Source of the DNA: a virus
Lineage: Duplodnaviria; Caudoviricetes
Length of the DNA stretch: 53,725 nucleotides
Virus record (IMG/VR): IMGVR_UViG_3300027972_000015
Location: 1-53,725 of that record
Strand: one strand, 5' to 3'
Position numbers and translations under genes: made by a program. This document shows positions 1 to 53,725 of the stretch, one piece after another. Position 1 is the stretch's first letter; every line of letters starts with the position of its first letter. Below the pieces are notes generated by a model, which made no database searches, was not told the origin of the DNA, and saw only the letters and a list, made by a program, of their open reading frames with translations.

Positions 1-645
1 GGACAGGCCAGTGCGGCTCAGTCAGCACGCGGGGCCGGACGTCTGGCGGCTATGCGAAACGCGCAGAACAACCAGGCGCAGATTCAGCAGCAGGCCAACA
101 GCCAGGCGTCCGGACTGCGAGCGCAGGAGATCGCGCAAGCGCAGGGCATGCTCGGAAACGTGCTGAGCGGAGCGCGCTCGCAAGATCTCGGAGCCGCCAC
201 CACTCAAGCCCAGCTTGCCCAGCAGGCCGGCCAGTTCAACGCCGGGAACCAGCAGGCGCTCAATCTGGCAAATGCGCAGTTCGGGCAGCAGGCAGGGATC
301 GCGAACATGCAAGCGCAGCAGCAGGCCTACAACGCCAACGCTGGCGCCGCCAATCAGTCTGCTCTCAACTTCGCTCAGCAGCAGAACGCAGGGAACCTTC
401 AACTAGGCTTGGCCAATCTGACCGCAGAACAGCAAGCAAACGCACTCGATCTGCAACGTCGTCAAGCCTACTACGACGTCACCAACCGGGCAATGCAGGG
501 ACAGACCGACGTGCTGAACACGCTCTACGGCGGGCAAGTCGGATACGAGGACTACATGCGCAAGAACAACAAGGGCGTCCTCGGGGATGCCGCTGGGTTC
601 ATCGGATCGATGGGCCTCGGCGGCGGCCTTGGCGGCCTGTTCTAG
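1..645 (+). CDS. Putative DNA ejection/pilot (internal virion) protein, 5' partial
   Basis: Frame is open from base 1 (GQASAAQSARG...). Gln/Ala/Asn-rich with Gly-rich C-terminus (GAAGFIGSMGLGGGLGGLF-like). Precedes two large helical ORFs, as in podoviral ejection gene blocks. Confidence 0.6.
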   Translation, partial: GQASAAQSARGAGRLAAMRNAQNNQAQIQQQANSQASGLRAQEIAQAQGMLGNVLSGARSQDLGAATTQAQLAQQAGQFNAGNQQALNLANAQFGQQAGIANMQAQQQAYNANAGAANQSALNFAQQQNAGNLQLGLANLTAEQQANALDLQRRQAYYDVTNRAMQGQTDVLNTLYGGQVGYEDYMRKNNKGVLGDAAGFIGSMGLGGGLGGLF

Positions 646-654
646 GAGAACACC

Positions 655-2145
655 ATGGGCGTCGACGATACACCCCAGCAAGGCGCTCTGAATCGGGCCA
701 CAGGCCTGCCGTTTTCCGACAGCACGACAACCTACAGCCCGCAGGTCAACACGAGCGCTGTACAGAACACGCCGGAGCGCCAAGGGTTCGTCGACGCAGA
801 GCAACTGGCGTACAAGGACCAGGCGGCGGCAACGAAGACCGCGGCCTTTAGGGAAGCCGAGGTTGCTCGCCAGCAGGCCGAGATCATGCGGGCGCAGGCA
901 GCGCAGGATGAGCAATATGCCGTCGAGCGTGAGCGCATTCGACAGGATCACGCTGGCCGTATCGCCGAGGCGCAGAATCTGCAGCGCCAGCGGGTAAACG
1001 AGGCGATGAAGGACCCCGGCGGGTACTGGGACAACAAAACGTCGTTTGACAAGACGATGACCCGCGTGTTGATCGGGCTTGGTTCGATGGGCGGCGGCGA
1101 CAACAAGATGCTCGCACTCGTGAACGACGAGATCGAGAAAGACCTGAAGAGCAAGCAGATTCGGTCAGAGCGGCTGTTCAAGCAGGCCGAGCTTGCGCGC
1201 GGCTACGCTTCCGACGCTTTGCGGGCTCGCGCCGAGGAGTTGTCAGACCTGGACACAAACCGGGCCGCCCTGTGGAACATCGTAGCCAAACGCACGGAGC
1301 TGGCGGCCAAGAGCGGCATGGCCGGAAAGATCACCGCCGAGATGCAGGCGAAGATCGCGGAGATTCAGCAGGCCGCGGCCGAAAAGGGCATCAAAGCTTC
1401 CGAGGCGGTGGCCACGAAGGTTGACGTGCAGGGCGCGCACGAGTCGACGACGCAAGCGATTGGCACAAAGGTTGGCTCCGGTGAAGTGCAGCGTGAGAAG
1501 GCCAACGAGATCGCGGTAACCAACATGCAGCTTCGTGGGCTCGATGAGCGCAACGATCTGATCCGCAGGAATCCGGAGGCATGGAAGGCGTACCAGGACG
1601 CTCTTCGAGAAGTGGATGAAACGCAGAAACTTAGTGAGTCGACGCTGGGGAAGGCGGTAAATCTGTTGCAGGGAACTGGCGTGACAGCAATGGCAGTAGA
1701 TCAGCGACTCGCGAAGATTGAAGATCCAGCGGTCAAGGCAGCAGCGAAACGCCTCAACCAACTCGACCCGATCGTTCACGCAGCGCAGGCGCGCATCCTT
1801 GACCCTGTTGGAGTGCTCAACGAAGGCAGCCTGCAAGCAGCGCGGAAGTCACTCAATCTGTACACCTCGGAACCGGACGAAGCGATCAAGATCGGGAAGC
1901 AGTTCCGGCAGCAGTTCGAGGAAAGATCGAGTCTGCTAAATGCCGGCAACAAGATGGCCATGGCGAACGCGTCGATCGAGGAAGAGAAGCGACAACGAGC
2001 CGGCAAGAAAGGCGAATCGGCGCCAGTATCGCCGCAGCTCAAACGCGACCTAATCGAGGCGCACAAGGCGCTGCTCGACCCCAAGGCCGACCCGGCGGTG
2101 AAGGCCGCTGCCAAACGATTCATCGCTGACCACGGGGGCAAGTGA
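655..2145 (+). CDS. Putative internal virion/ejection protein (496 aa, helical)
   Basis: AGGAG RBS; Ala/Glu/Gln/Lys-rich coiled-coil; position between pilot-like gene and tail fibre. Confidence 0.55.
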   Translation: MGVDDTPQQGALNRATGLPFSDSTTTYSPQVNTSAVQNTPERQGFVDAEQLAYKDQAAATKTAAFREAEVARQQAEIMRAQAAQDEQYAVERERIRQDHAGRIAEAQNLQRQRVNEAMKDPGGYWDNKTSFDKTMTRVLIGLGSMGGGDNKMLALVNDEIEKDLKSKQIRSERLFKQAELARGYASDALRARAEELSDLDTNRAALWNIVAKRTELAAKSGMAGKITAEMQAKIAEIQQAAAEKGIKASEAVATKVDVQGAHESTTQAIGTKVGSGEVQREKANEIAVTNMQLRGLDERNDLIRRNPEAWKAYQDALREVDETQKLSESTLGKAVNLLQGTGVTAMAVDQRLAKIEDPAVKAAAKRLNQLDPIVHAAQARILDPVGVLNEGSLQAARKSLNLYTSEPDEAIKIGKQFRQQFEERSSLLNAGNKMAMANASIEEEKRQRAGKKGESAPVSPQLKRDLIEAHKALLDPKADPAVKAAAKRFIADHGGK

Positions 2146-3911
2146 TGGCAAGTTTCGCCGACTACGTGAACCAAGAGAAAGCCAAGGCGACAGGCAATCC
2201 CGCTCCGGAGACGTCTGACGATGCGCTTGATCGAGAGCTTGAGAGGCTCCGCGCTCAGGTTGCCGAGGCCGAGAAGGCGCAGCAACCGCGTACGGTGCCG
2301 CCAAAGGACCAGGCTGCGCTTCAGCGGAAGATCGACGCCGGCATGTCGCCGCTGCCTGGTGGATTGGGAACGCTCGCGCAAGCGCTTGGAGAGTCATACT
2401 CCGAATTCGGCCGCAACTTGAATCAGCGGGCGCTGGCTGGTTTGTCAGAGCGAGCATGGAACGCTGTTGGCCTTGGAGGGTACAAGCCGGCCCAGCCCAT
2501 GCCGGAGCCAGGGAAAGTCTGGAGACACGAGGATTATTGGCCATCACAGGAGTCGCTATCAACCGGCCCAGTCATGGCGGTGGACGCCGCTGCGGTTGGT
2601 GGTCCCATGGCCAAGGCTGGGCAGACGCTCGCCCAAGCCCCGGCGACACTGGCGCGCATGTTTGGCGCCAAACAGGCGCAGACCGCGGTGCGGCCCGGGT
2701 TGCAGGCAGCCGCCGGAGCCGCTGCAACAGGCGGGCTCTACAACGCAACGGACACCGCGATCAGGGGCGGCACGCCTGGCGAAATCTTCGAGTCTGCGGC
2801 TGAGGGCGCATCGGTCAATACGCTTCTCGGGCAGGTTCCGGCGGTGGCCGGCATGACGAGGGACGCGGCCAACAAGCTGCTCGTCAACCGGGCGGCGCAG
2901 CCGCTGCTTCAGATTGGCCAGGGCAAGAACGCCAACAAGGCCTTGCTATCGCTCGGCAAGGGCGATGCCGTAGCCGGGCGTGAACGGCTCGGCGAAGTGC
3001 TCGAAGAGCAGGGCATGGTGAACCAGATGCAAACCCGCAAGGGGCGGCTCGGGGCGCAGGAGGCCGTCGAAAGCAGGCTGGAAAGCGTTTGGGAAAACGA
3101 GCTAGGCCCCATTCGTCGGGAAGCGCTCGCGTCCAAGCCGAACGCGTCCACGCCGTTCAAGCAGATTGAGGAGAGGCTGAACGCCCTCGTCGAGAAGGGC
3201 CAGATCAGCAGCGACCGGCACGACGATGTGCTCAAGGCAATCGCCGAGATGAAGGAAAAGGCCAAGCTGTTCAAGGGCAACGCCTACCCGGTAGAGAACC
3301 TCTACACGAAGGCACGCGAGTTCGAAAACGACGGCTTCGGCAAGAGCGAGCCGAAGTTCAAGGACGGGCAGACGGCGCGCGACATCGGGCAGGTGCTACG
3401 CAACTTGGCCGACGAGCGAATCGGCGTGATCTACGAAAAGGACCCAAAGCTGACGGCGAAGGTCCTGGGGCGAGAGGCGCCGGAGAACGTGACGCCACTG
3501 TCGCGAACGTCGCCGGATGACATGGAAGTGCTCGGCGACAAGTACGCCGATGCTCGCCGCCGATACCGCGAGCTGAAGGCGATCGAGCCGGCGGCGCAGC
3601 AGCTCACCATGCGTGAGGGGCAACAGCGCCCAGGGCTCATTTCGCGCCTGACCCACGGCGGGCAGCTCCTCGGGGCGGCGGCCGTCGGGAATCAGCTTGC
3701 CGGACTCCCCGGGACGGCGGCGGCGATCGGTGGCGTGGAGGCCGCGCGACTCGGCTATCCGTATACGCTCCGTGCGACGCGGTCAATCGCCGACCAGCTT
3801 GCCGGGCCGGCGTACAATCCGGGCATCCTGGGCTCGCTCGCAACAACCGAGCTGATGCCGCCTGGAACCATCGCAGATATGATTGGGCCGCGCGACGGGG
3901 GCAGCCGATGA
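2142..3911 (+). CDS. Putative internal virion/ejection protein (589 aa)
   Basis: GTGA overlap with upstream gene; Gly/Ala hydrophobic stretches (GAAATGGLY, GAAAVGNQLAGLPG) alternate with charged helices. Confidence 0.55.
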   Translation: MMASFADYVNQEKAKATGNPAPETSDDALDRELERLRAQVAEAEKAQQPRTVPPKDQAALQRKIDAGMSPLPGGLGTLAQALGESYSEFGRNLNQRALAGLSERAWNAVGLGGYKPAQPMPEPGKVWRHEDYWPSQESLSTGPVMAVDAAAVGGPMAKAGQTLAQAPATLARMFGAKQAQTAVRPGLQAAAGAAATGGLYNATDTAIRGGTPGEIFESAAEGASVNTLLGQVPAVAGMTRDAANKLLVNRAAQPLLQIGQGKNANKALLSLGKGDAVAGRERLGEVLEEQGMVNQMQTRKGRLGAQEAVESRLESVWENELGPIRREALASKPNASTPFKQIEERLNALVEKGQISSDRHDDVLKAIAEMKEKAKLFKGNAYPVENLYTKAREFENDGFGKSEPKFKDGQTARDIGQVLRNLADERIGVIYEKDPKLTAKVLGREAPENVTPLSRTSPDDMEVLGDKYADARRRYRELKAIEPAAQQLTMREGQQRPGLISRLTHGGQLLGAAAVGNQLAGLPGTAAAIGGVEAARLGYPYTLRATRSIADQLAGPAYNPGILGSLATTELMPPGTIADMIGPRDGGSR

Positions 3912-4687
3912 TGGATGCACTGTTGAGCGCTGAATGCCTGGTGGCCACCCTTGGCGTCCCCCACGTGCTGAAGCCGCGCCCAAAGGCACCCACGAAGGCG
4001 CAGACTAGCGCCGCGGATAAGATGCCAGAGACGATCCGAAAACGCGTGGTCGAGTTCGTGGACACCACCAGCCAGGGCAAGCAATCCGAGCCGCCGGAGC
4101 TTCCCGGCTACCGCGAGACCAACGATGCCTTGATCGACGGGCTGAACTTCGACGAGCTGACCGACGTGCTGTTGACCACGCCCATGGAGAGCCAGCCGGC
4201 ATGCTCGCTCACGCTGAGCCGGGCGGTCGAGTACCTGCGCAGCCTGTTCCCTCGTCGAGTTGAGCAGCGGCTGACCGGCCCTTACATGCACGACCCGTCG
4301 CCAGGGGAATGGGCCGAGTTCGGGTGGGCATGGCGAATCGCCGGAAGTCCGCTGACCGTGCTCGACTTGGCCAGCGACGGCATGCTGATCGGTGTCGAGG
4401 TTAAGCACCTTCGCGAGATGTTCCCGACCATCTACTCTGAGATCTGCGGCGACATCCTCGATGCGCTCGCTGACAAGGCGGCGGCGGACAAGGACTGGAT
4501 GGCGCCTTGGTGGCTGCAGAAACAGATCTGCACCATCCTCGGCATTTCCCCGGTCAGTCCCACGCTGGTCGCCGACATCGACGCGGCAGTCAAGCAGAGC
4601 CAGGCCGAAACCAAGACGAGGGCAAGCGCCCTGAAGCTGAGTCAGACGGGCGCTACCGGCCCGCAGAAGCTGGCGGACGGCGAGTGA
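3908..4687 (+). CDS. Hypothetical virion-associated protein (259 aa)
   Basis: ATGA overlap; codon usage like neighbours; LREMFPTIYSEI segment recalls C-termini of large phage internal proteins (inference). Confidence 0.55.
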   Translation: MMDALLSAECLVATLGVPHVLKPRPKAPTKAQTSAADKMPETIRKRVVEFVDTTSQGKQSEPPELPGYRETNDALIDGLNFDELTDVLLTTPMESQPACSLTLSRAVEYLRSLFPRRVEQRLTGPYMHDPSPGEWAEFGWAWRIAGSPLTVLDLASDGMLIGVEVKHLREMFPTIYSEICGDILDALADKAAADKDWMAPWWLQKQICTILGISPVSPTLVADIDAAVKQSQAETKTRASALKLSQTGATGPQKLADGE

Positions 4688-4804
4688 TACGATGAGAACG
4701 ACGCCAGAGAATTTCGATAGAGTCATGGACCACGAGACCGGCTGTCCCGATGACCGCTCCAGCGATGAACGCAAAGAAGATCTGCATACTCGGAGGATAC
4801 CACA

Positions 4805-5227
4805 ATGCTGAAGTTCAACCCGCCTCGTCAAATCACGACCCAGCCGGTCCTGCCGGACGGCAACGGCTACACGTGGATCTTTGACTCCACGAACCCGCGG
4901 CGCTTCGACAACGGCTACCAGTACGCCAAGACGGCGGCGCTCCCGACGGTGGGCCCAGATCGCGGCGGCGCGCTCAACTGGCGCATGCACCTGACAGCAT
5001 CCTGCGCCACCCAAAACGTGACACTGGTGCTGTATACGCTCGACGGCGCTGGCGTCTGGAAGCTCTACACGCCGCCCAGCGGGGCCATCACCATCACGGC
5101 GGGCGCGGTCCCTCAGGGGGTCGAGTGGAGCATCATCGCGTCCGACTGCCTGATCGGGTTCCTGGCTGGCGCCACCCCGCCGAGCGCGATCGCGACGACA
5201 CTCTACTTCGTGGAGCGCTGGGGCTGA
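4805..5227 (+). CDS. Hypothetical structural protein (140 aa, beta-rich)
   Basis: GGAGG RBS; directly upstream of tail fibre. Confidence 0.6.
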   Translation: MLKFNPPRQITTQPVLPDGNGYTWIFDSTNPRRFDNGYQYAKTAALPTVGPDRGGALNWRMHLTASCATQNVTLVLYTLDGAGVWKLYTPPSGAITITAGAVPQGVEWSIIASDCLIGFLAGATPPSAIATTLYFVERWG

Positions 5228-5230
5228 GCA

Positions 5231-7231
5231 GTGCAACCGATCGTCCCCAAGGTCTACCGCACGGGTGATCCGGACATCGACCGGAACCTTGATCAGATCT
5301 ACGAGGCGTTTCGGCGCCTCTCGGAGTTGGTCGGGCGGACTATCGACACGACCACGGAGGAGATCGAGGCAGAGATTCCGGCGCCCGATGACCACCTCGT
5401 CAAGGCGAGCAACGCGGACACCACGACAGTTGGTGGGCTCGTAGAAAAGACGGTTGCGTCCGGCGGGACGGTGCTAACCGAGGTGACTTCGGCGGGTACC
5501 AAGAAGCTGCAGATCTACTCGCAGCCGGCGCCGGCCGTCCCCGTCGTGTCGACCACTCTGCCGAAGCCGCTCGGGACGGCTGCTATCGGCTCAGAAGGAA
5601 AGTGGGCAGACGGGGCGCACGTTCATCCGCAGCCAGACCCGGAGATCGAGTCGTCCTACCTCTACCCAGCCAAGGTGCCCGACCCGCTCAACAAGGGCAA
5701 CGTCCGATGCGTGTTCGGCGTCGACGGTGGTGGCGGTGGCGGCGCCTACGGCGCGTTCATTATGGGATGGACACAGGACGGCGACACGTTCACCCGCGAT
5801 GACGTGACGCCACTGCTGTCGGCGACCCACTTCGATGGAGAAGAGCCGCAGGTCTACGACGATGACGGCTACTCCGTGCTCACCGGCGCGCTCGTGTGCC
5901 TACCCCCGTCTGCCGACCTGCTCGCGGCCGATAAGGTCGACTGGGGAGTCTACGAAATTCTGGACATTGGCCGCCACTTCGAGGGCGCCACGCCCGTCGA
6001 CACGCATGCCGTCTTCCGGCGCGTCGGCACGCTCAATGCCTCGGCTGACTTTGTCCAGGGCATGACCTACTACATCGAGGCGGGGACCAACTTCGGAGGC
6101 CAGTACGCGACACTCCAAAGCGCCAGCGTGGTTCTCGACACCACCGAGCAGAACTGGACCTTCTCGGCCTCGGCGCCGACGTGGAACGACGCCTACGAGC
6201 TGCTGTCGTCCGCCGAGATCACCACCAGGGGCGCAAGCTCGGCCACGCTCGACCTCGCCGCGGCTGCCACGAACGGCACCGCCACCATGGTCGCCGGCGA
6301 AGGGCTCGACCACTTCAATACGGTGGCTCCGCTCCCCGCCGCGCTCCCGGCCGGGAAGGTCGACTTCTACTTGAAGGACGTCATCCTCAGCGGCTCCAAG
6401 GGCGACGGGGTGGCCAACGTCATCACGTGCCGGATCTTCGACGACGATGGCGCGACCCCGGTGGAGATCCTGAGCGCCACCACACAGCACATCGACTGGT
6501 CCACGCTCTACAGCCAGTCGGCGCGAGATCTGACCTGCCAGGGGACGCTCAATGCGGACTACACCTGGACGCCGGGCCACACGCTGCGGCTCGAATACGA
6601 CTTCACCACCGACTCGACTACCGAGGTCAGCTGCTCGTTCACGTACAACTCGGTCGACCGCTACACCAAGGTCGGCGTCACCTGGGCGAACTCGGTCATC
6701 GGGGGCACGAGCTACCATCCAGATCTGACCGGGCGCGAACTCGCCGACCAGCACCCGCTATCCTCGGTCAACCACCAAATCGCCTACACTGATGCAGATT
6801 GGGACTCCGACACATGGGCTAACGTCCCCGGACTATCAGTCGATGTCGAGGCCGGGTTCTCGTACTTGGTGAAAGCGTTTCTGTTCATTCAGCTAGGCGG
6901 CGAAGGCTGCGACATAAATTTGGACGGGACGTGCACTGCCAGTTCGTGCCTGATCAGCCATCGCGTCGCCGACGCAATCAGCGCTGCCGTGTGGCCGTAT
7001 CCGGCGTTCGTCGGCCAAGACTCACGGCTACTGCGTTCTGCGCTTGGAAGCGCCGGGGCGGCGACGTACAACATTTATGGCGGATCCGGGCTCGCTGTTG
7101 GCGAAATCGATGCAATCGTGCACGTGTCGGCTTCTGGCGCGCTCACTGTTGCGGCCGATTGCGAGCCGACTGATTACCATGCCAGTTACATCCTCGAAAA
7201 TTCGTGGATGGAAGTGAAAAAGATCTCATGA
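5231..7231 (+). CDS. Tail fibre/receptor-binding protein (666 aa)
   Basis: N-terminal DPDIDRNLDQIYEAF anchor-like segment; fibre-type motifs PLGTAAIGSEGKWADGAHVHP and HPDLTGRELADQHP; Thr/Asp/Gly-rich beta sequence. Confidence 0.7.
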   Translation: MQPIVPKVYRTGDPDIDRNLDQIYEAFRRLSELVGRTIDTTTEEIEAEIPAPDDHLVKASNADTTTVGGLVEKTVASGGTVLTEVTSAGTKKLQIYSQPAPAVPVVSTTLPKPLGTAAIGSEGKWADGAHVHPQPDPEIESSYLYPAKVPDPLNKGNVRCVFGVDGGGGGGAYGAFIMGWTQDGDTFTRDDVTPLLSATHFDGEEPQVYDDDGYSVLTGALVCLPPSADLLAADKVDWGVYEILDIGRHFEGATPVDTHAVFRRVGTLNASADFVQGMTYYIEAGTNFGGQYATLQSASVVLDTTEQNWTFSASAPTWNDAYELLSSAEITTRGASSATLDLAAAATNGTATMVAGEGLDHFNTVAPLPAALPAGKVDFYLKDVILSGSKGDGVANVITCRIFDDDGATPVEILSATTQHIDWSTLYSQSARDLTCQGTLNADYTWTPGHTLRLEYDFTTDSTTEVSCSFTYNSVDRYTKVGVTWANSVIGGTSYHPDLTGRELADQHPLSSVNHQIAYTDADWDSDTWANVPGLSVDVEAGFSYLVKAFLFIQLGGEGCDINLDGTCTASSCLISHRVADAISAAVWPYPAFVGQDSRLLRSALGSAGAATYNIYGGSGLAVGEIDAIVHVSASGALTVAADCEPTDYHASYILENSWMEVKKIS

Positions 7232-7809
7232 TCCCGCGAATCATCCATCGGGTTTGGGTCCAGACAAGCTTGGTACCGGCGCCATATGAGCAGTGGTCGG
7301 CGTCGTTCCTGGAGTTGCACCCAGGTTGGATCGAGCGTCGCTCAGACGGGCTTGCGACGAATCCGCCAGCCTCGTGCTGTCACGTTCGGCAGCAGTCCAA
7401 TTGGGCGCGCCTTCACATTCTGTGGGAGCACGGCGGCTTATACGCTGACTGGGACACCGAGTTCCTGCGTGACATCGAGCCGCTGCTTTCCGGCGCGACG
7501 GCGGTGGCGTCGCCGTTCTATGCGAGAGGGGCACGGCTCCGCGCCTGCAACGCTTTCTTGGCAGCGGCCCCACATCATCCATGGATCGGCAGATGTCTTG
7601 ATCTGCTCAAGGAAGCGGATCCGGCAACTCACCTATCCATGGGATCCAAGCTCATCAGTGAGGCGCTGGACAGCCGAGACGACGTTAGGCTGCTCGGTCG
7701 CGAGGACGTCCTACAGCGCCCATTCTGGCGCCGCCTTGGGCGCAAACCGGATCCGAAATGGTACGCCGTCCACCATTTCGCCAACATGGACAGCGAGGTG
7801 CTCGGGTGA
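7228..7809 (+). CDS. Glycosyltransferase, GT32/OCH1-like (DxD)
   Basis: IPRIIHRVW start, SNWARLHILWEHGGLYADWD, NAFLAAAPHHP, YAVHHF; ATGA overlap with tail fibre stop. Confidence 0.85.
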   Translation: MIPRIIHRVWVQTSLVPAPYEQWSASFLELHPGWIERRSDGLATNPPASCCHVRQQSNWARLHILWEHGGLYADWDTEFLRDIEPLLSGATAVASPFYARGARLRACNAFLAAAPHHPWIGRCLDLLKEADPATHLSMGSKLISEALDSRDDVRLLGREDVLQRPFWRRLGRKPDPKWYAVHHFANMDSEVLG

Positions 7810-7814
7810 CTCGC

Positions 7815-8159
7815 CTACTCGCAGGCGACCAGACCGTCATCGCCGCGCACAACGACGCGCAGGCCAAGGCACGGGTCTTCGTTCTCGGCGGTGCCAGGCA
7901 GTGGACGGCAGAACAACACGGTCGGCGGCTCGTAGGCCAGGCGCTCGTAACCGTCGGCGCACGTTGCTGGAGGGGGCGGTGGCGGAGTTATCGGCGCAAG
8001 CTTCGTCCAGTCCGCGGCCTCAGCGCTTGGTTGTGCGCTGGACGGGCCGGCGACGATGGGCGCCGTCGAGCGGTCGTTCCAAGTGCGCTCGCCCTCGGCG
8101 CCTTCCATGTCGCACGCCGCGAGCGCGGTAACCAGCAGAGCGAGAATCGTCGTTTTCAT
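7815..8159 (-). CDS. Lipoprotein (114 aa), moron-like, opposite strand
   Basis: MKTTILALLVTALAA-C lipobox, Pro-rich linker, four further Cys in the C-terminal part. Confidence 0.7.
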   Translation of the reverse strand: MKTTILALLVTALAACDMEGAEGERTWNDRSTAPIVAGPSSAQPSAEAADWTKLAPITPPPPPPATCADGYERLAYEPPTVLFCRPLPGTAENEDPCLGLRVVVRGDDGLVACE

Positions 8160-8194
8160 CCACCAATGGTCCGACGAGGCAGTGACTTCGTCAA
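8160..8194 (-). promoter_or_regulatory. Sigma70-like promoter, probably leaderless, for the lipoprotein
   Basis: Minus strand TTGACG-17 nt-GACCAT-6 nt-ATG, with no strong SD. Confidence 0.5.
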
Positions 8195-8211
8195 GAAGCA
8201 CGTGGTAAGAT
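8182..8211 (+). promoter_or_regulatory. Divergent rightward promoter candidate
   Basis: GTGACT-18 nt-TAAGAT with extended -10 TG, upstream of 8230. Confidence 0.35.
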
Positions 8212-8229
8212 AGCGAAAGGACAGGCAGA

Positions 8230-8589
8230 ATGCCAACCGACATCATCATACCTGGTGAAACGATTACTCCGCGCACAAACGCGCAGACCGGCACCACGTA
8301 TACGGTGCAAGCATCAGACTCGTATCAAGCCGGAACCGCGCTCGTCACCCTGAGCAACGTGGCTGCGATCACCGTCACGGTGCCAAAGCAGGCGACGACG
8401 GCAATCCCGGTCGGTTCGGTCGTAAACTTTCAGTGCGTCAACACCGGCCTCCCGACGTTTGCCCCAGAAGACGGGGACGTCACGATCAATCCGGCCGCCA
8501 CGCTGAAGATCGCGGCGCAATGGGGAGCTGCATCCCTGGTGAAGACCGCGACCAATGTGTGGTCGCTCATCGGTCTTCTATCCGCGTAA
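8230..8589 (+). CDS. Small tail-fibre-associated structural protein (119 aa)
   Basis: TGTTYTVQASD...LVTLSNVAAITVTVP...TNVWSLIG pattern common in phage tail proteins. Confidence 0.65.
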   Translation: MPTDIIIPGETITPRTNAQTGTTYTVQASDSYQAGTALVTLSNVAAITVTVPKQATTAIPVGSVVNFQCVNTGLPTFAPEDGDVTINPAATLKIAAQWGAASLVKTATNVWSLIGLLSA

Positions 8590-8598
8590 GGGAGTCAC

Positions 8599-9678
8599 AT
8601 GATCCTTGGAATTCTCAATCAGCAAAAGGTCTGGTTTGACGACGACTGGGACTACCGAATCCAGATCACCGCCGACGCTACCAAGGTCGGAACCGGGGGC
8701 GTAACCGGGTTCGCGGCGTTCTTCGATTTGTCGGCGATTCCGTCTGGATCAGCGTTCTGGACGCACGTCGCGGCCGACGGCGCTGACATCCGAGTGACGA
8801 AAGCGGACGGGACGACCGAGGTTCCGCGCGAGGTGGTCGCGATTTCGACCGCCGGTCACACTGGAGAGCTGCACTTCCGTGGCGACCTGTCCGATACGAC
8901 GGACACGTCATACTGGCTCTACTACGGCAACGCGGCAGCGACCGAGCCGGCGGCAGCGGCGGCGAATGGGAAGTATGCCGTGTGGTCTGACAGCCTCGCC
9001 ACGTGGCACCTGACTGGATTGGCCGACTCGGCAGTCGGGCAAAACACGTTGACAGGGACCGTGACCCATGTCGCGGGGAAGATCGGCAACGCGCTTCATG
9101 TCGACGGAACCAACTACGCTACGGGCAGCGACATACTGGACCTGCACGACGCTACGTGCATGACCGTGGCTTTCTGGGCTCGGCGACACGTGCTCAATAT
9201 CAATGAGACATTCGTTGACAAATGGCAATACGTTGGCAACGGGACATTTGCGATCCAGGGCGGAGCCGTTTCGGGGAGCGGGCTGACCGTCTATGTAGCA
9301 ACGTCGGTCGGCGATGACGGGTCAGGGTGCCGAGTTGACTCCGGCGCAGGAGTTTTTGCGGAAGACGAGTGGAAGCGCATCGCGGTGGTCTACGACGGTT
9401 CACTGACTGGAGACGCGAACCGGCTGAAGGTGTACGCCGACGGCGCGCCGGTATCGATGACGACCGCCGCCGGAGCCGTTCCCGCTGCCCTCACGTCGGG
9501 CACAGCACCGATCGTGCTAGGCGCGTTCGTCGGGCTTCCGCGTGTTCTCAATGGCGAGGTAGACGAGGTTTCAATTTTCGACTGCGCGCAAACGCAGGCG
9601 TGGGTAGATACTGATTTCGAAAACCAGAACAGCGCGGCCACTTTCTGGAAGACAATCGGGGCCGAGGAAGCTCGATAA
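8599..9678 (+). CDS. DUF2341 + LamG/ConA-like lectin domain protein (359 aa)
   Basis: WDYRIQIT, DGADIRVT, YWLYYGN (DUF2341); GKIGNAL, WKRIAVVYDG, LNGEVDEVSIF (LamG). Confidence 0.8.
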   Translation: MILGILNQQKVWFDDDWDYRIQITADATKVGTGGVTGFAAFFDLSAIPSGSAFWTHVAADGADIRVTKADGTTEVPREVVAISTAGHTGELHFRGDLSDTTDTSYWLYYGNAAATEPAAAAANGKYAVWSDSLATWHLTGLADSAVGQNTLTGTVTHVAGKIGNALHVDGTNYATGSDILDLHDATCMTVAFWARRHVLNINETFVDKWQYVGNGTFAIQGGAVSGSGLTVYVATSVGDDGSGCRVDSGAGVFAEDEWKRIAVVYDGSLTGDANRLKVYADGAPVSMTTAAGAVPAALTSGTAPIVLGAFVGLPRVLNGEVDEVSIFDCAQTQAWVDTDFENQNSAATFWKTIGAEEAR

Positions 9679-9692
9679 CAAAGGACCACGAC

Positions 9693-10088
9693 ATGGCAAA
9701 ATCACTGGTGACAAACGTAGCGGTCAGCAATCTTACGAGGCTGACGTGCATCGATTACAGGTACGTATCCGACGGCGCTTCTCTTGTTGGGGCATGGGTT
9801 ACCGTCCAGGCAAGGCAGGTCGCCGGTGGGCGCACACAAGCACAACAGCTTGCGGACGGGTACGCCCCAACCGTGTTGTACATCCAGGACGGAGAATGCG
9901 ACACGTATCGCAGCAACACAGATCCGACGTTCAACCCGTACACCAACGCCTTCAAGCGGTCACGTGCAACAGTGGCGAACGGGCTGACGGCAATGCTTGC
10001 AGCTGAGGCCGTGGCTACTCGCCACAACAAACACGACGCTGTCGTGACGGCGCTCGCGTCGGCGGGGGTTCTCGACCCGGTTTCGTAA
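9693..10088 (+). CDS. Hypothetical protein (131 aa)
   Basis: AAGGA RBS; in operon. Confidence 0.6.
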   Translation: MAKSLVTNVAVSNLTRLTCIDYRYVSDGASLVGAWVTVQARQVAGGRTQAQQLADGYAPTVLYIQDGECDTYRSNTDPTFNPYTNAFKRSRATVANGLTAMLAAEAVATRHNKHDAVVTALASAGVLDPVS

Positions 10089-10104
10089 GCGAAAGGAGTA
10101 CCCC

Positions 10105-10335
10105 ATGTTCACAAAAAACAACGTCCTGCTCGCAGTCGGCATCATGGCGCTCGTCGCCCCGGACCTCGCGGCGTTCGCGGTCGGGTTGCAAGCGCTCGAC
10201 CTGCCCTGGCTGACGTGGCCGGTTCGCGTGGTCGGGTTCCTGGCGGCGGTGGCTGCGCGGGCGCCGGTGATCGTCCAGAAGGTGCTGGAGGCGCGCAAGG
10301 CGCAGGCCGAGCCACCGAAAGGCCCGACGCCGTGA
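10105..10335 (+). CDS. Holin-like membrane protein (76 aa)
   Basis: AAGGAG RBS; two hydrophobic segments and a charged C-tail. Confidence 0.5.
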   Translation: MFTKNNVLLAVGIMALVAPDLAAFAVGLQALDLPWLTWPVRVVGFLAAVAARAPVIVQKVLEARKAQAEPPKGPTP

Positions 10336-10520
10336 ACGGCGACGCCGAAGCCGCCCGCGTGGTGATTCTGACCTGGCTGGCGATCTTCCTTGCTCTGTTC
10401 TTCGCTCCGTCTTGCGCGGTCGCCGTGCCCGCCACGGTGGCCACGAGCTACGTCACAGGCCAGGTGATCGCCGTGTACATGCCAGATTCGATCGAACAAC
10501 CAATGAAAGGAAGACCATGA
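10332..10520 (+). CDS. Small membrane protein (62 aa)
   Basis: GTGA/ATGA overlaps on both sides; VVILTWLAIFLALFF TM segment. Confidence 0.4.
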   Translation: MNGDAEAARVVILTWLAIFLALFFAPSCAVAVPATVATSYVTGQVIAVYMPDSIEQPMKGRP

Positions 10521-10741
10521 ACCACGATGAGAAGATCGATCAGACAGTCGGAACCTCAGGCGAAGCGATCCTAAAGTTCTTCAAGTGCGGGCACCTGCCC
10601 GACAAGCTGCGGAGCGTGTCCGAAATGTTCGGGGTCCTTGCCCTGCACCTCGCGATTGATCTGCCGCGCTCGGCAGAGCGCACAGTGGCCCTGCGCAAGC
10701 TGCTCGAATCGAAGGACGCGGCAGTGAGGGCTGCGCTGTGA
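10517..10741 (+). CDS. Conserved small phage helical-hairpin protein, possibly Acb2/Tad1-like (74 aa)
   Basis: FFKCGHLP...LP.SAERTVALRKLLESKDAAVRA motif; relation to Acb2/Tad1 is inference. Confidence 0.6.
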   Translation: MNHDEKIDQTVGTSGEAILKFFKCGHLPDKLRSVSEMFGVLALHLAIDLPRSAERTVALRKLLESKDAAVRAAL

Positions 10742-11118
10742 TCCGCATCGTTGTCCTCGTCGCCGTCCTGCTCGCCGCCGTCCCTGCCCGCGCCGACACG
10801 CCTATCAGCAAATGCTGGTCGCGCGTCTGCGTGGGGCCCGAGGTGTCCGTCAGCGTGCTTGCGATGGACCTGGGCTCGCGCAAGATCACTGCGGGCCTGC
10901 TGCCCGTCGGGAGCATCGGCTATGGCGTGCGGACGCCGGGCGACTGGGTAGCCGCCGGGCTGTTCCTGTCGGCGAGGGCTGGCAGCGGCCTCCCTGGGTT
11001 CCTGGCGCCGTCGCTGCAGGTGAGGATTGCCCGCGCGTTCACGCTCGGGACGGAGTGCTACGTTGGCGAAGACGGCACGCGGTGGTCGCTTCTCGTGGGG
11101 GGAGGGTTCGGACTATGA
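10738..11118 (+). CDS. Secreted beta-strand-rich protein, possible small outer-membrane barrel (126 aa)
   Basis: Signal peptide ending PARA-D; alternating polar/apolar strands; C-terminus WSLLVGGGFGL. Confidence 0.55.
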   Translation: MIRIVVLVAVLLAAVPARADTPISKCWSRVCVGPEVSVSVLAMDLGSRKITAGLLPVGSIGYGVRTPGDWVAAGLFLSARAGSGLPGFLAPSLQVRIARAFTLGTECYVGEDGTRWSLLVGGGFGL

Positions 11119-11423
11119 ACTATCCCGTCTGCGCGTACATGGGGCCAATGCCATACGAACCTTTCCCATTGCAGCCGTATTGGCCGCCGATTCACCAGCC
11201 ACCGTCCGTTCCCACGGACGTCTCGACGACGATCGTCGTCATCAACAACAACGGCAAGATGACCGACGCCGAGCACGACCTCGACGAGCTGCTTGCTGCG
11301 GTGACAGAGCTTCCGCCACCGCTTACCGAAGGCGGTATGAGGCTGGCTGCAACGGTGGCCAAGCTACGCGAGCGGCAGCGCCAGAGGCTAGGGCTGCCAG
11401 AGCCGGGAAGGAAAGCGCCATGA
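11115..11423 (+). CDS. Hypothetical Pro-rich protein (102 aa)
   Basis: ATGA overlaps on both sides; GGAGG RBS. Confidence 0.5.
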   Translation: MNYPVCAYMGPMPYEPFPLQPYWPPIHQPPSVPTDVSTTIVVINNNGKMTDAEHDLDELLAAVTELPPPLTEGGMRLAATVAKLRERQRQRLGLPEPGRKAP

Positions 11424-12217
11424 AGCGCCTTGGATGGAACCCGCCGACCGAGCAGCACTACGCGCGTCTGAAGTACCGCAGCGCCGCTCCGATGTCCGTG
11501 CTCGACGGCATCATCCCGGACCAGACGTCGGACAACTACCGGCTGTGCATCCTGCTTGACCAGGGCAACTTGGGGAGTTGCACCGGCCAGGCCTGCGCAC
11601 AGATGATCCGCGCCGCCCAGGTCAAGCGGTGGGAAGTCGACGCGCCACCGGTGTCAGCGCTCGCTCTCTACTACTGGGGCCGCTACCGGGACGGCACGCA
11701 GATGGACGATGTCGGATCCAACATCTGCACGGTGCTCGACATGGCGGCCGGGCTGGGCGTTCCGCTTGAGCGCGACTGGCCCTACCAAATCGAGAAGTTC
11801 GACCTTCGCCCGTCGCTGAGCACCGACCGCGGCGCCTACGATCAGCGCGCCGTCGAGCACATGACATACGAGCAGATGTCCGCGAACAGCGAGACGTTCC
11901 TAGACCAGTTGGAGCGCGCGCTTACCGTCGGCTACCTGGTCGCGTTCGGCGTGCAGGTGTCCGAGCGGTTCTGCTCCGAGCAGCCGTCTGGCATCGTGGA
12001 AGCCCCCCTGCCCGGCGAGAAGATCGCGGGCGGCCACGCCCTCACAGCGATTGGCCACAACCACGCCGAGCGATGGGCGTTGGTGCTCAACTCGTGGGGG
12101 CCGTGGGGAGACCCGGAGTTGCCAACCGGATGCTTCCGGATGAGCTACGACTACATGACGAGATCGGCAGATCGATGGTTCGTCCCGCGAGTTCCACGAC
12201 CGGAGGTGAAGCCATGA
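11420..12217 (+). CDS. Papain-family (C1A) cysteine peptidase (265 aa)
   Basis: DQGNLGSCTG (oxyanion Q, catalytic C), GGHAL (H), NSWG (N), GCFRMSYDY. Confidence 0.9.
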   Translation: MKRLGWNPPTEQHYARLKYRSAAPMSVLDGIIPDQTSDNYRLCILLDQGNLGSCTGQACAQMIRAAQVKRWEVDAPPVSALALYYWGRYRDGTQMDDVGSNICTVLDMAAGLGVPLERDWPYQIEKFDLRPSLSTDRGAYDQRAVEHMTYEQMSANSETFLDQLERALTVGYLVAFGVQVSERFCSEQPSGIVEAPLPGEKIAGGHALTAIGHNHAERWALVLNSWGPWGDPELPTGCFRMSYDYMTRSADRWFVPRVPRPEVKP

Positions 12218-12468
12218 AGCGCATTGCCCTTGCTGTACTGCTCACCGCCTGCGGCACCGTCCCGCCTGCTCCGCCACCGCCGCCGGCAACGGCCGATTGC
12301 CCATCTGCCTGCGAGCGCGGCCGCGCTATGCTCTGCGAGTGGGCCAAGCCGACAACCAACGGGGCCGCGTGCGAAACGGTCTGCGAAAACGCGGCCCGCT
12401 TCGTACCGTGGCCGACGGCGTGCATTGCCATCGCTGCGACGTGCGCGGCGGCCGACGCCTGCCAGTGA
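12214..12468 (+). CDS. Cys/Pro-rich lipoprotein, possible o-spanin (84 aa)
   Basis: MKRIALAVLLTA-C lipobox, polyproline linker, multiple Cys. Confidence 0.65.
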   Translation: MKRIALAVLLTACGTVPPAPPPPPATADCPSACERGRAMLCEWAKPTTNGAACETVCENAARFVPWPTACIAIAATCAAADACQ

Positions 12469-12510
12469 TTCACCCGTAGCACGGCCCTCGGGCCGAGGAA
12501 GTATCTGACA

Positions 12511-12771
12511 ATGAGCGCACACCGAGATTCGTACTCAGACGAGGCCGACGCCGAGCACATGCGGTTCTGCGAGACTGATCCACGGGGGCCGGTGTGCAGA
12601 GTTCGAGAGGAGATTGGAGCGATGAAGATCGAGCTTGAGGCAATCAAGATGGAGCAAGTCCGCCAGACCGCCGTCCTAGGTTTTTGGAAGTGGGCGCTTC
12701 CCGTCGTTGTCAGCGTGGCGTCGGTCCTGGCGTCGTTGCTGGGCTCGTGGATCAAGCTGAGGCACGGATGA
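12511..12771 (+). CDS. Coiled-coil protein with C-terminal TM, holin-like (86 aa)
   Basis: WKWALPVVVSVASVLASLLGSWI TM after a short coiled-coil. Confidence 0.5.
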   Translation: MSAHRDSYSDEADAEHMRFCETDPRGPVCRVREEIGAMKIELEAIKMEQVRQTAVLGFWKWALPVVVSVASVLASLLGSWIKLRHG

Positions 12772-13001
12772 AGCGCGCACCACGTGACGTCAGCGACGAG
12801 CGCGTGACTCCCCACAAGCCTGGACGGGCCGCGCGCGCGGTGAAGGCCCACGCGAAGCCGGTTCCCATCGTGACAGCATGGTCGAAGATCCCGGCTCGCT
12901 GGGAGCGGTGCCCGCGCTGCGGGCAGGTGCGCACCGTCGGGTTCGACTGGCGGCGCCCGTGCATCGTGGACAAGAAAGCGTCGAGGTATTTGGGCGAATG
13001 A
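12768..13001 (+). CDS. Basic hypothetical protein with CPRCG motif (77 aa)
   Basis: ATGA overlaps on both sides. Confidence 0.45.
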   Translation: MKRAPRDVSDERVTPHKPGRAARAVKAHAKPVPIVTAWSKIPARWERCPRCGQVRTVGFDWRRPCIVDKKASRYLGE

Positions 13002-13351
13002 ACCACGCGAGCTTTTCCAGACGGCACAAGCGCGACGCTACCCACGGCGAGGTGGCGAAGACGCTGGAGGCGTTCGGGTTCTCGGTTGTCGACTTGTCAG
13101 GAGCCGGCGGCGGCGTCTCCGATCTGCTCGTTGGGCTGTGGAACGTGACAGACCTCGTGGAAGTCAAGAGCACAGCCGCTTCCACGTACACGCCAGCCCA
13201 GATCAAGCTGCGCGAGAAGTGGCGCGGATCTCCGTTCGTTCGCCTGGAGAACCGTCAGCAGGCCGAGGAGTGGGCGCGACGCACGCGACACGAGCGCGGG
13301 CGGGCGCAGATTCCGCCGTTGCCAGCGTTGCCGGGGTTGACGTCGCGATGA
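12998..13351 (+). CDS. PD-(D/E)xK nuclease, VRR-NUC/resolvase-like (117 aa)
   Basis: RDATHGEV...GVSDLLVG...LVEVK...TPAQ. Confidence 0.8.
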   Translation: MNHASFSRRHKRDATHGEVAKTLEAFGFSVVDLSGAGGGVSDLLVGLWNVTDLVEVKSTAASTYTPAQIKLREKWRGSPFVRLENRQQAEEWARRTRHERGRAQIPPLPALPGLTSR

Positions 13352-13567
13352 TGGATCCAGACTGGGCCGTTCGCCGCATCGAGGATCGCCTCGCGAAGTT
13401 GCGGCCGCAACCACAACCGCAGGAGACCGACATGGCCAAGAACACGAAGCCGACGAAGAAGACGCCGATCAAGCCTGGCCGACCGCTGCGACCAGGAGTT
13501 CCAGGAACGAAGCGATAGCACCAACGGCCGCGACCTGGGCCACAGATGCCGGCGGCGAGGAGGCATC

Positions 13568-13735
13568 ATGGACGAGCCGAAGAACGATCTGCAGCTCGAC
13601 ATCCCGCGCGCCTGGCTGAAACGCCGAGACGAGCTCGCGCAGCTACTCCGAGACTGCCAGCACGACGGGCGCGTGCTCGAAAACGATCGCGGTGACACCT
13701 TCTGCGAGAGGTGCGGGGCCAGGTTGACCGGCTAG
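13568..13735 (+). CDS. Small zinc-binding hypothetical protein (55 aa)
   Basis: GAGGAGG RBS; CQH...CERCG; translated by hand (below the ORF-track cutoff). Confidence 0.5.
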   Translation: MDEPKNDLQLDIPRAWLKRRDELAQLLRDCQHDGRVLENDRGDTFCERCGARLTG

Positions 13736-13947
13736 AGTGGAGGCCTCACGCTGGTAGCGGCGGCATCGTAGAACTCGACGATGAAAGCCCGTTTGCGCCT
13801 CTTCGGCACGCGCCCACATCTCGGGGCCATGCGCTCACGGTACCACCGAGCGAAGACAAGCGAGCATCGGCCACAGTAGTCCACTCCGTCGGCAAAGTGC
13901 CAACCGGTAGATGGGTGGAACGGACCGTTGCAAGCGAAGCAGCGCAC
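13732..13947 (-). CDS. Zinc-finger-like hypothetical protein (71 aa)
   Basis: CFAC...CGRC; convergent with the + strand operon. Confidence 0.55.
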   Translation of the reverse strand: MRCFACNGPFHPSTGWHFADGVDYCGRCSLVFARWYRERMAPRCGRVPKRRKRAFIVEFYDAAATSVRPPL

Positions 13948-13958
13948 GGTCGGCTATT

Positions 13959-14216
13959 CTAGCACAGCGTCGGCTTGCACACCCGCCCGCAGACCGCGAG
14001 TTGCACGCGCTCCCCGTATGCCCGTGACTCGCGCGCGTGCTGCGAATCCAGCAGGCACGAGCGGAGCATGTCGAAGGCATTGGCGATCGACTGCTGGTCC
14101 GCCTGCGAGACCGCCCGGGCGCCGCACGGGCAGACCATCCAGCCTTTACCGAATCTCGTCAGGTGCGTGCACTTCAGCGCGTGCTCCTCGTGGCCGCATG
14201 CCTTGCAGATTTTCAT
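13959..14216 (-). CDS. Cys/His-rich hypothetical protein (85 aa)
   Basis: MKICKACGHEEH...C...CPC. Confidence 0.5.
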   Translation of the reverse strand: MKICKACGHEEHALKCTHLTRFGKGWMVCPCGARAVSQADQQSIANAFDMLRSCLLDSQHARESRAYGERVQLAVCGRVCKPTLC

Positions 14217-14256
14217 GGCTACAACCCCTGTAGCCAAGCTTACCACGGCAAGCGGT

Positions 14257-14457
14257 TCAGTAGCGGAGAAGGCCCCACAAGTTCACCGGCCGGCCGAGGT
14301 AGTCGTAGGCCCATCGGTTCCCCGGGCTGTCGGGCGGCAGTGGTTGGCGGGCCGCCGGTTTCGTCACGAGGTGGTCGGCACGGGCCATGATCTTCGCGTC
14401 GAGCTCAGCCTGGCGGGAGACTTCGCGGGCCACGCGGCGGGCTTTGATGTCGTCCAT
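14257..14457 (-). CDS. Hypothetical protein (66 aa)
   Basis: First gene of the short leftward unit; TATCCT 6 nt before ATG. Confidence 0.4.
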   Translation of the reverse strand: MDDIKARRVAREVSRQAELDAKIMARADHLVTKPAARQPLPPDSPGNRWAYDYLGRPVNLWGLLRY

Positions 14458-14490
14458 GCGGAAAGGATACACCACGAATGCCAAAAAGCC

Positions 14491-14529
14491 GACGGGGCAC
14501 TTGACTCGCGCCGAGTGCCCCGTCAAACT
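14491..14529. promoter_or_regulatory. 11-bp inverted repeat overlapping a rightward promoter at the divergence point
   Basis: GACGGGGCACT-N12-AGTGCCCCGTC; TTGACT(14501)-17 nt-CAAACT; on minus strand followed by GGCTTTTT. Confidence 0.5.
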
Positions 14530-14547
14530 TTAGGTCGCCAAACCCTG

Positions 14548-14838
14548 ATGAGAACCGTAGCACCACACCACAGCGAGCGCAAGCCGGACACGTTTTCCAC
14601 CAACGGTGGTAGGGCGAGAATCGAAGTAGCGCTTGAGCCAGATGCCGGATTAGACGGGCACCGTGGCCACCACGGAAATGTGATGTTAACGGTGGATCCA
14701 AGGCAAGCGTTGCTGACGCCGTCCACGGCTCGAGCGCTTGCGAAATCTCTCATGGGATGGGCATCCGAGGCGGAGGCTCGACGAGCACGCCGCGATCAAG
14801 ATATGCCCCCGACTGGGCAGGGTGAGGCTCCGCGGTGA
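14548..14838 (+). CDS. Hypothetical protein (96 aa)
   Basis: Downstream of promoter candidate; LTPSTARALAKSL helix. Confidence 0.45.
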   Translation: MRTVAPHHSERKPDTFSTNGGRARIEVALEPDAGLDGHRGHHGNVMLTVDPRQALLTPSTARALAKSLMGWASEAEARRARRDQDMPPTGQGEAPR

Positions 14839-15626
14839 AACGCGCCCTCCGTCGCAAGACGAAGCTCGGCAGAGCAAGTAGGTCGCGCGCCGCGGGTAAC
14901 GCCCGAGCGCGAAACGCGCAACATGAGGCCGTGAGAGATGGTACTTCGCTTTTCGGGGGGCGAGGGATCGGACATGTCGGGCTGGTGACCGAGCCGGCTC
15001 TGGCGCGCAGCCAGCATACCCTCTGTCAGAGCCACGGAGCCGGGGTCTGTCCATCCCCTGGCACTAGGTAGCAGCAGAGCGGGAGCACAGGCTCACCGGA
15101 ACGCCAGCCATCAGGATGGATGGCTCAGACCCCCGAACGAGATGGCAATGACGTATGCGTAGAGAAAACGTAACCTACGCGCCGGGCAGATCAATAGACC
15201 CAGAGCTGCCCGCCGAACACCTGCTCCTGGAGCGCCAGCAAATCGCGCTCAGGGCGCACGCAGCTCGCGCAGGACGGGCGTTCTGTCGTCGGCCGGGCGT
15301 CCGTAGCCTCACCGTCATCGTGCACGCAGTCGCACGACAGCGAGGCGCACCGGTGGCCGGGCGATACGGCCCAGGCTCGGACGGTTGACGTTGTGCGGCC
15401 CATGCGTCAATCGTGGCCATACGCGCATGTAGGTGTCAAGACGTTTCGCGTAACAAAGTGACGAAAATGGGCACCGCAAGAAAATGTTGCATAGCCAACC
15501 CGACGAGTCTTGTCACGTGCACCGGGACGTCTCGGCGCGAAAGTGGCGAGATTCTTGAGGCTAGAAACTGGCCCGCGGGTTGCTTTATCCCCAGACGTGG
15601 CAACGCAAAACAAGGAGGACACGACG

Positions 15627-15866
15627 ATGACCAAGACGACGATCAACTACAACCGCTACGACGTGACGGTGCAATGGACCGACGAGACGAGGGAGCCAGG
15701 ATATCAGGAGCGCATCGAGACCATGATCGTCGAGGCTGGCGACACCCCTGACTCCGCGATCGCCGTGGCACGCACGCTGCGTCCAAACGCGTCTAGAGTG
15801 CAGGTGCACGGCGTGGCCGGAACCGGGATCGCGTTCGACGGCCGGGCCAACGTCTGGACCCGCTAG
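15627..15866 (+). CDS. Early hypothetical protein (79 aa)
   Basis: AAGGAGG RBS; repeated start cassette (MTKTTI). Confidence 0.7.
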   Translation: MTKTTINYNRYDVTVQWTDETREPGYQERIETMIVEAGDTPDSAIAVARTLRPNASRVQVHGVAGTGIAFDGRANVWTR

Positions 15867-16051
15867 CCGCCCGCGCCTCGTGCGCGGCACCGCCGTCCGT
15901 CAGTCGCCGCGAATCGGACGCGGGACGGGCGCCACCAGAACCACTCTAAGTGTCCTCGAAAGACCCGCCGACCGTTACCCCGCGCCTCGTGCGCGGTCCG
16001 CCCCTCTCGACGGAGCGAGGCGGACCGGACCCGAGATAAGGAGACACGACG
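15864..16051 (+). repeat. Structured intergenic element, copy 1
   Basis: CCGCGCCTCGTGCGCGG at 15871 and 15980; AGTGTCCTCGAAAGACCCGCCGACC at 15949; stem GGTCCGCC/GGCGGACC. Confidence 0.75.
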
Positions 16052-16312
16052 ATGAACAAGACCACGACAGCGATTCGACGATCAATGGTTCACAACAATA
16101 TGCCGACAACGACTACCGCACAGAAGCTCGTCGCGAGCCTGGCAGCGCGCATCGCGCGTCACTGGCAGCGGGGGTGGCTAGGTAGCTATTACTTCTCTTC
16201 GTCGCGAGACGCGTATCGAGCAGTGGCGCGATCGGTCCGGCTGGCCCGGGCCGGGCTGCTCCACGGAGGTCATGGCCCTTACGGGCGCGGCCCTGCGGCG
16301 TGGTTGTCGTGA
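16052..16312 (+). CDS. Early basic hypothetical protein (86 aa)
   Basis: TAAGGAG RBS; start cassette (MNKTTT). Confidence 0.6.
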   Translation: MNKTTTAIRRSMVHNNMPTTTTAQKLVASLAARIARHWQRGWLGSYYFSSSRDAYRAVARSVRLARAGLLHGGHGPYGRGPAAWLS

Positions 16313-16518
16313 CGACTAGCCAGCCCGCGCCTCGGTTCCAGTAGACCAGCGATCCGGCCGAATGCCAAAGGGTAGGCCCTACGGGCAGAACAAGAATCGC
16401 TGGTCTGCTGGGACCGAGGACAATAGTGTTCCCGAAAGACCCGCCGACCATTCCCCGTCCGCGCCTCGTGCGCGGCAGCCCCACCCGACACCGAGCGGGG
16501 CTGCTGGGACCGAGGACC
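16313..16518 (+). repeat. Structured intergenic element, copy 2
   Basis: CCGCGCCTCG at 16325, full 17-mer at 16459; AGTGTTCCCGAAAGACCCGCCGACC at 16425; 24-bp stem 16330-16353/16396-16419; stem GGCAGCCCC/GGGGCTGCT. Confidence 0.75.
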
Positions 16519-16644
16519 GTGGTAGAGCGCGACGATCTGCTCGCGGTCATCCGGGCACAGTCGTGCTGGTGCTCGCTGCGCGCGACCGGGCTGCACGTGG
16601 CGTGGTGCCCGCGGCACGGGTGGCACGACGAGGACGCTAGATAG
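16519..16644 (+). CDS. Small hypothetical protein (41 aa; CWC...H...C..H)
   Basis: GAGGA RBS with GTG start. Confidence 0.35.
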   Translation: MVERDDLLAVIRAQSCWCSLRATGLHVAWCPRHGWHDEDAR

Positions 16645-16658
16645 ATTCGCGCCGCTAG

Positions 16659-16693
16659 TTGCATCTCGACGTCAGCCGTGGTACCCATCATCA
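16659..16693 (+). promoter_or_regulatory. Promoter candidate, leaderless, for RHH gene
   Basis: TTGCAT-17 nt-(TGG)TACCCA-6 nt-ATG. Confidence 0.4.
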
Positions 16694-16945
16694 ATGAGCA
16701 AACGCATGCAAAAACTCAAGACCTCCACTCCAGCCGACAAGCCTCGCCTAGGCCGCCCGCCGACGCCGGCGAACCTGCAGCAGCGACGGTGCCTGTCCGT
16801 CCACCTCACCGACGACGAGGCGGCAGTCGTCGCGAGCGCCGCGCGGATGGCAACCTCGCCGCGCTCGCACTGGGCCAGGCGCGTGCTGGTGGATGCCGCG
16901 CGAGCCGTCCTTCGCGCCGCCGGACTCGGCGCTGACGCGCTGTGA
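16694..16945 (+). CDS. Ribbon-helix-helix-like DNA-binding protein (83 aa)
   Basis: GRPP hook then LSVHLTDDEAAVVASAA...SHWARRVL. Confidence 0.65.
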   Translation: MSKRMQKLKTSTPADKPRLGRPPTPANLQQRRCLSVHLTDDEAAVVASAARMATSPRSHWARRVLVDAARAVLRAAGLGADAL

Positions 16946-16973
16946 AGTTTCGACAGGGCTATGTCGATTTTTC

Positions 16974-17001
16974 TTGCATCGACGAATCGGGCTGGTATCC
17001 T
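16974..17001 (+). promoter_or_regulatory. Early promoter candidate
   Basis: T-tract, TTGCAT-16 nt-(TGG)TATCCT; in-frame ATG 6 nt later (17008). Confidence 0.5.
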
Positions 17002-17031
17002 AGGATCATGACGACGAAGGGAGACACGACG

Positions 17032-17277
17032 ATGACCAAGACGACGATTCGCGGAATGACCCGGGACGAGCTGACGGATGCGGCGCTGGCGTACGTGCGA
17101 GCTGGCGGACGCGACACGAGCGAGGCCACGGCAGAGCAGATCGTCGACGCGGCTGTCGACAGCATGCTCGGACGCGAGGACGTGCAGGAGCTTCGCGCCG
17201 AGGCCGGCGACGTCGAGATCGTGGTGGGAGCGCTCAAGCAGTTCGTTGCGCAGGCGATCGAGGACGAGCAGGCGTGA
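17032..17277 (+). CDS. Early acidic helical protein (81 aa)
   Basis: AAGGGAG RBS; start cassette identical over 26 bp to that of 15627. Confidence 0.7.
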   Translation: MTKTTIRGMTRDELTDAALAYVRAGGRDTSEATAEQIVDAAVDSMLGREDVQELRAEAGDVEIVVGALKQFVAQAIEDEQA

Positions 17278-17556
17278 CCATGACGAACACCAAGGAGACG
17301 ACGATGAACACCGCGAAGATGGCATACGAGCATGAGTACGAGGACGACAGCGAGCAGCTCCACACGGTTCCGGTGTACGATGCGACCTGTTGATATCGAC
17401 GTTTTCGCTGTGTTGATTCACGACTTGGCATACGCTACGCGAGAGGTCGATTACTACCCAGAGAGCATCTCGGCCGGCATGCGACTTGACAGCGCGTGCA
17501 AAGCGTGGCTGCAGGCCCGCCGGGAACAGCGCGAGCGCGCGAAGGAGGGCCGTTAA

Positions 17557-17844
17557 ATGCGCCGCCGTCACGACTCCTGGTCCGGCGACGAGCCGACCGT
17601 GCGCTGTGAGATTCCCTCGCAGGCAGAGCAGGAGGCGCGCATCCTGGCAGCGCACGATGCCCGCGCGCCGCAGTTCCCCGAGTTCGCTCCGGCCGGCCGG
17701 ACCTACTCGGTCGCCGAGATGCGTGCTGACCTGGAGACAACGCAGCCGGAGATGCCGGCGCTACCGGACCCTGACCGCGAGCCGAGCTGGCGACAGGTGC
17801 TCGCGATGGGAGTAAAGGACATTTTCTCAGAGGTACTTTCATGA
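17557..17844 (+). CDS. Hypothetical protein (95 aa)
   Basis: GGAGG RBS; coupled to next gene. Confidence 0.55.
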   Translation: MRRRHDSWSGDEPTVRCEIPSQAEQEARILAAHDARAPQFPEFAPAGRTYSVAEMRADLETTQPEMPALPDPDREPSWRQVLAMGVKDIFSEVLS

Positions 17845-18320
17845 AGACGAACGACCAGATCAGAGACGAAGCCTGCAAGCGCGCCAACGAGCTAGCCGAC
17901 GAGATCAGGCGCAAGGCGATCGCTGCAGGGTGCTCGGAGGACGTGCGCGTCATCGGGTACGCCCTTGGCGTGGGGTACTACTTCCAGCGTCGCTACGACG
18001 GTCACGTGGAGATCAGTTTCGAGGCGCTGGCTGGAGGCCGGCCCAGACGCCGCAAAGTCAACGACTGCAAGAAGCCGATCGACGTTGACAAGATCGTCGC
18101 GCTGCTGGTCGAGCATGACGGGTACCGGAAGCGGCAGAGCCAGCAATGGCGGCTGGAGTCAGACGCTCAAGAGGCCAACGAGAAGGTGGCCGAGGAGCTA
18201 CGCGCGCTCGTTCCGTGGCTGACAATCACGGCTAGGACAAGCGGACTATGGCTCAGCGTCGATGCGCAGACTCCAGCGCAAGCTCGCGCCATCGTCGACG
18301 CGCTCAAGGTGCTGCCGTGA
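17841..18320 (+). CDS. Hypothetical protein (159 aa)
   Basis: GAGG RBS, ATGA overlap. Confidence 0.65.
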   Translation: MKTNDQIRDEACKRANELADEIRRKAIAAGCSEDVRVIGYALGVGYYFQRRYDGHVEISFEALAGGRPRRRKVNDCKKPIDVDKIVALLVEHDGYRKRQSQQWRLESDAQEANEKVAEELRALVPWLTITARTSGLWLSVDAQTPAQARAIVDALKVLP

Positions 18321-18432
18321 CCAAGCTCCCAGCCGTCTCGTGCCCAACCCGTCTCGGTTTCCTGCGCCTGCTCGCGGCCGGCCCGTCGGCGGCTCGTCCC
18401 AGGTTGGTCGTCTTCGCGGCGAAGGTGCGGCC

Positions 18433-18606
18433 ATGCTGAGCGACGTAGTGCTGGCCCGGTGGTTTGATTTACTGACTGAAGAACAGCGCGATTTCCTCGC
18501 GCGTGGAGACGCGATTCGCTTCTGTCAGAGCATTCGCAAAGAAACCGGCGACCTTGGGCTAGCTCTCAGGATCTACAAGCAACTACGCGAGGTGCTGTCA
18601 TGCTGA
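18433..18606 (+). CDS. Hypothetical protein (57 aa)
   Basis: AAGGTG RBS; helical. Confidence 0.45.
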   Translation: MLSDVVLARWFDLLTEEQRDFLARGDAIRFCQSIRKETGDLGLALRIYKQLREVLSC

Positions 18607-18818
18607 CCATCGACGACCGACGGGCTCGCGCACGCATTGATGGCGGCGGCGGTGTCCACGCTCTGCTCATCGGAGCCGTCACCGCTGGCGTCGACCCGGC
18701 GAACGTCTACTCAATCGGTCGTGACGCCGACAAGGTCATCCAGCAGCTCAAGCTTGAGGTGGCGGCGCTCAAGCAACGTCTCGACGTCGCCCGCACCGTA
18801 GGGGAGGCGCGCAAATGA
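18600..18818 (+). CDS. Hypothetical protein (72 aa)
   Basis: GAGGTG RBS. Confidence 0.5.
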   Translation: MLTIDDRRARARIDGGGGVHALLIGAVTAGVDPANVYSIGRDADKVIQQLKLEVAALKQRLDVARTVGEARK

Positions 18819-18897
18819 CCGGCCTGCTGCTGCTCGTGGCTCTGGCCTGGTCGCTGCCGCCGACGCTCTACCTGATGCTTCGATGGGAGGACGACGA

Positions 18898-19146
18898 ATG
18901 ACCGCCATCGACCGCCTGCTGGCCGAGCTGATGGACCGTCACCGCCCCGAGGGACGACAGCGCGCGATCGTCATCCAGCGCGTTGGTGCCGACAGCGTCC
19001 GCGTTTCCGTGACCGACGACGTCCACTACGCGGACATCATTGTAGGCCAACGCACGCTTGAGGCCGACGGGGCCAGCGCCGAGGACGCCGCCGAGAGACT
19101 GATCACCGCAACCGACGACAACGAAAGGAACGATCATGGGCTGTGA
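18898..19146 (+). CDS. Hypothetical protein (82 aa)
   Basis: GGAGG RBS; preceded by a 28-aa hydrophobic ORF (18815-18901). Confidence 0.55.
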   Translation: MTAIDRLLAELMDRHRPEGRQRAIVIQRVGADSVRVSVTDDVHYADIIVGQRTLEADGASAEDAAERLITATDDNERNDHGL

Positions 19147-19825
19147 CATTCACGTGCACTACGAGATCAGGACCGAGCAAGGGGCGTGGAAGCACTACGA
19201 TTGGGAGGCGAAACACGTCGTCGGCAAGTACGAAGACGGGGAGCGGAAGCTGAGTTACGACGCGTATTTCAAAGACCCGCTGCACGTCGATAGAAACTAC
19301 AACCTGTTCGCCGTGCTGGCTGACGTCCGCAACGGCCGTGGTTTCGCCGGAGTCTACACAGGCGAGGAGTTCAAGCCGATCAGCCCTCCGCGCGGACTGC
19401 CAGACGATGTATCGCCAGAAGTGCGGAATGAGTCCGACGAGTGGGGAGTGGACGGGCACTCGCATTCATGGCTGACGCTGGCGGAGCTGCTAGCGTTCGA
19501 CTACGAGCAGACGCGATCGTCTTCTGGGGTGGTGGACCTGGAAGAGTTCAAGGTCTTCACGGAAAAAGGCAAGCCGAACGAGTGGAGCGGCGACGTGATT
19601 GGGCGCAACGTGGTGCACGCAAGCAACACCGAGATGCTCGCTTACATCAAAGACGGGATTCCGAACGACGGCAAAATGTACGTTACGCGGGTGACCTGGC
19701 GGGAGACCTACCGAGACGCGATCGGGCCTTGGTGGTTCGCAACGCTGCAGAAGCTGCAAGAGATGCTCTGCTGGGAGACGCGTGGGCCAGAATCCGTGCG
19801 CATGGTGTTCTGGTTCGACAACTAG
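19136..19825 (+). CDS. Conserved phage protein of the MGCDIH type (229 aa)
   Basis: MGCDIH...RNYNLFAVLADVRN...PRGLPDD...HSHSWLTLAEL...RMVFWFDN. Confidence 0.8.
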   Translation: MGCDIHVHYEIRTEQGAWKHYDWEAKHVVGKYEDGERKLSYDAYFKDPLHVDRNYNLFAVLADVRNGRGFAGVYTGEEFKPISPPRGLPDDVSPEVRNESDEWGVDGHSHSWLTLAELLAFDYEQTRSSSGVVDLEEFKVFTEKGKPNEWSGDVIGRNVVHASNTEMLAYIKDGIPNDGKMYVTRVTWRETYRDAIGPWWFATLQKLQEMLCWETRGPESVRMVFWFDN

Positions 19826-19850
19826 CCTACCGAGCGAGAGGAGTAGCACA

Positions 19851-20057
19851 ATGCCAACCGCCGACTGGAAGAGACGCGCAACCGCCACGTCTGAAGCTGA
19901 CCCGTCGTGGGACGTCAACGAAGTCCCGTGGTGCAGCGTGCACGCCTGTGCAAACTACGACGGTAAACGCTGCATGCTCACCGGGGGTCACCCTGCGACT
20001 ATTTGCGAGCCCACGGTGGCCGCGATGGCCGCGATGATTCAAGCAGGAGAGGAATAG
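19851..20057 (+). CDS. Cys-containing hypothetical protein (68 aa)
   Basis: GAGGAG RBS. Confidence 0.5.
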   Translation: MPTADWKRRATATSEADPSWDVNEVPWCSVHACANYDGKRCMLTGGHPATICEPTVAAMAAMIQAGEE

Positions 20058-20061
20058 CACC

Positions 20062-20247
20062 ATGAGCGGAGGACCAAAGTTCCTGATCAACGGCTTCGAC
20101 ATCCGCGTCAGCGACGGTATCTGGTGGGTCTACGACGCACGCACTGGCCTGGCAGCCACGTGTGGTGACGGCCAACTCGTGTTCAGCGCGATCTACCAGG
20201 ACGTGGTTGACTGGTGCCTCGGACGCCCGTCGAGGATTGGCCAATGA
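20062..20247 (+). CDS. Hypothetical protein (61 aa)
   Basis: GAGGA RBS. Confidence 0.5.
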   Translation: MSGGPKFLINGFDIRVSDGIWWVYDARTGLAATCGDGQLVFSAIYQDVVDWCLGRPSRIGQ

Positions 20248-20555
20248 GCATCCTGGACGTCGAGGACACCGGCCTCGTCCACCGCATGCACGAGCACGGG
20301 CCGTGCCGCGGGATGGGCTGCGACCACTGCTGCGGCACCGGGCGCGACGTGAAGTGCACGGTGTGCCTGGACAAGGGCAACGTGTTCTGCGAGCTCGAAA
20401 TGCACGACGGCCAGGGCCGGCGCCGGGCGTGGCTCTGCTTCGAGTGCTACCGGTGGGCATGGCTCTGCGAAGAGATCCTGCAAGGCGAAGTGCTCGTAGC
20501 GCCGCTGATGGCGCACGAGTTGGCTCAACTCACCGACAAGGGGACTGCAACATGA
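20244..20555 (+). CDS. Cys-rich zinc-finger protein (103 aa)
   Basis: CRGMGCDHCCGTG, CTVC, CFEC. Confidence 0.55.
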   Translation: MSILDVEDTGLVHRMHEHGPCRGMGCDHCCGTGRDVKCTVCLDKGNVFCELEMHDGQGRRRAWLCFECYRWAWLCEEILQGEVLVAPLMAHELAQLTDKGTAT

Positions 20556-20890
20556 CGAAGAAAGAACGACTGGCCGACGCACTGTTGATGGCGGCGAAGG
20601 CTTGGCAGGGAGGAAATTCCAGGTTCGACATTGGGATGAACTTGCAATCCGAGAAGGATACTGAATTCTCATGGGCTCCCGACGACTCGGATTGGAACTT
20701 CCAGAGACGCTGTGATGACAGCGCGTCCTGCGCCCTCTCCGAAGTCGCCGGCATGGGATTCGACCTGGTCAACGCCAGCGGGACCGACTGCGAGAAGGTG
20801 GCGGAGATGTTGCGCGCCTCGCTTGAGCCGGCGCCGACGGGCCACGCCTACGGGTACGTGTCCAGCCTCAAGATTGAGGGCGGCGAGTGA
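20552..20890 (+). CDS. Hypothetical protein (112 aa)
   Basis: ATGA/GTGA overlaps. Confidence 0.55.
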   Translation: MTKKERLADALLMAAKAWQGGNSRFDIGMNLQSEKDTEFSWAPDDSDWNFQRRCDDSASCALSEVAGMGFDLVNASGTDCEKVAEMLRASLEPAPTGHAYGYVSSLKIEGGE

Positions 20891-21771
20891 GGTGCTCGGC
20901 GCTGCCGCTGCCAGCAGGCATGCACAGAGGCATCAGTCACGACGACTACCACGCTGACCCGTGCGAGGCGCCATCGCTGTCCAGCCACATGGCCGGCATC
21001 CTGCTTGGCAAGTCGCCGCTGCACGCGTGGCGCGCCCACCCGCGACTTGGTGCCAAGGCAAGGCAGAAGGACACAGACGCCAAGGACGCCGGTTCAATCC
21101 GCCACAAGCTGGTCTATGGAGTCGGCCCGGCGATCGTCGTCGTGGACGCGGACGACTGGCGAAAGAAGGACGCGCAGCAGGCGCGTGACGAGGCCCGCGC
21201 TAACGGGGAAATCCCGGTGCTCGCCCGCAAGATGCGAGACGCGGAGGAAGAGGCGTCGCTCATCATCGACGGATACCCGGTGCCGATCAATGAGTGCGCC
21301 GTCGAGCTGACCGTAGTCTGGTTTGATGCCGAGTTCGGCATCTGGTGCCGGTCGCGCGTCGACTCTTGGCACCGCCAAACGGCGACGATCTACGACTTGA
21401 AGACGTGCGAGAACATGGTCGCGGCTGCCAGCGGAAGCACATGCATCAAGTACGGTTACGACATCCAGGCCGCCGCGAACATCGAAGGAATCGAAACCAA
21501 CTTGCCGGAACTCGCGGGCAGGGTACAATTCAAGTTCCATTTCGTGGAGCCAGGAATTACGCCGTCCACACCGGAGCTTTCCGGCGAGCTGCTGGAACTC
21601 GGGCGCCGCAAGTGGAAACGAGCCAAGGAGATTTGGGCGCAGTGCCTGAAGTCCGACAAGTGGCCAGGTCCTCAGATCACACGCATCGAGGCCCCACCGT
21701 GGTCGACGGCGCAGGACATGGAACAGCAACTCAAGCAACTTGAAGGGGGTTCAGATGGAATCGGTTTCTAG
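20887..21771 (+). CDS. RecE/exonuclease VIII-like PD-(D/E)xK nuclease (DUF3799-like)
   Basis: ISHDDYHAD, LSS, GSIRH, CRSRVD, IYDLKT, YGYDIQAA, KWPG. Confidence 0.85.
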   Translation: MRCSALPLPAGMHRGISHDDYHADPCEAPSLSSHMAGILLGKSPLHAWRAHPRLGAKARQKDTDAKDAGSIRHKLVYGVGPAIVVVDADDWRKKDAQQARDEARANGEIPVLARKMRDAEEEASLIIDGYPVPINECAVELTVVWFDAEFGIWCRSRVDSWHRQTATIYDLKTCENMVAAASGSTCIKYGYDIQAAANIEGIETNLPELAGRVQFKFHFVEPGITPSTPELSGELLELGRRKWKRAKEIWAQCLKSDKWPGPQITRIEAPPWSTAQDMEQQLKQLEGGSDGIGF

Positions 21772-22765
21772 AAAGTTCGACGACAAGCCGGCAGTATTGG
21801 AGCGCGTCCCGCTGCTGGTTGGACTGGTCGGGTCCAGCGGCTCTGGGAAGACGTTCTCGGCTCTGCGGCTGGCCACTGGCATTCAGCGGGTCACCGGCGG
21901 TGACATCGGGTTCGTGGACACCGAGGCGAAGCGGGCGCTTCACTACTCCACCAAGTTCAAGTTTCGTCATGTCCCGTTCGGCGCTCCGTTCTCTCCACTC
22001 GACTACCTGGCAGCCATCGAGCACTACGTGTCTCGCGGCGTGAAAACGATCGTGGTGGACAGCATGAGCCACGAACACGAGGGCCCCGGCGGCGTGCTGG
22101 AGGAGCACGACGAGGAGACGACGAGGCTAGCCGCCGCGTGGAAGGTTAGCCGCGACTCCGCGCAGATGAGCGCGTGGGCACAACCCAAAGCCAAACGGCG
22201 GAGGCTCATCAACTCCATTCTGCAGATGGAGATCAACGCCGTTTTCTGCTTCAGGGCCAAGGAGAAGATCAAGCCGGTCAAGGGCGGCAAGCCGATGGAG
22301 CTTGGATGGATGCCGATCGCCGGCGAGGAGTTCGTGTACGAGATGACGGCCAACTGCCTGCTCTACCCGCAGTGTGGCGGCGTCCCGACCTGGAAGACGG
22401 ACCAGCCGGGTGAGCGCGCGATCATCAAGCTCCCCGAGCAGTTCGCCGGCCTGTTCGCGAAGCCGCACGCGTTGTGTGAGGAAGACGGCGAGCACATGGC
22501 GAAGTGGGCGGAGGGCGGAGTGGTGCCGGCGTCGCAGCCAAAACCGAACGCCTGGGCCGGCATCTTCGCAAAGGTTGCCGCGCTCGGCGGGCCTGACGCT
22601 CAGGATCGAATCCTAGCCTTCGTCGGGCGATCGTCCGTCGAAGAGTTGACCAACGCCGACGGCAACCGCATCGTGGCCGCTGGCAAGAAGGTCAAGGAAG
22701 GCGCGTCGACGTTCGATGCCGAGTTCCCCAAGGATGGCTCTCCTGCCGAGGAGCCGTCCAAGTGA
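21755..22765 (+). CDS. AAA_24/Sak4-like recombination ATPase (336 aa)
   Basis: Walker A GSSGSGKT, VDTE, Walker B IVVDSMSHEHEG, FVYEMT; adjacent to RecE-like gene. Confidence 0.85.
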   Translation: MESVSRKFDDKPAVLERVPLLVGLVGSSGSGKTFSALRLATGIQRVTGGDIGFVDTEAKRALHYSTKFKFRHVPFGAPFSPLDYLAAIEHYVSRGVKTIVVDSMSHEHEGPGGVLEEHDEETTRLAAAWKVSRDSAQMSAWAQPKAKRRRLINSILQMEINAVFCFRAKEKIKPVKGGKPMELGWMPIAGEEFVYEMTANCLLYPQCGGVPTWKTDQPGERAIIKLPEQFAGLFAKPHALCEEDGEHMAKWAEGGVVPASQPKPNAWAGIFAKVAALGGPDAQDRILAFVGRSSVEELTNADGNRIVAAGKKVKEGASTFDAEFPKDGSPAEEPSK

Positions 22766-23003
22766 TTTCCGCCGCCGTCTCGCTCCTCCTTCCGGCTCGT
22801 CACCGGCGTCGTCATGGCGAGGCGGCGGCACTCTCATCAACCACCAACCCCCACGAGGTGCCCCACCGAACACAATCCCACGTCCGAAAAACTGAATAGT
22901 CCCGTCCTTCCCTCCGCCTGATTCACAGGCAAACGGCGACCACGGCCGGCATTCAGCGAACGGTGGGAGCCGACGCGATCGTCACGATCACACACCAATA
23001 GGC

Positions 23004-23085
23004 GCCGCGTCGGTTGTGCCGCTACCCTGGTAAAGCAGCCTCGAAAGCTGTGGGTTTCGCCGGTGTTCGATTCGCCGGAGGCGGC
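23004..23085 (+). ncRNA. Degenerate tRNA-like element (possible CGA anticodon loop)
   Basis: T-arm CGGTG-TTCGATT-CGCCG; GCCGCGTC/GAGGCGGC acceptor-like stem with one mismatch; GCAGC-CTCGAAA-GCTGT; no canonical D-arm, no CCA. Confidence 0.3.
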
Positions 23086-23313
23086 CTAAATGTTCCACTG
23101 GTTACTAGTCCAAGTCGGCACCATCGAAGTTGATGGCAAAGAAGAAACGCAGCTCGACTTGGGAAACCGCAATCGCGTCGGCGCAAACACCGATCGCCGT
23201 CGGATTGCTCATTACAACACCGTCCTGGCTGGGTTCGGCTCCAGAGTTGTGACGGTTACGGCCGCCAAGCTCCGGGCTGAAACGACATAGGACCGAGCGG
23301 AGGAGCGAGGAAA

Positions 23314-23412
23314 TCCAAGGGCTTTCGGAAGAGCGCCGAACGTGGTGGCAATGGAACCCACGATGGGATGTGTTCCCAAAAGGCGATCGCGGTTCGACTC
23401 CGCGCCTTGGAC
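23314..23412 (+). ncRNA. tRNA-like element with branched insert in place of the anticodon loop
   Basis: Perfect 7-bp TCCAAGG/CCTTGGA next to perfect T-arm CGCGG-TTCGACT-CCGCG. Confidence 0.5.
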
Positions 23413-23424
23413 CTGAGGTGAACC

Positions 23425-23640
23425 ATGCAGCAACTGGATCTTCTCTCCGTCGAGCCGAAGCCGACCACGAAGCGCAAGCCGGGACCGCTGACCGACCTGC
23501 GCCGGTGTCCGCGGTGCCACTTGAGAGGCCCGCACGAGTGCTTGTACGACGAGCCTCACGAGGCCTTCGTCCGTCGCGGCGAGGCCGTGATCGTCGTCCG
23601 TCGCGGCGAGGCCGTGATCGTCGAGAACATGAGGAGGTAA
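23425..23640 (+). CDS. Hypothetical protein with CPRC..H.C motif and 27-bp tandem duplication
   Basis: GAGGTG RBS; VRRGEAVIV x2 (23567-23620). Confidence 0.55.
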   Translation: MQQLDLLSVEPKPTTKRKPGPLTDLRRCPRCHLRGPHECLYDEPHEAFVRRGEAVIVVRRGEAVIVENMRR

Positions 23641-23644
23641 GAGC

Positions 23645-23794
23645 ATGACGAAGACGCAGGAGACACGGGCAACGAGGCTGGCGCTGCAACTCGGGATGAT
23701 CAAGGACGGTAAGCCGTCATGGGCGATCCGAAAGGCGCTCAAGGAATTCGACGATCGGGCCGGGACCGAGAAGGCCAAGGAGCGCGCCAAGTGA
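23645..23794 (+). CDS. Small basic protein (49 aa)
   Basis: GAGGAGG RBS; first of coupled small ORFs (then 23791-23961 and 23958-24122). Confidence 0.45.
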   Translation: MTKTQETRATRLALQLGMIKDGKPSWAIRKALKEFDDRAGTEKAKERAK

Positions 23795-24118
23795 AGCCGC
23801 ACAAGGGTGGGTTCAACGAGTTCGAGGCTTCCCTGAAGCGACGAATGGAGAAGCTCGCGGAGATCCACGCCGACGCGCCTGACGGGGAACGGCGGGCGAT
23901 TCTGGCGCGGGCACGGAGGGAGATGGTCGAGCGTTCGCGGGTACGGAGGGCGCGCCCGTGACCGACGCGAAGACGTCCAAGCTCCGCGCGCTGGCAAAGC
24001 TTTGCATGACGGTTCTGGCCATCGAGGCCGACGGCCGGCGTGGCTGCGATGTCAAGTTCGCTGGCACGCGGAGGATGGCTGAAAAGGTGCTCGGGATCAT
24101 TCGGGAGAAGCAGAAGCC

Positions 24119-24358
24119 GTGACCGCGTACCACCGCTACCGCCAACGCGGACAGTGCGTTCGGTGCGGGGAATCTCACGTCGGCTCGGCGTACTGCGATC
24201 GGTGCGCGGCCGTCCGCTCCGAGGCCCGCAAACGCCGCTACCGCGAGATGGTCGAGCAACGCGTATGCCCGCAATGCGGACGGCAGCACGAGGATGACCG
24301 CGTCCACTGCTCCGACTGCAGGCTTCGCGAGAAGCTGCGCGCCTGCGCGGCGGCGTGA
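24119..24358 (+). CDS. Zinc-finger protein (79 aa)
   Basis: Four CxxC pairs (CVRC, CDRC, CPQC, CSDC). Confidence 0.6.
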   Translation: MTAYHRYRQRGQCVRCGESHVGSAYCDRCAAVRSEARKRRYREMVEQRVCPQCGRQHEDDRVHCSDCRLREKLRACAAA

Positions 24359-24473
24359 GTCCCCCTCACCTTTGATGCGATGGCGCCCGAGAAGTTGCGG
24401 GCGTCGCTGAAAATTCGCTTGACGAGCGTTTCGGTTTTGGAACATGATGTGGAATCCAAATGGAGCATGCAAC

Positions 24474-24833
24474 GTGAAGCTTCTCGTCTGCGGTGGCCGC
24501 GACTTTTCCGACTACGCATTGGTCAAGTCTACGCTGGATGTTTTCGGAGGCAGCCGCGGAGTCACTCTTGCCCACGGTGGCGCTCGCGGCGCTGACTTGT
24601 TGGCCGGACGATACGCCGCTTCACGCGGCTGGCCCGTCCGCGTCTTCCCTGCGGACTGGCAAGCGCACGGCAAGTCAGCGGGCCCCCGTCGCAACCAGCA
24701 GATGCTTACCGAGTTCGTGCCTGACCTGGTGATCGCGTTCCCAGGCGGTCGCGGTACGTCCGACATGATTGCCCGCGCCCGTCGCGCCGGCGTTCCAGTT
24801 CGCGAGGTTTCAGCACCGGAGCAGCAGCAATGA
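24474..24833 (+). CDS. SLOG-family protein (YspA/DUF2493-like, 119 aa)
   Basis: LLVCGGRDF, HGGARGAD, PADW..HGKSAGPRRNQQM, AFPGGRGTSDM. Confidence 0.9.
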   Translation: MKLLVCGGRDFSDYALVKSTLDVFGGSRGVTLAHGGARGADLLAGRYAASRGWPVRVFPADWQAHGKSAGPRRNQQMLTEFVPDLVIAFPGGRGTSDMIARARRAGVPVREVSAPEQQQ

Positions 24834-25054
24834 CCTACCTCCGCCCCTTCGTCTGGTCCTTCCTCAGCACGTGCCTGTTCTTCGCGGTGGCCTTCGGCGA
24901 CTGCTACCAGCAGGCTCTCGCGCTGTTCGGTGTGCTGGTGCTCGCACTTGCTGAGCTTCGCGCGCTACGTGTCGAGCGCGACATGGCGCGGTTCACCCGC
25001 GAGCATGCGCTGTCGACGCTCGCAGTGATGTCGCGGAAGCGGGGGCAGTCGTGA
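24830..25054 (+). CDS. Small membrane protein (74 aa)
   Basis: Two hydrophobic segments; overlaps on both sides. Confidence 0.5.
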   Translation: MTYLRPFVWSFLSTCLFFAVAFGDCYQQALALFGVLVLALAELRALRVERDMARFTREHALSTLAVMSRKRGQS

Positions 25055-25707
25055 AACCATACTACGAGCACGCCGGAATCACCATTTTCCATGGGGACTT
25101 CCGGGAAGTGCTGCCGACGGTGACGGCAGACGTGCTGGTGACTGACCCTCCGTATGGGATTGCGTATAGCAGCGGAAAGACTGGACACCATGGCGGAATT
25201 TCACTTTGCGGAATAGCGGGTGATCAAGACACGTCACTCCGGGATGCGCTTCTGAAATGTTGGAGCGGTCGTCCGGCATTGGTGTTTGGAACGTGGAAGC
25301 GTTCGCGTCCAGAATGTTCCATGGTTTTGATCTGGGAGAAGGGCGACCACGTCGGTATGGGGGATCTGTCACTTCCATGGAAGCCAAACACCGAGGAGAT
25401 CTATGTGATCGGGACAGGGTTTTCTGGCCGCCGTAATAGTTCGGTGTTGAGAATCAATGCTCCGGTGACATGGAATTCCGTGGGGCACGGTAGACACCAT
25501 GCTCACGAAAAGCCATTGGCATTGATGGTTGAGCTGATAGCGAAGTGTCCGCCTGGAACCGTGCTTGACCCATTCATGGGCAGCGGCACCACGCTAGTCG
25601 CCGCGAAGAATTTCGGCCGCAAGGCAATCGGAATTGAGATAGAAGAAAAATATTGTGAGATTGCGGCCAAGCGCCTGAGCCAAGAGATTCTGCCGGGGAT
25701 TGCGTGA
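25051..25707 (+). CDS. DNA methyltransferase, N6A/N4C beta class (218 aa)
   Basis: TDPPY catalytic motif precedes VLDPFMGSGTT SAM motif; HEKP; GIEIEEKYCEIA. Confidence 0.92.
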   Translation: MKPYYEHAGITIFHGDFREVLPTVTADVLVTDPPYGIAYSSGKTGHHGGISLCGIAGDQDTSLRDALLKCWSGRPALVFGTWKRSRPECSMVLIWEKGDHVGMGDLSLPWKPNTEEIYVIGTGFSGRRNSSVLRINAPVTWNSVGHGRHHAHEKPLALMVELIAKCPPGTVLDPFMGSGTTLVAAKNFGRKAIGIEIEEKYCEIAAKRLSQEILPGIA

Positions 25708-25838
25708 TGCTCCGAGAGTTCTACTTCGCCCATCGCTACAGCGACCCGTCCACTCACGTGCGCGCCGAGAACCTGATCCGCGCCCGCGCACGCCTCGACT
25801 ACCTGCGCCCGTCGTACGCCATGGAGGATGAATCATGA
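25707..25838 (+). pseudogene. Truncated NDT-like paralog fragment (43 aa)
   Basis: FYFAHRYS...VRAENL parallels VYLASPYS...VRQWRF of the next gene. Confidence 0.35.
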
Positions 25839-26227
25839 AGACCCTCGTTTACCTTGCATCGCCGTACTCGCATGATGACCAGGCTGTGCGTCAGTGGAGG
25901 TTTGATCGAATCAACGAGGCAGCATCGTTCCTCATGCGCCGTGGTCTGCACATCTTCTCGCCAATCAGCGAGTGTCATCCAATCGCCATGGCCGGCGGAT
26001 TGCCAACGGACTGGGCCTTCTGGAAGGACTACGACGAGGCCATCCTGTCCATGTGCCGTGCGCTCGTTGTCCTGATGTTGCCAGGGTGGGACAAGTCGAC
26101 CGGCGTCGCAGGAGAGACGCAGATCGCGCGTCGCCTTGACATTGAAATGCTGTGGACATACCCGGACGATGCTCATCTGGCAGAGGTGGCTGATGCGCTC
26201 GGACGGACGGTGGAGGAGGTGCGGTGA
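25835..26227 (+). CDS. DUF1937 / nucleoside deoxyribosyltransferase-like protein (130 aa)
   Basis: YLASPYS, FSPISECH, FWKDYD, LPGWDKSTGVAGE. Confidence 0.85.
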   Translation: MKTLVYLASPYSHDDQAVRQWRFDRINEAASFLMRRGLHIFSPISECHPIAMAGGLPTDWAFWKDYDEAILSMCRALVVLMLPGWDKSTGVAGETQIARRLDIEMLWTYPDDAHLAEVADALGRTVEEVR

Positions 26228-26829
26228 TCGCCGCCCTTTACGTCGACGCTCGCGGCATCTACTCGGGAAGGTCAGACGTTGATGTCTGGGACATCTCAAG
26301 GGACGCCCGCAAGTACGACGGGCCATGGCCTGTTGTCGCGCATCCTCCGTGCGAGAGGTGGGGACGCTACTGGAGCGGCGGCCCGTCGGCGCGCGTTCGG
26401 CGAACGCTTGGCGACGATGGGGGATGCTTTGCCGCTGCGTTGGCTTCAGTTCGCACGTTTGGCGGGGTGCTTGAGCACCCAGAGGCCAGCCACGCATTCA
26501 AGGCTCACGGCATGCTGACGCCGCCGAAGTCTGGCGGATGGGTCGCTGCGGGCGACGGTATCGGGTGGGTATGCTGTGTGGAACAGGGCCACTACGGCCA
26601 CCGAGCACGCAAGGCTACGTGGCTCTATGCGGTTCGGTGCGAGCTACCATCTCTGCGATGGGGAAAGGCTCACGGGAAAGACCGTCTTGACGACGGATTT
26701 CACAGCAAGGAAGAGCGCCGTCGAGCCGTGCGAACCGGAGTTTGCCAACGGCTGAGCGCCAAACAGCGCGCAGCCACCCCCCATGCCTTCGCCGAGCTGC
26801 TGCTGGCCATGGCCAGGAGCGCGCGGTGA
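26224..26829 (+). CDS. Atypical short DNA cytosine-5 methyltransferase-like protein (201 aa)
   Basis: VVAHPPC catalytic PC, VLEHP, QGHYGHRARKATWL, RAATP..FAELL. Confidence 0.7.
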   Translation: MIAALYVDARGIYSGRSDVDVWDISRDARKYDGPWPVVAHPPCERWGRYWSGGPSARVRRTLGDDGGCFAAALASVRTFGGVLEHPEASHAFKAHGMLTPPKSGGWVAAGDGIGWVCCVEQGHYGHRARKATWLYAVRCELPSLRWGKAHGKDRLDDGFHSKEERRRAVRTGVCQRLSAKQRAATPHAFAELLLAMARSAR

Positions 26830-27047
26830 AGTGCCCCATCAACCGCCGCGCGATCGACCCGTGCCCGCGCAAGGTCGCGACCGGGGTGGCCAACGAATGC
26901 CAGGATTGCATCGACCAGTGGCAGGAACGCGCCGCCCTGATCGCCGACGGCTGCAGGCTCACGCAGCCGCAGGCAGAGGCCGAGGCGACTAAGCAGTTGC
27001 GGGAGGCCGTCGAGCTCGCCGAACGCGGCCAGCGCTCCCTCTTCTGA
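26826..27047 (+). CDS. Hypothetical protein (73 aa; ERAALI motif)
   Basis: GTGA overlap, AGGAG RBS. Confidence 0.5.
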   Translation: MKCPINRRAIDPCPRKVATGVANECQDCIDQWQERAALIADGCRLTQPQAEAEATKQLREAVELAERGQRSLF

Positions 27048-27100
27048 CCGCCGACGGGCCGCCTTAGATGCGCGGCCGAGCGAAAAGTTGCAGCTCGTGG

Positions 27101-27237
27101 TTGACTTTTCGGGTGAAAACGTGGAGGATTCGTAACGTGCCGACCAACACGATTCATCGTTCCAGGTTGCGAACCGTCCCACCCTCCTTCGGGCTTTGGT
27201 CGGCACGTGGGCAGCGCAGACGGTTCGCATCTTGGGG
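27101..27237 (+). promoter_or_regulatory. Promoter plus structured leader of the replication operon
   Basis: TTGACT-17 nt-GAGGAT; interleaved inverted repeats 27135-47/27196-208 (13 bp) and 27168-78/27219-29 (11 bp). Confidence 0.65.
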
Positions 27238-27250
27238 CGAGGAGTAGTTG

Positions 27251-27616
27251 ATGGCGTACTCGGATTTGCTGAAGGACAGGCGCTGGCAGCGCAAGCGGCT
27301 TGAGGCCATGGCGGCGGCAAAATGGCTCTGTCAACGCTGCCCAAGCAATGACAACGCCATCCAACTGCACGTCCACCACGTGGCCTATGTTCCAGGCCGC
27401 GCACCGTGGGAGTACGAGCTTCGCGAGTTGCTTGTCGTCTGCGAGCCGTGCCACAAGGAGCTTCACGGAATGCGCGAGACAGACGTTGCTCTGTCGGTGC
27501 TTTACCAGGCGATCGCCGAGGCCCACCGCCAAGGCGACTGGGACAAGATGCAGTTGCTCGCAGACGAGGCGATGCGGCTCATTGGCGAGGGCTACTACTA
27601 CCGGAGTCTGGTCTGA
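27251..27616 (+). CDS. HNH endonuclease-like protein
   Basis: YSDLLKDRRWQRKR, CQRC, LHVHH, WEY...VCEPCHKELH. Confidence 0.85.
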   Translation: MAYSDLLKDRRWQRKRLEAMAAAKWLCQRCPSNDNAIQLHVHHVAYVPGRAPWEYELRELLVVCEPCHKELHGMRETDVALSVLYQAIAEAHRQGDWDKMQLLADEAMRLIGEGYYYRSLV

Positions 27617-28575
27617 TGTACCTGGAGATCGACGAGGGGTTTCCAGGCCACCGCAAGACGCTGCGCCTCTGCTCGCTCATGCAGAACCCGGAGGCAGGGT
27701 GGTACATGATCCGTCTGTGGACGTGGGCGTGTCGCTCCTGCCCAAGCGGGGACTTGCGCGGGCTCACCCCGTACGATCTGGAGATGGCCGTCCAGTACCG
27801 CAAGCTAGATGGCGCTTGCTACAAGGCGATGGTCGAGAGCGGATATGTGGATGAGTCAAATCCTGGTGAACCGGGAGAGATTCACGGGTGGATGGAGCAC
27901 ACCGGTGGAGCTATTCGCAAGATGGAGGAGTCGGCCGAGAGCAAAAAACTCTGGAGATTACACAGGGATGGGAAGTGCGAGCGTCACTGTAAATGGTGCA
28001 AGACAGTCCAAGGACAGTCCAAGGACAGTCCAGAGACATTGAAAGGACGCGGAACGGACAAAACCGCACAAGACAAGACCAGTCCAGGCAAGACAAGACA
28101 AGACCAGTCCAGACAAGACAAGAGAGAGAGTAACTCTGGCGCGCGCGCGGGCGATCCTAGTGGTGTACCAGAGCGCGGTGCCGTACCAGTGCCACCGCAC
28201 AACGAGCCAGGGAAACCGACGGCCCGCAATGTCCTGGCTGCATTCGCTCGGATCCGCGGCGAAACCTGCGGAGGCAAGGCGCTGTTCTTCCAGCCGACCG
28301 AATCGACCGTGGACAAGGCGGCGAAGTGGCTTGAGGCCATGCCGGTGGACGCCGTTGCCGACATCGAGCCGGCGATGAAGCGCGCCTGTGATGGAGTTCG
28401 CGACGGAGTCAAGAGCTGGAGCGATTCGCGCATGTCTGACCCGATGTTTCTGTTCGCGACCATCGTCAGCCGGTGGAGTTCGCTGCGCGAGGAGCTGCAC
28501 GGATGCGCTCCGAAAGTGGCTGAGAAGAAAGCTCAAGAGCCGCGATGGGGTGGCTCGGACAAGATGGTGTACTGA
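27616..28575 (+). CDS. Phage replication initiator protein (319 aa)
   Basis: N-terminal GHRKT...RLWTW...IHGW pattern; internal iteron-like repeats; upstream of primase-helicase. Confidence 0.75.
   Translation: MYLEIDEGFPGHRKTLRLCSLMQNPEAGWYMIRLWTWACRSCPSGDLRGLTPYDLEMAVQYRKLDGACYKAMVESGYVDESNPGEPGEIHGWMEHTGGAIRKMEESAESKKLWRLHRDGKCERHCKWCKTVQGQSKDSPETLKGRGTDKTAQDKTSPGKTRQDQSRQDKRESNSGARAGDPSGVPERGAVPVPPHNEPGKPTARNVLAAFARIRGETCGGKALFFQPTESTVDKAAKWLEAMPVDAVADIEPAMKRACDGVRDGVKSWSDSRMSDPMFLFATIVSRWSSLREELHGCAPKVAEKKAQEPRWGGSDKMVY
27999..28130. repeat. Iteron-like repeats, probable replication origin
   Basis: GACAGTCCAAG x3 (28002-28034, third imperfect), then an A-rich CAAGA/CCAGTCCAG array. Confidence 0.7.
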
Positions 28576-30485
28576 TGGCAAACGTTCGCAACATCGACCC
28601 GATCGCGGCGGAGAACGAATTTCGGGCCGCCATGGTGGCCGCCGGGCTGGTCCCTCCTGACGGCCTGCGAACAGACGGCAAGCTGGAGCGCGTACGCGTC
28701 GACGGGAAGCGCGGCAAGAAAGACGGATGGTATGTGTACTTCTCCGACGGCCTGCCAGCTGGCGCGTACGGTGATTGGCACGACGGGCCGGATGGCTGGC
28801 AAAGCTGGTGCGCGGCCGACACCCACCTGCTCTCTGATGCCGAGATGCGCGATCACATCGAGCGCCTCAACCGCGCCCGGGCCGCGCGCCGCCAGGAGTC
28901 GGAGAGAATCCAGCATGAGGCCCAGGATTCCGCTGATGCGATATGGGACGCGTCCAAGCCTTGCGTGGGCCCTCACCCATACCTGGAACGAAAATGCGTC
29001 CAGGCGCACGGCCTACGCGTCCACAGCGATGGCCGGCTCGTGGTTCCCATCCGTGATGGCGAAGGCCAGATCTGGTCGGTCGAGTTCATCGCGGCGGACG
29101 GCGAGAAGCGATTCCTTCCTGGCGGGCGCAAGGGCGGCTGCTGGTTCGAGCTCGGGATGCCAGGCGACGTGCTTTGTGTGGCGGAGGGGTACGCCACCGC
29201 GGCGAGCATCCACGAGGCGACCGGGTATTTCGTGGCCGTGGCTTTCGACTGCGGAAACCTTGGCAAGGTCGCCAAGGCGCTTCGCGAGAAGCACCCGACA
29301 GCGAAGATCGTCATCTGCGCTGACGACGACCAGAAGACCAATGGCAACCCCGGGCTGACGGCAGCGCAGAAGGCGGCCAAGGATGCAAACGCGCTGGTCG
29401 CCGTCCCGTCGCAGCCAGGCGACTTCAACGACCAGGCCGTTGCCATGGGCGGTTGCAGCGTCGCGGAGACTGTGAACAAAGCGCTCGCCGCGGACACTGG
29501 CCCGATCGACGCGGCCGACCTGTTCCCGCTGGTGTACGCCGAACTCGAAGCGCGCAAGGACGGGCGTAGCAAAAGCTCTATTTCAACCGGAATCGGAAGC
29601 GTCGACAAGCTGAGCGGAGGACTTCGGAGAGGGTATCTGTCCGTCGTTGCCGGGCTTCCCGGATCTGGCAAGACAGCCGCTGCTCTTGGGATCATCGCGC
29701 ATAACGCGCAAGCTGGGATTCCATGCATGCTGTTTTCCATCGAGATGGACCGTATCGACATCGGCATGCGATTTGTGTCGCAGCGGTCGTGTGTTCCTGC
29801 TGCAACGTTGTTTTCTGAGAAAGCTCCGATGGACAAACAGCAGTGGGACCACGCCAGGAATGCCGCAGACGGGCTGTCAAAGGTTCTGCTCACCGTAGAC
29901 GACCGTACGGTTACGCTGTCCCAACTCGTCGAGCAATCTCACAAATGGTACGCCGACAAGGTGCGCGCAGCAGGGAAAGAGACGGGGATGATTGTCGTCG
30001 ACTACCTTGGCCTGATTCGTAGCGAGGCCGGGAGCGAGAACCGCAACCGCGAGGTAGCGGCGATGGCCCAGGGTCTGAAGCTGCTTGCCCGTACGCTGCG
30101 TGTTCCGCTGCTTCTGTGCGCGCAGCTCAACAGGCAGGCATCGGCGCGCGGCGCTGAGCCTGAGCTTCACGATTTGCGTGACTCTGGCGAAATCGAGGCC
30201 GCCGCAGACTTGGTGTTTTTCCCGTACCAGTGGCCACGATACGTGAACAAGGACGGCGAAACGGTCATGAAGCTTCCGACAGCTGAAGAGGAATCTCGCG
30301 GCGTAGTTGCCGTCGACAAATGGCTCGTGCGCAAGAACCGTAACGGCCCGAAGGGCGCTGCGGTGGTGAAGTGGAACGCAGAGATCATGCTGTACACAGG
30401 GCTTGGCCGCGACGAGTTCCAGGTTGACGACAGAACCGTGAGCGAAAGACGACAAGAGCGCCCGCGATGCGACTGCGATGATTGA
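28575..30485 (+). CDS. Primase-helicase (Toprim + DnaB-like SF4 helicase, 636 aa)
   Basis: HPYLERK, VAEGYATA, ICADDD, GDFND; GLPGSGKT, FSIEM, VVDYLGLI, AQLNR, LRDSGEIEAAAD, KNRNGP. Confidence 0.92.
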   Translation: MANVRNIDPIAAENEFRAAMVAAGLVPPDGLRTDGKLERVRVDGKRGKKDGWYVYFSDGLPAGAYGDWHDGPDGWQSWCAADTHLLSDAEMRDHIERLNRARAARRQESERIQHEAQDSADAIWDASKPCVGPHPYLERKCVQAHGLRVHSDGRLVVPIRDGEGQIWSVEFIAADGEKRFLPGGRKGGCWFELGMPGDVLCVAEGYATAASIHEATGYFVAVAFDCGNLGKVAKALREKHPTAKIVICADDDQKTNGNPGLTAAQKAAKDANALVAVPSQPGDFNDQAVAMGGCSVAETVNKALAADTGPIDAADLFPLVYAELEARKDGRSKSSISTGIGSVDKLSGGLRRGYLSVVAGLPGSGKTAAALGIIAHNAQAGIPCMLFSIEMDRIDIGMRFVSQRSCVPAATLFSEKAPMDKQQWDHARNAADGLSKVLLTVDDRTVTLSQLVEQSHKWYADKVRAAGKETGMIVVDYLGLIRSEAGSENRNREVAAMAQGLKLLARTLRVPLLLCAQLNRQASARGAEPELHDLRDSGEIEAAADLVFFPYQWPRYVNKDGETVMKLPTAEEESRGVVAVDKWLVRKNRNGPKGAAVVKWNAEIMLYTGLGRDEFQVDDRTVSERRQERPRCDCDD

Positions 30486-30504
30486 TCACCAGCGAAAGGA
30501 CCCC

Positions 30505-30846
30505 ATGAGCAAGACCGAAGGATTCACATTCAGCGGCACCGGAACACTCTCCCGAATCGACCGCTTCACCTCGAAGGCCGGCAAGGAGATCATCACGCTG
30601 ATCTTCGAGCAGGGAGGGCAGTGGCCTCAAACTGTCCCTGTCAAAGTTTTTGGCCGTCTGGTCGCCACGGTCTCCGACTTGAAGCAAGGCGACGTCGTCA
30701 CGGTGACCGGCAAGCTCGGTGGCCGGGACTTCAACGGGCGCGTCTACGGCGACTCGATCGCCGAGACAATCGAGCCGGTCAGCTCGCAGCCGGCGGGAAA
30801 GGACGCGCCGCCGGTGGACGATGATCCTGGATCTTTCCCGTTCTAG
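30505..30846 (+). CDS. Single-stranded DNA-binding protein (OB fold, DUF3127-like)
   Basis: QWPQTV...LKQGDVVTVTGKLGGRDFNGRVY; acidic tail ending FPF. Confidence 0.8.
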   Translation: MSKTEGFTFSGTGTLSRIDRFTSKAGKEIITLIFEQGGQWPQTVPVKVFGRLVATVSDLKQGDVVTVTGKLGGRDFNGRVYGDSIAETIEPVSSQPAGKDAPPVDDDPGSFPF

Positions 30847-30867
30847 TCACCAACGAAAGGCAACGAC

Positions 30868-31062
30868 ATGACCACGCCAGAAATCACCTACCGAATCGAG
30901 TGCCGGCTACGCGGCTGCGTCGAATGGGAGGAATACGACACCGACGTTACCGACCCTGATGTGTCGCTGGCGCGAGCGATTGGAGGGGAGTCGAACTACC
31001 CGAACAACGCGGACATCGTCGAGTGGCATCTGGCGCGCAAGATGAAGCGGAGGAAGCCATGA
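30868..31062 (+). CDS. Hypothetical protein (64 aa)
   Basis: AAGG RBS; coupled to next gene. Confidence 0.45.
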   Translation: MTTPEITYRIECRLRGCVEWEEYDTDVTDPDVSLARAIGGESNYPNNADIVEWHLARKMKRRKP

Positions 31063-31424
31063 TGACGAAGGAACAACTCCACATCCTGCAACATTCGCTC
31101 GGAGTCGACGCTTATGGGCGAGGAGAGCAGTACCGCAACCACTACGTTGCCGAGCCGTTCGCCGACATGGACGAACTCGTATCCGCTGGACTTATGCGCG
31201 ACTGCGGGGAAGGCAAACCGGGATTCATCGGCTCCGGAATGCACACGTACCAGGTGACGGAGGCCGGGAAGCTGGCGATGCGCGAGAACAGCCCTCCGCC
31301 ACCTCGGCTCACGCGTGCGCAGCGCAGATACCGAGAATTCCTGTCTGCCGACTGCGGGATGACATTCGGCGAATGGTTGAAACAGATTCCGCTGATGCGC
31401 AAGGAAGGTTGGCCTGTCACATGA
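31059..31424 (+). CDS. Conserved phage protein (121 aa)
   Basis: ILQHSLG...YRNHYV...LVSAGLM...VTEAG...RYREFL.AD. Confidence 0.7.
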   Translation: MMTKEQLHILQHSLGVDAYGRGEQYRNHYVAEPFADMDELVSAGLMRDCGEGKPGFIGSGMHTYQVTEAGKLAMRENSPPPPRLTRAQRRYREFLSADCGMTFGEWLKQIPLMRKEGWPVT

Positions 31425-31912
31425 AACTCCTGCTGCTCATCCTCGCGCTCGCGTGGGCCGGCCTGCTGATCTGCGTTCCGGCTCGACCTGGCAACGCGGC
31501 CACGACGACCGAGAAGGCGCTGACCGCGCTGTGCCCTGGGAAGGAGCACCTTGCGCCTCACGTTGACGCGGCGGCAAGACGGTACCTTCTGCCGCGGGTG
31601 CTGCTCGTCGCGGTCATGCGGGTGGAGAGCCACTGTCGTATGGAAGCGGTCGGCGCCGCCAAGGAACGATGCGCGTTTCAGGTTCGAGGTGTGGCCCGCA
31701 ACGGACGCAGCGACGTAGAGCTGGCCGACCCGGCGACGTGCATCGACACCGGGGCTCGCTGGCTTTCGCTCATGGTGACATGGGCTGGCGGGCTCGGGGA
31801 AGGAATCGGGGCGTACAACACCGGGAAGCTCGGGAACGGCAGAGGAAAGTACGCGCGAAAGGTCCTCGCCATGGTGGCGCGGGCCTGTCGCGCGATTGAG
31901 AGGAAGGGCTGA
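31421..31912 (+). CDS. Lytic transglycosylase (SLT domain) with N-terminal signal/anchor (163 aa)
   Basis: AVMRVES (catalytic E), CAFQV in place of GLMQ, DPATCIDTGARWL, AYNTG, YARKVL. Confidence 0.85.
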   Translation: MKLLLLILALAWAGLLICVPARPGNAATTTEKALTALCPGKEHLAPHVDAAARRYLLPRVLLVAVMRVESHCRMEAVGAAKERCAFQVRGVARNGRSDVELADPATCIDTGARWLSLMVTWAGGLGEGIGAYNTGKLGNGRGKYARKVLAMVARACRAIERKG

Positions 31913-31915
31913 AGG

Positions 31916-32161
31916 ATGATGAAAACGATCAATTGGCTACCAATCGAGACCGCACCGAAGGACCGCGACGTGTTGCTGTACTTGGGCAGCGGCCAGTGCT
32001 CGGTTGGCAAGTTCGACCACGACGGATTCGCCCGACGTCCTCGCCCGTACTGGTCGACAGAGCGAGGGTGGTTGTTCGGCAAGCTATGGCAGCGCGAGAA
32101 TCAGCCCACCCACTGGGCGGAGTTGACACGCCCCGAGACGGGCGTTGAGGCCGCGCCGTGA
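31916..32161 (+). CDS. DUF551-like protein (81 aa)
   Basis: WLPIETAPKD...PTHW. Confidence 0.8.
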   Translation: MMKTINWLPIETAPKDRDVLLYLGSGQCSVGKFDHDGFARRPRPYWSTERGWLFGKLWQRENQPTHWAELTRPETGVEAAP

Positions 32162-32988
32162 TGGACCCGTCGAAGATCTGTCCAGCGTGCGGCAACGACA
32201 AGCTGGCCGAGCGCGACCTGTGCGCGTCCTGCCAGGTCGGCCACGACTACGCCATCCGAGGCGTTGTCGCGTACCTGCAAGACCGAGGGATGACCCTGTC
32301 CGAGACGGCAATCGATGCCGGCGAATCGTTCGGGCACCACGAGACGAAAGTGAGGAAGCCATGAGCCGCGACACCGTGATCGAAATCGTGCTGACCCCAG
32401 TACAACTCGCGACGTGTGCCATCGCCGCCGCGATCGCCGTGCCGGTGCTGCTCGCCGACCGTGCGCTGACAGCGGCGGGCGTTCGGTGGCAGGAGCGCGC
32501 GGTTGACGTCGTCGGCGACGTCGTGTCCGGGCTCGCCGAGTGGAGGTGGCGGACATGATGACAACGCAGGACCTCGACGATCTGGCGGGCAAGGTCGAGC
32601 GAGGTGATGCTGTCGTCCTATCGAAGGACGTCATGCGCGAGCTGCTGGCGCGCGCGAAGGCGTGGGAGCGGATTCTTCAGAGTCACGCAGACCGCGGCGG
32701 AGAATGCGCGGTCAGGGACGAGATCGCAGAGTGGGACGCCATGGCCGAGAATGGGTTTCCGCCATGATGTCGCCGGCCTACTACCGCCGATTCATCCGTG
32801 AGTGGTGCGGCGGCGTCGAGGATGATTGCGCGATCTACGTGACCACGGGCAAGCGGTGCCCGCACGTGGAGAGCGGAGCCGTCGAGGTGGGCGAGGAGTG
32901 GCTCAAGCACCAAGCGATTCCGAGAGAGGCGATCGAAACGAAACCGAGGGTCAACAGCATCATCGAGGGCGCCAAGGGTGCTGCGTAA
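32158..32988 (+). other. Run of four coupled small hypothetical genes (32158-32364, 32361-32558, 32555-32767, 32764-32988)
   Basis: Consecutive 4-nt start/stop overlaps. Confidence 0.5.
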
Positions 32989-33026
32989 TTCGCCCCGGCC
33001 GGCGCAAGTACCATAGTGAGGCAACG

Positions 33027-34139
33027 ATGAACCGATCAAGCAATTCCTGGCTCGTGAATCCCGACGGGACACAGGGCTACTCGTGGAACCCGATTTTGGG
33101 CTGCTCGCCTGCGCACGTCGGGTGCAAGTTCTGCTACGCCGCCCGGCTCGCGTCCACGAGGCTTGCTCACCTGCCGGAGTACGGGGGCCTGACGAAGCGC
33201 TGCCCGTGCCCAGCGAAGCACGAACCGGCGTGGACCGGTGAAGTCCGCTTCTTTCCCGAGCGCCTGGCCGAGCCACTGCGGCGCCGCAAGCCCAGCAGCA
33301 TCTTCCCCGTGGACATGGGCGACCTGTTCCACGAGAAGGTCACCAACGAGCAGATCGCGGCCGTGTTCGGCGTGATGGCGGCGACGCCCCAGCACCGCTA
33401 CTTCGTGCTGACCAAGCGGGCCCGGCGCATGCGGGAGTGGTTCGCGTGGGTGGACGGGCAGCGCGACTGCGGCAGCGGGCGCTGGCAGTTTCAGGCGGAA
33501 GCCTGCCGAGGATTCGCCATCGACTTGCTGCCAGGAGAATCGCCTCTCAAGGGATACGATAGGCGCTGGCCTCTCCCCAACATCTCCCTCCTAGTCAGTG
33601 TGAGCGACCAGCGCACGGCCGACGAGCTGATACCCGAGCTGCTGCAGACCCAGGCGGCGATGCGGGGGGTAAGCCTAGAACCGATGGTTGGGCCGGTTGA
33701 CCTAACCCGCATGGTGCTCGTCGAGCCAAGGCCTCCGCACGGGCCTGGCGTGTACCTGAACGCGCTCACGGGACTGGTGTCAGGGCCGGACGACGTTCTG
33801 CCCAAGCTCGACTGGGTCATTGTGGGCGGCGAGAGCGGAAGCAACGCGCGCCCCTGCCACGTCGAGTGGATTCGCTCGGTCGTGCGCCAGTGCGCGGAGG
33901 CCAAGGTTCAGTGCTGGGTTAAGCAGTATGGGAGCAACGCCATCGGAGACGGATACGACCTGGGCGACGAGACCGTGCGCGAGCTGGACGCCGCCGGCTG
34001 CGACATTCTCGACACCTACGCGCCCGACATGCTCGGCGCGGCCCCGAAGAGCCGGCTGCCGATGCGGTCGCGGGCCGGCGCGAACCCGAGTGAGTGGCAC
34101 CCGTCGTTGCGCGTCCGCCAGCGGCCGGTGGGGTGGTGA
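33027..34139 (+). CDS. DUF5131 (Gp37/Gp68) radical-SAM-like protein (370 aa)
   Basis: WNPILGCSPAHVGCKFCYA, MGDLFHE, LTKR, SLEPM, WVIVGGESG, VKQYG. Confidence 0.9.
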   Translation: MNRSSNSWLVNPDGTQGYSWNPILGCSPAHVGCKFCYAARLASTRLAHLPEYGGLTKRCPCPAKHEPAWTGEVRFFPERLAEPLRRRKPSSIFPVDMGDLFHEKVTNEQIAAVFGVMAATPQHRYFVLTKRARRMREWFAWVDGQRDCGSGRWQFQAEACRGFAIDLLPGESPLKGYDRRWPLPNISLLVSVSDQRTADELIPELLQTQAAMRGVSLEPMVGPVDLTRMVLVEPRPPHGPGVYLNALTGLVSGPDDVLPKLDWVIVGGESGSNARPCHVEWIRSVVRQCAEAKVQCWVKQYGSNAIGDGYDLGDETVRELDAAGCDILDTYAPDMLGAAPKSRLPMRSRAGANPSEWHPSLRVRQRPVGW

Positions 34140-34141
34140 CC

Positions 34142-34399
34142 ATGACGAAGGCCGACCGCGAGGCGCTGCGGAAGCGCATGGTGGACAAGGGATGGGCGCG
34201 CGTGGAGTCGTTCGACAACCTGCTCGGGCTCATCGTTCGCGAGAGCGACCGCGCCGTCCGCCGCGAGCGGGCGCGCACGGTGCCCACAACGGTAACAGGC
34301 AGGTGGGTGGACCAGAAGTGGATTCCGGCTGTCGTCGGGCGGCGCAAGCATGGCTACTGGCTGATGACGGTGCAGACGAGGAAAGGAAAGCGAGCATGA
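34142..34399 (+). CDS. Hypothetical basic protein (85 aa)
   Basis: Coupled to neighbours. Confidence 0.5.
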   Translation: MTKADREALRKRMVDKGWARVESFDNLLGLIVRESDRAVRRERARTVPTTVTGRWVDQKWIPAVVGRRKHGYWLMTVQTRKGKRA

Positions 34400-34855
34400 C
34401 CGACGAGACGAAGATCGAGGCGATGAGTGATGAGGAGCTGGCCGAGAAGCTCGACGTGTTCTTGGACGGCTGTTACGACTTCGCGCACGCGCCCTGGGAG
34501 GAGAAGCCTCCAGGAAGTCGACACGCAGCCATGCGCCGACTGGAGCTTGTGCGCGAGATGCTCGGCCCGCCCGAAGGCGGAAGCGCACACCGTCGCGACC
34601 CTACGCGCGGCCCTGCGCAAGAGCGAGGCTGAGCGGCTCGCGGCGCTCGGGCAGGTCGAGGACTTGCGGGAGAAGCTGGCCGCCCCCGCGCTGGCCGACG
34701 AAGAGAAGTACGCGCGCATCGGCCGCATGGTCGTCCAGCTCGTGAAGGACTACGACCTGAACAGGCTGGTTGTGCAACTGCCACACCCGTCGCCGATGTG
34801 CCCGTGCGCGGAATGCCAGGGGCGTTTTGACAACCTAGGGAAGGGAAAGCCATGA
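34396..34855 (+). pseudogene. Hypothetical gene split by an apparent +1 frameshift near 34564
   Basis: Removing one G from CTCGGCCCG joins ...LVREML to ARPKAEAHTVATL... and gives an ORF with ATGA overlaps at both ends. Confidence 0.55.
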
Positions 34856-36408
34856 ACGCCAAGATAGAGTCCCCCGCGCTTGCCGTCGAGCCGCTGAGCG
34901 TAGCCGAGATCGCGCAGATTGCCACCGAGGCGCGTAGAGTAGGCACGTGCACGGCAGAGGGGATTGGATTGTGCGTCGCCGAACGCCAGCGAGCGAAGGT
35001 CCGCCCCGCGCCGCTGCCGACGGTTGATTCGCTGGCGAAGGTGCTCCTGCCAATCATCACGTCGGCACCATCTGGTGAGACGTGCGCGGTAGAGTGCGCC
35101 CGCGCCGTCCTCGCCCACCTCGGCGCGCAGCCGGCGGCAAGCGAAGGCTATGACTGGGCCGAACGGGCGGCGCTGCTCGGGGCGCAGGTTGCGCGCCTGA
35201 CCCGCGAGAATTCCGAGCTTGCGGAGCGAGCCGCAGAGGCGCAGCTTCGCTTCCGCACCGAGGAGAGCCGGCACGCTGAGACACGAGAGCGCCTGACCCG
35301 CGAGCGTGACGAGGTGGCACACATGGTGGTTCATCATGAGAAGCGCAAGCAACTTGAGTTCGGATTACGCGAGCTTGGCATCGGGAGGCGCGGCTCCCCG
35401 GAAGACGACGCTCTGACCACGATCCGCGAGCAGCGCGCGAAGCTCGACGAGCAGGCTCGGACGTTGAGCGAGCAGGCGGCCGAGATCGCGCGGCTCAAGG
35501 ATGCCCCGCGGTTTGTCAAGGATGCCCCGCGGTTTGTCGGTTCGGCTGAACTCGCGGCCGCCAGAAGTGAGTCCGTCCCGCAAGCGCCGCCCGCCGAGGC
35601 GTGCTCCAACTGCGACGGCCGAGGCGAGGTCGCCATCGATCGCGTCGGCGACGGGCCGGAGGGCAGGCAGGCGCAGTGCCCGAAGTGCAAGCCCGCCGAG
35701 GCGCCGATGCCGAGGCTGGAGAGCGAGACCCGCAACTGGGCGATGGACGAAGACCCGTGTGGAGAGGCGGGGAAGACTGTCGCTGACATGATCTTGCGGG
35801 CCGCCAGCGCCGACATGGCCGACGCCGTGAAGGCTGCCGTAGAGACGTGCGCCAAAGGGTTCGCGGTGCTGCGGGAGCGTGACACGCTGGAGATCAAGCA
35901 GATGCGCGAGGTCATCGTCTGGCGCGAAGCGGATCGGGAGGCGGACGCGAGACGGATTGCCAAGTTGGAGCAGGAACTTGAGGCTGCGCTGACGGCTGCC
36001 GATAGGAACGGCGAGGCGCGCGACGCCGCCCGCCGCCAGGCCGAGGAGAACGCGCAGGAATGCGAGAGACTGCGTGGAGCGCTATCCGAGGCAAAGTACG
36101 ACCGCGACAACGCAGCCAAGCTGGCCGAGGAGTCGAGCAAGCGCATCGTGGAGCTCGAGGAGAGCTACTCGGCCGCGAAGGAGTCTATCAATGGGCTGCG
36201 CGAGGCGCGCGACAACTGGCATCGCCAGGCCGAGGAGAACGCGCAGGCCGCGCGGGAACTGGCCGAGCTGCGGAAGCTGGCGCCCAGGTTCATTCTCGGT
36301 CTGCGTGCTGAGGGCGAGCGATCTGACTACGAAAGAATCCAGTCGCTTCTCGACCAGCCGGAGGTGAAGCCGGGCGACGCTGAACAGAAGAACGAAGGAG
36401 GAAAGTGA
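34852..36408 (+). CDS. Coiled-coil protein with CxxCxGxG zinc motif (518 aa)
   Basis: Heptad-rich; CSNCDGRG...CPKC; 21-bp tandem duplication 35495-35536 (KDAPRFV x2). Confidence 0.7.
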   Translation: MNAKIESPALAVEPLSVAEIAQIATEARRVGTCTAEGIGLCVAERQRAKVRPAPLPTVDSLAKVLLPIITSAPSGETCAVECARAVLAHLGAQPAASEGYDWAERAALLGAQVARLTRENSELAERAAEAQLRFRTEESRHAETRERLTRERDEVAHMVVHHEKRKQLEFGLRELGIGRRGSPEDDALTTIREQRAKLDEQARTLSEQAAEIARLKDAPRFVKDAPRFVGSAELAAARSESVPQAPPAEACSNCDGRGEVAIDRVGDGPEGRQAQCPKCKPAEAPMPRLESETRNWAMDEDPCGEAGKTVADMILRAASADMADAVKAAVETCAKGFAVLRERDTLEIKQMREVIVWREADREADARRIAKLEQELEAALTAADRNGEARDAARRQAEENAQECERLRGALSEAKYDRDNAAKLAEESSKRIVELEESYSAAKESINGLREARDNWHRQAEENAQAARELAELRKLAPRFILGLRAEGERSDYERIQSLLDQPEVKPGDAEQKNEGGK

Positions 36409-36614
36409 TGCTCGAACGAATGCTGAACGCGTGGACGATCCGAGGCTGGTCCGTGGTCGCCGTGGCGATGGTGCTGGCGCTCATCGCCGTCGCCGTGTCC
36501 GTGATCACCGGCGTGGTGCTCGGGGCATCGTGGGCCATCAACAACCAACCGCTCGCGCTGGCGGCGCCTGTCTCTGCCTTCGCAGCGTGGAAGATCTGGA
36601 GGGCCTTCGAGTGA
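36405..36614 (+). CDS. Membrane protein (69 aa)
   Basis: Two hydrophobic segments; AAGGAGG RBS. Confidence 0.55.
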   Translation: MMLERMLNAWTIRGWSVVAVAMVLALIAVAVSVITGVVLGASWAINNQPLALAAPVSAFAAWKIWRAFE

Positions 36615-36874
36615 CGGCGACGTTGCACGTATACAGGAACGGCGCCACAGACTGGTTCGTGGCCGAGTCTGCCGAAGAGGCTCACGCCATGGGACTGGAA
36701 CTCGGCGCGCTCGTTGGCGCCGATGAAGAATACGCTGACGAGGTGTACGTTCAGTGCGCCGACGATTCGTTTCTGAAGATCGATAGCGAGAACGGCCCTG
36801 GAGTCGAGGCAAAGACGTGCGCCGAGTGGGCGGCATCCAGCGGCAAGGGATTCCTTTGCACGGAGAACTACTGA
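36611..36874 (+). CDS. Acidic hypothetical protein (87 aa)
   Basis: DWFVAESAEEA...GFLCTENY; overlaps. Confidence 0.6.
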   Translation: MTATLHVYRNGATDWFVAESAEEAHAMGLELGALVGADEEYADEVYVQCADDSFLKIDSENGPGVEAKTCAEWAASSGKGFLCTENY

Positions 36875-37350
36875 TGGCGACGAGCAAGGCGAAGTGCGCG
36901 GCGTGCGGGAAGCCGGCTCGGAACGAATGCCACACGGACACATCAGGGCGGCAACTCTGCGTGAACTGTTGGGCGCACGTCCCGATTAGAGAGGTGGCCA
37001 AGATGATCAGCGAACGAACCGCGGCGAAGCGCCCAGCGCGCAAGCCGGCAGCTCGACGGTGCACGTGCGGGCACGCCGAGTCTCGGCATGGAACGCAAGG
37101 ATGCTCGGTTTGGACGCCGAACGGACCGTGCATGTGCATGCTGTTCCTCCCGACGAGCCCGAGAAAGACCGCGCGCAAGCCGGCGGCGAGGAATCCGAGG
37201 TGGAGTAGCAACGGAGCGCTGCTGCTGTTCGACGGCGCGATCAAGCTGCTGTCGTACCACGAGGACAGCAAAGGCCACATGGACCCTGGCGCTGTCGTGC
37301 GCGCCCTCAATCGAGCCAACGTCGTGCTGCCGGGGAAGGTGCGGCGGTGA
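36874..37350 (+). CDS. Zinc-finger-rich protein (158 aa)
   Basis: CAAC, CVNC, CTCGH...H...C...CMC. Confidence 0.6.
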   Translation: MATSKAKCAACGKPARNECHTDTSGRQLCVNCWAHVPIREVAKMISERTAAKRPARKPAARRCTCGHAESRHGTQGCSVWTPNGPCMCMLFLPTSPRKTARKPAARNPRWSSNGALLLFDGAIKLLSYHEDSKGHMDPGAVVRALNRANVVLPGKVRR

Positions 37351-37571
37351 AGACGGTCCTGCTCCAGTGGTCCGGCAGCGAGGGCCGATGGTATTGGCGC
37401 TGGTACAGGCCAGAACCGCCATCGTACCTGCCAGGCCTTCGGCAGTGCCGGCGAAACCACTGCTCGATCTTGCCGTGCATGCGCGTCGTCACCGTCGAGT
37501 CCGCCAGAGAGGACTACGGGCTGCGGCTCGCGCCCGTCGATTGGACCGGTGTCCATGAGGTGCGGCGGTGA
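37347..37571 (+). CDS. Hypothetical protein (74 aa)
   Basis: GTGA overlaps. Confidence 0.45.
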   Translation: MKTVLLQWSGSEGRWYWRWYRPEPPSYLPGLRQCRRNHCSILPCMRVVTVESAREDYGLRLAPVDWTGVHEVRR

Positions 37572-37978
37572 AGAAACAACCAATCATGTGCGCCAACGCG
37601 GTACTGGCCTCCGACCGTCCCAAGACCCCGAGCGTCTGCCGAGAGTGCCGAGGTGTCGGCGGGCGCCACAAACTCGATTGTGAGACAGGGAAGAGGTCGC
37701 CGCGAGAGCAGGAGCCGGGGCCGGGGCTGGAACTTGCAGAGCGCAACCTGCGCGATGGATACGTGGTGGTCGAATCGCAGGCCAAGGCAATCGCCGACGA
37801 GCTCGACCGGCTCCGCGCCGAGCTGGCGAAGGCCCAGGCCAACTATCAGTTCATGGTCGACCGAGCATGCGACGAGCGCTTGGACGGATACCGCGAGTTG
37901 GCATCGAAACTATGCGCTGCCGAAGAGGACTGCGACCGGCTCCGCGCCCTGGTCCGTGAGCTTGGCGGCGAGCCGTGA
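37568..37978 (+). CDS. Coiled-coil hypothetical protein (136 aa)
   Basis: CREC..HKLDC; YQFMVDRACDERLDGYREL. Confidence 0.6.
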   Translation: MKKQPIMCANAVLASDRPKTPSVCRECRGVGGRHKLDCETGKRSPREQEPGPGLELAERNLRDGYVVVESQAKAIADELDRLRAELAKAQANYQFMVDRACDERLDGYRELASKLCAAEEDCDRLRALVRELGGEP

Positions 37979-38544
37979 CGCTGGTTCAGCTGCTCATGGC
38001 GAAGCTCGAAGCGCTACAGGCCGAGAACGCCGACCTGAGACGTCAGCTCGAAGAACACAAGACCGAGTCGGCCGCGCTCGATGTGGAGTTGTCAGAATCC
38101 GTGACCGACCTGAGACGTCAGCTCGCAGAGGCGCGCAAAGGCCGCTGCTACGACTGCGGTGGAGTCGGCTGCGACGGCTGCGACGGTACCGGCGACGCAG
38201 GAACGCAGACGCTGAAGCTCAAGAATCGCGTCCACGAGATTGAGGTGAAGCTCGAAGAGGCCGAGCGCGAGCGGGGGTATGCCAACGCCAAGCTCGAAGA
38301 GGCGCAACGTGAGTACGCTGCCGAGCATGCGGCTCTGGTCGCGCAGTCGGCCCACGCGTTTAGGGAACACGAGGAGGCCCGGGGCGAGGCGCAGCGGACG
38401 GTGTATGTCGCCGCTGACTCCGCAGGCGACGCCGTGAAGAGCGCTCCGTGGTGGCCCACCGAGGAGCTCGCAACTATGGTCAAGGGAGTCGTGGGAGAGC
38501 ACGTGTACGCCGTCACGCTGACGGCGCGGAGGGTGAAGCCGTGA
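37975..38544 (+). CDS. Coiled-coil protein with CxxCGGxGCxxCxGTG motif (189 aa)
   Basis: GTGA overlap; internal DLRRQL repeat. Confidence 0.6.
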   Translation: MTLVQLLMAKLEALQAENADLRRQLEEHKTESAALDVELSESVTDLRRQLAEARKGRCYDCGGVGCDGCDGTGDAGTQTLKLKNRVHEIEVKLEEAERERGYANAKLEEAQREYAAEHAALVAQSAHAFREHEEARGEAQRTVYVAADSAGDAVKSAPWWPTEELATMVKGVVGEHVYAVTLTARRVKP

Positions 38545-38626
38545 ACGACGACCGTGGCGGGCGGCTAACGAGCCTCTTGCGGTCAAGCGCGCCGCGTGCC
38601 ATCCTGGTGACAGCGCGTATGATAGC

Positions 38627-38936
38627 GACCGTGGACATAGCAAGTAACGGAGTCGGGCATGCCCGGCGGCTTGCTAGTACAGCGCCGATTTCTCGGCGTC
38701 GAGGCGTGGATGCCGGCTCAACCCTCTCTGCCATCCAACGTTCGCACGGTCCCGCGCTGACACAGCTCATCGGTAGCCGCTTCGGTGGCCCGACCAGGCG
38801 ACCCACCCCCTGCCTATGAGCAACTGACGCTAGGACCCTGGCGAAGACGGAGCCAGTACCCAGATCCGGAAGAGGGGAACTTGGCGTCTTCCACCAATCG
38901 CCCACGTTATGGGCAGGGTTGCGTTAGCGCGGTTTT
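38627..38936 (+). ncRNA. Candidate structured non-coding RNA (~310 nt)
   Basis: No credible ORF; TATGAT at 38618; nested stems with G-U pairs; C(TTCG)G tetraloop; last stem followed by TTTT. Confidence 0.5.
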
Positions 38937-39023
38937 GGTTGACTTGGCGGAGACGGCGTGCCAGGGTGTCAAGTAGAGGTTCACGCGCGCGGGCGTATGG
39001 GCCGAGAGCAAAGGTTTCGAATC

Positions 39024-39344
39024 ATGAGCAGCGAGAGCGACAAGGCGGCTCGAATTACAGCGAAGGGGCTTCGGATCATCGACCAGATGCTCGACGTCCT
39101 TGAGAAGGTTCCATACGACGATTGGTCGAAGACGCACGTGAGGGACGTCAGCGATTGCGTCATGGCGGCGGTGAAGGTGCAGGCTGAGGAGCGGGCGCAG
39201 CTCGAATTCGAAGAAGGCGCCAAGCTGTCCCCTGAGGACATCCGCGCGTTGCTCAAGGAATACCTAGCCGCTCTGCCACAGGCAGAATACGCGGCACTTG
39301 TCGCGGAGGCCCGCGCAGCGCAACCATCAGAGGTGCGCGCGTGA
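39024..39344 (+). CDS. Possible terminase small subunit (106 aa, helical)
   Basis: First gene of the late/packaging block; size and helical character only. Confidence 0.4.
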   Translation: MSSESDKAARITAKGLRIIDQMLDVLEKVPYDDWSKTHVRDVSDCVMAAVKVQAEERAQLEFEEGAKLSPEDIRALLKEYLAALPQAEYAALVAEARAAQPSEVRA

Positions 39345-39348
39345 CACG

Positions 39349-40071
39349 ATGCTGGTAGCGCTGCAGTACTGGCGAGGAGACGAGGCCGAGGCGCTGAGCC
39401 TGGCCCGGCTGATTGCCGATATCGAGCCGAAGGAACGAGAGGACGTCGTGCTGGTCCTGGCACGAGCGTTTGACTGTCCGTTGTCACCGGAAGCCGAGGC
39501 CACTCAAAAGCACTGCTCGGCGAAGCTGCGGACGATGCTCCTGCAGTCCCATGTGGAGCGCGTCGGCCACCCGTCGGGCTGCTACGGCGTTTGGGCTGGG
39601 ACGGTGGGCCGGCTCTATCAGCTCTGGTCGTCGGGCATGATCGACTCGCGCCACGACTCGGTGGCCACGTTTGAGGCGGACGGCTGCCCCGTTCGGTCCG
39701 ACTGGCTCGACCGGCTGCAGGCCGCTCACGGTCGCACGCTGACCCAGGGGCTACGCGTGACCGGCGCCGTGATGGACGAGCCCATCCCGCACGTCAACGG
39801 CAATCTTGTCATGCACCTGAGTGTCTGGGGCGACCGCCCGTCCCTGCGCGATTCCATCCATAACGTCGCGTGGGACATCCAGCATGCTCGCGTGCTGATT
39901 CCGCTCACGCGTCCGTGTGGCGTCATCCGCAATGAGTACGAGACGCGCGACTGGACCGAGGGCTGTCTCGCAGGCATTGCTCGCGAGGCCGCGTGGGTGC
40001 ACGGGTGCAAGGACGATTCGATTTTGCGCATCGTCAGAGGATGGATGCGCGGGAAGTGGAGGCGCGATTGA
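39349..40071 (+). CDS. Putative GT-A-like glycosyltransferase (240 aa)
   Basis: FEADGCP (ExD), HVNGNLV, AWD, C-terminal VHGCKD; coupled to the next GT gene. Confidence 0.55.
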   Translation: MLVALQYWRGDEAEALSLARLIADIEPKEREDVVLVLARAFDCPLSPEAEATQKHCSAKLRTMLLQSHVERVGHPSGCYGVWAGTVGRLYQLWSSGMIDSRHDSVATFEADGCPVRSDWLDRLQAAHGRTLTQGLRVTGAVMDEPIPHVNGNLVMHLSVWGDRPSLRDSIHNVAWDIQHARVLIPLTRPCGVIRNEYETRDWTEGCLAGIAREAAWVHGCKDDSILRIVRGWMRGKWRRD

Positions 40072-42152
40072 TCTCCGACCTGTTCCTGCGCACCTACCGC
40101 GGCGACTACCAGTGGCTGCCGTACCTGTTCCGCTCGCTGAATCGACACGCCAGCGGCTGGCGGAAGTTGATCGTGGTCGTGCCCGTCGGGCAGGAGGCGG
40201 ACTTCCCCGTGCTGCCCGAGCTGGACGCGCCCGAATTCTGCGAGGCGGTCGAGTTCGCGACCTGCCCAGTCTACGCGAACGACTACATCGGCCAGCAGAT
40301 CACCAAGCTGCGCGCGTGGGAGCTGAGCGACGCAGACGCCATCGGCTACCTCGACTCAGACATGGTCTTCACGCGTCCATTCGATGCCAGGGCGCTGCCG
40401 ACCTCGGGCATGGGCGCTCACCCCGACGGCGTCGGCGCAAGGCCTTGGAGCGAAGCTGGTGAGGCCAAGGATGCATGGTATGAGTCGACCCGCGACCTGC
40501 TGGGATTTGAGCCGACACACGAGACGATGTGCCGGCATCCGTTCGTCTACCGCCGAGAGACCATCCAGGGATGCTACGAGCACGTAGTCGGCGAGGATGG
40601 CCTGCTCGAATACGGCCGTTGCTTCTCCGAGTTCAACTTGCTTGGGAACTACGCCATACACAATGGCGCCGCGACATACACCCCGGCCGGGCCCGAGCTG
40701 CAGCGCCAGTTCCGCAGCTACGATGGCCTGACCGTGGATACGTTGCAGTGGCTGGCTGTCAACGGCTACGACTCGCACGTGCCAGCCGAGAAGCTCGACG
40801 GGCAAGGGGGCATCTGGACGATCGCGGCCGACTCCACCGTCAGCCGTTGGGACCGCGAGACCGGGCGCTTGGACCACGACCAGAACGCATTGCCTCGCAT
40901 CCTGGACGCGTTCCGTGGCCGGCCGGTGGTCTGGGACGTCGGCGCCCTCATCGGCGACCACTCGCGATCGTACGCAGACGCGGGCCACCGCGTGGTTGCC
41001 ATCGAGCCGCAGCCAATGGCGTTTGAGTGCTTGGCGCGCAACTTCGCCGGCAACGACCGCGTCACATGCCTGCATCTAGCCGCCGGTGCCAGCGAGCAAG
41101 TGACGCTCGCCTCTCCCGACGAACAGAACGCGGGTGCGCGGTTCCTCACGCAGGTCGCCGGCGGGCACGAGACGGTGCTGCTGGACGACCTGACCCGCGT
41201 CTACTCGGCGCCCGACGCGATCAAGCTCGACGTCGAGGGGTGGGAGGTCAAGGCCCTGCGCGGAGCATCGGCCATCCTGGCGAGCGTCCGCCCGGTCATG
41301 GTGATCGAGGTCAACCGCGGGGCGCTGGTCCGCGCTGGCGACTCGCCCGAAGCTTTGCACGAGCTGCTGACCTGGTGCGGGTACCGCATGCGCGACCTGT
41401 ACACCAACGAGCCGTGGCTGGCCGGGGACACGCGCGAGCAGTTCGATATCGTGGCCAAGCCGATTCGCCACGTCGGCGGTAACGGCAGCAAGCCCAAGCT
41501 GCGCATCCTGCACAACCTAGCCCGTTCGGGCGGCACCATCGTGTCCCGCTGTCTGGCGTGTATGGACGGCGTCGCGCTGCTGTCCGAGGTCCACCCGACG
41601 TTCTGGCAAGGCTGGAACGACCCTGTCTTGCAGGCGCGGAAGTGGTACGGCGTCCATGTCCCCGACGATCTGGACTTCGTCGACACGATCGCCGCGCTGG
41701 AGGAAGCGTTCCGGGCCCGCGGGCAGATGCTGGTGCTGCGCTCGTGGGACTTCGTCGACTTCATCCCGAGTTCGAAGAACCGAAAGCCGGCCGGGCGGTC
41801 GCAGCTGACCGAGTCGTTGCGGGAACGGTTTGAGCTGGTGGAGTCGGCGCTCCTGCGCGGGGCAACCGAGGCGCATGCATCGGTAGAGCGATTCCTTGGC
41901 GAACGCGTCGATCAGGCCGCGTTTGTCGAGGGCGCGTGGGCGTTCTCGTCGCAGCCGTGGTCCGCCGTTGATTACGAGGTGCTGTGCCACGACCCACAGG
42001 TATTCATGGCTGAGTTGTGCCGACAGCTTGATCTGCCGCTCGACCCGGCATGGGCCACCAAGTGGCAGTCCTACGTCAACGTCACCGGCGACGTTGCAAA
42101 CCAACTCGAACGGGTCCACATTGGAAGAAAGGAAACACCGCATGCCGAGTGA
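40068..42152 (+). CDS. Fusion: glycosyltransferase (DUF6492-like) + FkbM methyltransferase + sulfotransferase (694 aa)
   Basis: YIGQQITKL, YLDSD, FSEFNLLG; DVGALIGDHS, AIEP, IKLDVEGWE, VIEV; HNLARSGGT, LLSEVHP, YEVLCHDP; GGAGG RBS with TTG start. Confidence 0.82.
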   Translation: MISDLFLRTYRGDYQWLPYLFRSLNRHASGWRKLIVVVPVGQEADFPVLPELDAPEFCEAVEFATCPVYANDYIGQQITKLRAWELSDADAIGYLDSDMVFTRPFDARALPTSGMGAHPDGVGARPWSEAGEAKDAWYESTRDLLGFEPTHETMCRHPFVYRRETIQGCYEHVVGEDGLLEYGRCFSEFNLLGNYAIHNGAATYTPAGPELQRQFRSYDGLTVDTLQWLAVNGYDSHVPAEKLDGQGGIWTIAADSTVSRWDRETGRLDHDQNALPRILDAFRGRPVVWDVGALIGDHSRSYADAGHRVVAIEPQPMAFECLARNFAGNDRVTCLHLAAGASEQVTLASPDEQNAGARFLTQVAGGHETVLLDDLTRVYSAPDAIKLDVEGWEVKALRGASAILASVRPVMVIEVNRGALVRAGDSPEALHELLTWCGYRMRDLYTNEPWLAGDTREQFDIVAKPIRHVGGNGSKPKLRILHNLARSGGTIVSRCLACMDGVALLSEVHPTFWQGWNDPVLQARKWYGVHVPDDLDFVDTIAALEEAFRARGQMLVLRSWDFVDFIPSSKNRKPAGRSQLTESLRERFELVESALLRGATEAHASVERFLGERVDQAAFVEGAWAFSSQPWSAVDYEVLCHDPQVFMAELCRQLDLPLDPAWATKWQSYVNVTGDVANQLERVHIGRKETPHAE

Positions 42153-42363
42153 TGACCGCAGCCGACCAACCAGCGACGAGTACCGCGACGGGTGGGAGCG
42201 GACGTTTGGGCGACCGGGCCGAAGGCTTGGCAAGCACTGGCTCGATGGCAGGTGCGAGTCGTGCGGGCACAAGCACAGCGGCAAATGCGGTGAGCCCGTG
42301 GGCGACGGCTGCGACGACGACGACCGCCCGATCTGGAAGACGTGCGATTGCGAGGGCAAATGA
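42142..42363 (+). CDS. Small protein with SRPTSDEYRDGW motif and Cys-rich tail (73 aa)
   Basis: AAGGA RBS; motif shared with 48071-48301. Confidence 0.55.
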   Translation: MPSDDRSRPTSDEYRDGWERTFGRPGRRLGKHWLDGRCESCGHKHSGKCGEPVGDGCDDDDRPIWKTCDCEGK

Positions 42364-42782
42364 AAGTCGCACACATCGACTGCAAGACCTGCGGCGGCAA
42401 GGTCAAGATCGTCCGCAAGAAGTGCGCCGAGATTCCCGGGCACGTCGAGATGATCGCCAACTGTCACGGGATGTGGCACGTTGACATCGTGTCTAAGAAG
42501 GCCACCGCTCCTCGACTTGTTCCGTTCTTCCGCATGGCCGAGCGGATGCCGAAGGACATGGCCGAGGCAAGGCGCGTCTATGGGCCACCGCCCGGCAAGC
42601 CTGGTTCGCAAATCGTTTCTGTGGAGGTCCGCCACTCAAGCGATCTGGAATGGGTCGTAGACGAACTAGATCGGGACGGAGGCTGGATTGCCCAGCAGGT
42701 GTTCACCGACGAGCAGAAGGCAGAGTCGTGCGCAAGCCAGCGCCGCCAGGACATCCTCACGCTCAAAGTGTGGGAGTCATGA
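42360..42782 (+). CDS. Hypothetical protein (140 aa; CKTC, CHG)
   Basis: ATGA overlaps. Confidence 0.55.
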   Translation: MKVAHIDCKTCGGKVKIVRKKCAEIPGHVEMIANCHGMWHVDIVSKKATAPRLVPFFRMAERMPKDMAEARRVYGPPPGKPGSQIVSVEVRHSSDLEWVVDELDRDGGWIAQQVFTDEQKAESCASQRRQDILTLKVWES

Positions 42783-43210
42783 GCGACTTCGCCATCCGCG
42801 CCGCGACCCGCGCCGACGAGCCATTCATCTACAAGGCCTGGCTTCGCGGGTACTGGGACCACTTCCCGGCGCGAGCGATCGTGTCTGAGTCCGAGTTCTT
42901 CGAGCGCTGGCACCGCGTGATCGAGCGCATCTTGGCCGACAAGCGGACAATCACGGTCGTCGCGCACGTCGAGGGCGAACCGGATTCGTTGCTTGGGTTC
43001 GCGTGCGCGAACAGCGACTGCGTCCACTGGGCATACGTAAAGCAGGCTTTTCGCAAGCTCGGCATTGCCCACGCTATGCTGAATCGCATCGTGTTCAAGG
43101 GTTCACGCGGGCGAGAGACTCCGTGCGGGTGGCCCGCGATCAGCCACTGGCCCGGCCCCGTCGATGGCTGGACGTACGCGCCGCAACTACTGAGGGAGTA
43201 CGCAGAATGA
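42779..43210 (+). CDS. GNAT-family acetyltransferase (143 aa)
   Basis: IRAATRAD, LLGFA, HWAYVKQAFRKLGIAHAML (motif A). Confidence 0.8.
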   Translation: MSDFAIRAATRADEPFIYKAWLRGYWDHFPARAIVSESEFFERWHRVIERILADKRTITVVAHVEGEPDSLLGFACANSDCVHWAYVKQAFRKLGIAHAMLNRIVFKGSRGRETPCGWPAISHWPGPVDGWTYAPQLLREYAE

Positions 43211-43443
43211 TCTTCGAGGGAGAAATCGACAGCGTCGACGGAATCGCGGTCAAGCGCAGCGAGATCGATATCGCGAGGTATGGGGAACAGGAGCCTGAGT
43301 TTAAGGCCGCCTGGGCCATCCGCGCATTCAAGCCTGGTCCAGAGCATTGGGTTGGAATCCAAGCCATGGTCGAGTTGGCCGACGACTTCCCGGCTTTCAG
43401 GCCTGGAGACCACATCCGCATCACGGTGGAGAAGATCCCATGA
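43207..43443 (+). CDS. Hypothetical protein (78 aa)
   Basis: ATGA overlaps. Confidence 0.5.
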   Translation: MIFEGEIDSVDGIAVKRSEIDIARYGEQEPEFKAAWAIRAFKPGPEHWVGIQAMVELADDFPAFRPGDHIRITVEKIP

Positions 43444-43742
43444 GGCACCCGGGACCGTGGAAGGATGCCGATTCGTTCAGCAGCGACAAGATCGTGGACG
43501 CCAACGGGGACATGGTCATCGAATCGATGAGCGGCTACGAGGACTCAAGCCTAAACTTTGGCAGCGATGAAGCCGCGCGCCTCGTTCTCGCCGCGCCCGA
43601 GCTGCTGGCCGCGCTGAGGTTGGCGCGTGCTGCCTTGGACCGCGCCCAGGTACTTTGGACCGGCGAAAAGGGGAGAGAAGCGCGCAACGCATGGGAAACC
43701 GCACACGCACTCATCTACCGCATCGAGAAAGGCGAAACATGA
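43440..43742 (+). CDS. Conserved phage protein (HPGPW...ARLVLAAPELL, 100 aa)
   Basis: Recurrent phage motif. Confidence 0.7.
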   Translation: MRHPGPWKDADSFSSDKIVDANGDMVIESMSGYEDSSLNFGSDEAARLVLAAPELLAALRLARAALDRAQVLWTGEKGREARNAWETAHALIYRIEKGET

Positions 43743-44092
43743 ACATCAAGTCGGTCCGATTCCCGTCGCCCGTCGCCGTCGTGAAGGGAGAACTCCACAC
43801 CGAGTGGATGCCAGGCAAGCGCGGAGTGCGGGAGATTCATGTCTGGAGCGACACCACATTGCTATTCGTGATGGACGGCGTAGGCAACCTGCTCGCGCAG
43901 ATTCTGCCAGGCACGGTGATCGCCGTCGACATGCCGGACACGACTGGGCAAACGTTCGTGGAAGCCAAGGTGACAGCCACGCCATTGCCACCGCCGGCAG
44001 ATAAGGCACCCGATGGACACGCAAGCAGCACGCCTAGCAAGGACCCTCCGCCAGCTCGCCCAATCCCGAAGAGCGGCCGAGTTCAGCGCTGA
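43739..44092 (+). CDS. Hypothetical protein (117 aa)
   Basis: ATGA overlap; Pro-rich tail overlaps TerL start. Confidence 0.5.
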   Translation: MNIKSVRFPSPVAVVKGELHTEWMPGKRGVREIHVWSDTTLLFVMDGVGNLLAQILPGTVIAVDMPDTTGQTFVEAKVTATPLPPPADKAPDGHASSTPSKDPPPARPIPKSGRVQR

Positions 44093-45506
44093 GGCTTGCT
44101 GCTTCCTAGAGCAGCTTGCGGCGTGCCGTAGCCCACGGAAGCGCAAGGTTTTGCGCTGCGGTCGTCGTGCGGGCAAGACGCGGCTGATTGCGATCGCGCT
44201 GCTTGAAGCCGCCTTGCAGCTCCCGGCGGTGCCGGTTCTTTACGTCACGTTGACCAGGGGGAACGCGAAGGAAATCCTCTGGGACGAGTTGCTGTCAGTC
44301 CACGACGAATACAAGCTAGGATTCAGGGTCCGCGAGGGCGCGCTTGAATTGATCAGCCCGCTGGGCATCAAGATCCAGCTTCGCGGCGCCCACACGAAGC
44401 GGGAGATCGCCAAGTACCGCGGGAAGAAGTTCAAGCTGGTCATCCTTGACGAGGCGCAGTCGTTCCCCAACAGCGTGCTTGAACCGCTGGTCCGGGATGT
44501 CATCATGCCGACCCTGCTCGACTACGAGGGCACGCTATGGCTTGCTGGCACGCGCCCACCACTGCGGAAGGGATACTTCTGGGAGTGCTTCGACGGCAAG
44601 CTAAAGGACAGATACGAGCTGCACTCGTGGACGGTCAAGGAGAACACGAAGCTTCCAGCCAGGGCGGCCGGCAAATCGATAGAGGACATCCTCGCCGAGT
44701 TTCGCAAGGACAACGGCTGGACGGAGTCGGACAAGACATACCGCCGCGAGATTCTCGATCAGGATGTCGAAGATCGCGAAGCGCTGCTCTATGAGTACCT
44801 CGACACACGCAACGGGTACACGCAGCTCCCCCAGTCGCCAGCGTGGCACTACGCTTTGGCGTGGGACCTTGGCATAGGCGGCGACGAGGAGAAGCCGGAG
44901 CAAGAGGGCGGCACCATGTACCTCTGCATTTTGGGCTGGCCCGAGCACGATCGGCGCGTGTTCCTGGTCGACGAATGGAGCGGCAACAAGAGCGGAGACG
45001 CTAAGAGCGACATCACGGACACGGCGGCTGAGGCCCACAGGCTGATCGAGAAGTATCGGCCAGAGCGCTACGTGCTCGACTACGGGGGCCTAGGCAAGCT
45101 CATCGCCGCAGAGATTCGGCAGCGGCATCATATCCCGGTCAAGGCGGCCGAGAAGAGCCAGAAGGGCGCCTTCATCGCGCTGTTCAACACGGCCATGCGC
45201 AAGGGCGAGTTTTTCGCGCGAGCCGACTCGGTGTTTGCGCAGGAGTGCGCGTTGGTGAAAAAGGACTTCGAAGCGCTGGCCAACGGCGGGAAGCTCCAGG
45301 AGCTCCCTCCGCGCAAGGGCGGGTTCCACGGCAACGCAACCGACGGCGTGCTCTACGGCTGGCGCGAGTGCCGGGCGTGGATGGAGCAGCTGCCGCCCGA
45401 ACGCCCGGAGGGCTACCGCGAGCCCACCGAGACGATGAAGCGCGCCCTGGCCGAGCAGAAGCGAGCGAATGGCAAAGACCCGCTTGACCTGCTCATGGGG
45501 TTCTGA
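44013..45506 (+). CDS. terL: Terminase large subunit (497 aa)
   Basis: Walker A CGRRAGKT, Walker B LVILDEAQ, LAGT, YRREIL, nuclease AWDLG, DYGGLG, HGNATDGVLY. Confidence 0.92.
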   Translation: MDTQAARLARTLRQLAQSRRAAEFSAEACCFLEQLAACRSPRKRKVLRCGRRAGKTRLIAIALLEAALQLPAVPVLYVTLTRGNAKEILWDELLSVHDEYKLGFRVREGALELISPLGIKIQLRGAHTKREIAKYRGKKFKLVILDEAQSFPNSVLEPLVRDVIMPTLLDYEGTLWLAGTRPPLRKGYFWECFDGKLKDRYELHSWTVKENTKLPARAAGKSIEDILAEFRKDNGWTESDKTYRREILDQDVEDREALLYEYLDTRNGYTQLPQSPAWHYALAWDLGIGGDEEKPEQEGGTMYLCILGWPEHDRRVFLVDEWSGNKSGDAKSDITDTAAEAHRLIEKYRPERYVLDYGGLGKLIAAEIRQRHHIPVKAAEKSQKGAFIALFNTAMRKGEFFARADSVFAQECALVKKDFEALANGGKLQELPPRKGGFHGNATDGVLYGWRECRAWMEQLPPERPEGYREPTETMKRALAEQKRANGKDPLDLLMGF

Positions 45507-45512
45507 CGGACA

Positions 45513-45573
45513 TTTCTGTCACGACAGAAACACCAGGCTTGACGGTGCTTTCGGTTCGTGCCATGTATAGAGT
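45513..45573 (+). promoter_or_regulatory. Palindrome plus late promoter candidate
   Basis: TTTCTGTC-AC-GACAGAAA (45513-30); TTGACG(45539)-17 nt-(TGC)CATGTA-6 nt-ATG. Confidence 0.5.
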
Positions 45574-45864
45574 ATGCGGACCGGTCAACTGCGGAGCCTC
45601 CTCAAGGAGCTGCGGGCCGGTGGCGTGTCCGAGTACTCCTCGACGAAGCGCGGCGAGACGGTAACGCTCAAGCTTGCCGGCCCGTTCGTGCCGTCGGTTT
45701 CAGCCTCGGCGAAGAGGGCTCCCGCAAAGGCCGCCGCGCCCTTCCCGCCGATTTCCAGCGAGCTGCGCAAGCAGCTGGAGAACTTGGGCGTAGACGCTGA
45801 TCAGGCCCACGAGGTCCTGCGCGATGTCGGCATTGCCGCTGGGGTAGCCGATGGCCTCGACTAG
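45574..45864 (+). CDS. Hypothetical protein (96 aa)
   Basis: LRSLLKELRAGGVSEY helix-strand; between TerL and portal. Confidence 0.6.
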   Translation: MRTGQLRSLLKELRAGGVSEYSSTKRGETVTLKLAGPFVPSVSASAKRAPAKAAAPFPPISSELRKQLENLGVDADQAHEVLRDVGIAAGVADGLD

Positions 45865-46084
45865 GGCAATCGCTGTCGTCGGCAAGCTGGGCGCCGTCTG
45901 CGACGAACAGGCCTACGTCAAGCGCTACGATCGCGCGTCCATCGTGGTCGAGGTCGAGATTCCATGGGACTCGGCTTTGCAATGCGGGCTGGTCTACCGC
46001 GACGATTCTCACCACGGCGCGAAGACGGACATGCTTCCGGGTCAGCGCTGCACTCTGACGCTTGAGGTGCCGAATGGCGGCTAA
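45851..46084 (+). CDS. Hypothetical protein (77 aa)
   Basis: Overlaps both neighbours. Confidence 0.5.
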   Translation: MASTRAIAVVGKLGAVCDEQAYVKRYDRASIVVEVEIPWDSALQCGLVYRDDSHHGAKTDMLPGQRCTLTLEVPNGG

Positions 46085-48074
46085 GCGCAGCCTCGTCAAG
46101 CGCGGGGTCGCTCGGCTCCCCCACCGCATCTCGACGATGGGCAGCGCGGCCGACGTCGCCGACAACAATGGGCGCTGGTGGGAGAACGCTGGTGACGCCG
46201 GGGTGGCCCAGGCTCGCGCGCTGCTGACCACGCTGCACAGCCTGCACGGGCAGCGGCGGCTCTACGACGACCTCTACACTGGCCTGTACGAAGCGCAGCC
46301 GCCATTCTGGCTGATTCAGATGCGGGCCGGGGCGCCGATCGTCCAGGCCGCGTCGATCATGAATTCGTACACGAAGGCGCGAGCGAACATCATTCGTCGC
46401 TGCGTGGACACCGCCGCCGCGATGCTGGCCAAGAATCCAGCCGAGATTCGCTGCCAGACTGACGGTGCCTCGTGGAAGCTGCAGCGGAGGGCCCGGCAGC
46501 AGACCAAGTACATCAACGGCCTGCTCCGCGAGTGCGGGTTTCACGAGGCGCAACAGCGCTGCTTCATCGACGCGTGCCTTACCCGCGCCGGCGGGCTTGT
46601 GAAGATGTGGATTGACCGCAAAAACAAGCGGATTCGCTGCGATCGTGTCCACCCCGGCGCCTTTCTCTGGAACGACTACGAGTCGCCGCCGCTGCGCAAC
46701 GCGGGCCTGCGCTACCTGGAATCGAAGAGCGTCTTGATGGACCGCCACCCAGAACTGGCCGCGCAGATTCGCACAGCTCCGCACGGGACCAACCCGCAAC
46801 TCACGCACATCTACCGCCGCATGTTCGGCAACGAGCTGATGGCCGACCAGGTCGAGGTCAGCGAGATGTGGCACCTCACCGAGGACGCCGAGAAGCCGGG
46901 CCGGCACATCATGGCTCTGCCCAACGTCACGCTTGAGGATGAGCCCTGGGAGTTCGATTTCTTCCCGATTCCGCGGCTTTTCTGGGCCGAGGCCGACCGC
47001 GGCTCGTGCAACTCGCCGGTGGCCGAGCAGCTCGTCGGCTACCACACGCAGATCGGCGAGATGATGCTCGCCATCTCGAAGAGCCAGCGCCTCGCGTGCG
47101 TCCCTCGCGTCTACATCGAGAAGGGCAGCGATATCGTCGAGGACGAGATCACCAACGCGATCGGTGGGGTCGTCCACTACACCGGCACGCCTCCGACGAT
47201 CGCCACCTCGCAGGCGATGCCGCCCGAGTTCTACCAGTACTTGAACCAGCTCGTCGCGTGGGCGATGGCCGACACCGGGCTGAACGAATTCCAGGCCCAG
47301 GGCACGCTGCCGATGGGCATGCAGGACGCTTCCGGGCGAGCTCTCCGCGAAATGAACGACACGGGCAGCACGCGCCAGGTGCTCAAGGGTCAGCGCATTG
47401 AGCGGCACACGATCAGCGCCGGTGAAATGGGCTTCCGCATGTCGGCGAAGCTGGCCAAGGAAAGCCCGGACTTCGCGATCAACGCCCTTGGCGCCCGCAG
47501 CTTTGAGCGCATCAAGTGGTCTGAGGTCGAGGGCGACATCCGCGATATCCGCATGGTGACAACGCCGACGAGCATGCTCGGCTCGACGACGAGCGGCCGC
47601 ATTCAAAACGTCGTGGATATCATCAAGGGCGGATTGCTCCCGCCCGACGAGGTCAACGGCGGGCTCGGCCTCAAGCTGCTTGCCTTCCCAGATTTGGAGA
47701 AGGTCGTCACGATGGAGACGGCCATTCGCGAGCTGATCGAGATGATGGTCGACGGGGCGCTCTACGACGGCGACTACTTCGCGCCTGAGCCGTATCTTGG
47801 TCCGCAGGGGTTGACGCTGCTCAAGACGATGGCGTGTCGGACCTACTTCCACGCGTTGCAAATGGACGGCGTGCCAGCGAAGAACCTGGACATGCTTCGT
47901 CGCCTCATGAGCGAAGCGGACTTTCTCACGCAGAACTTCGCGGCCAAACAGGCGCCGATTCAGCAGCCGCAGGCCAATGTGCCAGCGCCCGCGCCGGCCC
48001 CGCTGCAGCAGTCCCCGCTGGCTCCGCCTCCGATGCCCGAGATGCCCATGCCGGGCGGGGGGCAGCCGCAATGA
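46074..48074 (+). CDS. Portal protein (666 aa)
   Basis: Position after TerL; NIIRRCVDT, FIDACL..GGLVK, EMWHL, TGLNEFQAQG, SGRALRE; Pro/Gln tail. Confidence 0.85.
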   Translation: MAAKRSLVKRGVARLPHRISTMGSAADVADNNGRWWENAGDAGVAQARALLTTLHSLHGQRRLYDDLYTGLYEAQPPFWLIQMRAGAPIVQAASIMNSYTKARANIIRRCVDTAAAMLAKNPAEIRCQTDGASWKLQRRARQQTKYINGLLRECGFHEAQQRCFIDACLTRAGGLVKMWIDRKNKRIRCDRVHPGAFLWNDYESPPLRNAGLRYLESKSVLMDRHPELAAQIRTAPHGTNPQLTHIYRRMFGNELMADQVEVSEMWHLTEDAEKPGRHIMALPNVTLEDEPWEFDFFPIPRLFWAEADRGSCNSPVAEQLVGYHTQIGEMMLAISKSQRLACVPRVYIEKGSDIVEDEITNAIGGVVHYTGTPPTIATSQAMPPEFYQYLNQLVAWAMADTGLNEFQAQGTLPMGMQDASGRALREMNDTGSTRQVLKGQRIERHTISAGEMGFRMSAKLAKESPDFAINALGARSFERIKWSEVEGDIRDIRMVTTPTSMLGSTTSGRIQNVVDIIKGGLLPPDEVNGGLGLKLLAFPDLEKVVTMETAIRELIEMMVDGALYDGDYFAPEPYLGPQGLTLLKTMACRTYFHALQMDGVPAKNLDMLRRLMSEADFLTQNFAAKQAPIQQPQANVPAPAPAPLQQSPLAPPPMPEMPMPGGGQPQ

Positions 48075-48301
48075 CCTACGCGCGCAAGGCCAAGGCTTCG
48101 CAGATCGGCTACAAGCGCGGGCGCAAGTCTACCACCGTCGACTCGCGGCCCCCGTCAGACGCGTATCGATCCGGCTGCGACCGCATGGGCTGGGCGTTCG
48201 CGCCGGTCCACCAATTTTGTCCCCAATGCGGCCACACGCCGGGGTGGTGTAGTTGCCACGCCGGCCGCGCCGTAGAGCAATCACAGGAGCACAATGGCTG
48301 A
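48071..48301 (+). CDS. Small protein with SRPPSDAYRSG motif and CPQCGH...CSC (76 aa)
   Basis: ATGA overlap with portal. Confidence 0.5.
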   Translation: MTYARKAKASQIGYKRGRKSTTVDSRPPSDAYRSGCDRMGWAFAPVHQFCPQCGHTPGWCSCHAGRAVEQSQEHNG

Positions 48302-49496
48302 AGCGACACAAGCCACCACGACCGCCACCGCGACGAGCGCGCTTGCCGCGACCGTCACCACGTCGACGCCGCCCCCGGCCGATTTGACCGCCACCAGCAC
48401 GCTCGACCCGCTGGCCGCGAAGGACGTCAGCGACCGCCGACACGGGGCGCACCAGAAGGCCGCAGCTCGCGCAGACGCGGCGATCGCCAAGGCCATGTCC
48501 GGAGACAAGCCGGTCGCCGAGAACGCGAAGCTTGGCGAAGATGGCAAGGCCCCAGAGGCTCCCAAGGCGGAAGGCGAGAAGCCGGCCGAGGACGCCGACA
48601 AGACCAAGGCTGACGCGGAGGCCAAGGCGGCCGAGGACAAGAAGAAGGCCGAGGAGTCCGCCGCCAAGGATACGCGCCTTTCCCGCGCCATGGCGATCGT
48701 TGCCGAGCGCGAGCGAGCCGTGGCCAAGCGTGAGAACGCGTTCAAGTCGCAGATCGAGACGGAACGTCAGAAACTGGAGGCCGAGCGCCGCACGTTCCAG
48801 ACCGAGAAGGCCGGCGACGCCGCTGACCTCGATTTCGTCCGCAAGGTGCGCGAAACGATTCAGACGCGCGGCAAGTACGCCGCTGCGGCGCTGTTCGGGT
48901 TCTCGATGGAGGAGTTGGTAGAGGCCAAGTCTCACGAGGTCGAGCCGAGCGCCAAGATCATCGCCGAGCAGGAGGCCCGCCGCATCTACCAGGAGGCCGA
49001 GGCCGCGCGTGCGAAGGCCGCGAAGGACGCTGAGGAAGCCGACGCCGCGAAGAAGCGCCAGGATGAAGAGCAGATCGCGGCCAAGGAACAGGCCGAGGCG
49101 ATCGAGTTCGTGGACATGGCCGTCCAGCTTCACAACGCCGACACGTCCAAGCGCCCGTGGTTGGCCCTGACGCCGGTCACTGGTGAGCAGCTTTGGCACC
49201 TCGCCAAGAACATGCAGACCGAGGCCGGGCGCAAGCCAAGCGCCTCCGAGGTGCTCGACCGCGCCGAGAAGCTTTTGGCAGACCGCTACGCTCCGCTCAC
49301 GGCGAAGACTGCGGCCGAGCCGCCCCCACCCGCTCCCGCGGCTGCCAAGCCTGTCGAGGCCGACAAGCCCAAGGAGCCCCCGAAGCAAGAAGCAAAGAAG
49401 CCGCCTGCAGAGCAACCACGCAAGCGGTACGAAAAGCGCATCACGCCGATGGATCGCGCTGCCGCGGCCTTGCGAAGCCGTGGAATTGACCGTTAG
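48294..49496 (+). CDS. Capsid scaffolding protein (400 aa)
   Basis: AGGAG RBS; charged Ala/Glu/Lys coiled-coil between portal and capsid genes. Confidence 0.75.
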   Translation: MAEATQATTTATATSALAATVTTSTPPPADLTATSTLDPLAAKDVSDRRHGAHQKAAARADAAIAKAMSGDKPVAENAKLGEDGKAPEAPKAEGEKPAEDADKTKADAEAKAAEDKKKAEESAAKDTRLSRAMAIVAERERAVAKRENAFKSQIETERQKLEAERRTFQTEKAGDAADLDFVRKVRETIQTRGKYAAAALFGFSMEELVEAKSHEVEPSAKIIAEQEARRIYQEAEAARAKAAKDAEEADAAKKRQDEEQIAAKEQAEAIEFVDMAVQLHNADTSKRPWLALTPVTGEQLWHLAKNMQTEAGRKPSASEVLDRAEKLLADRYAPLTAKTAAEPPPPAPAAAKPVEADKPKEPPKQEAKKPPAEQPRKRYEKRITPMDRAAAALRSRGIDR

Positions 49497-49580
49497 TCGG
49501 TGAGCAAATAGTCAGCGAAACACGGCCGAGCGACACGCCGAAGTGAAGATCCATGACCAACACACTTTGGAGAAAACACC

Positions 49581-50837
49581 ATGTCTCTCGACGTCACAGC
49601 AGCACAAGCAATCCTCCGGGAAACCTACCCGAACGGGATTGTGGACATCGACTACAAAAAGGCCAAGACGCTTGCTCTGCTCCGCAAGGAGAAGGGCACG
49701 CTGGTTGAGGCGCCGTTCGGCTACGGCTTCAAGATCCCGATCAAGTACAGCAACCCGCAGGCCGGCTCGGCGACCTACGCCACTGGCTACGGCCAGGCGG
49801 CGAGCGAGTACAGCCGCTACACCAACTGGTTCCTCACCCCTGGTGAGCTGTTCCAGTTCGCGCGGGTCAGCGGTTCGCTGATTCGTCGTTCTCAGGGCGT
49901 CGGCTCGTTCGTCAAGGCGATCGTGTCCGAGATCGAGAACGCCAAGACCGCGCTGACCCGGTACTGTGAAATGTACCTGGACGGCGACGGTTTCGGCGCT
50001 CTCGGCCAGGTCGGCAGCATCACCGGAACGAGCATCACGCTCAAGTACCCATGGCAAGCGCGCTTCTTTGAGATCGGCACGACCATCTGTGGCGCCGACA
50101 GCAACTCGACGAGCGTGCTCAAGGCTCCGACGGTGGGCAAGTACACCAAGATCACCGCGCGCAACACGGCGACGGGCGTTCTCACCACGGCCGGCGACAT
50201 GTCGTCAGGCGGCACTCCAATCGCCGCCAATGACTACCTGTTCCGCTACGGCGACCGCGAAGACAGCGCCAGCGCCTCTCGGCTCCTGCCCTGCGGGTTC
50301 ACGGGATTCATCCCTGACACCGACGCGGCACGTTCCAGCAGCTTCTTCAACGTCAACCAGACGTTGTCGGAGCGGCTCGGCGGGCTCCGCCGGTCGGCAA
50401 CCACGAGCGGCAATATGGAAGAGGCGCTGCTCGACATGAGCGCCGACATCGACGCCGCTGGCGGCACCACCACTCACTGCGTGCTCGGCGCAAACACCCA
50501 CGCGAAGCTCGGGAAGTCCCTGCTCAACAAGACATACCTCGACATCGAGGACATGGACGGCGTGAAGCTTGGATTCAAGGGCCTCGTGATCCAGGGCGCC
50601 AGCGGCGACTTCCTCGTCTACAGCGACAGCGCTTTTGCCGAGGGCCGTGCGCGTCTCTTCGACATCGAGGACGTCGGTATTCAGCACACCGGCGACGACC
50701 TGTGCTTCATCGATCAGACGGACGGCCTGATGGTCCGCGAGATCGCCGGCACCGACGACTGGGGCGCTCGTGTCGTCTCCAGCTGGCAGTTCCACGTGGA
50801 CGCTCCCGGCCACGCTGCCGTCATCACCAATCTGTAA
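49581..50837 (+). CDS. Major capsid protein (418 aa)
   Basis: Follows scaffold; strongly biased codons; LYxDGxGALGQV-type segment; ends PGHAAVITNL. Confidence 0.85.
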   Translation: MSLDVTAAQAILRETYPNGIVDIDYKKAKTLALLRKEKGTLVEAPFGYGFKIPIKYSNPQAGSATYATGYGQAASEYSRYTNWFLTPGELFQFARVSGSLIRRSQGVGSFVKAIVSEIENAKTALTRYCEMYLDGDGFGALGQVGSITGTSITLKYPWQARFFEIGTTICGADSNSTSVLKAPTVGKYTKITARNTATGVLTTAGDMSSGGTPIAANDYLFRYGDREDSASASRLLPCGFTGFIPDTDAARSSSFFNVNQTLSERLGGLRRSATTSGNMEEALLDMSADIDAAGGTTTHCVLGANTHAKLGKSLLNKTYLDIEDMDGVKLGFKGLVIQGASGDFLVYSDSAFAEGRARLFDIEDVGIQHTGDDLCFIDQTDGLMVREIAGTDDWGARVVSSWQFHVDAPGHAAVITNL

Positions 50838-50867
50838 TCGCCCAATCCGAGAAAGAGAAGGAACATC

Positions 50868-51353
50868 ATGAGCGTACTTTTCAACAGGGTTTGGCGTCAC
50901 CTCAAGGGCCAGAACCGAAGCGGCATGGTTCGCGTTTCAGGGTCGGCGATCATCGGCTCGTCTGGGGCGGTTTCGTCCTACGACTCGCCGGGGTTCAAGA
51001 TCCAGAAGAACGACGGGCAGACGGGGCGCTACCGTATCCAGCTCCTGGCCGAAGATGGCGTCACCTACGCTGTCCCGGCCATGGTGTATTCTGGAACCAC
51101 GGTGGTCGCTCCGTTCGGTTTCCAGGACTTCAACGTGTCCATCGTCAGCGCCGTTGCCGCCAACGCACTGACCACGAACAGCGCGGTCCACTGGGCAATC
51201 AGGAACTACACCCCGCAAGATGGCTACTTCGAGGTGCAGTTCTTCAAGGACATCACGTCGTCCACCAACGAAACACACGTGGACTGCGACATCGAGAGCG
51301 GTGGGAAGTTCTTCATCGCGTTCTCAGTCAAGACGTCCTCGGTGACGCCATGA
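50868..51353 (+). CDS. Putative capsid decoration protein (161 aa)
   Basis: Directly after MCP; beta-rich; TGRYRIQL. Confidence 0.55.
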   Translation: MSVLFNRVWRHLKGQNRSGMVRVSGSAIIGSSGAVSSYDSPGFKIQKNDGQTGRYRIQLLAEDGVTYAVPAMVYSGTTVVAPFGFQDFNVSIVSAVAANALTTNSAVHWAIRNYTPQDGYFEVQFFKDITSSTNETHVDCDIESGGKFFIAFSVKTSSVTP

Positions 51354-51583
51354 TGGACGACGCTGACAAGGCGGCAGCGGCCGACGCTTGCGAGCGATTT
51401 TGGGAAGCTGGGAAAGCTGGCAAGTACGAGGAAGCGGCCGACGCTTACCGCGACCTTCACGTGCTCATCGACGAGCAGTTGGAGGCCGAGGAAGGCGAAG
51501 GAGAAGAAGGCGGCGAGTACGGCGGCGAGAAGAAAGAGAAGCGACCGCTTGCAGCCATCCTGATCGGAGGCCCGAAGAAGTAA
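51350..51583 (+). CDS. Small acidic protein (77 aa)
   Basis: ATGA overlap; ends before terminator. Confidence 0.6.
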   Translation: MMDDADKAAAADACERFWEAGKAGKYEEAADAYRDLHVLIDEQLEAEEGEGEEGGEYGGEKKEKRPLAAILIGGPKK

Positions 51584-51585
51584 CC

Positions 51586-51622
51586 AAGGGGCCGGGCGGC
51601 CCAACAAGTCGCCCGGCCTTTC
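51586..51622 (+). terminator. Intrinsic terminator-like hairpin after capsid genes
   Basis: GGCCGGGCGGC-7 nt-GTCGCCCGGCC-TTT (short U-tract, probably leaky). Confidence 0.6.
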
Positions 51623-51625
51623 ACC

Positions 51626-52318
51626 ATGTTTCAAAGCATCACCCCACAAGCCATCATCGACGATTGCCTTTCACTGTGCGACCAGGATGGCTATGGGCTG
51701 TTCGGTTCGTCTGACGACAAATACCCGATTCTCGTTAGGTGGATCAACAACGAGTTGACCACGTTGTGGCAGTGGGGCAAGCGGGTGAACCGCGACGTGT
51801 TCACCAAGGTTACCGGCTCGCTCACGATGCCAGCCGGGGCCTATACCATGTCGATGACCGCGGCGGCGCCCGCCGGCGCGGCAATCACCGACTGGGGCAG
51901 CCCTCGCGGCGTTGACGTGTCCACCTCGACCAGCAACTGGCGCAAGCTCAAGCTATACAACTTCGTCACGCGCGACCACGTCGGCCTGCTGTCGTATCGG
52001 TTCATCGGCGACACGCTCTGGCTCCAGCCCACTGACCAGGCAGCGTCCTACCCGTTCCGCGTCTGGTACCTCTACTCGGCGCCGGTGGTGACGACGGCGA
52101 CGCTGGCCAACGCGATCAGCATCCCCGAAGGCAGCGACGAGTACATCAAGCAGGGAGTGGTGGCCAAGATGCGGATCAAACTCGACGACAACCCGGCGCC
52201 GCACTATGCGCTCCAGCAGCAGGCACGCTCAGAAGTCACCGCCACGCTGACCAGCGCCCACGGTGACCAAATCATCATCGCCGACGTCATGGACGAAGTC
52301 GGCCCGGAGCTTTGGTAG
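51626..52318 (+). CDS. Head-tail adaptor (230 aa)
   Basis: LVRWINNEL.TLW, YRFIGDTLWLQP, RVWY, DEYI; position. Confidence 0.7.
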   Translation: MFQSITPQAIIDDCLSLCDQDGYGLFGSSDDKYPILVRWINNELTTLWQWGKRVNRDVFTKVTGSLTMPAGAYTMSMTAAAPAGAAITDWGSPRGVDVSTSTSNWRKLKLYNFVTRDHVGLLSYRFIGDTLWLQPTDQAASYPFRVWYLYSAPVVTTATLANAISIPEGSDEYIKQGVVAKMRIKLDDNPAPHYALQQQARSEVTATLTSAHGDQIIIADVMDEVGPELW

Positions 52319-53725
52319 ATGGCAGCCGGCCAGCCATCGTTGCTCGACGTCAGGTTGCTTGGCCTCGACGAGAAGGCCAACACGCGCACGGCGGTGGCTG
52401 GAACTATCGTCGACGGCAGCAACTGGACCATGGACAAGGATGGCCGGGTCAAAAAGCGGTCTGGCCTGACCGCGCTGGCGATGACGGACGCCGACGGAGC
52501 CGCGATCACCGGTGGCCGCGAGCTGTCGTCCCTCGGCGACGAGCTCGTGTTGGCCACGCGAGACAAGCTCTATGGCCGCGACTCCACGTCGGGAGCCTGG
52601 GCAGCCCGTGGCCGGCGCGCCTACGAATCCCTGCGAATCACCCCGGCCAACGCGACCAACGCCCCATGCGACGGCACAGAATCGCTCCTGCAGACCGACG
52701 CCGCCGTTATCGGGCGCTACGTTCTCGTGCTCACAAGCGGCGGCGTGACGGCTGGCAGCGAGTCAGAGTCTGGATGGATGCTCGTCGACGGTACCAGCGG
52801 CGCCACGCTGCAGGCCAGAACGGCAACGCCAGCGAACTACTACGGGCTGACCGCATCGGAGACCGGCGAGGCCACCCCTCGGTTCATGGCTTTCGCCTGC
52901 GAACGCGGGACCACCAACCTACGCGTTGGCGAATGGGACGCTGACCACCGCGGCGTCACGTGGTCCGCGCTGATCGACGACATCATCAACATTCCAGACC
53001 GCAACACCTACGACTTGCAGCCATACGGCTACCAGGCCGCGCCCTACGCTGTCTGTCGCGTCGCCGCGAACGCGTGGCTGATTGCCTACCAGCAGACGAG
53101 CGGCGGTAGCTTCGTGGTCCGCAAGCTCACCAGGACGGCGGCGCTCACCTACACGCTGTCAGCGGCAAGCACGATCGAGTCGACGCTACCATCTGTGCAG
53201 TTGATTCCGGCCATCGCCCACAAGGCGGGCGACGCCGCTGCGACGGTCCTCGGGATGTACTACGGGACGCTGTACTACGGCGACGTCACGATCTCCACCA
53301 TGGTGGTGTCGGGTACAGGCAACATCGAGCCGGCGGCGTGGACGTGCACCGGCGCGGCCCCGCTCGACAAGCCGTATTGCCGAGGCATCACGGCCACCGT
53401 TTCAGGCGTTGTGCCGTACTTCTTTTTCGACGTCGTCACCTATGACGGCGCCTACCACCGCTCGGTGTGGATCTGGAGTTCGGGGAAGGCTGACGCGCAA
53501 CTGCTCGCCCGAGATGCTGGTCTGCTCTGCCACGTCTGCCAACTCAGCACTGCCGTGTCCGGCGAGATGACGGTTGGCGTGGCCCACGTCTCAGACTGGC
53601 AGGCGAGCGCGTTCTTGCTGCGCGTTCACGTGGTGACGGGCGCGTGGGATTGGATGGCGATCGGCGCCCACCTGTGCGCGGGCGACTACGCCGGGCGCGC
53701 GACCAGCACGTTGCTGCCACGGCTC
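52319..53725 (+). CDS. Tail nozzle/stabilisation protein, 3' partial
   Basis: Translated by hand: MAAGQPSLLDVRLLGLDEK...NWTMDKDGRVKKRSG; no stop seen, consistent with absence from the ORF track; motif typical of podoviral nozzle N-termini. Confidence 0.75.
   Translation, partial: MAAGQPSLLDVRLLGLDEKANTRTAVAGTIVDGSNWTMDKDGRVKKRSGLTALAMTDADGAAITGGRELSSLGDELVLATRDKLYGRDSTSGAWAARGRRAYESLRITPANATNAPCDGTESLLQTDAAVIGRYVLVLTSGGVTAGSESESGWMLVDGTSGATLQARTATPANYYGLTASETGEATPRFMAFACERGTTNLRVGEWDADHRGVTWSALIDDIINIPDRNTYDLQPYGYQAAPYAVCRVAANAWLIAYQQTSGGSFVVRKLTRTAALTYTLSAASTIESTLPSVQLIPAIAHKAGDAAATVLGMYYGTLYYGDVTISTMVVSGTGNIEPAAWTCTGAAPLDKPYCRGITATVSGVVPYFFFDVVTYDGAYHRSVWIWSSGKADAQLLARDAGLLCHVCQLSTAVSGEMTVGVAHVSDWQASAFLLRVHVVTGAWDWMAIGAHLCAGDYAGRATSTLLPRL

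Follow-up and report, generated by a model that had tools for sequence, protein, structure and literature searches.

The question raised by spacers A and B (15864–16518), which lie between small early genes of a virus of the Caudoviricetes (IMG/VR record IMGVR_UViG_3300027972_000015), is what a repeated, structured sequence may be doing at such a position. The window analysed here is the whole stretch of 53,725 nt of that record. The first-pass annotation had described both spacers as copies of one element of 190–205 nt, containing a long stem, a shared box and a last stem of differing sequence. The 17-mer CCGCGCCTCGTGCGCGG was found in three exact copies at 15871, 15980 and 16459, all on the + strand, and a 25-nt box was found at 15949–15973 and 16425–16449 with 23 of 25 bases alike. 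Neither repeat was expected by chance (three exact matches vs. 0.00 in 100 shuffles for the 17-mer; two matches vs. 0.00 for the box), and the duplication is thus shown to be real. The last stem was also confirmed to pair in both spacers though the sequences differ (UCCGCC/GGCGGA at 15997–16024 in A; CAGCCCC/GGGGCUG at 16476–16503 in B).

Alignment of spacer A with spacer B showed a mean column identity of 77%, in agreement with the claimed similarity, but the repeating unit was found to be smaller than the spacer. Each spacer consists of two tandem modules of ~70 nt plus a joining box, A1 and A2 in spacer A and B1 and B2 in spacer B. A module begins with TAG and a C-rich spacer, continues with two hairpins, the invariant GC hairpin HP1 and the variable HP2, and closes with a CCGGAC(C)GAR tail; a Shine-Dalgarno site and the start codon of the next gene come after it. 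The covariance model R1 scored A2 and B2 at 66.1 and 65.3 bits, A1 at 30.8 bits and B1 at 17.9 bits. The long stem claimed for both spacers is strong in B only (24 bp, 92% complementarity), where the copy folds with z = -5.7 and the B1 long-stem region is the most stable 90-nt fold across the whole window (z = -6.6), whereas the fold of copy A as a whole was no better than that of shuffled sequences (z = -0.05).

Spacer A follows g1 (15627–15866, + strand), the first small early gene, which was called from its open reading frame and GC3 signal, encodes 79 aa starting with MTKTTI and matched no Pfam or PHROG family. The stop codon of g1 (TAG, 15864–15866) forms the first three bases of module A1 (15864–15929, + strand; E = 8.5e-6), a degenerate copy with a predicted fold in which TAG is followed by a CCGC spacer, HP1 (15871–15887), a rearranged second hairpin and the tail CGGACGCGGGAC. 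Box A (15949–15973, + strand) links A1 to A2; it has GTG at its start and opens an ORF of 31 codons (15950–16045) without a Shine-Dalgarno site. Module A2 (15980–16035, + strand) contains HP1 (15980–15996), HP2 (15997–16024; 89% identical to HP2 of module M235b) and the tail CCGGACCCGAG (16025–16035), and forms one long hairpin in its minimum-energy fold. It is followed by AAGGAGA and the ATG at 16052 of g2 (16052–16312, + strand), a small early gene of 86 aa with weak coding statistics that starts with MNKTTT and ends in TGA (16310–16312).

Spacer B begins with module B1 (16317–16421, + strand; E = 0.015), which contains TAG (16317–16319), CCAGCCCGCG, hairpin arms at 16330–16353 and 16396–16419 (24 nt, 92% complementary) and the tail GGGACCGAGGAC, and lacks the 3′ half of HP1. 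Box B (16425–16449, + strand) is the second copy of the 25-nt box; its GTG at 16426 has GAGGA 5 nt upstream and opens a 72-aa ORF that reads through B2 to 16644. Module B2 (16459–16515, + strand), also predicted to form the long hairpin, contains HP1 (16459–16475), HP2 (16476–16503) and the tail CUGGGACCGAGG (16504–16515), and its HP2 showed 89% identity to that of G002, with one compensated pair (C-G to U-A). The next gene, g3 (16519–16644, + strand), is a Cys-rich small ORF without any matching Pfam family; its start is uncertain (GTG 16519 or GTG 16426) and its GC3 is 0.85 over 16426–16644. The earlier statement that both spacers follow a stop codon and lead to a ribosome-binding site holds for A, with its in-frame TAG and AAGGAGA, but only in part for B, where the gene stop is the TGA of g2, with the TAG at 16317 in another frame, and the ribosome-binding site is doubtful since GAGGA lies only 2 nt before GTG 16519.

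Downstream of A2, a conserved translation-initiation region (16037–16068, + strand) reads GGAGACACGACG ATG ACC/AAC AAG ACS ACG. It was found in five copies, the others including 15612–15643, 17017–17048 and 17289–17320 (five matches with at most three mismatches vs. 0.82 expected). The 25-nt box was considered as a relic of such a gene start, but of 16 local alignments of boxes A and B against eight initiation regions three gave p < 0.05 (0.030, 0.047) and at least 13 gave p > 0.09, and the best one covers only the GGACCGAGGA tail, so this origin was rejected. Nor does the box belong to the conserved element, as had been assumed: its 17-mer core was found at six IMG/VR loci, none of them with the surrounding element, and the box is specific to the window.

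The covariance model and pattern scans together identified 18 modules in nine related viral or metagenome records, the window included: four in the window, three each in G001 and G004, one each in G002, G003 and G005, three in the metagenome contig L235, and one each in L219 and L077 (HP1 only in L077). The model reached E < 0.1 nowhere else in the records of 47–75 kb. The modules have a GC content of 67–80%, and all 18 have the orientation of the genes and lie in the region of small early genes, most of which the records do not have in common. A pattern scan of IMG/VR gave 47 loci, of which the real ones were the records already found and L077; a pattern scan of metagenomes gave at least 120 loci, the real ones among the matches listed being the contig of G004 itself, L219 and L235. 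Further members of the family probably exist. No further relatives were found in IMG/VR with the 229-aa phrog_10141 protein as query, and an alignment of the 159-aa family used as query found only G001 and G004.

No match to 15400–17100 was obtained by BLASTn among 50,697 phage records, nor to the terminase protein among known phages, while the primase-helicase gave only distant matches to known phages (<60% identity); the primase-helicases of the module-bearing records are 56–79% identical to one another. A search of sequencing runs listed one DNA run with this stretch, possibly the source sample, and no RNA run. The carriers are a small clade of uncultured high-GC phages with the modules in polycistronic early mRNA. 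Rfam 15 gave no match in the whole window at gathering scores, and a search of 15300–17100 by E-value gave only weak miRNA-precursor-like matches to the B1 hairpin (22.3 bits vs. a cut-off of 58). In the literature on this element and on conserved intergenic stem-loops between phage early genes, only analogues were found. The earlier view of an unnamed, conserved and structured cis element is borne out by these homologues, by compensatory changes in HP2 (see below) and by the lack of a match to a known Rfam family, which had been named as the outcome that would remove the novelty. The further suggestion of a ribozyme obtained nothing specific, and no self-cleaving family was matched.

The position of the modules is linked to translation signals. 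In all 16 modules that follow a gene, TAG lies 4–9 nt before HP1, and in 14 of these 16 it terminates, in frame, an open frame of 79 codons or more; crude gene calls showed TGA as stop codon in 63 of 93 cases and TAG in 23. The modules of the relatives also directly follow stop codons. Read-through into the next gene was considered and rejected, as the TAG-to-ATG distances are 188, 83, 76 and 68 nt and the frame is not constant; no tRNA or suppressor genes were found in the window. A coding origin of the box and module similarity was likewise rejected: the positions at which A and B differ show no enrichment for third codon positions, and the changes in HP2 preserve base pairs, not amino acids. 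The C-rich flank might also act as an anti-Shine-Dalgarno sequence opened by the terminating ribosome. The mean unpaired probability of the Shine-Dalgarno site in 13 modules was 0.44 in the native sequence; it rose to 0.57 when the stop site was masked and was 0.41 after shuffling of the flank. This effect is weak, and the idea was not adopted.

The position at stop/start junctions also bears on a possible role in transcription, either as attenuators or terminators without a U-tract that grade the early operon, or as put- or nut-like antiterminator RNA that allows reading through a terminator-like hairpin with a T-run after g4 (16950–16975, + strand; terminator scan). The put RNA of HK022 is a cis-acting RNA in early phage transcripts with two adjacent stem-loops; two copies are present per genome, their structure being kept while the sequence differs, and put sites occur once per operon, near the promoter, with no tie to a stop codon or Shine-Dalgarno site. 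The modules do form stable GC-rich hairpins on the sense strand of the early transcript, their two adjacent stem-loops of ~60–70 nt resemble the put layout, and a candidate target of antitermination lies downstream, kept also in G001 (16953–16982 vs. L050 6497–6526). The similarly placed promoter-early stem-loops (PeSLs) of T4 were described to terminate effectively in reporter tests in the part of the report used here (PMC2839356). However, none of the modules contains a T-run, the CCGGAC(C)GAR tail being found where an intrinsic (L-shaped) terminator has its U-tract, so that a module is not a plain terminator, and none appeared in the terminator scan; it is the T-run hairpin at 16950–16975 that marks the end of the module-bearing g1–g4 unit. 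Compared with put by description only, the modules differ in being present in several copies (1–4 per record), every one of them at a stop/start junction, as opposed to a single site close to a promoter, and an antiterminator would need neither an in-frame TAG nor an adjacent Shine-Dalgarno site. No N-like or Q-like protein came up in the general searches. With nothing specific pointing to the put-like antiterminator of the first-pass annotation, and no Rfam match, a role in transcription is considered rather unlikely.

Structural conservation was most evident in HP2. RNAalifold on a MAFFT alignment of 10 modules predicted HP1 and HP2, with compensatory changes in six of the eight HP2 pairs. 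When 16 modules were aligned to the model, both-sided changes were seen in seven of the eight pairs and 92% of the cells were paired, the modules being related copies, so that the counts of covarying cells exceed the number of independent events. The covariation score of HP2 was reached by none of 500 shuffles, and pairing fell to 24–60% when the partner columns were slid. In G005, a one-sided change breaks one pair of the lower stem. The sequence of HP1 never varies among the modules, and its pairing is predicted.

These compensatory changes are also relevant to whether the modules could be selfish or neutral palindromic repeats, similar to MITEs or REPs, that have spread in the early region and are tolerated between genes. 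REP/BIME elements are GC-rich imperfect palindromes located after stop codons in operons, with GTAG beside the stem, and are present in hundreds of host-chromosome copies in both orientations, linked to RAYT transposases; they stabilise upstream mRNA, and copies near a stop codon have been reported to affect translation of the upstream gene. The near-perfect inverted arms of 24 nt in B1, the presence of several copies per record in several lineages, and a (C/G)TAG tetranucleotide, reminiscent of the GTAG of REP, ahead of a GC-rich palindrome are all compatible with such an origin. The copy number is low, however, all 18 modules have the same orientation and are located at gene ends, which also differs from MITEs, and pairing is kept by compensatory changes across records whose primase-helicases have diverged as described above. 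The modules were found in phage records only: a pattern scan of the bacterial genomes of 185,579 species gave 26 loci, none above 34.8 bits, of which the eight inspected all lacked the context of TAG and HP2 and the remaining ones either had scores no higher than 24.6 bits or were absent from the list at E ≤ 0.01. No Y1 transposase was found either in the five records searched, and repeats of this kind are regarded as quite improbable.

Besides adjacent HP1 and HP2, a second fold is predicted, in which the loop of HP1 pairs with the CCGGAC(C)GAR tail to give one long hairpin with a lower stem of 4–6 bp, a 2 × 2 loop and an upper stem of 9–10 bp. Single-sequence folds gave the long hairpin in 11 of 12 segments, and it was more stable than the forced HP1 + HP2 fold by 1.6–9.2 kcal/mol in all 12 modules computed. 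A UUCG loop in HP1 was accompanied by a CCGAA tail in five of five cases, whereas a C-type loop went with a CGAG tail in eight of 12 cases and with CGAA in none of 12. Both loop/tail states were found on one HP2 lineage (G001a vs. M219 and M235a; HP2 85–92% identical). The loop type of HP1 thus tracks the tail, which supports the alternative long hairpin.

The complementary strand was predicted to fold more stably than the sense strand in 14 of 17 modules (mean 3.7 kcal/mol), a strand bias not seen in random windows (mean -0.6, sd 4.7). Oppositions of A.C exceeded those of G.U by 51 to 25 in a purine-pyrimidine fold, compared to 1969 to 1800 in random windows, which is the pattern expected if pairing were selected on the other strand. 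The modules might accordingly act as DNA, through a hairpin on the complementary strand or a cruciform, as attC-like single-strand recombination sites or as N4-like priming or promoter signals. The gene context may be read in the same way, as each module follows one small gene mostly unshared by relatives, in a cassette-like manner, and HP2 lineages cross records. On the other side, the main HP2 stem contains G.U pairs on the sense strand (10 cells), the in-frame TAG and the adjacent Shine-Dalgarno site point to mRNA, and the spacing between the half-sites of HP1 varies (4 or 5 nt), unlike what a fixed dimer operator would require. None of the large ORFs was recognisable as a phage RNA polymerase. 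Neither the tyrosine recombinase family (Phage_integrase, PF00589) nor the Y1 transposase family (Y1_Tnp, PF01797) was matched in any of five phage records, whereas all 14 control genomes were positive for PF00589 and control genomes were matched by PF01797; the modules thus differ both from integron attC sites, with their nearby tyrosine recombinase, and from REPs. Action as DNA is judged unlikely. A more specific version, that the modules are the 3′ ends of mobile single-gene cassettes (initiation region, small ORFan, TAG and hairpin) in an integron-like system without a recognisable integrase, in which the complementary-strand hairpin would be cut and joined by some recombinase or nuclease, is very improbable.

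The modules showed 77–96% nucleotide identity to those of relatives, compared to 66% for the nearest shared genes, while the genes flanking them are mostly singletons among the eight records compared, and gene families that are shared adjoin a module in only some of their records. Different genes are thus confirmed to lie between the elements in relatives, which supports the cassette part of the earlier proposal of a recombination site, while the recombinase and transposase searches gave it no support. HP2 lineages common to several records and the identity of box and HP1 within the window suggest exchange inside modules, and the higher conservation of the modules than of the surrounding genes is the reason to regard them as possible recombination linkers.

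From this anatomy, we tentatively favour, at somewhat less than an even chance, a cistron-boundary element of the mRNA with a processing, stabilising or insulating role, which at the same time serves as a recombination linker for gene cassettes. The module would act in the sense RNA, after transcription, and immediately downstream of the stop codon it would present a ribosome-proof hairpin. This hairpin could mark a processing site for an endonuclease of the RNase III type, could protect the 3′ end of the upstream cistron, and could shield the next initiation region from neighbouring sequence. Small single genes might then be gained, lost and swapped by homologous recombination through the module. 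Against this reading stand the more stable predicted fold of the complementary strand with its A.C pattern, the one-sided change in G005 and the fold of copy A as a whole.

By analogy, such a cistron-boundary element would resemble the RNase III sites of T7 and the PeSLs of T4. Located between early genes, the T7 sites are hairpins in the intercistronic parts of the polycistronic early mRNA; they span about two helical turns, divided by an internal loop into a lower and an upper stem, and have mutually similar sequences. After the cut a 3′ hairpin is left that stabilises the upstream message. The long hairpin predicted for the modules has the same succession of lower stem, internal loop and upper stem, but the competing HP1 fold and the invariant TAG are not features of the T7 sites.

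The likeness to the PeSLs of T4-type phages concerns the genomic setting. According to the parts of the reports considered here, PeSLs are short conserved intergenic motifs in variable early regions, flanking ORFan genes; each includes a stem-loop and has the Shine-Dalgarno site and start codon of the following gene at its 3′ end; their conservation exceeds that of the surrounding genes, and they have been both proposed and shown to be recombination sites (PMC2839356, PMC4122927). A strong early promoter of the sigma-70 type, with an AT-rich region upstream, is also part of them (PMC2839356, PMC4122927). The modules share with PeSLs, so far as these are described there, the stem-loop, the 3′ Shine-Dalgarno site and start codon, and the ORFan flanks in a variable region, but they have no promoter-like site in 15864–16520 (consensus scan of 8000–27000), are GC-rich, have two possible folds, always start with TAG and show no sequence relationship to PeSLs as presented in those parts.

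A further comparison is with the start-associated sequences (SAS) of Cluster K mycobacteriophages. These are repeats of one orientation at the translation starts of some non-structural genes, and in the extended form (ESAS) an imperfect inverted repeat, its spacer variable, immediately precedes them; a role in translation was suspected, the ESAS arms are 17 bp long with 4–13 bp between them, and Cluster K genomes contain 11–19 copies each, as given in the part of the paper used here (PMC3203893). Compared with that description, the modules are similar in their single orientation and in their link to the translation starts of a subset of genes, but there are only 1–4 copies per record, no stop codon belongs to the SAS element as described there, and the 13-bp SAS GGGATAGGAGCCC gave no match in the window with up to two mismatches.

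If the reading as a cistron-boundary mRNA element and recombination linker holds, this clade of phages uses one standard junction, in which a stop codon is followed by a two-state hairpin and then by a fixed initiation region, to express and to exchange small early genes. This class of genes is where functions in host takeover and anti-defence are usually encoded. The modules would mark sites of gene gain and loss in these genomes, and the module model allows real small genes to be told apart from ORFs that run through hairpins (for example 16426–16518). If true, the modules would provide a compact candidate RNA switch in which both folds have left a trace in sequence comparison, and, after the T4-type PeSLs, a second and structurally different case of a 'regulatory cassette', in a high-GC setting.

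The virus record, which looks complete at 53,725 bases (estimated completeness 95%) and has a G+C content of about 64%, carries nearly all of its genes on the + strand. It was found to encode a Toprim-DnaB primase-helicase, a large terminase, a portal-like protein, methylases and a PDDEXK nuclease. An N6/N4 DNA methylase-like ORF was located at 25051–25707, an ORF for a 719-aa protein carrying an apparent FkbM methyltransferase domain at 39993–42152, and a weakly scoring HNH endonuclease-like ORF (21.5 bits, below the cut-off of 23) at 27248–27616. Pfam and PHROG searches gave no family for most window proteins (8 of 10 large ORFs were without a PHROG family), and neither a tRNA gene nor an integrase family match was found in the window. 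The terminase had no match among 50,697 phage records; the phage is very distant from cultured phages.

Both spacers, A and B, lie at the beginning of a run of small early genes. Gene g1 (15627–15866) is preceded by a low-GC regulatory gap (15389–15626) and followed by spacer A (about 15864–16035); then come g2 (16052–16312), spacer B (about 16317–16515), a short Cys-rich ORF that stops at 16644, g4 (16694–16945) and a terminator-like hairpin with a T-run (16950–16975), with further genes beyond. The leader 5′ of g1 (15481–15570) folds remarkably well for its G+C (z = −3.3, seventh in the whole window). A 21-nt inverted repeat, 76% complementary, flanks the g1–g4 unit (15476–15496 and 16957–16977). 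Its right copy is part of the terminator-like hairpin, whose T-run is followed by TTGCAT, and is conserved in the related viral record G001; the hairpin and TTGCAT may together form a terminator-promoter composite. Between the g4 homologue and this region, G001 (locus L050, 6048–6488) contains a GIY-YIG endonuclease ORF (30.5 bits; cut-off 22.6) that is absent from the window and whose C-terminus weakly resembles NikA.

The first-pass annotation had described the spacers as one duplicated element of 190–205 nt, and the duplication was borne out. A 17-mer hairpin was present in three exact copies and a 25-nt box in two, against 0.00 expected from shuffles in both cases, and the aligned spacers showed 77% mean column identity. 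Copy B was predicted to fold far more stably than its shuffles (z = −5.7), and its first hairpin, with 24-nt arms of 92% complementarity, was the most stable 90-nt fold of the window (z = −6.6; next best −3.96). For copy A taken in full, predicted stability did not exceed that of shuffled sequence (z = −0.05). The TAG that opens copy A is the stop codon of g1; before copy B, g2 ends with TGA (16310–16312), and the TAG at 16317 lies outside its frame. The ribosome-binding site proposed after copy B is doubtful, lying only 2 nt before the GTG at 16519; an alternative ORF from the GTG at 16426, with GAGGA 5 nt upstream, would run through the second half of this copy. The box itself begins with GTG: in copy B it opens a 72-aa ORF (16426–16644) that passes through the second half into the Cys-rich ORF, and in copy A a 31-codon ORF (15950–16045) ending at a TAA within the g2 Shine-Dalgarno site.

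As a unit, the 190–205 nt element did not stand. A covariance model built from 10 modules and searched over whole records and further loci scored four modules in the window, and each spacer is therefore two modules of about 70 nt joined by the box: A1 (15864–15929; 30.8 bits) and A2 (15980–16035; 66.1 bits), and B1 (16317–16421; 17.9 bits) and B2 (16459–16515; 65.3 bits). In relatives, the gap between two genes was found to be filled by a single module. At least 18 modules were detected in total, with three each in the viral records G001 and G004, one each in G002, G003 and G005, and, among the matches listed, three in metagenome contig L235 and one in L219, together with an HP1-only form in locus L077. 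The G005 primase is just 56% identical to that of the window. All modules (18/18) are on the gene strand amid small early genes, and elsewhere in the 47–75 kb records no site with E < 0.1 was found, save opposite-strand palindromic echoes at module sites. Set beside this distribution, the reading of the modules as a selfish palindromic repeat was judged highly doubtful.

The 17-mer hairpin was found at 31 IMG/VR loci, five of which (six matches) keep the window layout: TAG as the stop and a short C-rich stretch precede the 17-mer, and another hairpin that differs in sequence, the GGAC...GAG tail, a Shine-Dalgarno site and an ATG come after it. One of these contigs encodes a primase-helicase 79% identical to that of the window. 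In at least six unrelated contigs, including L027/L041, L034, L039 and L040/L042 at gene ends, the 17-mer runs directly into a T-run as in an ordinary terminator stem, and the remaining loci are in coding-looking sequence. The box is private to the window; its own 17-mer core matched six IMG/VR loci, none with the surrounding element.

RNAalifold on a MAFFT alignment predicted two adjacent hairpins, the invariant HP1 formed by the 17-mer and the variable HP2. The earlier proposal that structure is kept by compensatory changes was upheld at 6 of 8 HP2 pairs, in agreement with a 16-module alignment fitted to the model, where both sides had changed in 7 of 8 pairs and 92% of cells were paired. 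The HP2 covariation score was reached by none of 500 shuffles, and sliding the partner columns reduced pairing to 24–60%. HP1 never varies, so its four predicted pairs were uninformative on covariation.

Single-sequence folding favoured instead one long hairpin in 11 of 12 segments, which was more stable than forced HP1 + HP2 by 1.6–9.2 kcal/mol in all 12 modules computed. Its lower stem joins the 5′ part of the HP1 loop (CCUCG or CUUCGG) to the tail (CGAGG or CCGAAG), above which a 2x2 internal loop leads to an upper stem of CGG + HP2 + CCG. The HP1 loop of relatives can be UUCG, a classic stable tetraloop with a C-G closing pair, instead of CUCGU. UUCG loops were accompanied by CCGAA tails in 5/5 cases; C-type loops had a CGAG tail in 8/12 and CGAA in 0/12 (Fisher about 1.6e-4, calculated by hand on copies that are not independent). 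Both loop-tail states occur within one HP2 lineage (the G001 module G001a versus M219 and M235a, of contigs L219 and L235; 85–92% HP2 identity). In G005, HP1 ends in C in place of G, and its upper-stem partner has changed from C to G to match (pair 29–63); the same record also has a one-sided change that breaks one lower-stem pair, which counts against the long hairpin. B1 is a natural form with the long hairpin only, and locus L077 one with HP1 only. Sequence comparison supports the long hairpin, and by these predictions the module can fold in two ways.

In 14 of 17 modules the predicted fold of the complementary strand was the more stable one (mean 3.7 kcal/mol), a bias not seen in random windows. 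With purine-pyrimidine geometry, A.C oppositions outnumbered G.U in the modules (51 versus 25; random windows 1969 versus 1800), and the excess fell in the internal loop and in a 1x1 loop under the apical mini-stem, both of them conserved. These oppositions could be deliberate mRNA mismatches; alternatively, they could pair as wobbles if the folded strand is an antisense RNA or single-stranded DNA. Sense-strand G.U pairs do occur in the main HP2 stem. In these folding models the strand bias argues against a simple sense-RNA reading, and together with the A.C excess it would suit a hairpin site acting at the DNA level on the other strand; but neither a tyrosine recombinase nor a Y1 transposase was found in the five records searched (5/5), and we considered such a site improbable.

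Several features suggest cassette-like behaviour of the modules. They are 77–96% identical to those of relatives at the nucleotide level, and the nearest shared genes about 66%. In relatives, different genes lie between the elements, which fits the first-pass idea of a recombination site for shuffling single-gene cassettes: of the genes that adjoin modules, most are singletons in a comparison of eight records. Shared gene families adjoin a module in one record and not in another; the family of window gene g5 is followed by a module in L219 only, and a 159-aa family preceded by one in G004 only. HP2 lineages are shared between records (B2 groups with G002, and A2 with the L235 module M235b, both at 89%), whereas box and HP1 are identical between A and B inside the window, which points to exchange within modules.

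Each of the 16 modules located after a gene has a TAG 4–9 nt ahead of HP1. This TAG closes an open frame of 79 codons or more in 14 of the 16; at B1 and M235c (contig L235) the stop of the preceding gene lies a few bases before the TAG, which is retained out of frame. Since TGA is the commoner stop in crude window gene calls (63/93; TAG 23/93), the TAG is part of the element, its use as a stop being selected. In most modules, only a few bases separate the tail from the Shine-Dalgarno site of the next gene. A conserved initiation region, GGAGACACGACG ATG ACS AAG ACG ACG, is common to many of these downstream genes and reaches into the first codons, so that many unrelated small early proteins begin MT(K/T)TT. 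Copies were located at 15612–15643, 16037–16068, 17017–17048 and 17289–17320 in the window, and in the early regions of L050, L051, L053, L235 and L219. The predicted unpaired probability of the Shine-Dalgarno site (13 modules) was 0.44 in native sequence, 0.57 on masking and 0.41 after shuffling of the flank, a weak signal that the C-rich flank after the TAG may hide this site until a terminating ribosome covers the flank.

The reading we favoured, at somewhat less than even confidence, is a cistron-boundary mRNA element. The hairpin would be placed just past the reach of the terminating ribosome and would act as an endonuclease (RNase III-type) site or 3′ stabiliser, and the element would insulate the next initiation region and, as a by-product, act as a recombination linker. 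A role in transcription, by attenuation or put/nut-like antitermination, seemed unlikely: the modules are without T-runs while the unit itself ends in a T-run hairpin (16950–16975), and module number and position at stop/start junctions suit put poorly.

The modules matched no Rfam family, in line with the earlier suggestion of an unnamed cis element. The nearest known kinds are T4-type PeSLs, Cluster K SAS/ESAS, T7 early RNase III sites, REP elements and HK022 put; the modules are set apart from known junctions by the two-state fold, the fixed TAG and the GC-rich make-up. T4-type PeSLs share with the modules their place, ORFan flanks, stem-loop and Shine-Dalgarno site but carry a promoter, which the modules lack (PMC2839356). 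Cluster K SAS/ESAS repeats are tied to translation starts and have an inverted repeat upstream; their SAS motif is absent from the window (PMC3203893). The modules can thus be classed as a conserved, putatively regulatory junction in the variable early region of this phage.

What the first reader, a model, noticed from the sequence alone, without database searches (positions are those of the whole stretch)
38578..38972. Candidate large structured RNA ahead of the packaging operon
Seen: promoter-like TTGCGG-17-CATCCT and TATGAT(38618). Domain 1 is closed by GACCGTG/CACGGTC (38627/38745) with arms TAGCAAGT/GCTTGCTA, CGCCGA/TCGGCG and TGGATG/CATCCA. Domain 2 (181 nt) is closed by CCGCGCTGAC/GTTAGCGCGG then TTTT, with a C(TTCG)G hairpin, CCCTGCCTATGA/TTATGGGCAGGG (12 bp) and GACGCTAGG/CTTGGCGTC. 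Alternative pairings exist (GCTCAT/ATGAGC, GAAGACG/CGTCTTC). Frequent G-U pairs imply RNA. Inference: unnamed ncRNA or late-operon attenuator; packaging-RNA or 6S-like roles are speculative.
Basis: partly seen in the sequence, partly recalled or inferred. Interest (0 to 1): 0.7.

Follow-up and report, generated by a model that had tools for sequence, protein, structure and literature searches.

The report
Phage late-operon control region, untranslated leader
The stretch is a real non-coding gap at the head of a phage's packaging and structural genes, bracketed by two copies of a conserved promoter-like signal, but the elaborate RNA fold proposed for it is no better than chance and is not kept in related phages.

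Summary
The window is a 53.7-kb phage record. The finding lies in a 479-nt gap (38545-39023) between the replication module and the late module that holds the terminase and portal genes.

The gap shows no coding signal.

The fold is not exceptional:
- The stated 395 nt give z -0.78.
- The two hand-bounded domains rank 99th of 1730 and 112th of 1729 among the phage's own windows.
- Rfam has no match.

Relatives conserve three things:
- A promoter-like motif, TTG-N16-GTG[CG]CA-NNN-T, at 38577 and 38939. It gives 8 hits, all on the gene strand, against 0.34 expected.
- A 17-19-bp site at 38896-38914.
- The 5' UTR of the first late gene.

The ~330 nt between the two promoter copies is not conserved, even in L006, which has the same layout.

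Three other relatives carry an unrelated, covariation-supported RNA-like element in this slot. The window does not match it.

Verdict: a late-operon control region with an untranslated leader. A large structured RNA is unproven.

The parts
37975..38544 (+). Last gene of the upstream module (189 aa, coiled-coil with a CxxCxGxG-like Cys cluster).
   Evidence: ORF. Only weak coiled-coil Pfam matches. L004 is 91-95% identical in DNA up to window 38554 and then diverges.
38545..39023 (.). 479-nt non-coding gap at the boundary between the replication module and the late module.
   Evidence: No codon-position GC periodicity. No Pfam, PHROG or protein homologues for its ORFs. Module map.
38577..38605 (+). 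P1, first copy of the promoter-like motif (TTGCGG, 17 nt, CATCCT, with GTGCCA abutting the -10-like hexamer).
   Evidence: The same motif heads the non-coding stretch in L002 (965) and L006 (385).
38618..38623 (+). TATGAT, a -10-like hexamer 12 nt after CATCCT. It is either an alternative -10 (with GTGCCA as -35, 16-nt spacer) or a promoter-proximal -10-like element.
   Evidence: It is the only sigma-70-type site called in 37500-40000. L006 has GTGCCA, 17 nt, TATGAA at the matching place.
38612..38936 (+). Putative untranslated leader transcribed from P1. Both start and end are inferred, not shown.
   Evidence: Position relative to P1 and to the U4 run. Fold z -1.68, with 4 of 100 shuffles as good. 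No RNA data were available.
38625..38752 (+). Predicted 'domain 1', a three-hairpin junction closed by GACCGTG/CACGGTC.
   Evidence: Fold z -1.97, with 9 of 200 shuffles as good. Ranks 99th of 1730 genome windows. Not conserved in relatives.
38752..38936 (+). Predicted 'domain 2', closed by CCGCGCTGAC/GUUAGCGCGG and followed by UUUU. At best a weak, non-canonical terminator.
   Evidence: Fold z -2.85, with 2 of 200 shuffles as good. Ranks 112th of 1729. Not called by the terminator scan.
38896..38914 (.). Conserved 17-19-bp partly palindromic site, AATCGCCCACGTTATGGGC.
   Evidence: The only exact copy in the window. Present in either orientation next to P2 or the terminase genes in L011, L002, L013 (two inverted copies), L032 and L070. 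L006 carries a doubly changed variant.
38939..38967 (+). P2, second copy of the promoter-like motif (TTGACT, 17 nt, CAGGGT).
   Evidence: Aligned with TTGAC-type promoters in L002, L011, L010 and L006, where the -10 is TATATT.
38978..38991 (+). Conserved block of the 5' UTR (GGTTCACGCGCGCG) of the first late gene.
   Evidence: Alignment A7 of 6 sequences.
39024..39344 (+). First late gene (106 aa, all-helical, no known family).
   Evidence: Seven relatives beside the window's own protein among the 8 listed, at 55-71% identity. No Pfam or PHROG family above cut-off. A weak homologue lies upstream of TerL in L006.
45539..45567 (+). P3, third copy of the motif with one mismatch, 33 nt after the TerL stop codon.
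   Evidence: Exact copies sit 57 nt after TerL in L006 and at the matching place in L007.

Best explanation
The gap is the control region at the head of the phage's late (packaging and structural) operon. It is not a conserved large structured RNA gene.

It carries these parts:
- Two tandem copies, 362 bp apart, of a late promoter-like signal specific to this phage group: a TTGNNN -35-like box, a 17-nt spacer ending in GTGCCA, and a CANNNT -10-like hexamer. A third copy follows the terminase gene.
- A conserved 17-19-bp partly palindromic site 24-26 bp upstream of the second promoter. It is most likely a protein-binding site on double-stranded DNA.
- A conserved 5' UTR for the first late gene.

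The ~330 nt between the two promoter copies is untranslated. It is probably transcribed from P1 as a leader. That leader either stops inefficiently at the GC helix plus U4 just before P2 or runs on into the late genes.

Shown: the non-coding status, the conservation of the motif and the site, and the lack of conservation of the spacer. Inferred: that the motifs are promoters, the transcript ends, and any attenuation.
For: - Module map. Replication genes lie at 19-36 kb. TerL, portal and the structural genes run from 39 kb to the end and continue at 1-16 kb, all on the + strand.
- Promoter-like motif. I scanned the window plus 11 loci, which is 12 of the 61 sequences then held. The motif TTG-N16-GTG[CG]CA-NNN-T occurs 8 times in these 119,402 bases, 8 of 8 on the + strand and 0 on the - strand. 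Resampled sequences gave 0.34 on average, and 0 of 200 reached 8.
- Motif positions match between genomes: at the start of the non-coding stretch (window, L002, L006), just before the first late gene (window, L002, L011), and just after TerL (L006, L007; window with one mismatch).
- In L006 the P2 -10 position holds TATATT. This fits reading the CANNNT position as a -10.
- Shared words. Among the 7 spacers compared, the only 8-mers the window shares with at least two others are the 17-mer site, the CGCGCGCG of the UTR and two isolated words (alignment A7).
- Site orientation. The 17-mer appears in both orientations relative to the genes: forward in the window, L011 and L006; reversed in L002, L070 and L032; both in L013. 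This points to recognition of double-stranded DNA.
- Module boundary. L004 and the window are 91-95% identical up to 38554 and unrelated after it, so P1, the spacer and the late genes behave as one exchangeable module.
- Fold statistics are unremarkable.
- The L006 spacer lies between the same signals but is unalignable with the window's and folds with z +0.52.
Against: - No transcript data exist, so P1 and P2 are promoters by sequence only.
- Their -10-like hexamers (CATCCT, CAGGGT) are far from consensus. The generic scan flagged only GTGCCA, 16 nt, TATGAT.
- A phage this densely packed with genes keeps 330 untranslated nucleotides, which suggests the spacer has some use.
- With helix-defined boundaries the sub-domains reach z -2.0 and -2.9, and the + strand folds better than the - strand.
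- Three relatives carry a covariation-supported RNA-like element in the same slot behind the same kind of promoter. That element itself has an unremarkable z of -0.50, so a weak z-score does not exclude a real RNA.
- The distance from the 17-mer to P2 varies (about 3, 7, 12, 26 and 54 nt), which does not fit a classical phased activator site.
Confidence: 0.55

Rival explanations
1. The P1-P2 spacer encodes a lineage-specific structured RNA of about 320 nt. It could be a cis-acting leader, such as a put-like antiterminator or an attenuator for the late operon, or a free small RNA. It would be functionally analogous to the unrelated RNA-like element that three related phages carry in the same slot.
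For: - The spacer is non-coding.
- It starts right after a conserved promoter-like motif.
- Sub-domain z-scores are -1.97 and -2.85, and the + strand is favoured over the - strand.
- A mutually exclusive pairing exists: 38607-38617 with 38753-38763, against the closing helix followed by U4 (pair I7; compare the folds).
- L012, L013 and L032 hold a ~300-nt element in the same slot. It is 81% identical between L012 and L013. 20 of its 79 predicted pairs change on both sides, matched by 0 of 500 shuffles, and slid controls give 0-5.
Against: - No homologue of the spacer was found, so there is no covariation evidence at all.
- The spacer is not conserved in L006, L011 or L070, which share the flanking signals.
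- The whole-region z is -0.78, and the domains rank about 100th of about 1730 genome windows even with favourable boundaries.
- There is no canonical terminator and no Rfam match.
- The spacer is not a member of the relatives' element by profile or covariance model.
Confidence: 0.25
2. The gap is mainly a DNA-level packaging recognition region (pac or cos). The conserved 17-19-bp site would be bound by the small terminase or a partner protein, and the promoters would simply be adjacent.
For: - The site lies next to the head of the packaging genes in 7 related phage sequences. In L013 two inverted copies lie directly upstream of the gene before TerL.
- It occurs exactly once in the window.
- L006 carries a symmetric double change, GCCCA/TGGGC to GCTCA/TGAGC. 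This fits a dimer-bound palindrome as well as it fits a hairpin.
Against: - The orientation relative to the packaging genes flips between relatives. That is awkward for a directional pac site.
- TerL lies 5 kb downstream in the window.
- The first late gene has no detectable small-terminase family.
- No genome ends are known for this record, which is linear without end repeats.
Confidence: 0.12
3. The spacer is functionless filler at a recombination junction between modules, for example the decayed remnant of a lost gene, kept only because it separates two promoters.
For: - There is a sharp mosaic breakpoint at 38545-38554 against L004, which carries a DUF968 (HNH-like) gene in this slot instead.
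- Spacer length and sequence vary freely among relatives: about 330, 250, 140 and 120 nt.
- Fold stability is typical of the genome.
Against: - No protein remnant was detectable in any of the six frames against the relatives. All 17 stop-free pieces gave E above 0.06.
- The spacer's GC content (0.64) equals that of the rest of the genome rather than drifting.
- P1 is conserved upstream of the spacer in three lineages, which implies the stretch is transcribed.
Confidence: 0.08

Closest known systems
Lambda late control region: PR' promoter with its Q-binding and pause elements, the 194-nt '6S' leader and terminator tR' (recalled from general knowledge; not read here)
   Same: A promoter at the early/late boundary is followed by a few hundred untranslated nucleotides ahead of a very long same-strand late operon. 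A conserved block lies inside the promoter spacer. A -10-like hexamer (TATGAT) lies shortly downstream of P1.
   Different: No Q-family protein was found among the four ORFs tested directly upstream. There is no canonical terminator. A second full promoter copy follows the leader. None of these roles has been tested.
HK022 put RNA and other cis-acting processive antitermination RNAs (PMC9378689 and PMC8191782: search listing and start of abstract only)
   Same: A promoter-proximal structured RNA acting on the polymerase that made it would fit the position at the head of a roughly 30-kb operon. It fits the relatives' conserved element especially well.
   Different: put is recalled as about 70 nt with two stem-loops. 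Here the candidate is about 320 nt and unconserved, and Rfam gave no match.
Conserved RNA-like element of related phages (L012:2608-2945, L013:8189-8530, L032 minus strand 4264-3945), found here
   Same: Same slot: behind a TTGNNN-17-CANNNT promoter-like motif, ending at the 17-mer site, and ahead of the first late gene or the terminase genes. Similar length of about 300 nt.
   Different: No sequence or structure match. The nhmmer profile gives no hit in the gap at E up to 10. The covariance model of its core gives a best score of 5.9 bits. The 17-mer has the opposite orientation.
phi29 packaging RNA (pRNA) and bacterial 6S RNA (SsrS)
   Different: No Rfam match for either at gathering or relaxed thresholds. 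The predicted fold is multi-branched, not a rod with a central bubble. This phage has a T4-type large terminase, whereas pRNA is known (recalled) only from phi29-like phages.

Membership tests
Any Rfam 15 family (including 6S RNA, phi29 pRNA, riboswitches, GOLLD/ROOL/HEARO-type large RNAs) | Covariance-model score at or above the family's gathering threshold. | tested here: not met
   0 matches over the whole window. In relaxed mode on 38450-39100 the only match is sR55 at 15 bits, E 0.8, against a gathering score of 35.
6S RNA-like | A long, largely double-stranded rod with a central open-promoter-like bubble. | tested here: not met
   The predicted folds are two multi-branched domains.
Intrinsic-terminator attenuator | A compact GC-rich hairpin (loop 3-8 nt) followed at once by a run of at least 5 U. 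| tested here: not met
   No + strand site was called in 37500-40000. Only U4 follows a helix whose strands lie about 160 nt apart.
Intrinsic-terminator attenuator | An alternative (antiterminator) pairing that competes with the terminator stem. | tested here: inconclusive
   38607-38617 can pair with 38753-38763 at 91% complementarity over 11 nt. The same scan reports 12 inverted pairs of similar quality in 601 nt, so this may be chance.
Conserved structured RNA (general criterion) | Compensatory base changes across homologues. | not testable with these tools
   No homologue of the spacer was found in the viral, metagenome, genome or GenBank phage collections. The pairwise alignment with L006 is not meaningful.
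Conserved structured RNA (general criterion) | Folding energy clearly below shuffled and genomic background. | tested here: not met
   z -0.78 for the stated region. The domains rank 99th of 1730 and 112th of 1729 among the genome's own windows.
RNA-like element of L012/L013/L032 | Match to the sequence profile or to the covariance model of the conserved core. | tested here: not met
   nhmmer gives no hit in 38500-39000 at E up to 10. cmsearch with filters off gives a best score of 5.9 bits.
Sigma-70-type promoter | A -35-like TTGNNN and a -10-like hexamer with A at position 2 and T at position 6, spaced 16-18 nt apart. | tested here: met
   P1 is TTGCGG-17-CATCCT and P2 is TTGACT-17-CAGGGT. 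L006 has TTGACC-17-TATATT at the P2 position. Promoter activity itself was not tested.
Lambda-type Q/qut late control | A Q-family antiterminator gene upstream of the late promoter. | tested here: not met
   No antiterminator Pfam family in ORFs 34852, 36817, 37568 or 37975. Small or novel proteins cannot be excluded.

The most novel reading that the evidence does not exclude
This phage group, possibly associated with Myxococcota, places a long promoter-proximal leader RNA at the head of its late and packaging operon. Different lineages would carry non-homologous versions of it. Three relatives hold a covariation-supported ~300-nt element, and the window would hold a so-far unique two-domain ~320-nt version. 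That version would act on the transcribing polymerase, as an antitermination or attenuation device, or in packaging.
Probability: 0.2. Interest if true: 0.6.

Novelty: new member of a known kind. Interest (0 to 1): 0.33.

Why it matters
As it stands, the finding is an ordinary phage regulatory region: the boundary between the replication and late modules, with tandem promoters and an untranslated leader.

Its value is descriptive in three ways:
- It defines a late-promoter motif specific to this phage group, with an unusual conserved GTGCCA block in the promoter spacer.
- It defines a conserved 17-19-bp site that could be tested as the operator or packaging signal of an uncultivated group of sediment phages.
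- The by-product is more interesting than the finding. Three related phages carry an uncatalogued ~300-nt RNA-like element with compensatory changes directly ahead of their terminase genes. If the window's spacer proves to be a functional analogue, the slot would be a place where phages exchange different leader RNAs.

Tried and rejected
- **RNA evidence.** The look-up of sequencing runs listed no RNA holder. The two DNA runs laid were contigs only. One may be the source of the record. The other holds an L004-like phage that leaves the window at 38540, and it has no contig across the gap.
- **Homologue hunting for the spacer.**
  - blastn against GenBank phages: none.
  - Flanking-protein and motif scans of viral contigs, 8 of 8 used.
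  - Metagenome contigs and genome contigs.
  - All of these gave relatives of the flanks but none of the spacer.
- **The 17-mer scan of viral contigs** returned 48 loci. Sixteen of the 48 fall in one conserved coding sequence of unrelated phages; I recall its motif as that of a cytosine methyltransferase. Most of the rest look like chance. No tRNA overlaps the site, so I dropped a tRNA-derived att-site idea.
- **The 19-mer scan of genome contigs** returned 11 loci, of which only L070 is a relative.
- **Sigma-54 reading of GTGCCA (TGGCAC on the other strand).** By eye, the -12 GC is missing or misplaced in most copies. Rejected.
- **First late gene as small terminase.** There is no Pfam or PHROG family. 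The profile comparison with the gene before TerL in L013 gave probability 0.3%. The AlphaFold model is all-helical with pTM 0.33, too uncertain for a fold search, so none was run.
- **First pattern** had the wrong spacing and is irrelevant.
- **Published catalogue not checked.** The catalogue of IMG/VR candidate structured RNAs (PMC10690425; passages read) lists motifs of 29-151 nt that need at least 3 unique regions. Its supplementary tables were closed. I could not check whether the relatives' element or any part of the window's gap is listed there.

Full report
**Context.** The window is a complete-length virus record: 53,725 bases, linear, with estimated completeness 95%. Nearly all long ORFs are on the + strand.
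- Pfam places a primase-helicase, a PD-(D/E)XK nuclease, an AAA_24 ATPase and a DNA methylase at 19-36 kb.
- A T4-type large terminase lies at 44013-45506, a weak (below cut-off) SU10-portal match at 46062-48074, and lectin-like structural proteins at 1-16 kb.
- The finding lies in the 479-nt gap 38545-39023, between the last small gene of the replication side (37975-38544) and a 106-aa gene (39024-39344) that opens the late block. It therefore sits at the boundary between the replication and late modules.

**The observation.**
- The gap looks non-coding. Third-position GC periodicity is strong in both flanking genes and vanishes between about 38560 and 38980.
- The three longest ORFs in it (63, 123 and 130 aa) match no Pfam or PHROG family.
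- The 123-aa and 130-aa ORFs have no homologue in the 5.8-billion-protein collection.
- The 17 stop-free six-frame pieces of 20 aa or more gave nothing better than E 0.06 against all fetched loci.
- No tRNA and no Rfam family is present.

**Is the fold more than chance? No.**
- The stated 395 nt fold at -169 kcal/mol against -163.8 +/- 6.7 for shuffles. That is z -0.78, and 20 of 100 shuffles fold as well. The reverse strand gives z +0.42.
- With boundaries placed on the proposed closing helices, z improves to -1.68 (38612-38937), -1.97 (domain 1) and -2.85 (domain 2). These boundaries were chosen after seeing the helices.
- I also folded the phage's own sequence in 128-nt and 186-nt windows at a 31-nt step and regressed energy on GC content. 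The two hand-bounded domains rank 99th of 1730 and 112th of 1729.
- The terminator scan calls nothing on the + strand. The four U's follow a helix whose strands lie about 160 nt apart.
- One caution: the covariation-supported element of the relatives (see "A different element in the same slot" below) has z of only -0.50. Thermodynamics alone cannot settle the matter.

**What is conserved.** Relatives were reached through flanking proteins and motifs.

| Locus | How it relates to the window |
|---|---|
| L002 (same contig as L005, L012, L060) | 257-aa late protein 67% identical; first late gene 38% |
| L004 | upstream gene 73% in protein, 91-95% in DNA |
| L006, L007 | TerL 66% |
| L009, L010, L011 | first late gene 47-70% |
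| L013, L032 | found through the 17-mer |
| L070 (contig of a MAG titled Myxococcales) | TerL 55% |

Three things recur among these relatives.

1. *A promoter-like motif, TTG-N16-GTG[CG]CA-NNN-T.*
   - I gave the scan 12 of the 61 sequences then held (the window plus 11 related loci, 119,402 bases). It found 8 copies, all 8 on the gene strand.
   - Resampled sequence gave 0.34 on average, and 0 of 200 resamplings reached 8.
   - The motif was defined on the window's two copies (38577 and 38939; 2 found against 0.16 expected). The six copies in relatives are the independent part.
   - They sit at matching places: at the start of the non-coding stretch (L002:965, L006:385), just before the first late gene (L002:1317, L011:647), and 57 nt after TerL (L006:3799, with the same sequence at L007:1787). 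The last position corresponds to a one-mismatch copy at window 45539, 33 nt after TerL.
   - L013 has the motif with one extra spacer base, and L010 has ATGGCA. These two were read by eye.
   - In L006 the P2 -10 position reads TATATT.
2. *A 17-19-bp site, AATCGCCCACGT(T/A)(A/T)TGG(GC), at window 38896-38914.*
   - It is forward in L011, and forward in L006 as a doubly changed variant (GCCCA..TGGGC becomes GCTCA..TGAGC).
   - It is reversed in L002, L032 and L070.
   - Both orientations occur in L013, 30 nt apart, directly before the gene that precedes TerL.
3. *A 5' UTR block, GGYTCACSCGCGCG* (alignment A7).

**What is not conserved.** The spacer between P1 and the 17-mer is not shared.
- A word search over the 7 gaps found that the window shares 8-mers with at least two others only at the 17-mer, at the CGCGCGCG of the UTR, and at two isolated words.
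- L006 has the same order of parts as the window: P1, spacer, 17-mer, P2, first late gene, then TerL. Its 248-nt spacer is not detected by blastn, aligns only nominally, and folds with z +0.52.
- L011 and L070 have only about 140 and 120 nt there.
- L004 shares the upstream gene almost to the base, diverges at 38555, and carries a DUF968 (HNH-like) gene instead. P1, the spacer and the late genes therefore behave as one exchangeable module.

**A different element in the same slot.**
- L012 and L013 share a 225-nt non-coding block at 81% identity. It is by far their best-conserved DNA, and it has indels that are not multiples of three.
- A profile built from that pair finds L032 at E 6e-14.
- On the three sequences, RNAalifold predicts 79 pairs. 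Of these, 20 change on both sides while staying paired, and 88.9% of cells are paired. None of 500 shuffles reaches these values, and slid controls give 0-5 such pairs.
- One caveat applies: the structure was derived from the same three sequences.
- Rfam has no match, and GenBank phages have no similar DNA.
- The element starts right after a P1-type motif and ends at the reversed 17-mer.
- The window's gap is not a member. nhmmer finds nothing in it at E up to 10. A covariance model of the conserved core finds nothing with default filters and at best 5.9 bits with filters off.

**Interpretation.** The best-supported reading is a late-operon control region: tandem promoter-like signals, a protein-binding DNA site, a conserved UTR, and an untranslated, probably transcribed but unconstrained leader.
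- The conserved GTGCCA block inside the promoter spacer, and the -10-like TATGAT/TATGAA 12-13 nt after the P1 hexamer in the window and L006, recall the Q-binding and pause elements of lambda PR' (recalled, not read here). No Q-family gene was found in the four upstream ORFs tested.
- The site occurs in both orientations while keeping its sequence, which argues for recognition on double-stranded DNA.
- Its variable distance from P2 argues against a phased activator and leaves both operator and packaging-signal roles open.
- The structured-RNA reading stays alive at about one in four. A phage keeps 330 untranslated nucleotides behind a conserved promoter, the sub-domains fold somewhat better than shuffles, and sister lineages put a real-looking RNA in the same place.

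**Literature.**
- HK022 put RNA (PMC9378689) and a bipartite antitermination system of conjugative elements (PMC8191782) were seen only as search listings with the starts of their abstracts.
- For the IMG/VR catalogue of candidate structured RNAs (PMC10690425) I read passages. It reports motifs of 29-151 nt and mentions 14 motifs upstream of a putative large terminase. Its supplements were closed, so overlap with the elements described here is unknown.
- Statements about lambda PR'/Q/6S RNA, phi29 pRNA and directional pac sites are recalled.

**Verdict.** This is a real, ordinary regulatory gap with a well-defined conserved promoter motif and binding site. The large structured RNA is unproven and, on present evidence, unlikely.

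Noticed in passing
L012:2608-2945, L013:8189-8530, L032:3945-4264 (minus strand): An uncatalogued ~300-nt non-coding element shared by three related phage contigs, directly ahead of the first late gene or the terminase genes. It is 81% identical between L012 and L013. 20 of 79 predicted pairs show compensatory changes, and there is no Rfam match.
   Followed up: partly
window 16330-16419 (folded as 16230-16440): A near-perfect hairpin of about 24 bp, the strongest GC-corrected fold in the window. Its z is -5.19 and 0 of 200 shuffles fold as well. It lies where the + strand structural genes meet a short block of - strand ORFs, so it may be a bidirectional terminator or a recombination site.
   Followed up: partly
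window 45539-45567; L006:3799; L007:1787: A third copy of the promoter-like motif just after the TerL stop codon, ahead of two small ORFs (45574-45864 and 45851-46084) and the portal gene. Its position is conserved in two relatives.
   Followed up: partly
window 38545-38554 versus L004:4466-4478: A sharp mosaic junction. An L004-like phage, also present in run X2, is 91-95% identical through the upstream gene. It then carries a DUF968 (HNH-like) gene instead of the gap and late module.
   Followed up: yes
window 39298-42152: A 257-aa protein of no known family and a 719-aa protein (DUF6492 plus an FkbM-type methyltransferase domain) sit between the first late gene and the terminase. This is unusual cargo inside a packaging block. 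Homologues occur in L002 and L070.
   Followed up: no
L070 (genome contigs record whose title names a Myxococcales MAG): This contig holds a related late module (TerL 55%, 257-aa protein 37%, first late gene 35%) with a reversed 17-mer and a TTGACT promoter. It is a tentative host hint only, because a 16.5-kb contig in a MAG may be mis-binned.
   Followed up: partly
window about 49818-50035, 25359-25575 and 50934-51119: Other windows with unusually low GC-corrected folding energy (z -3.7, -2.8 and -3.2). All lie in regions that look coding.
   Followed up: no
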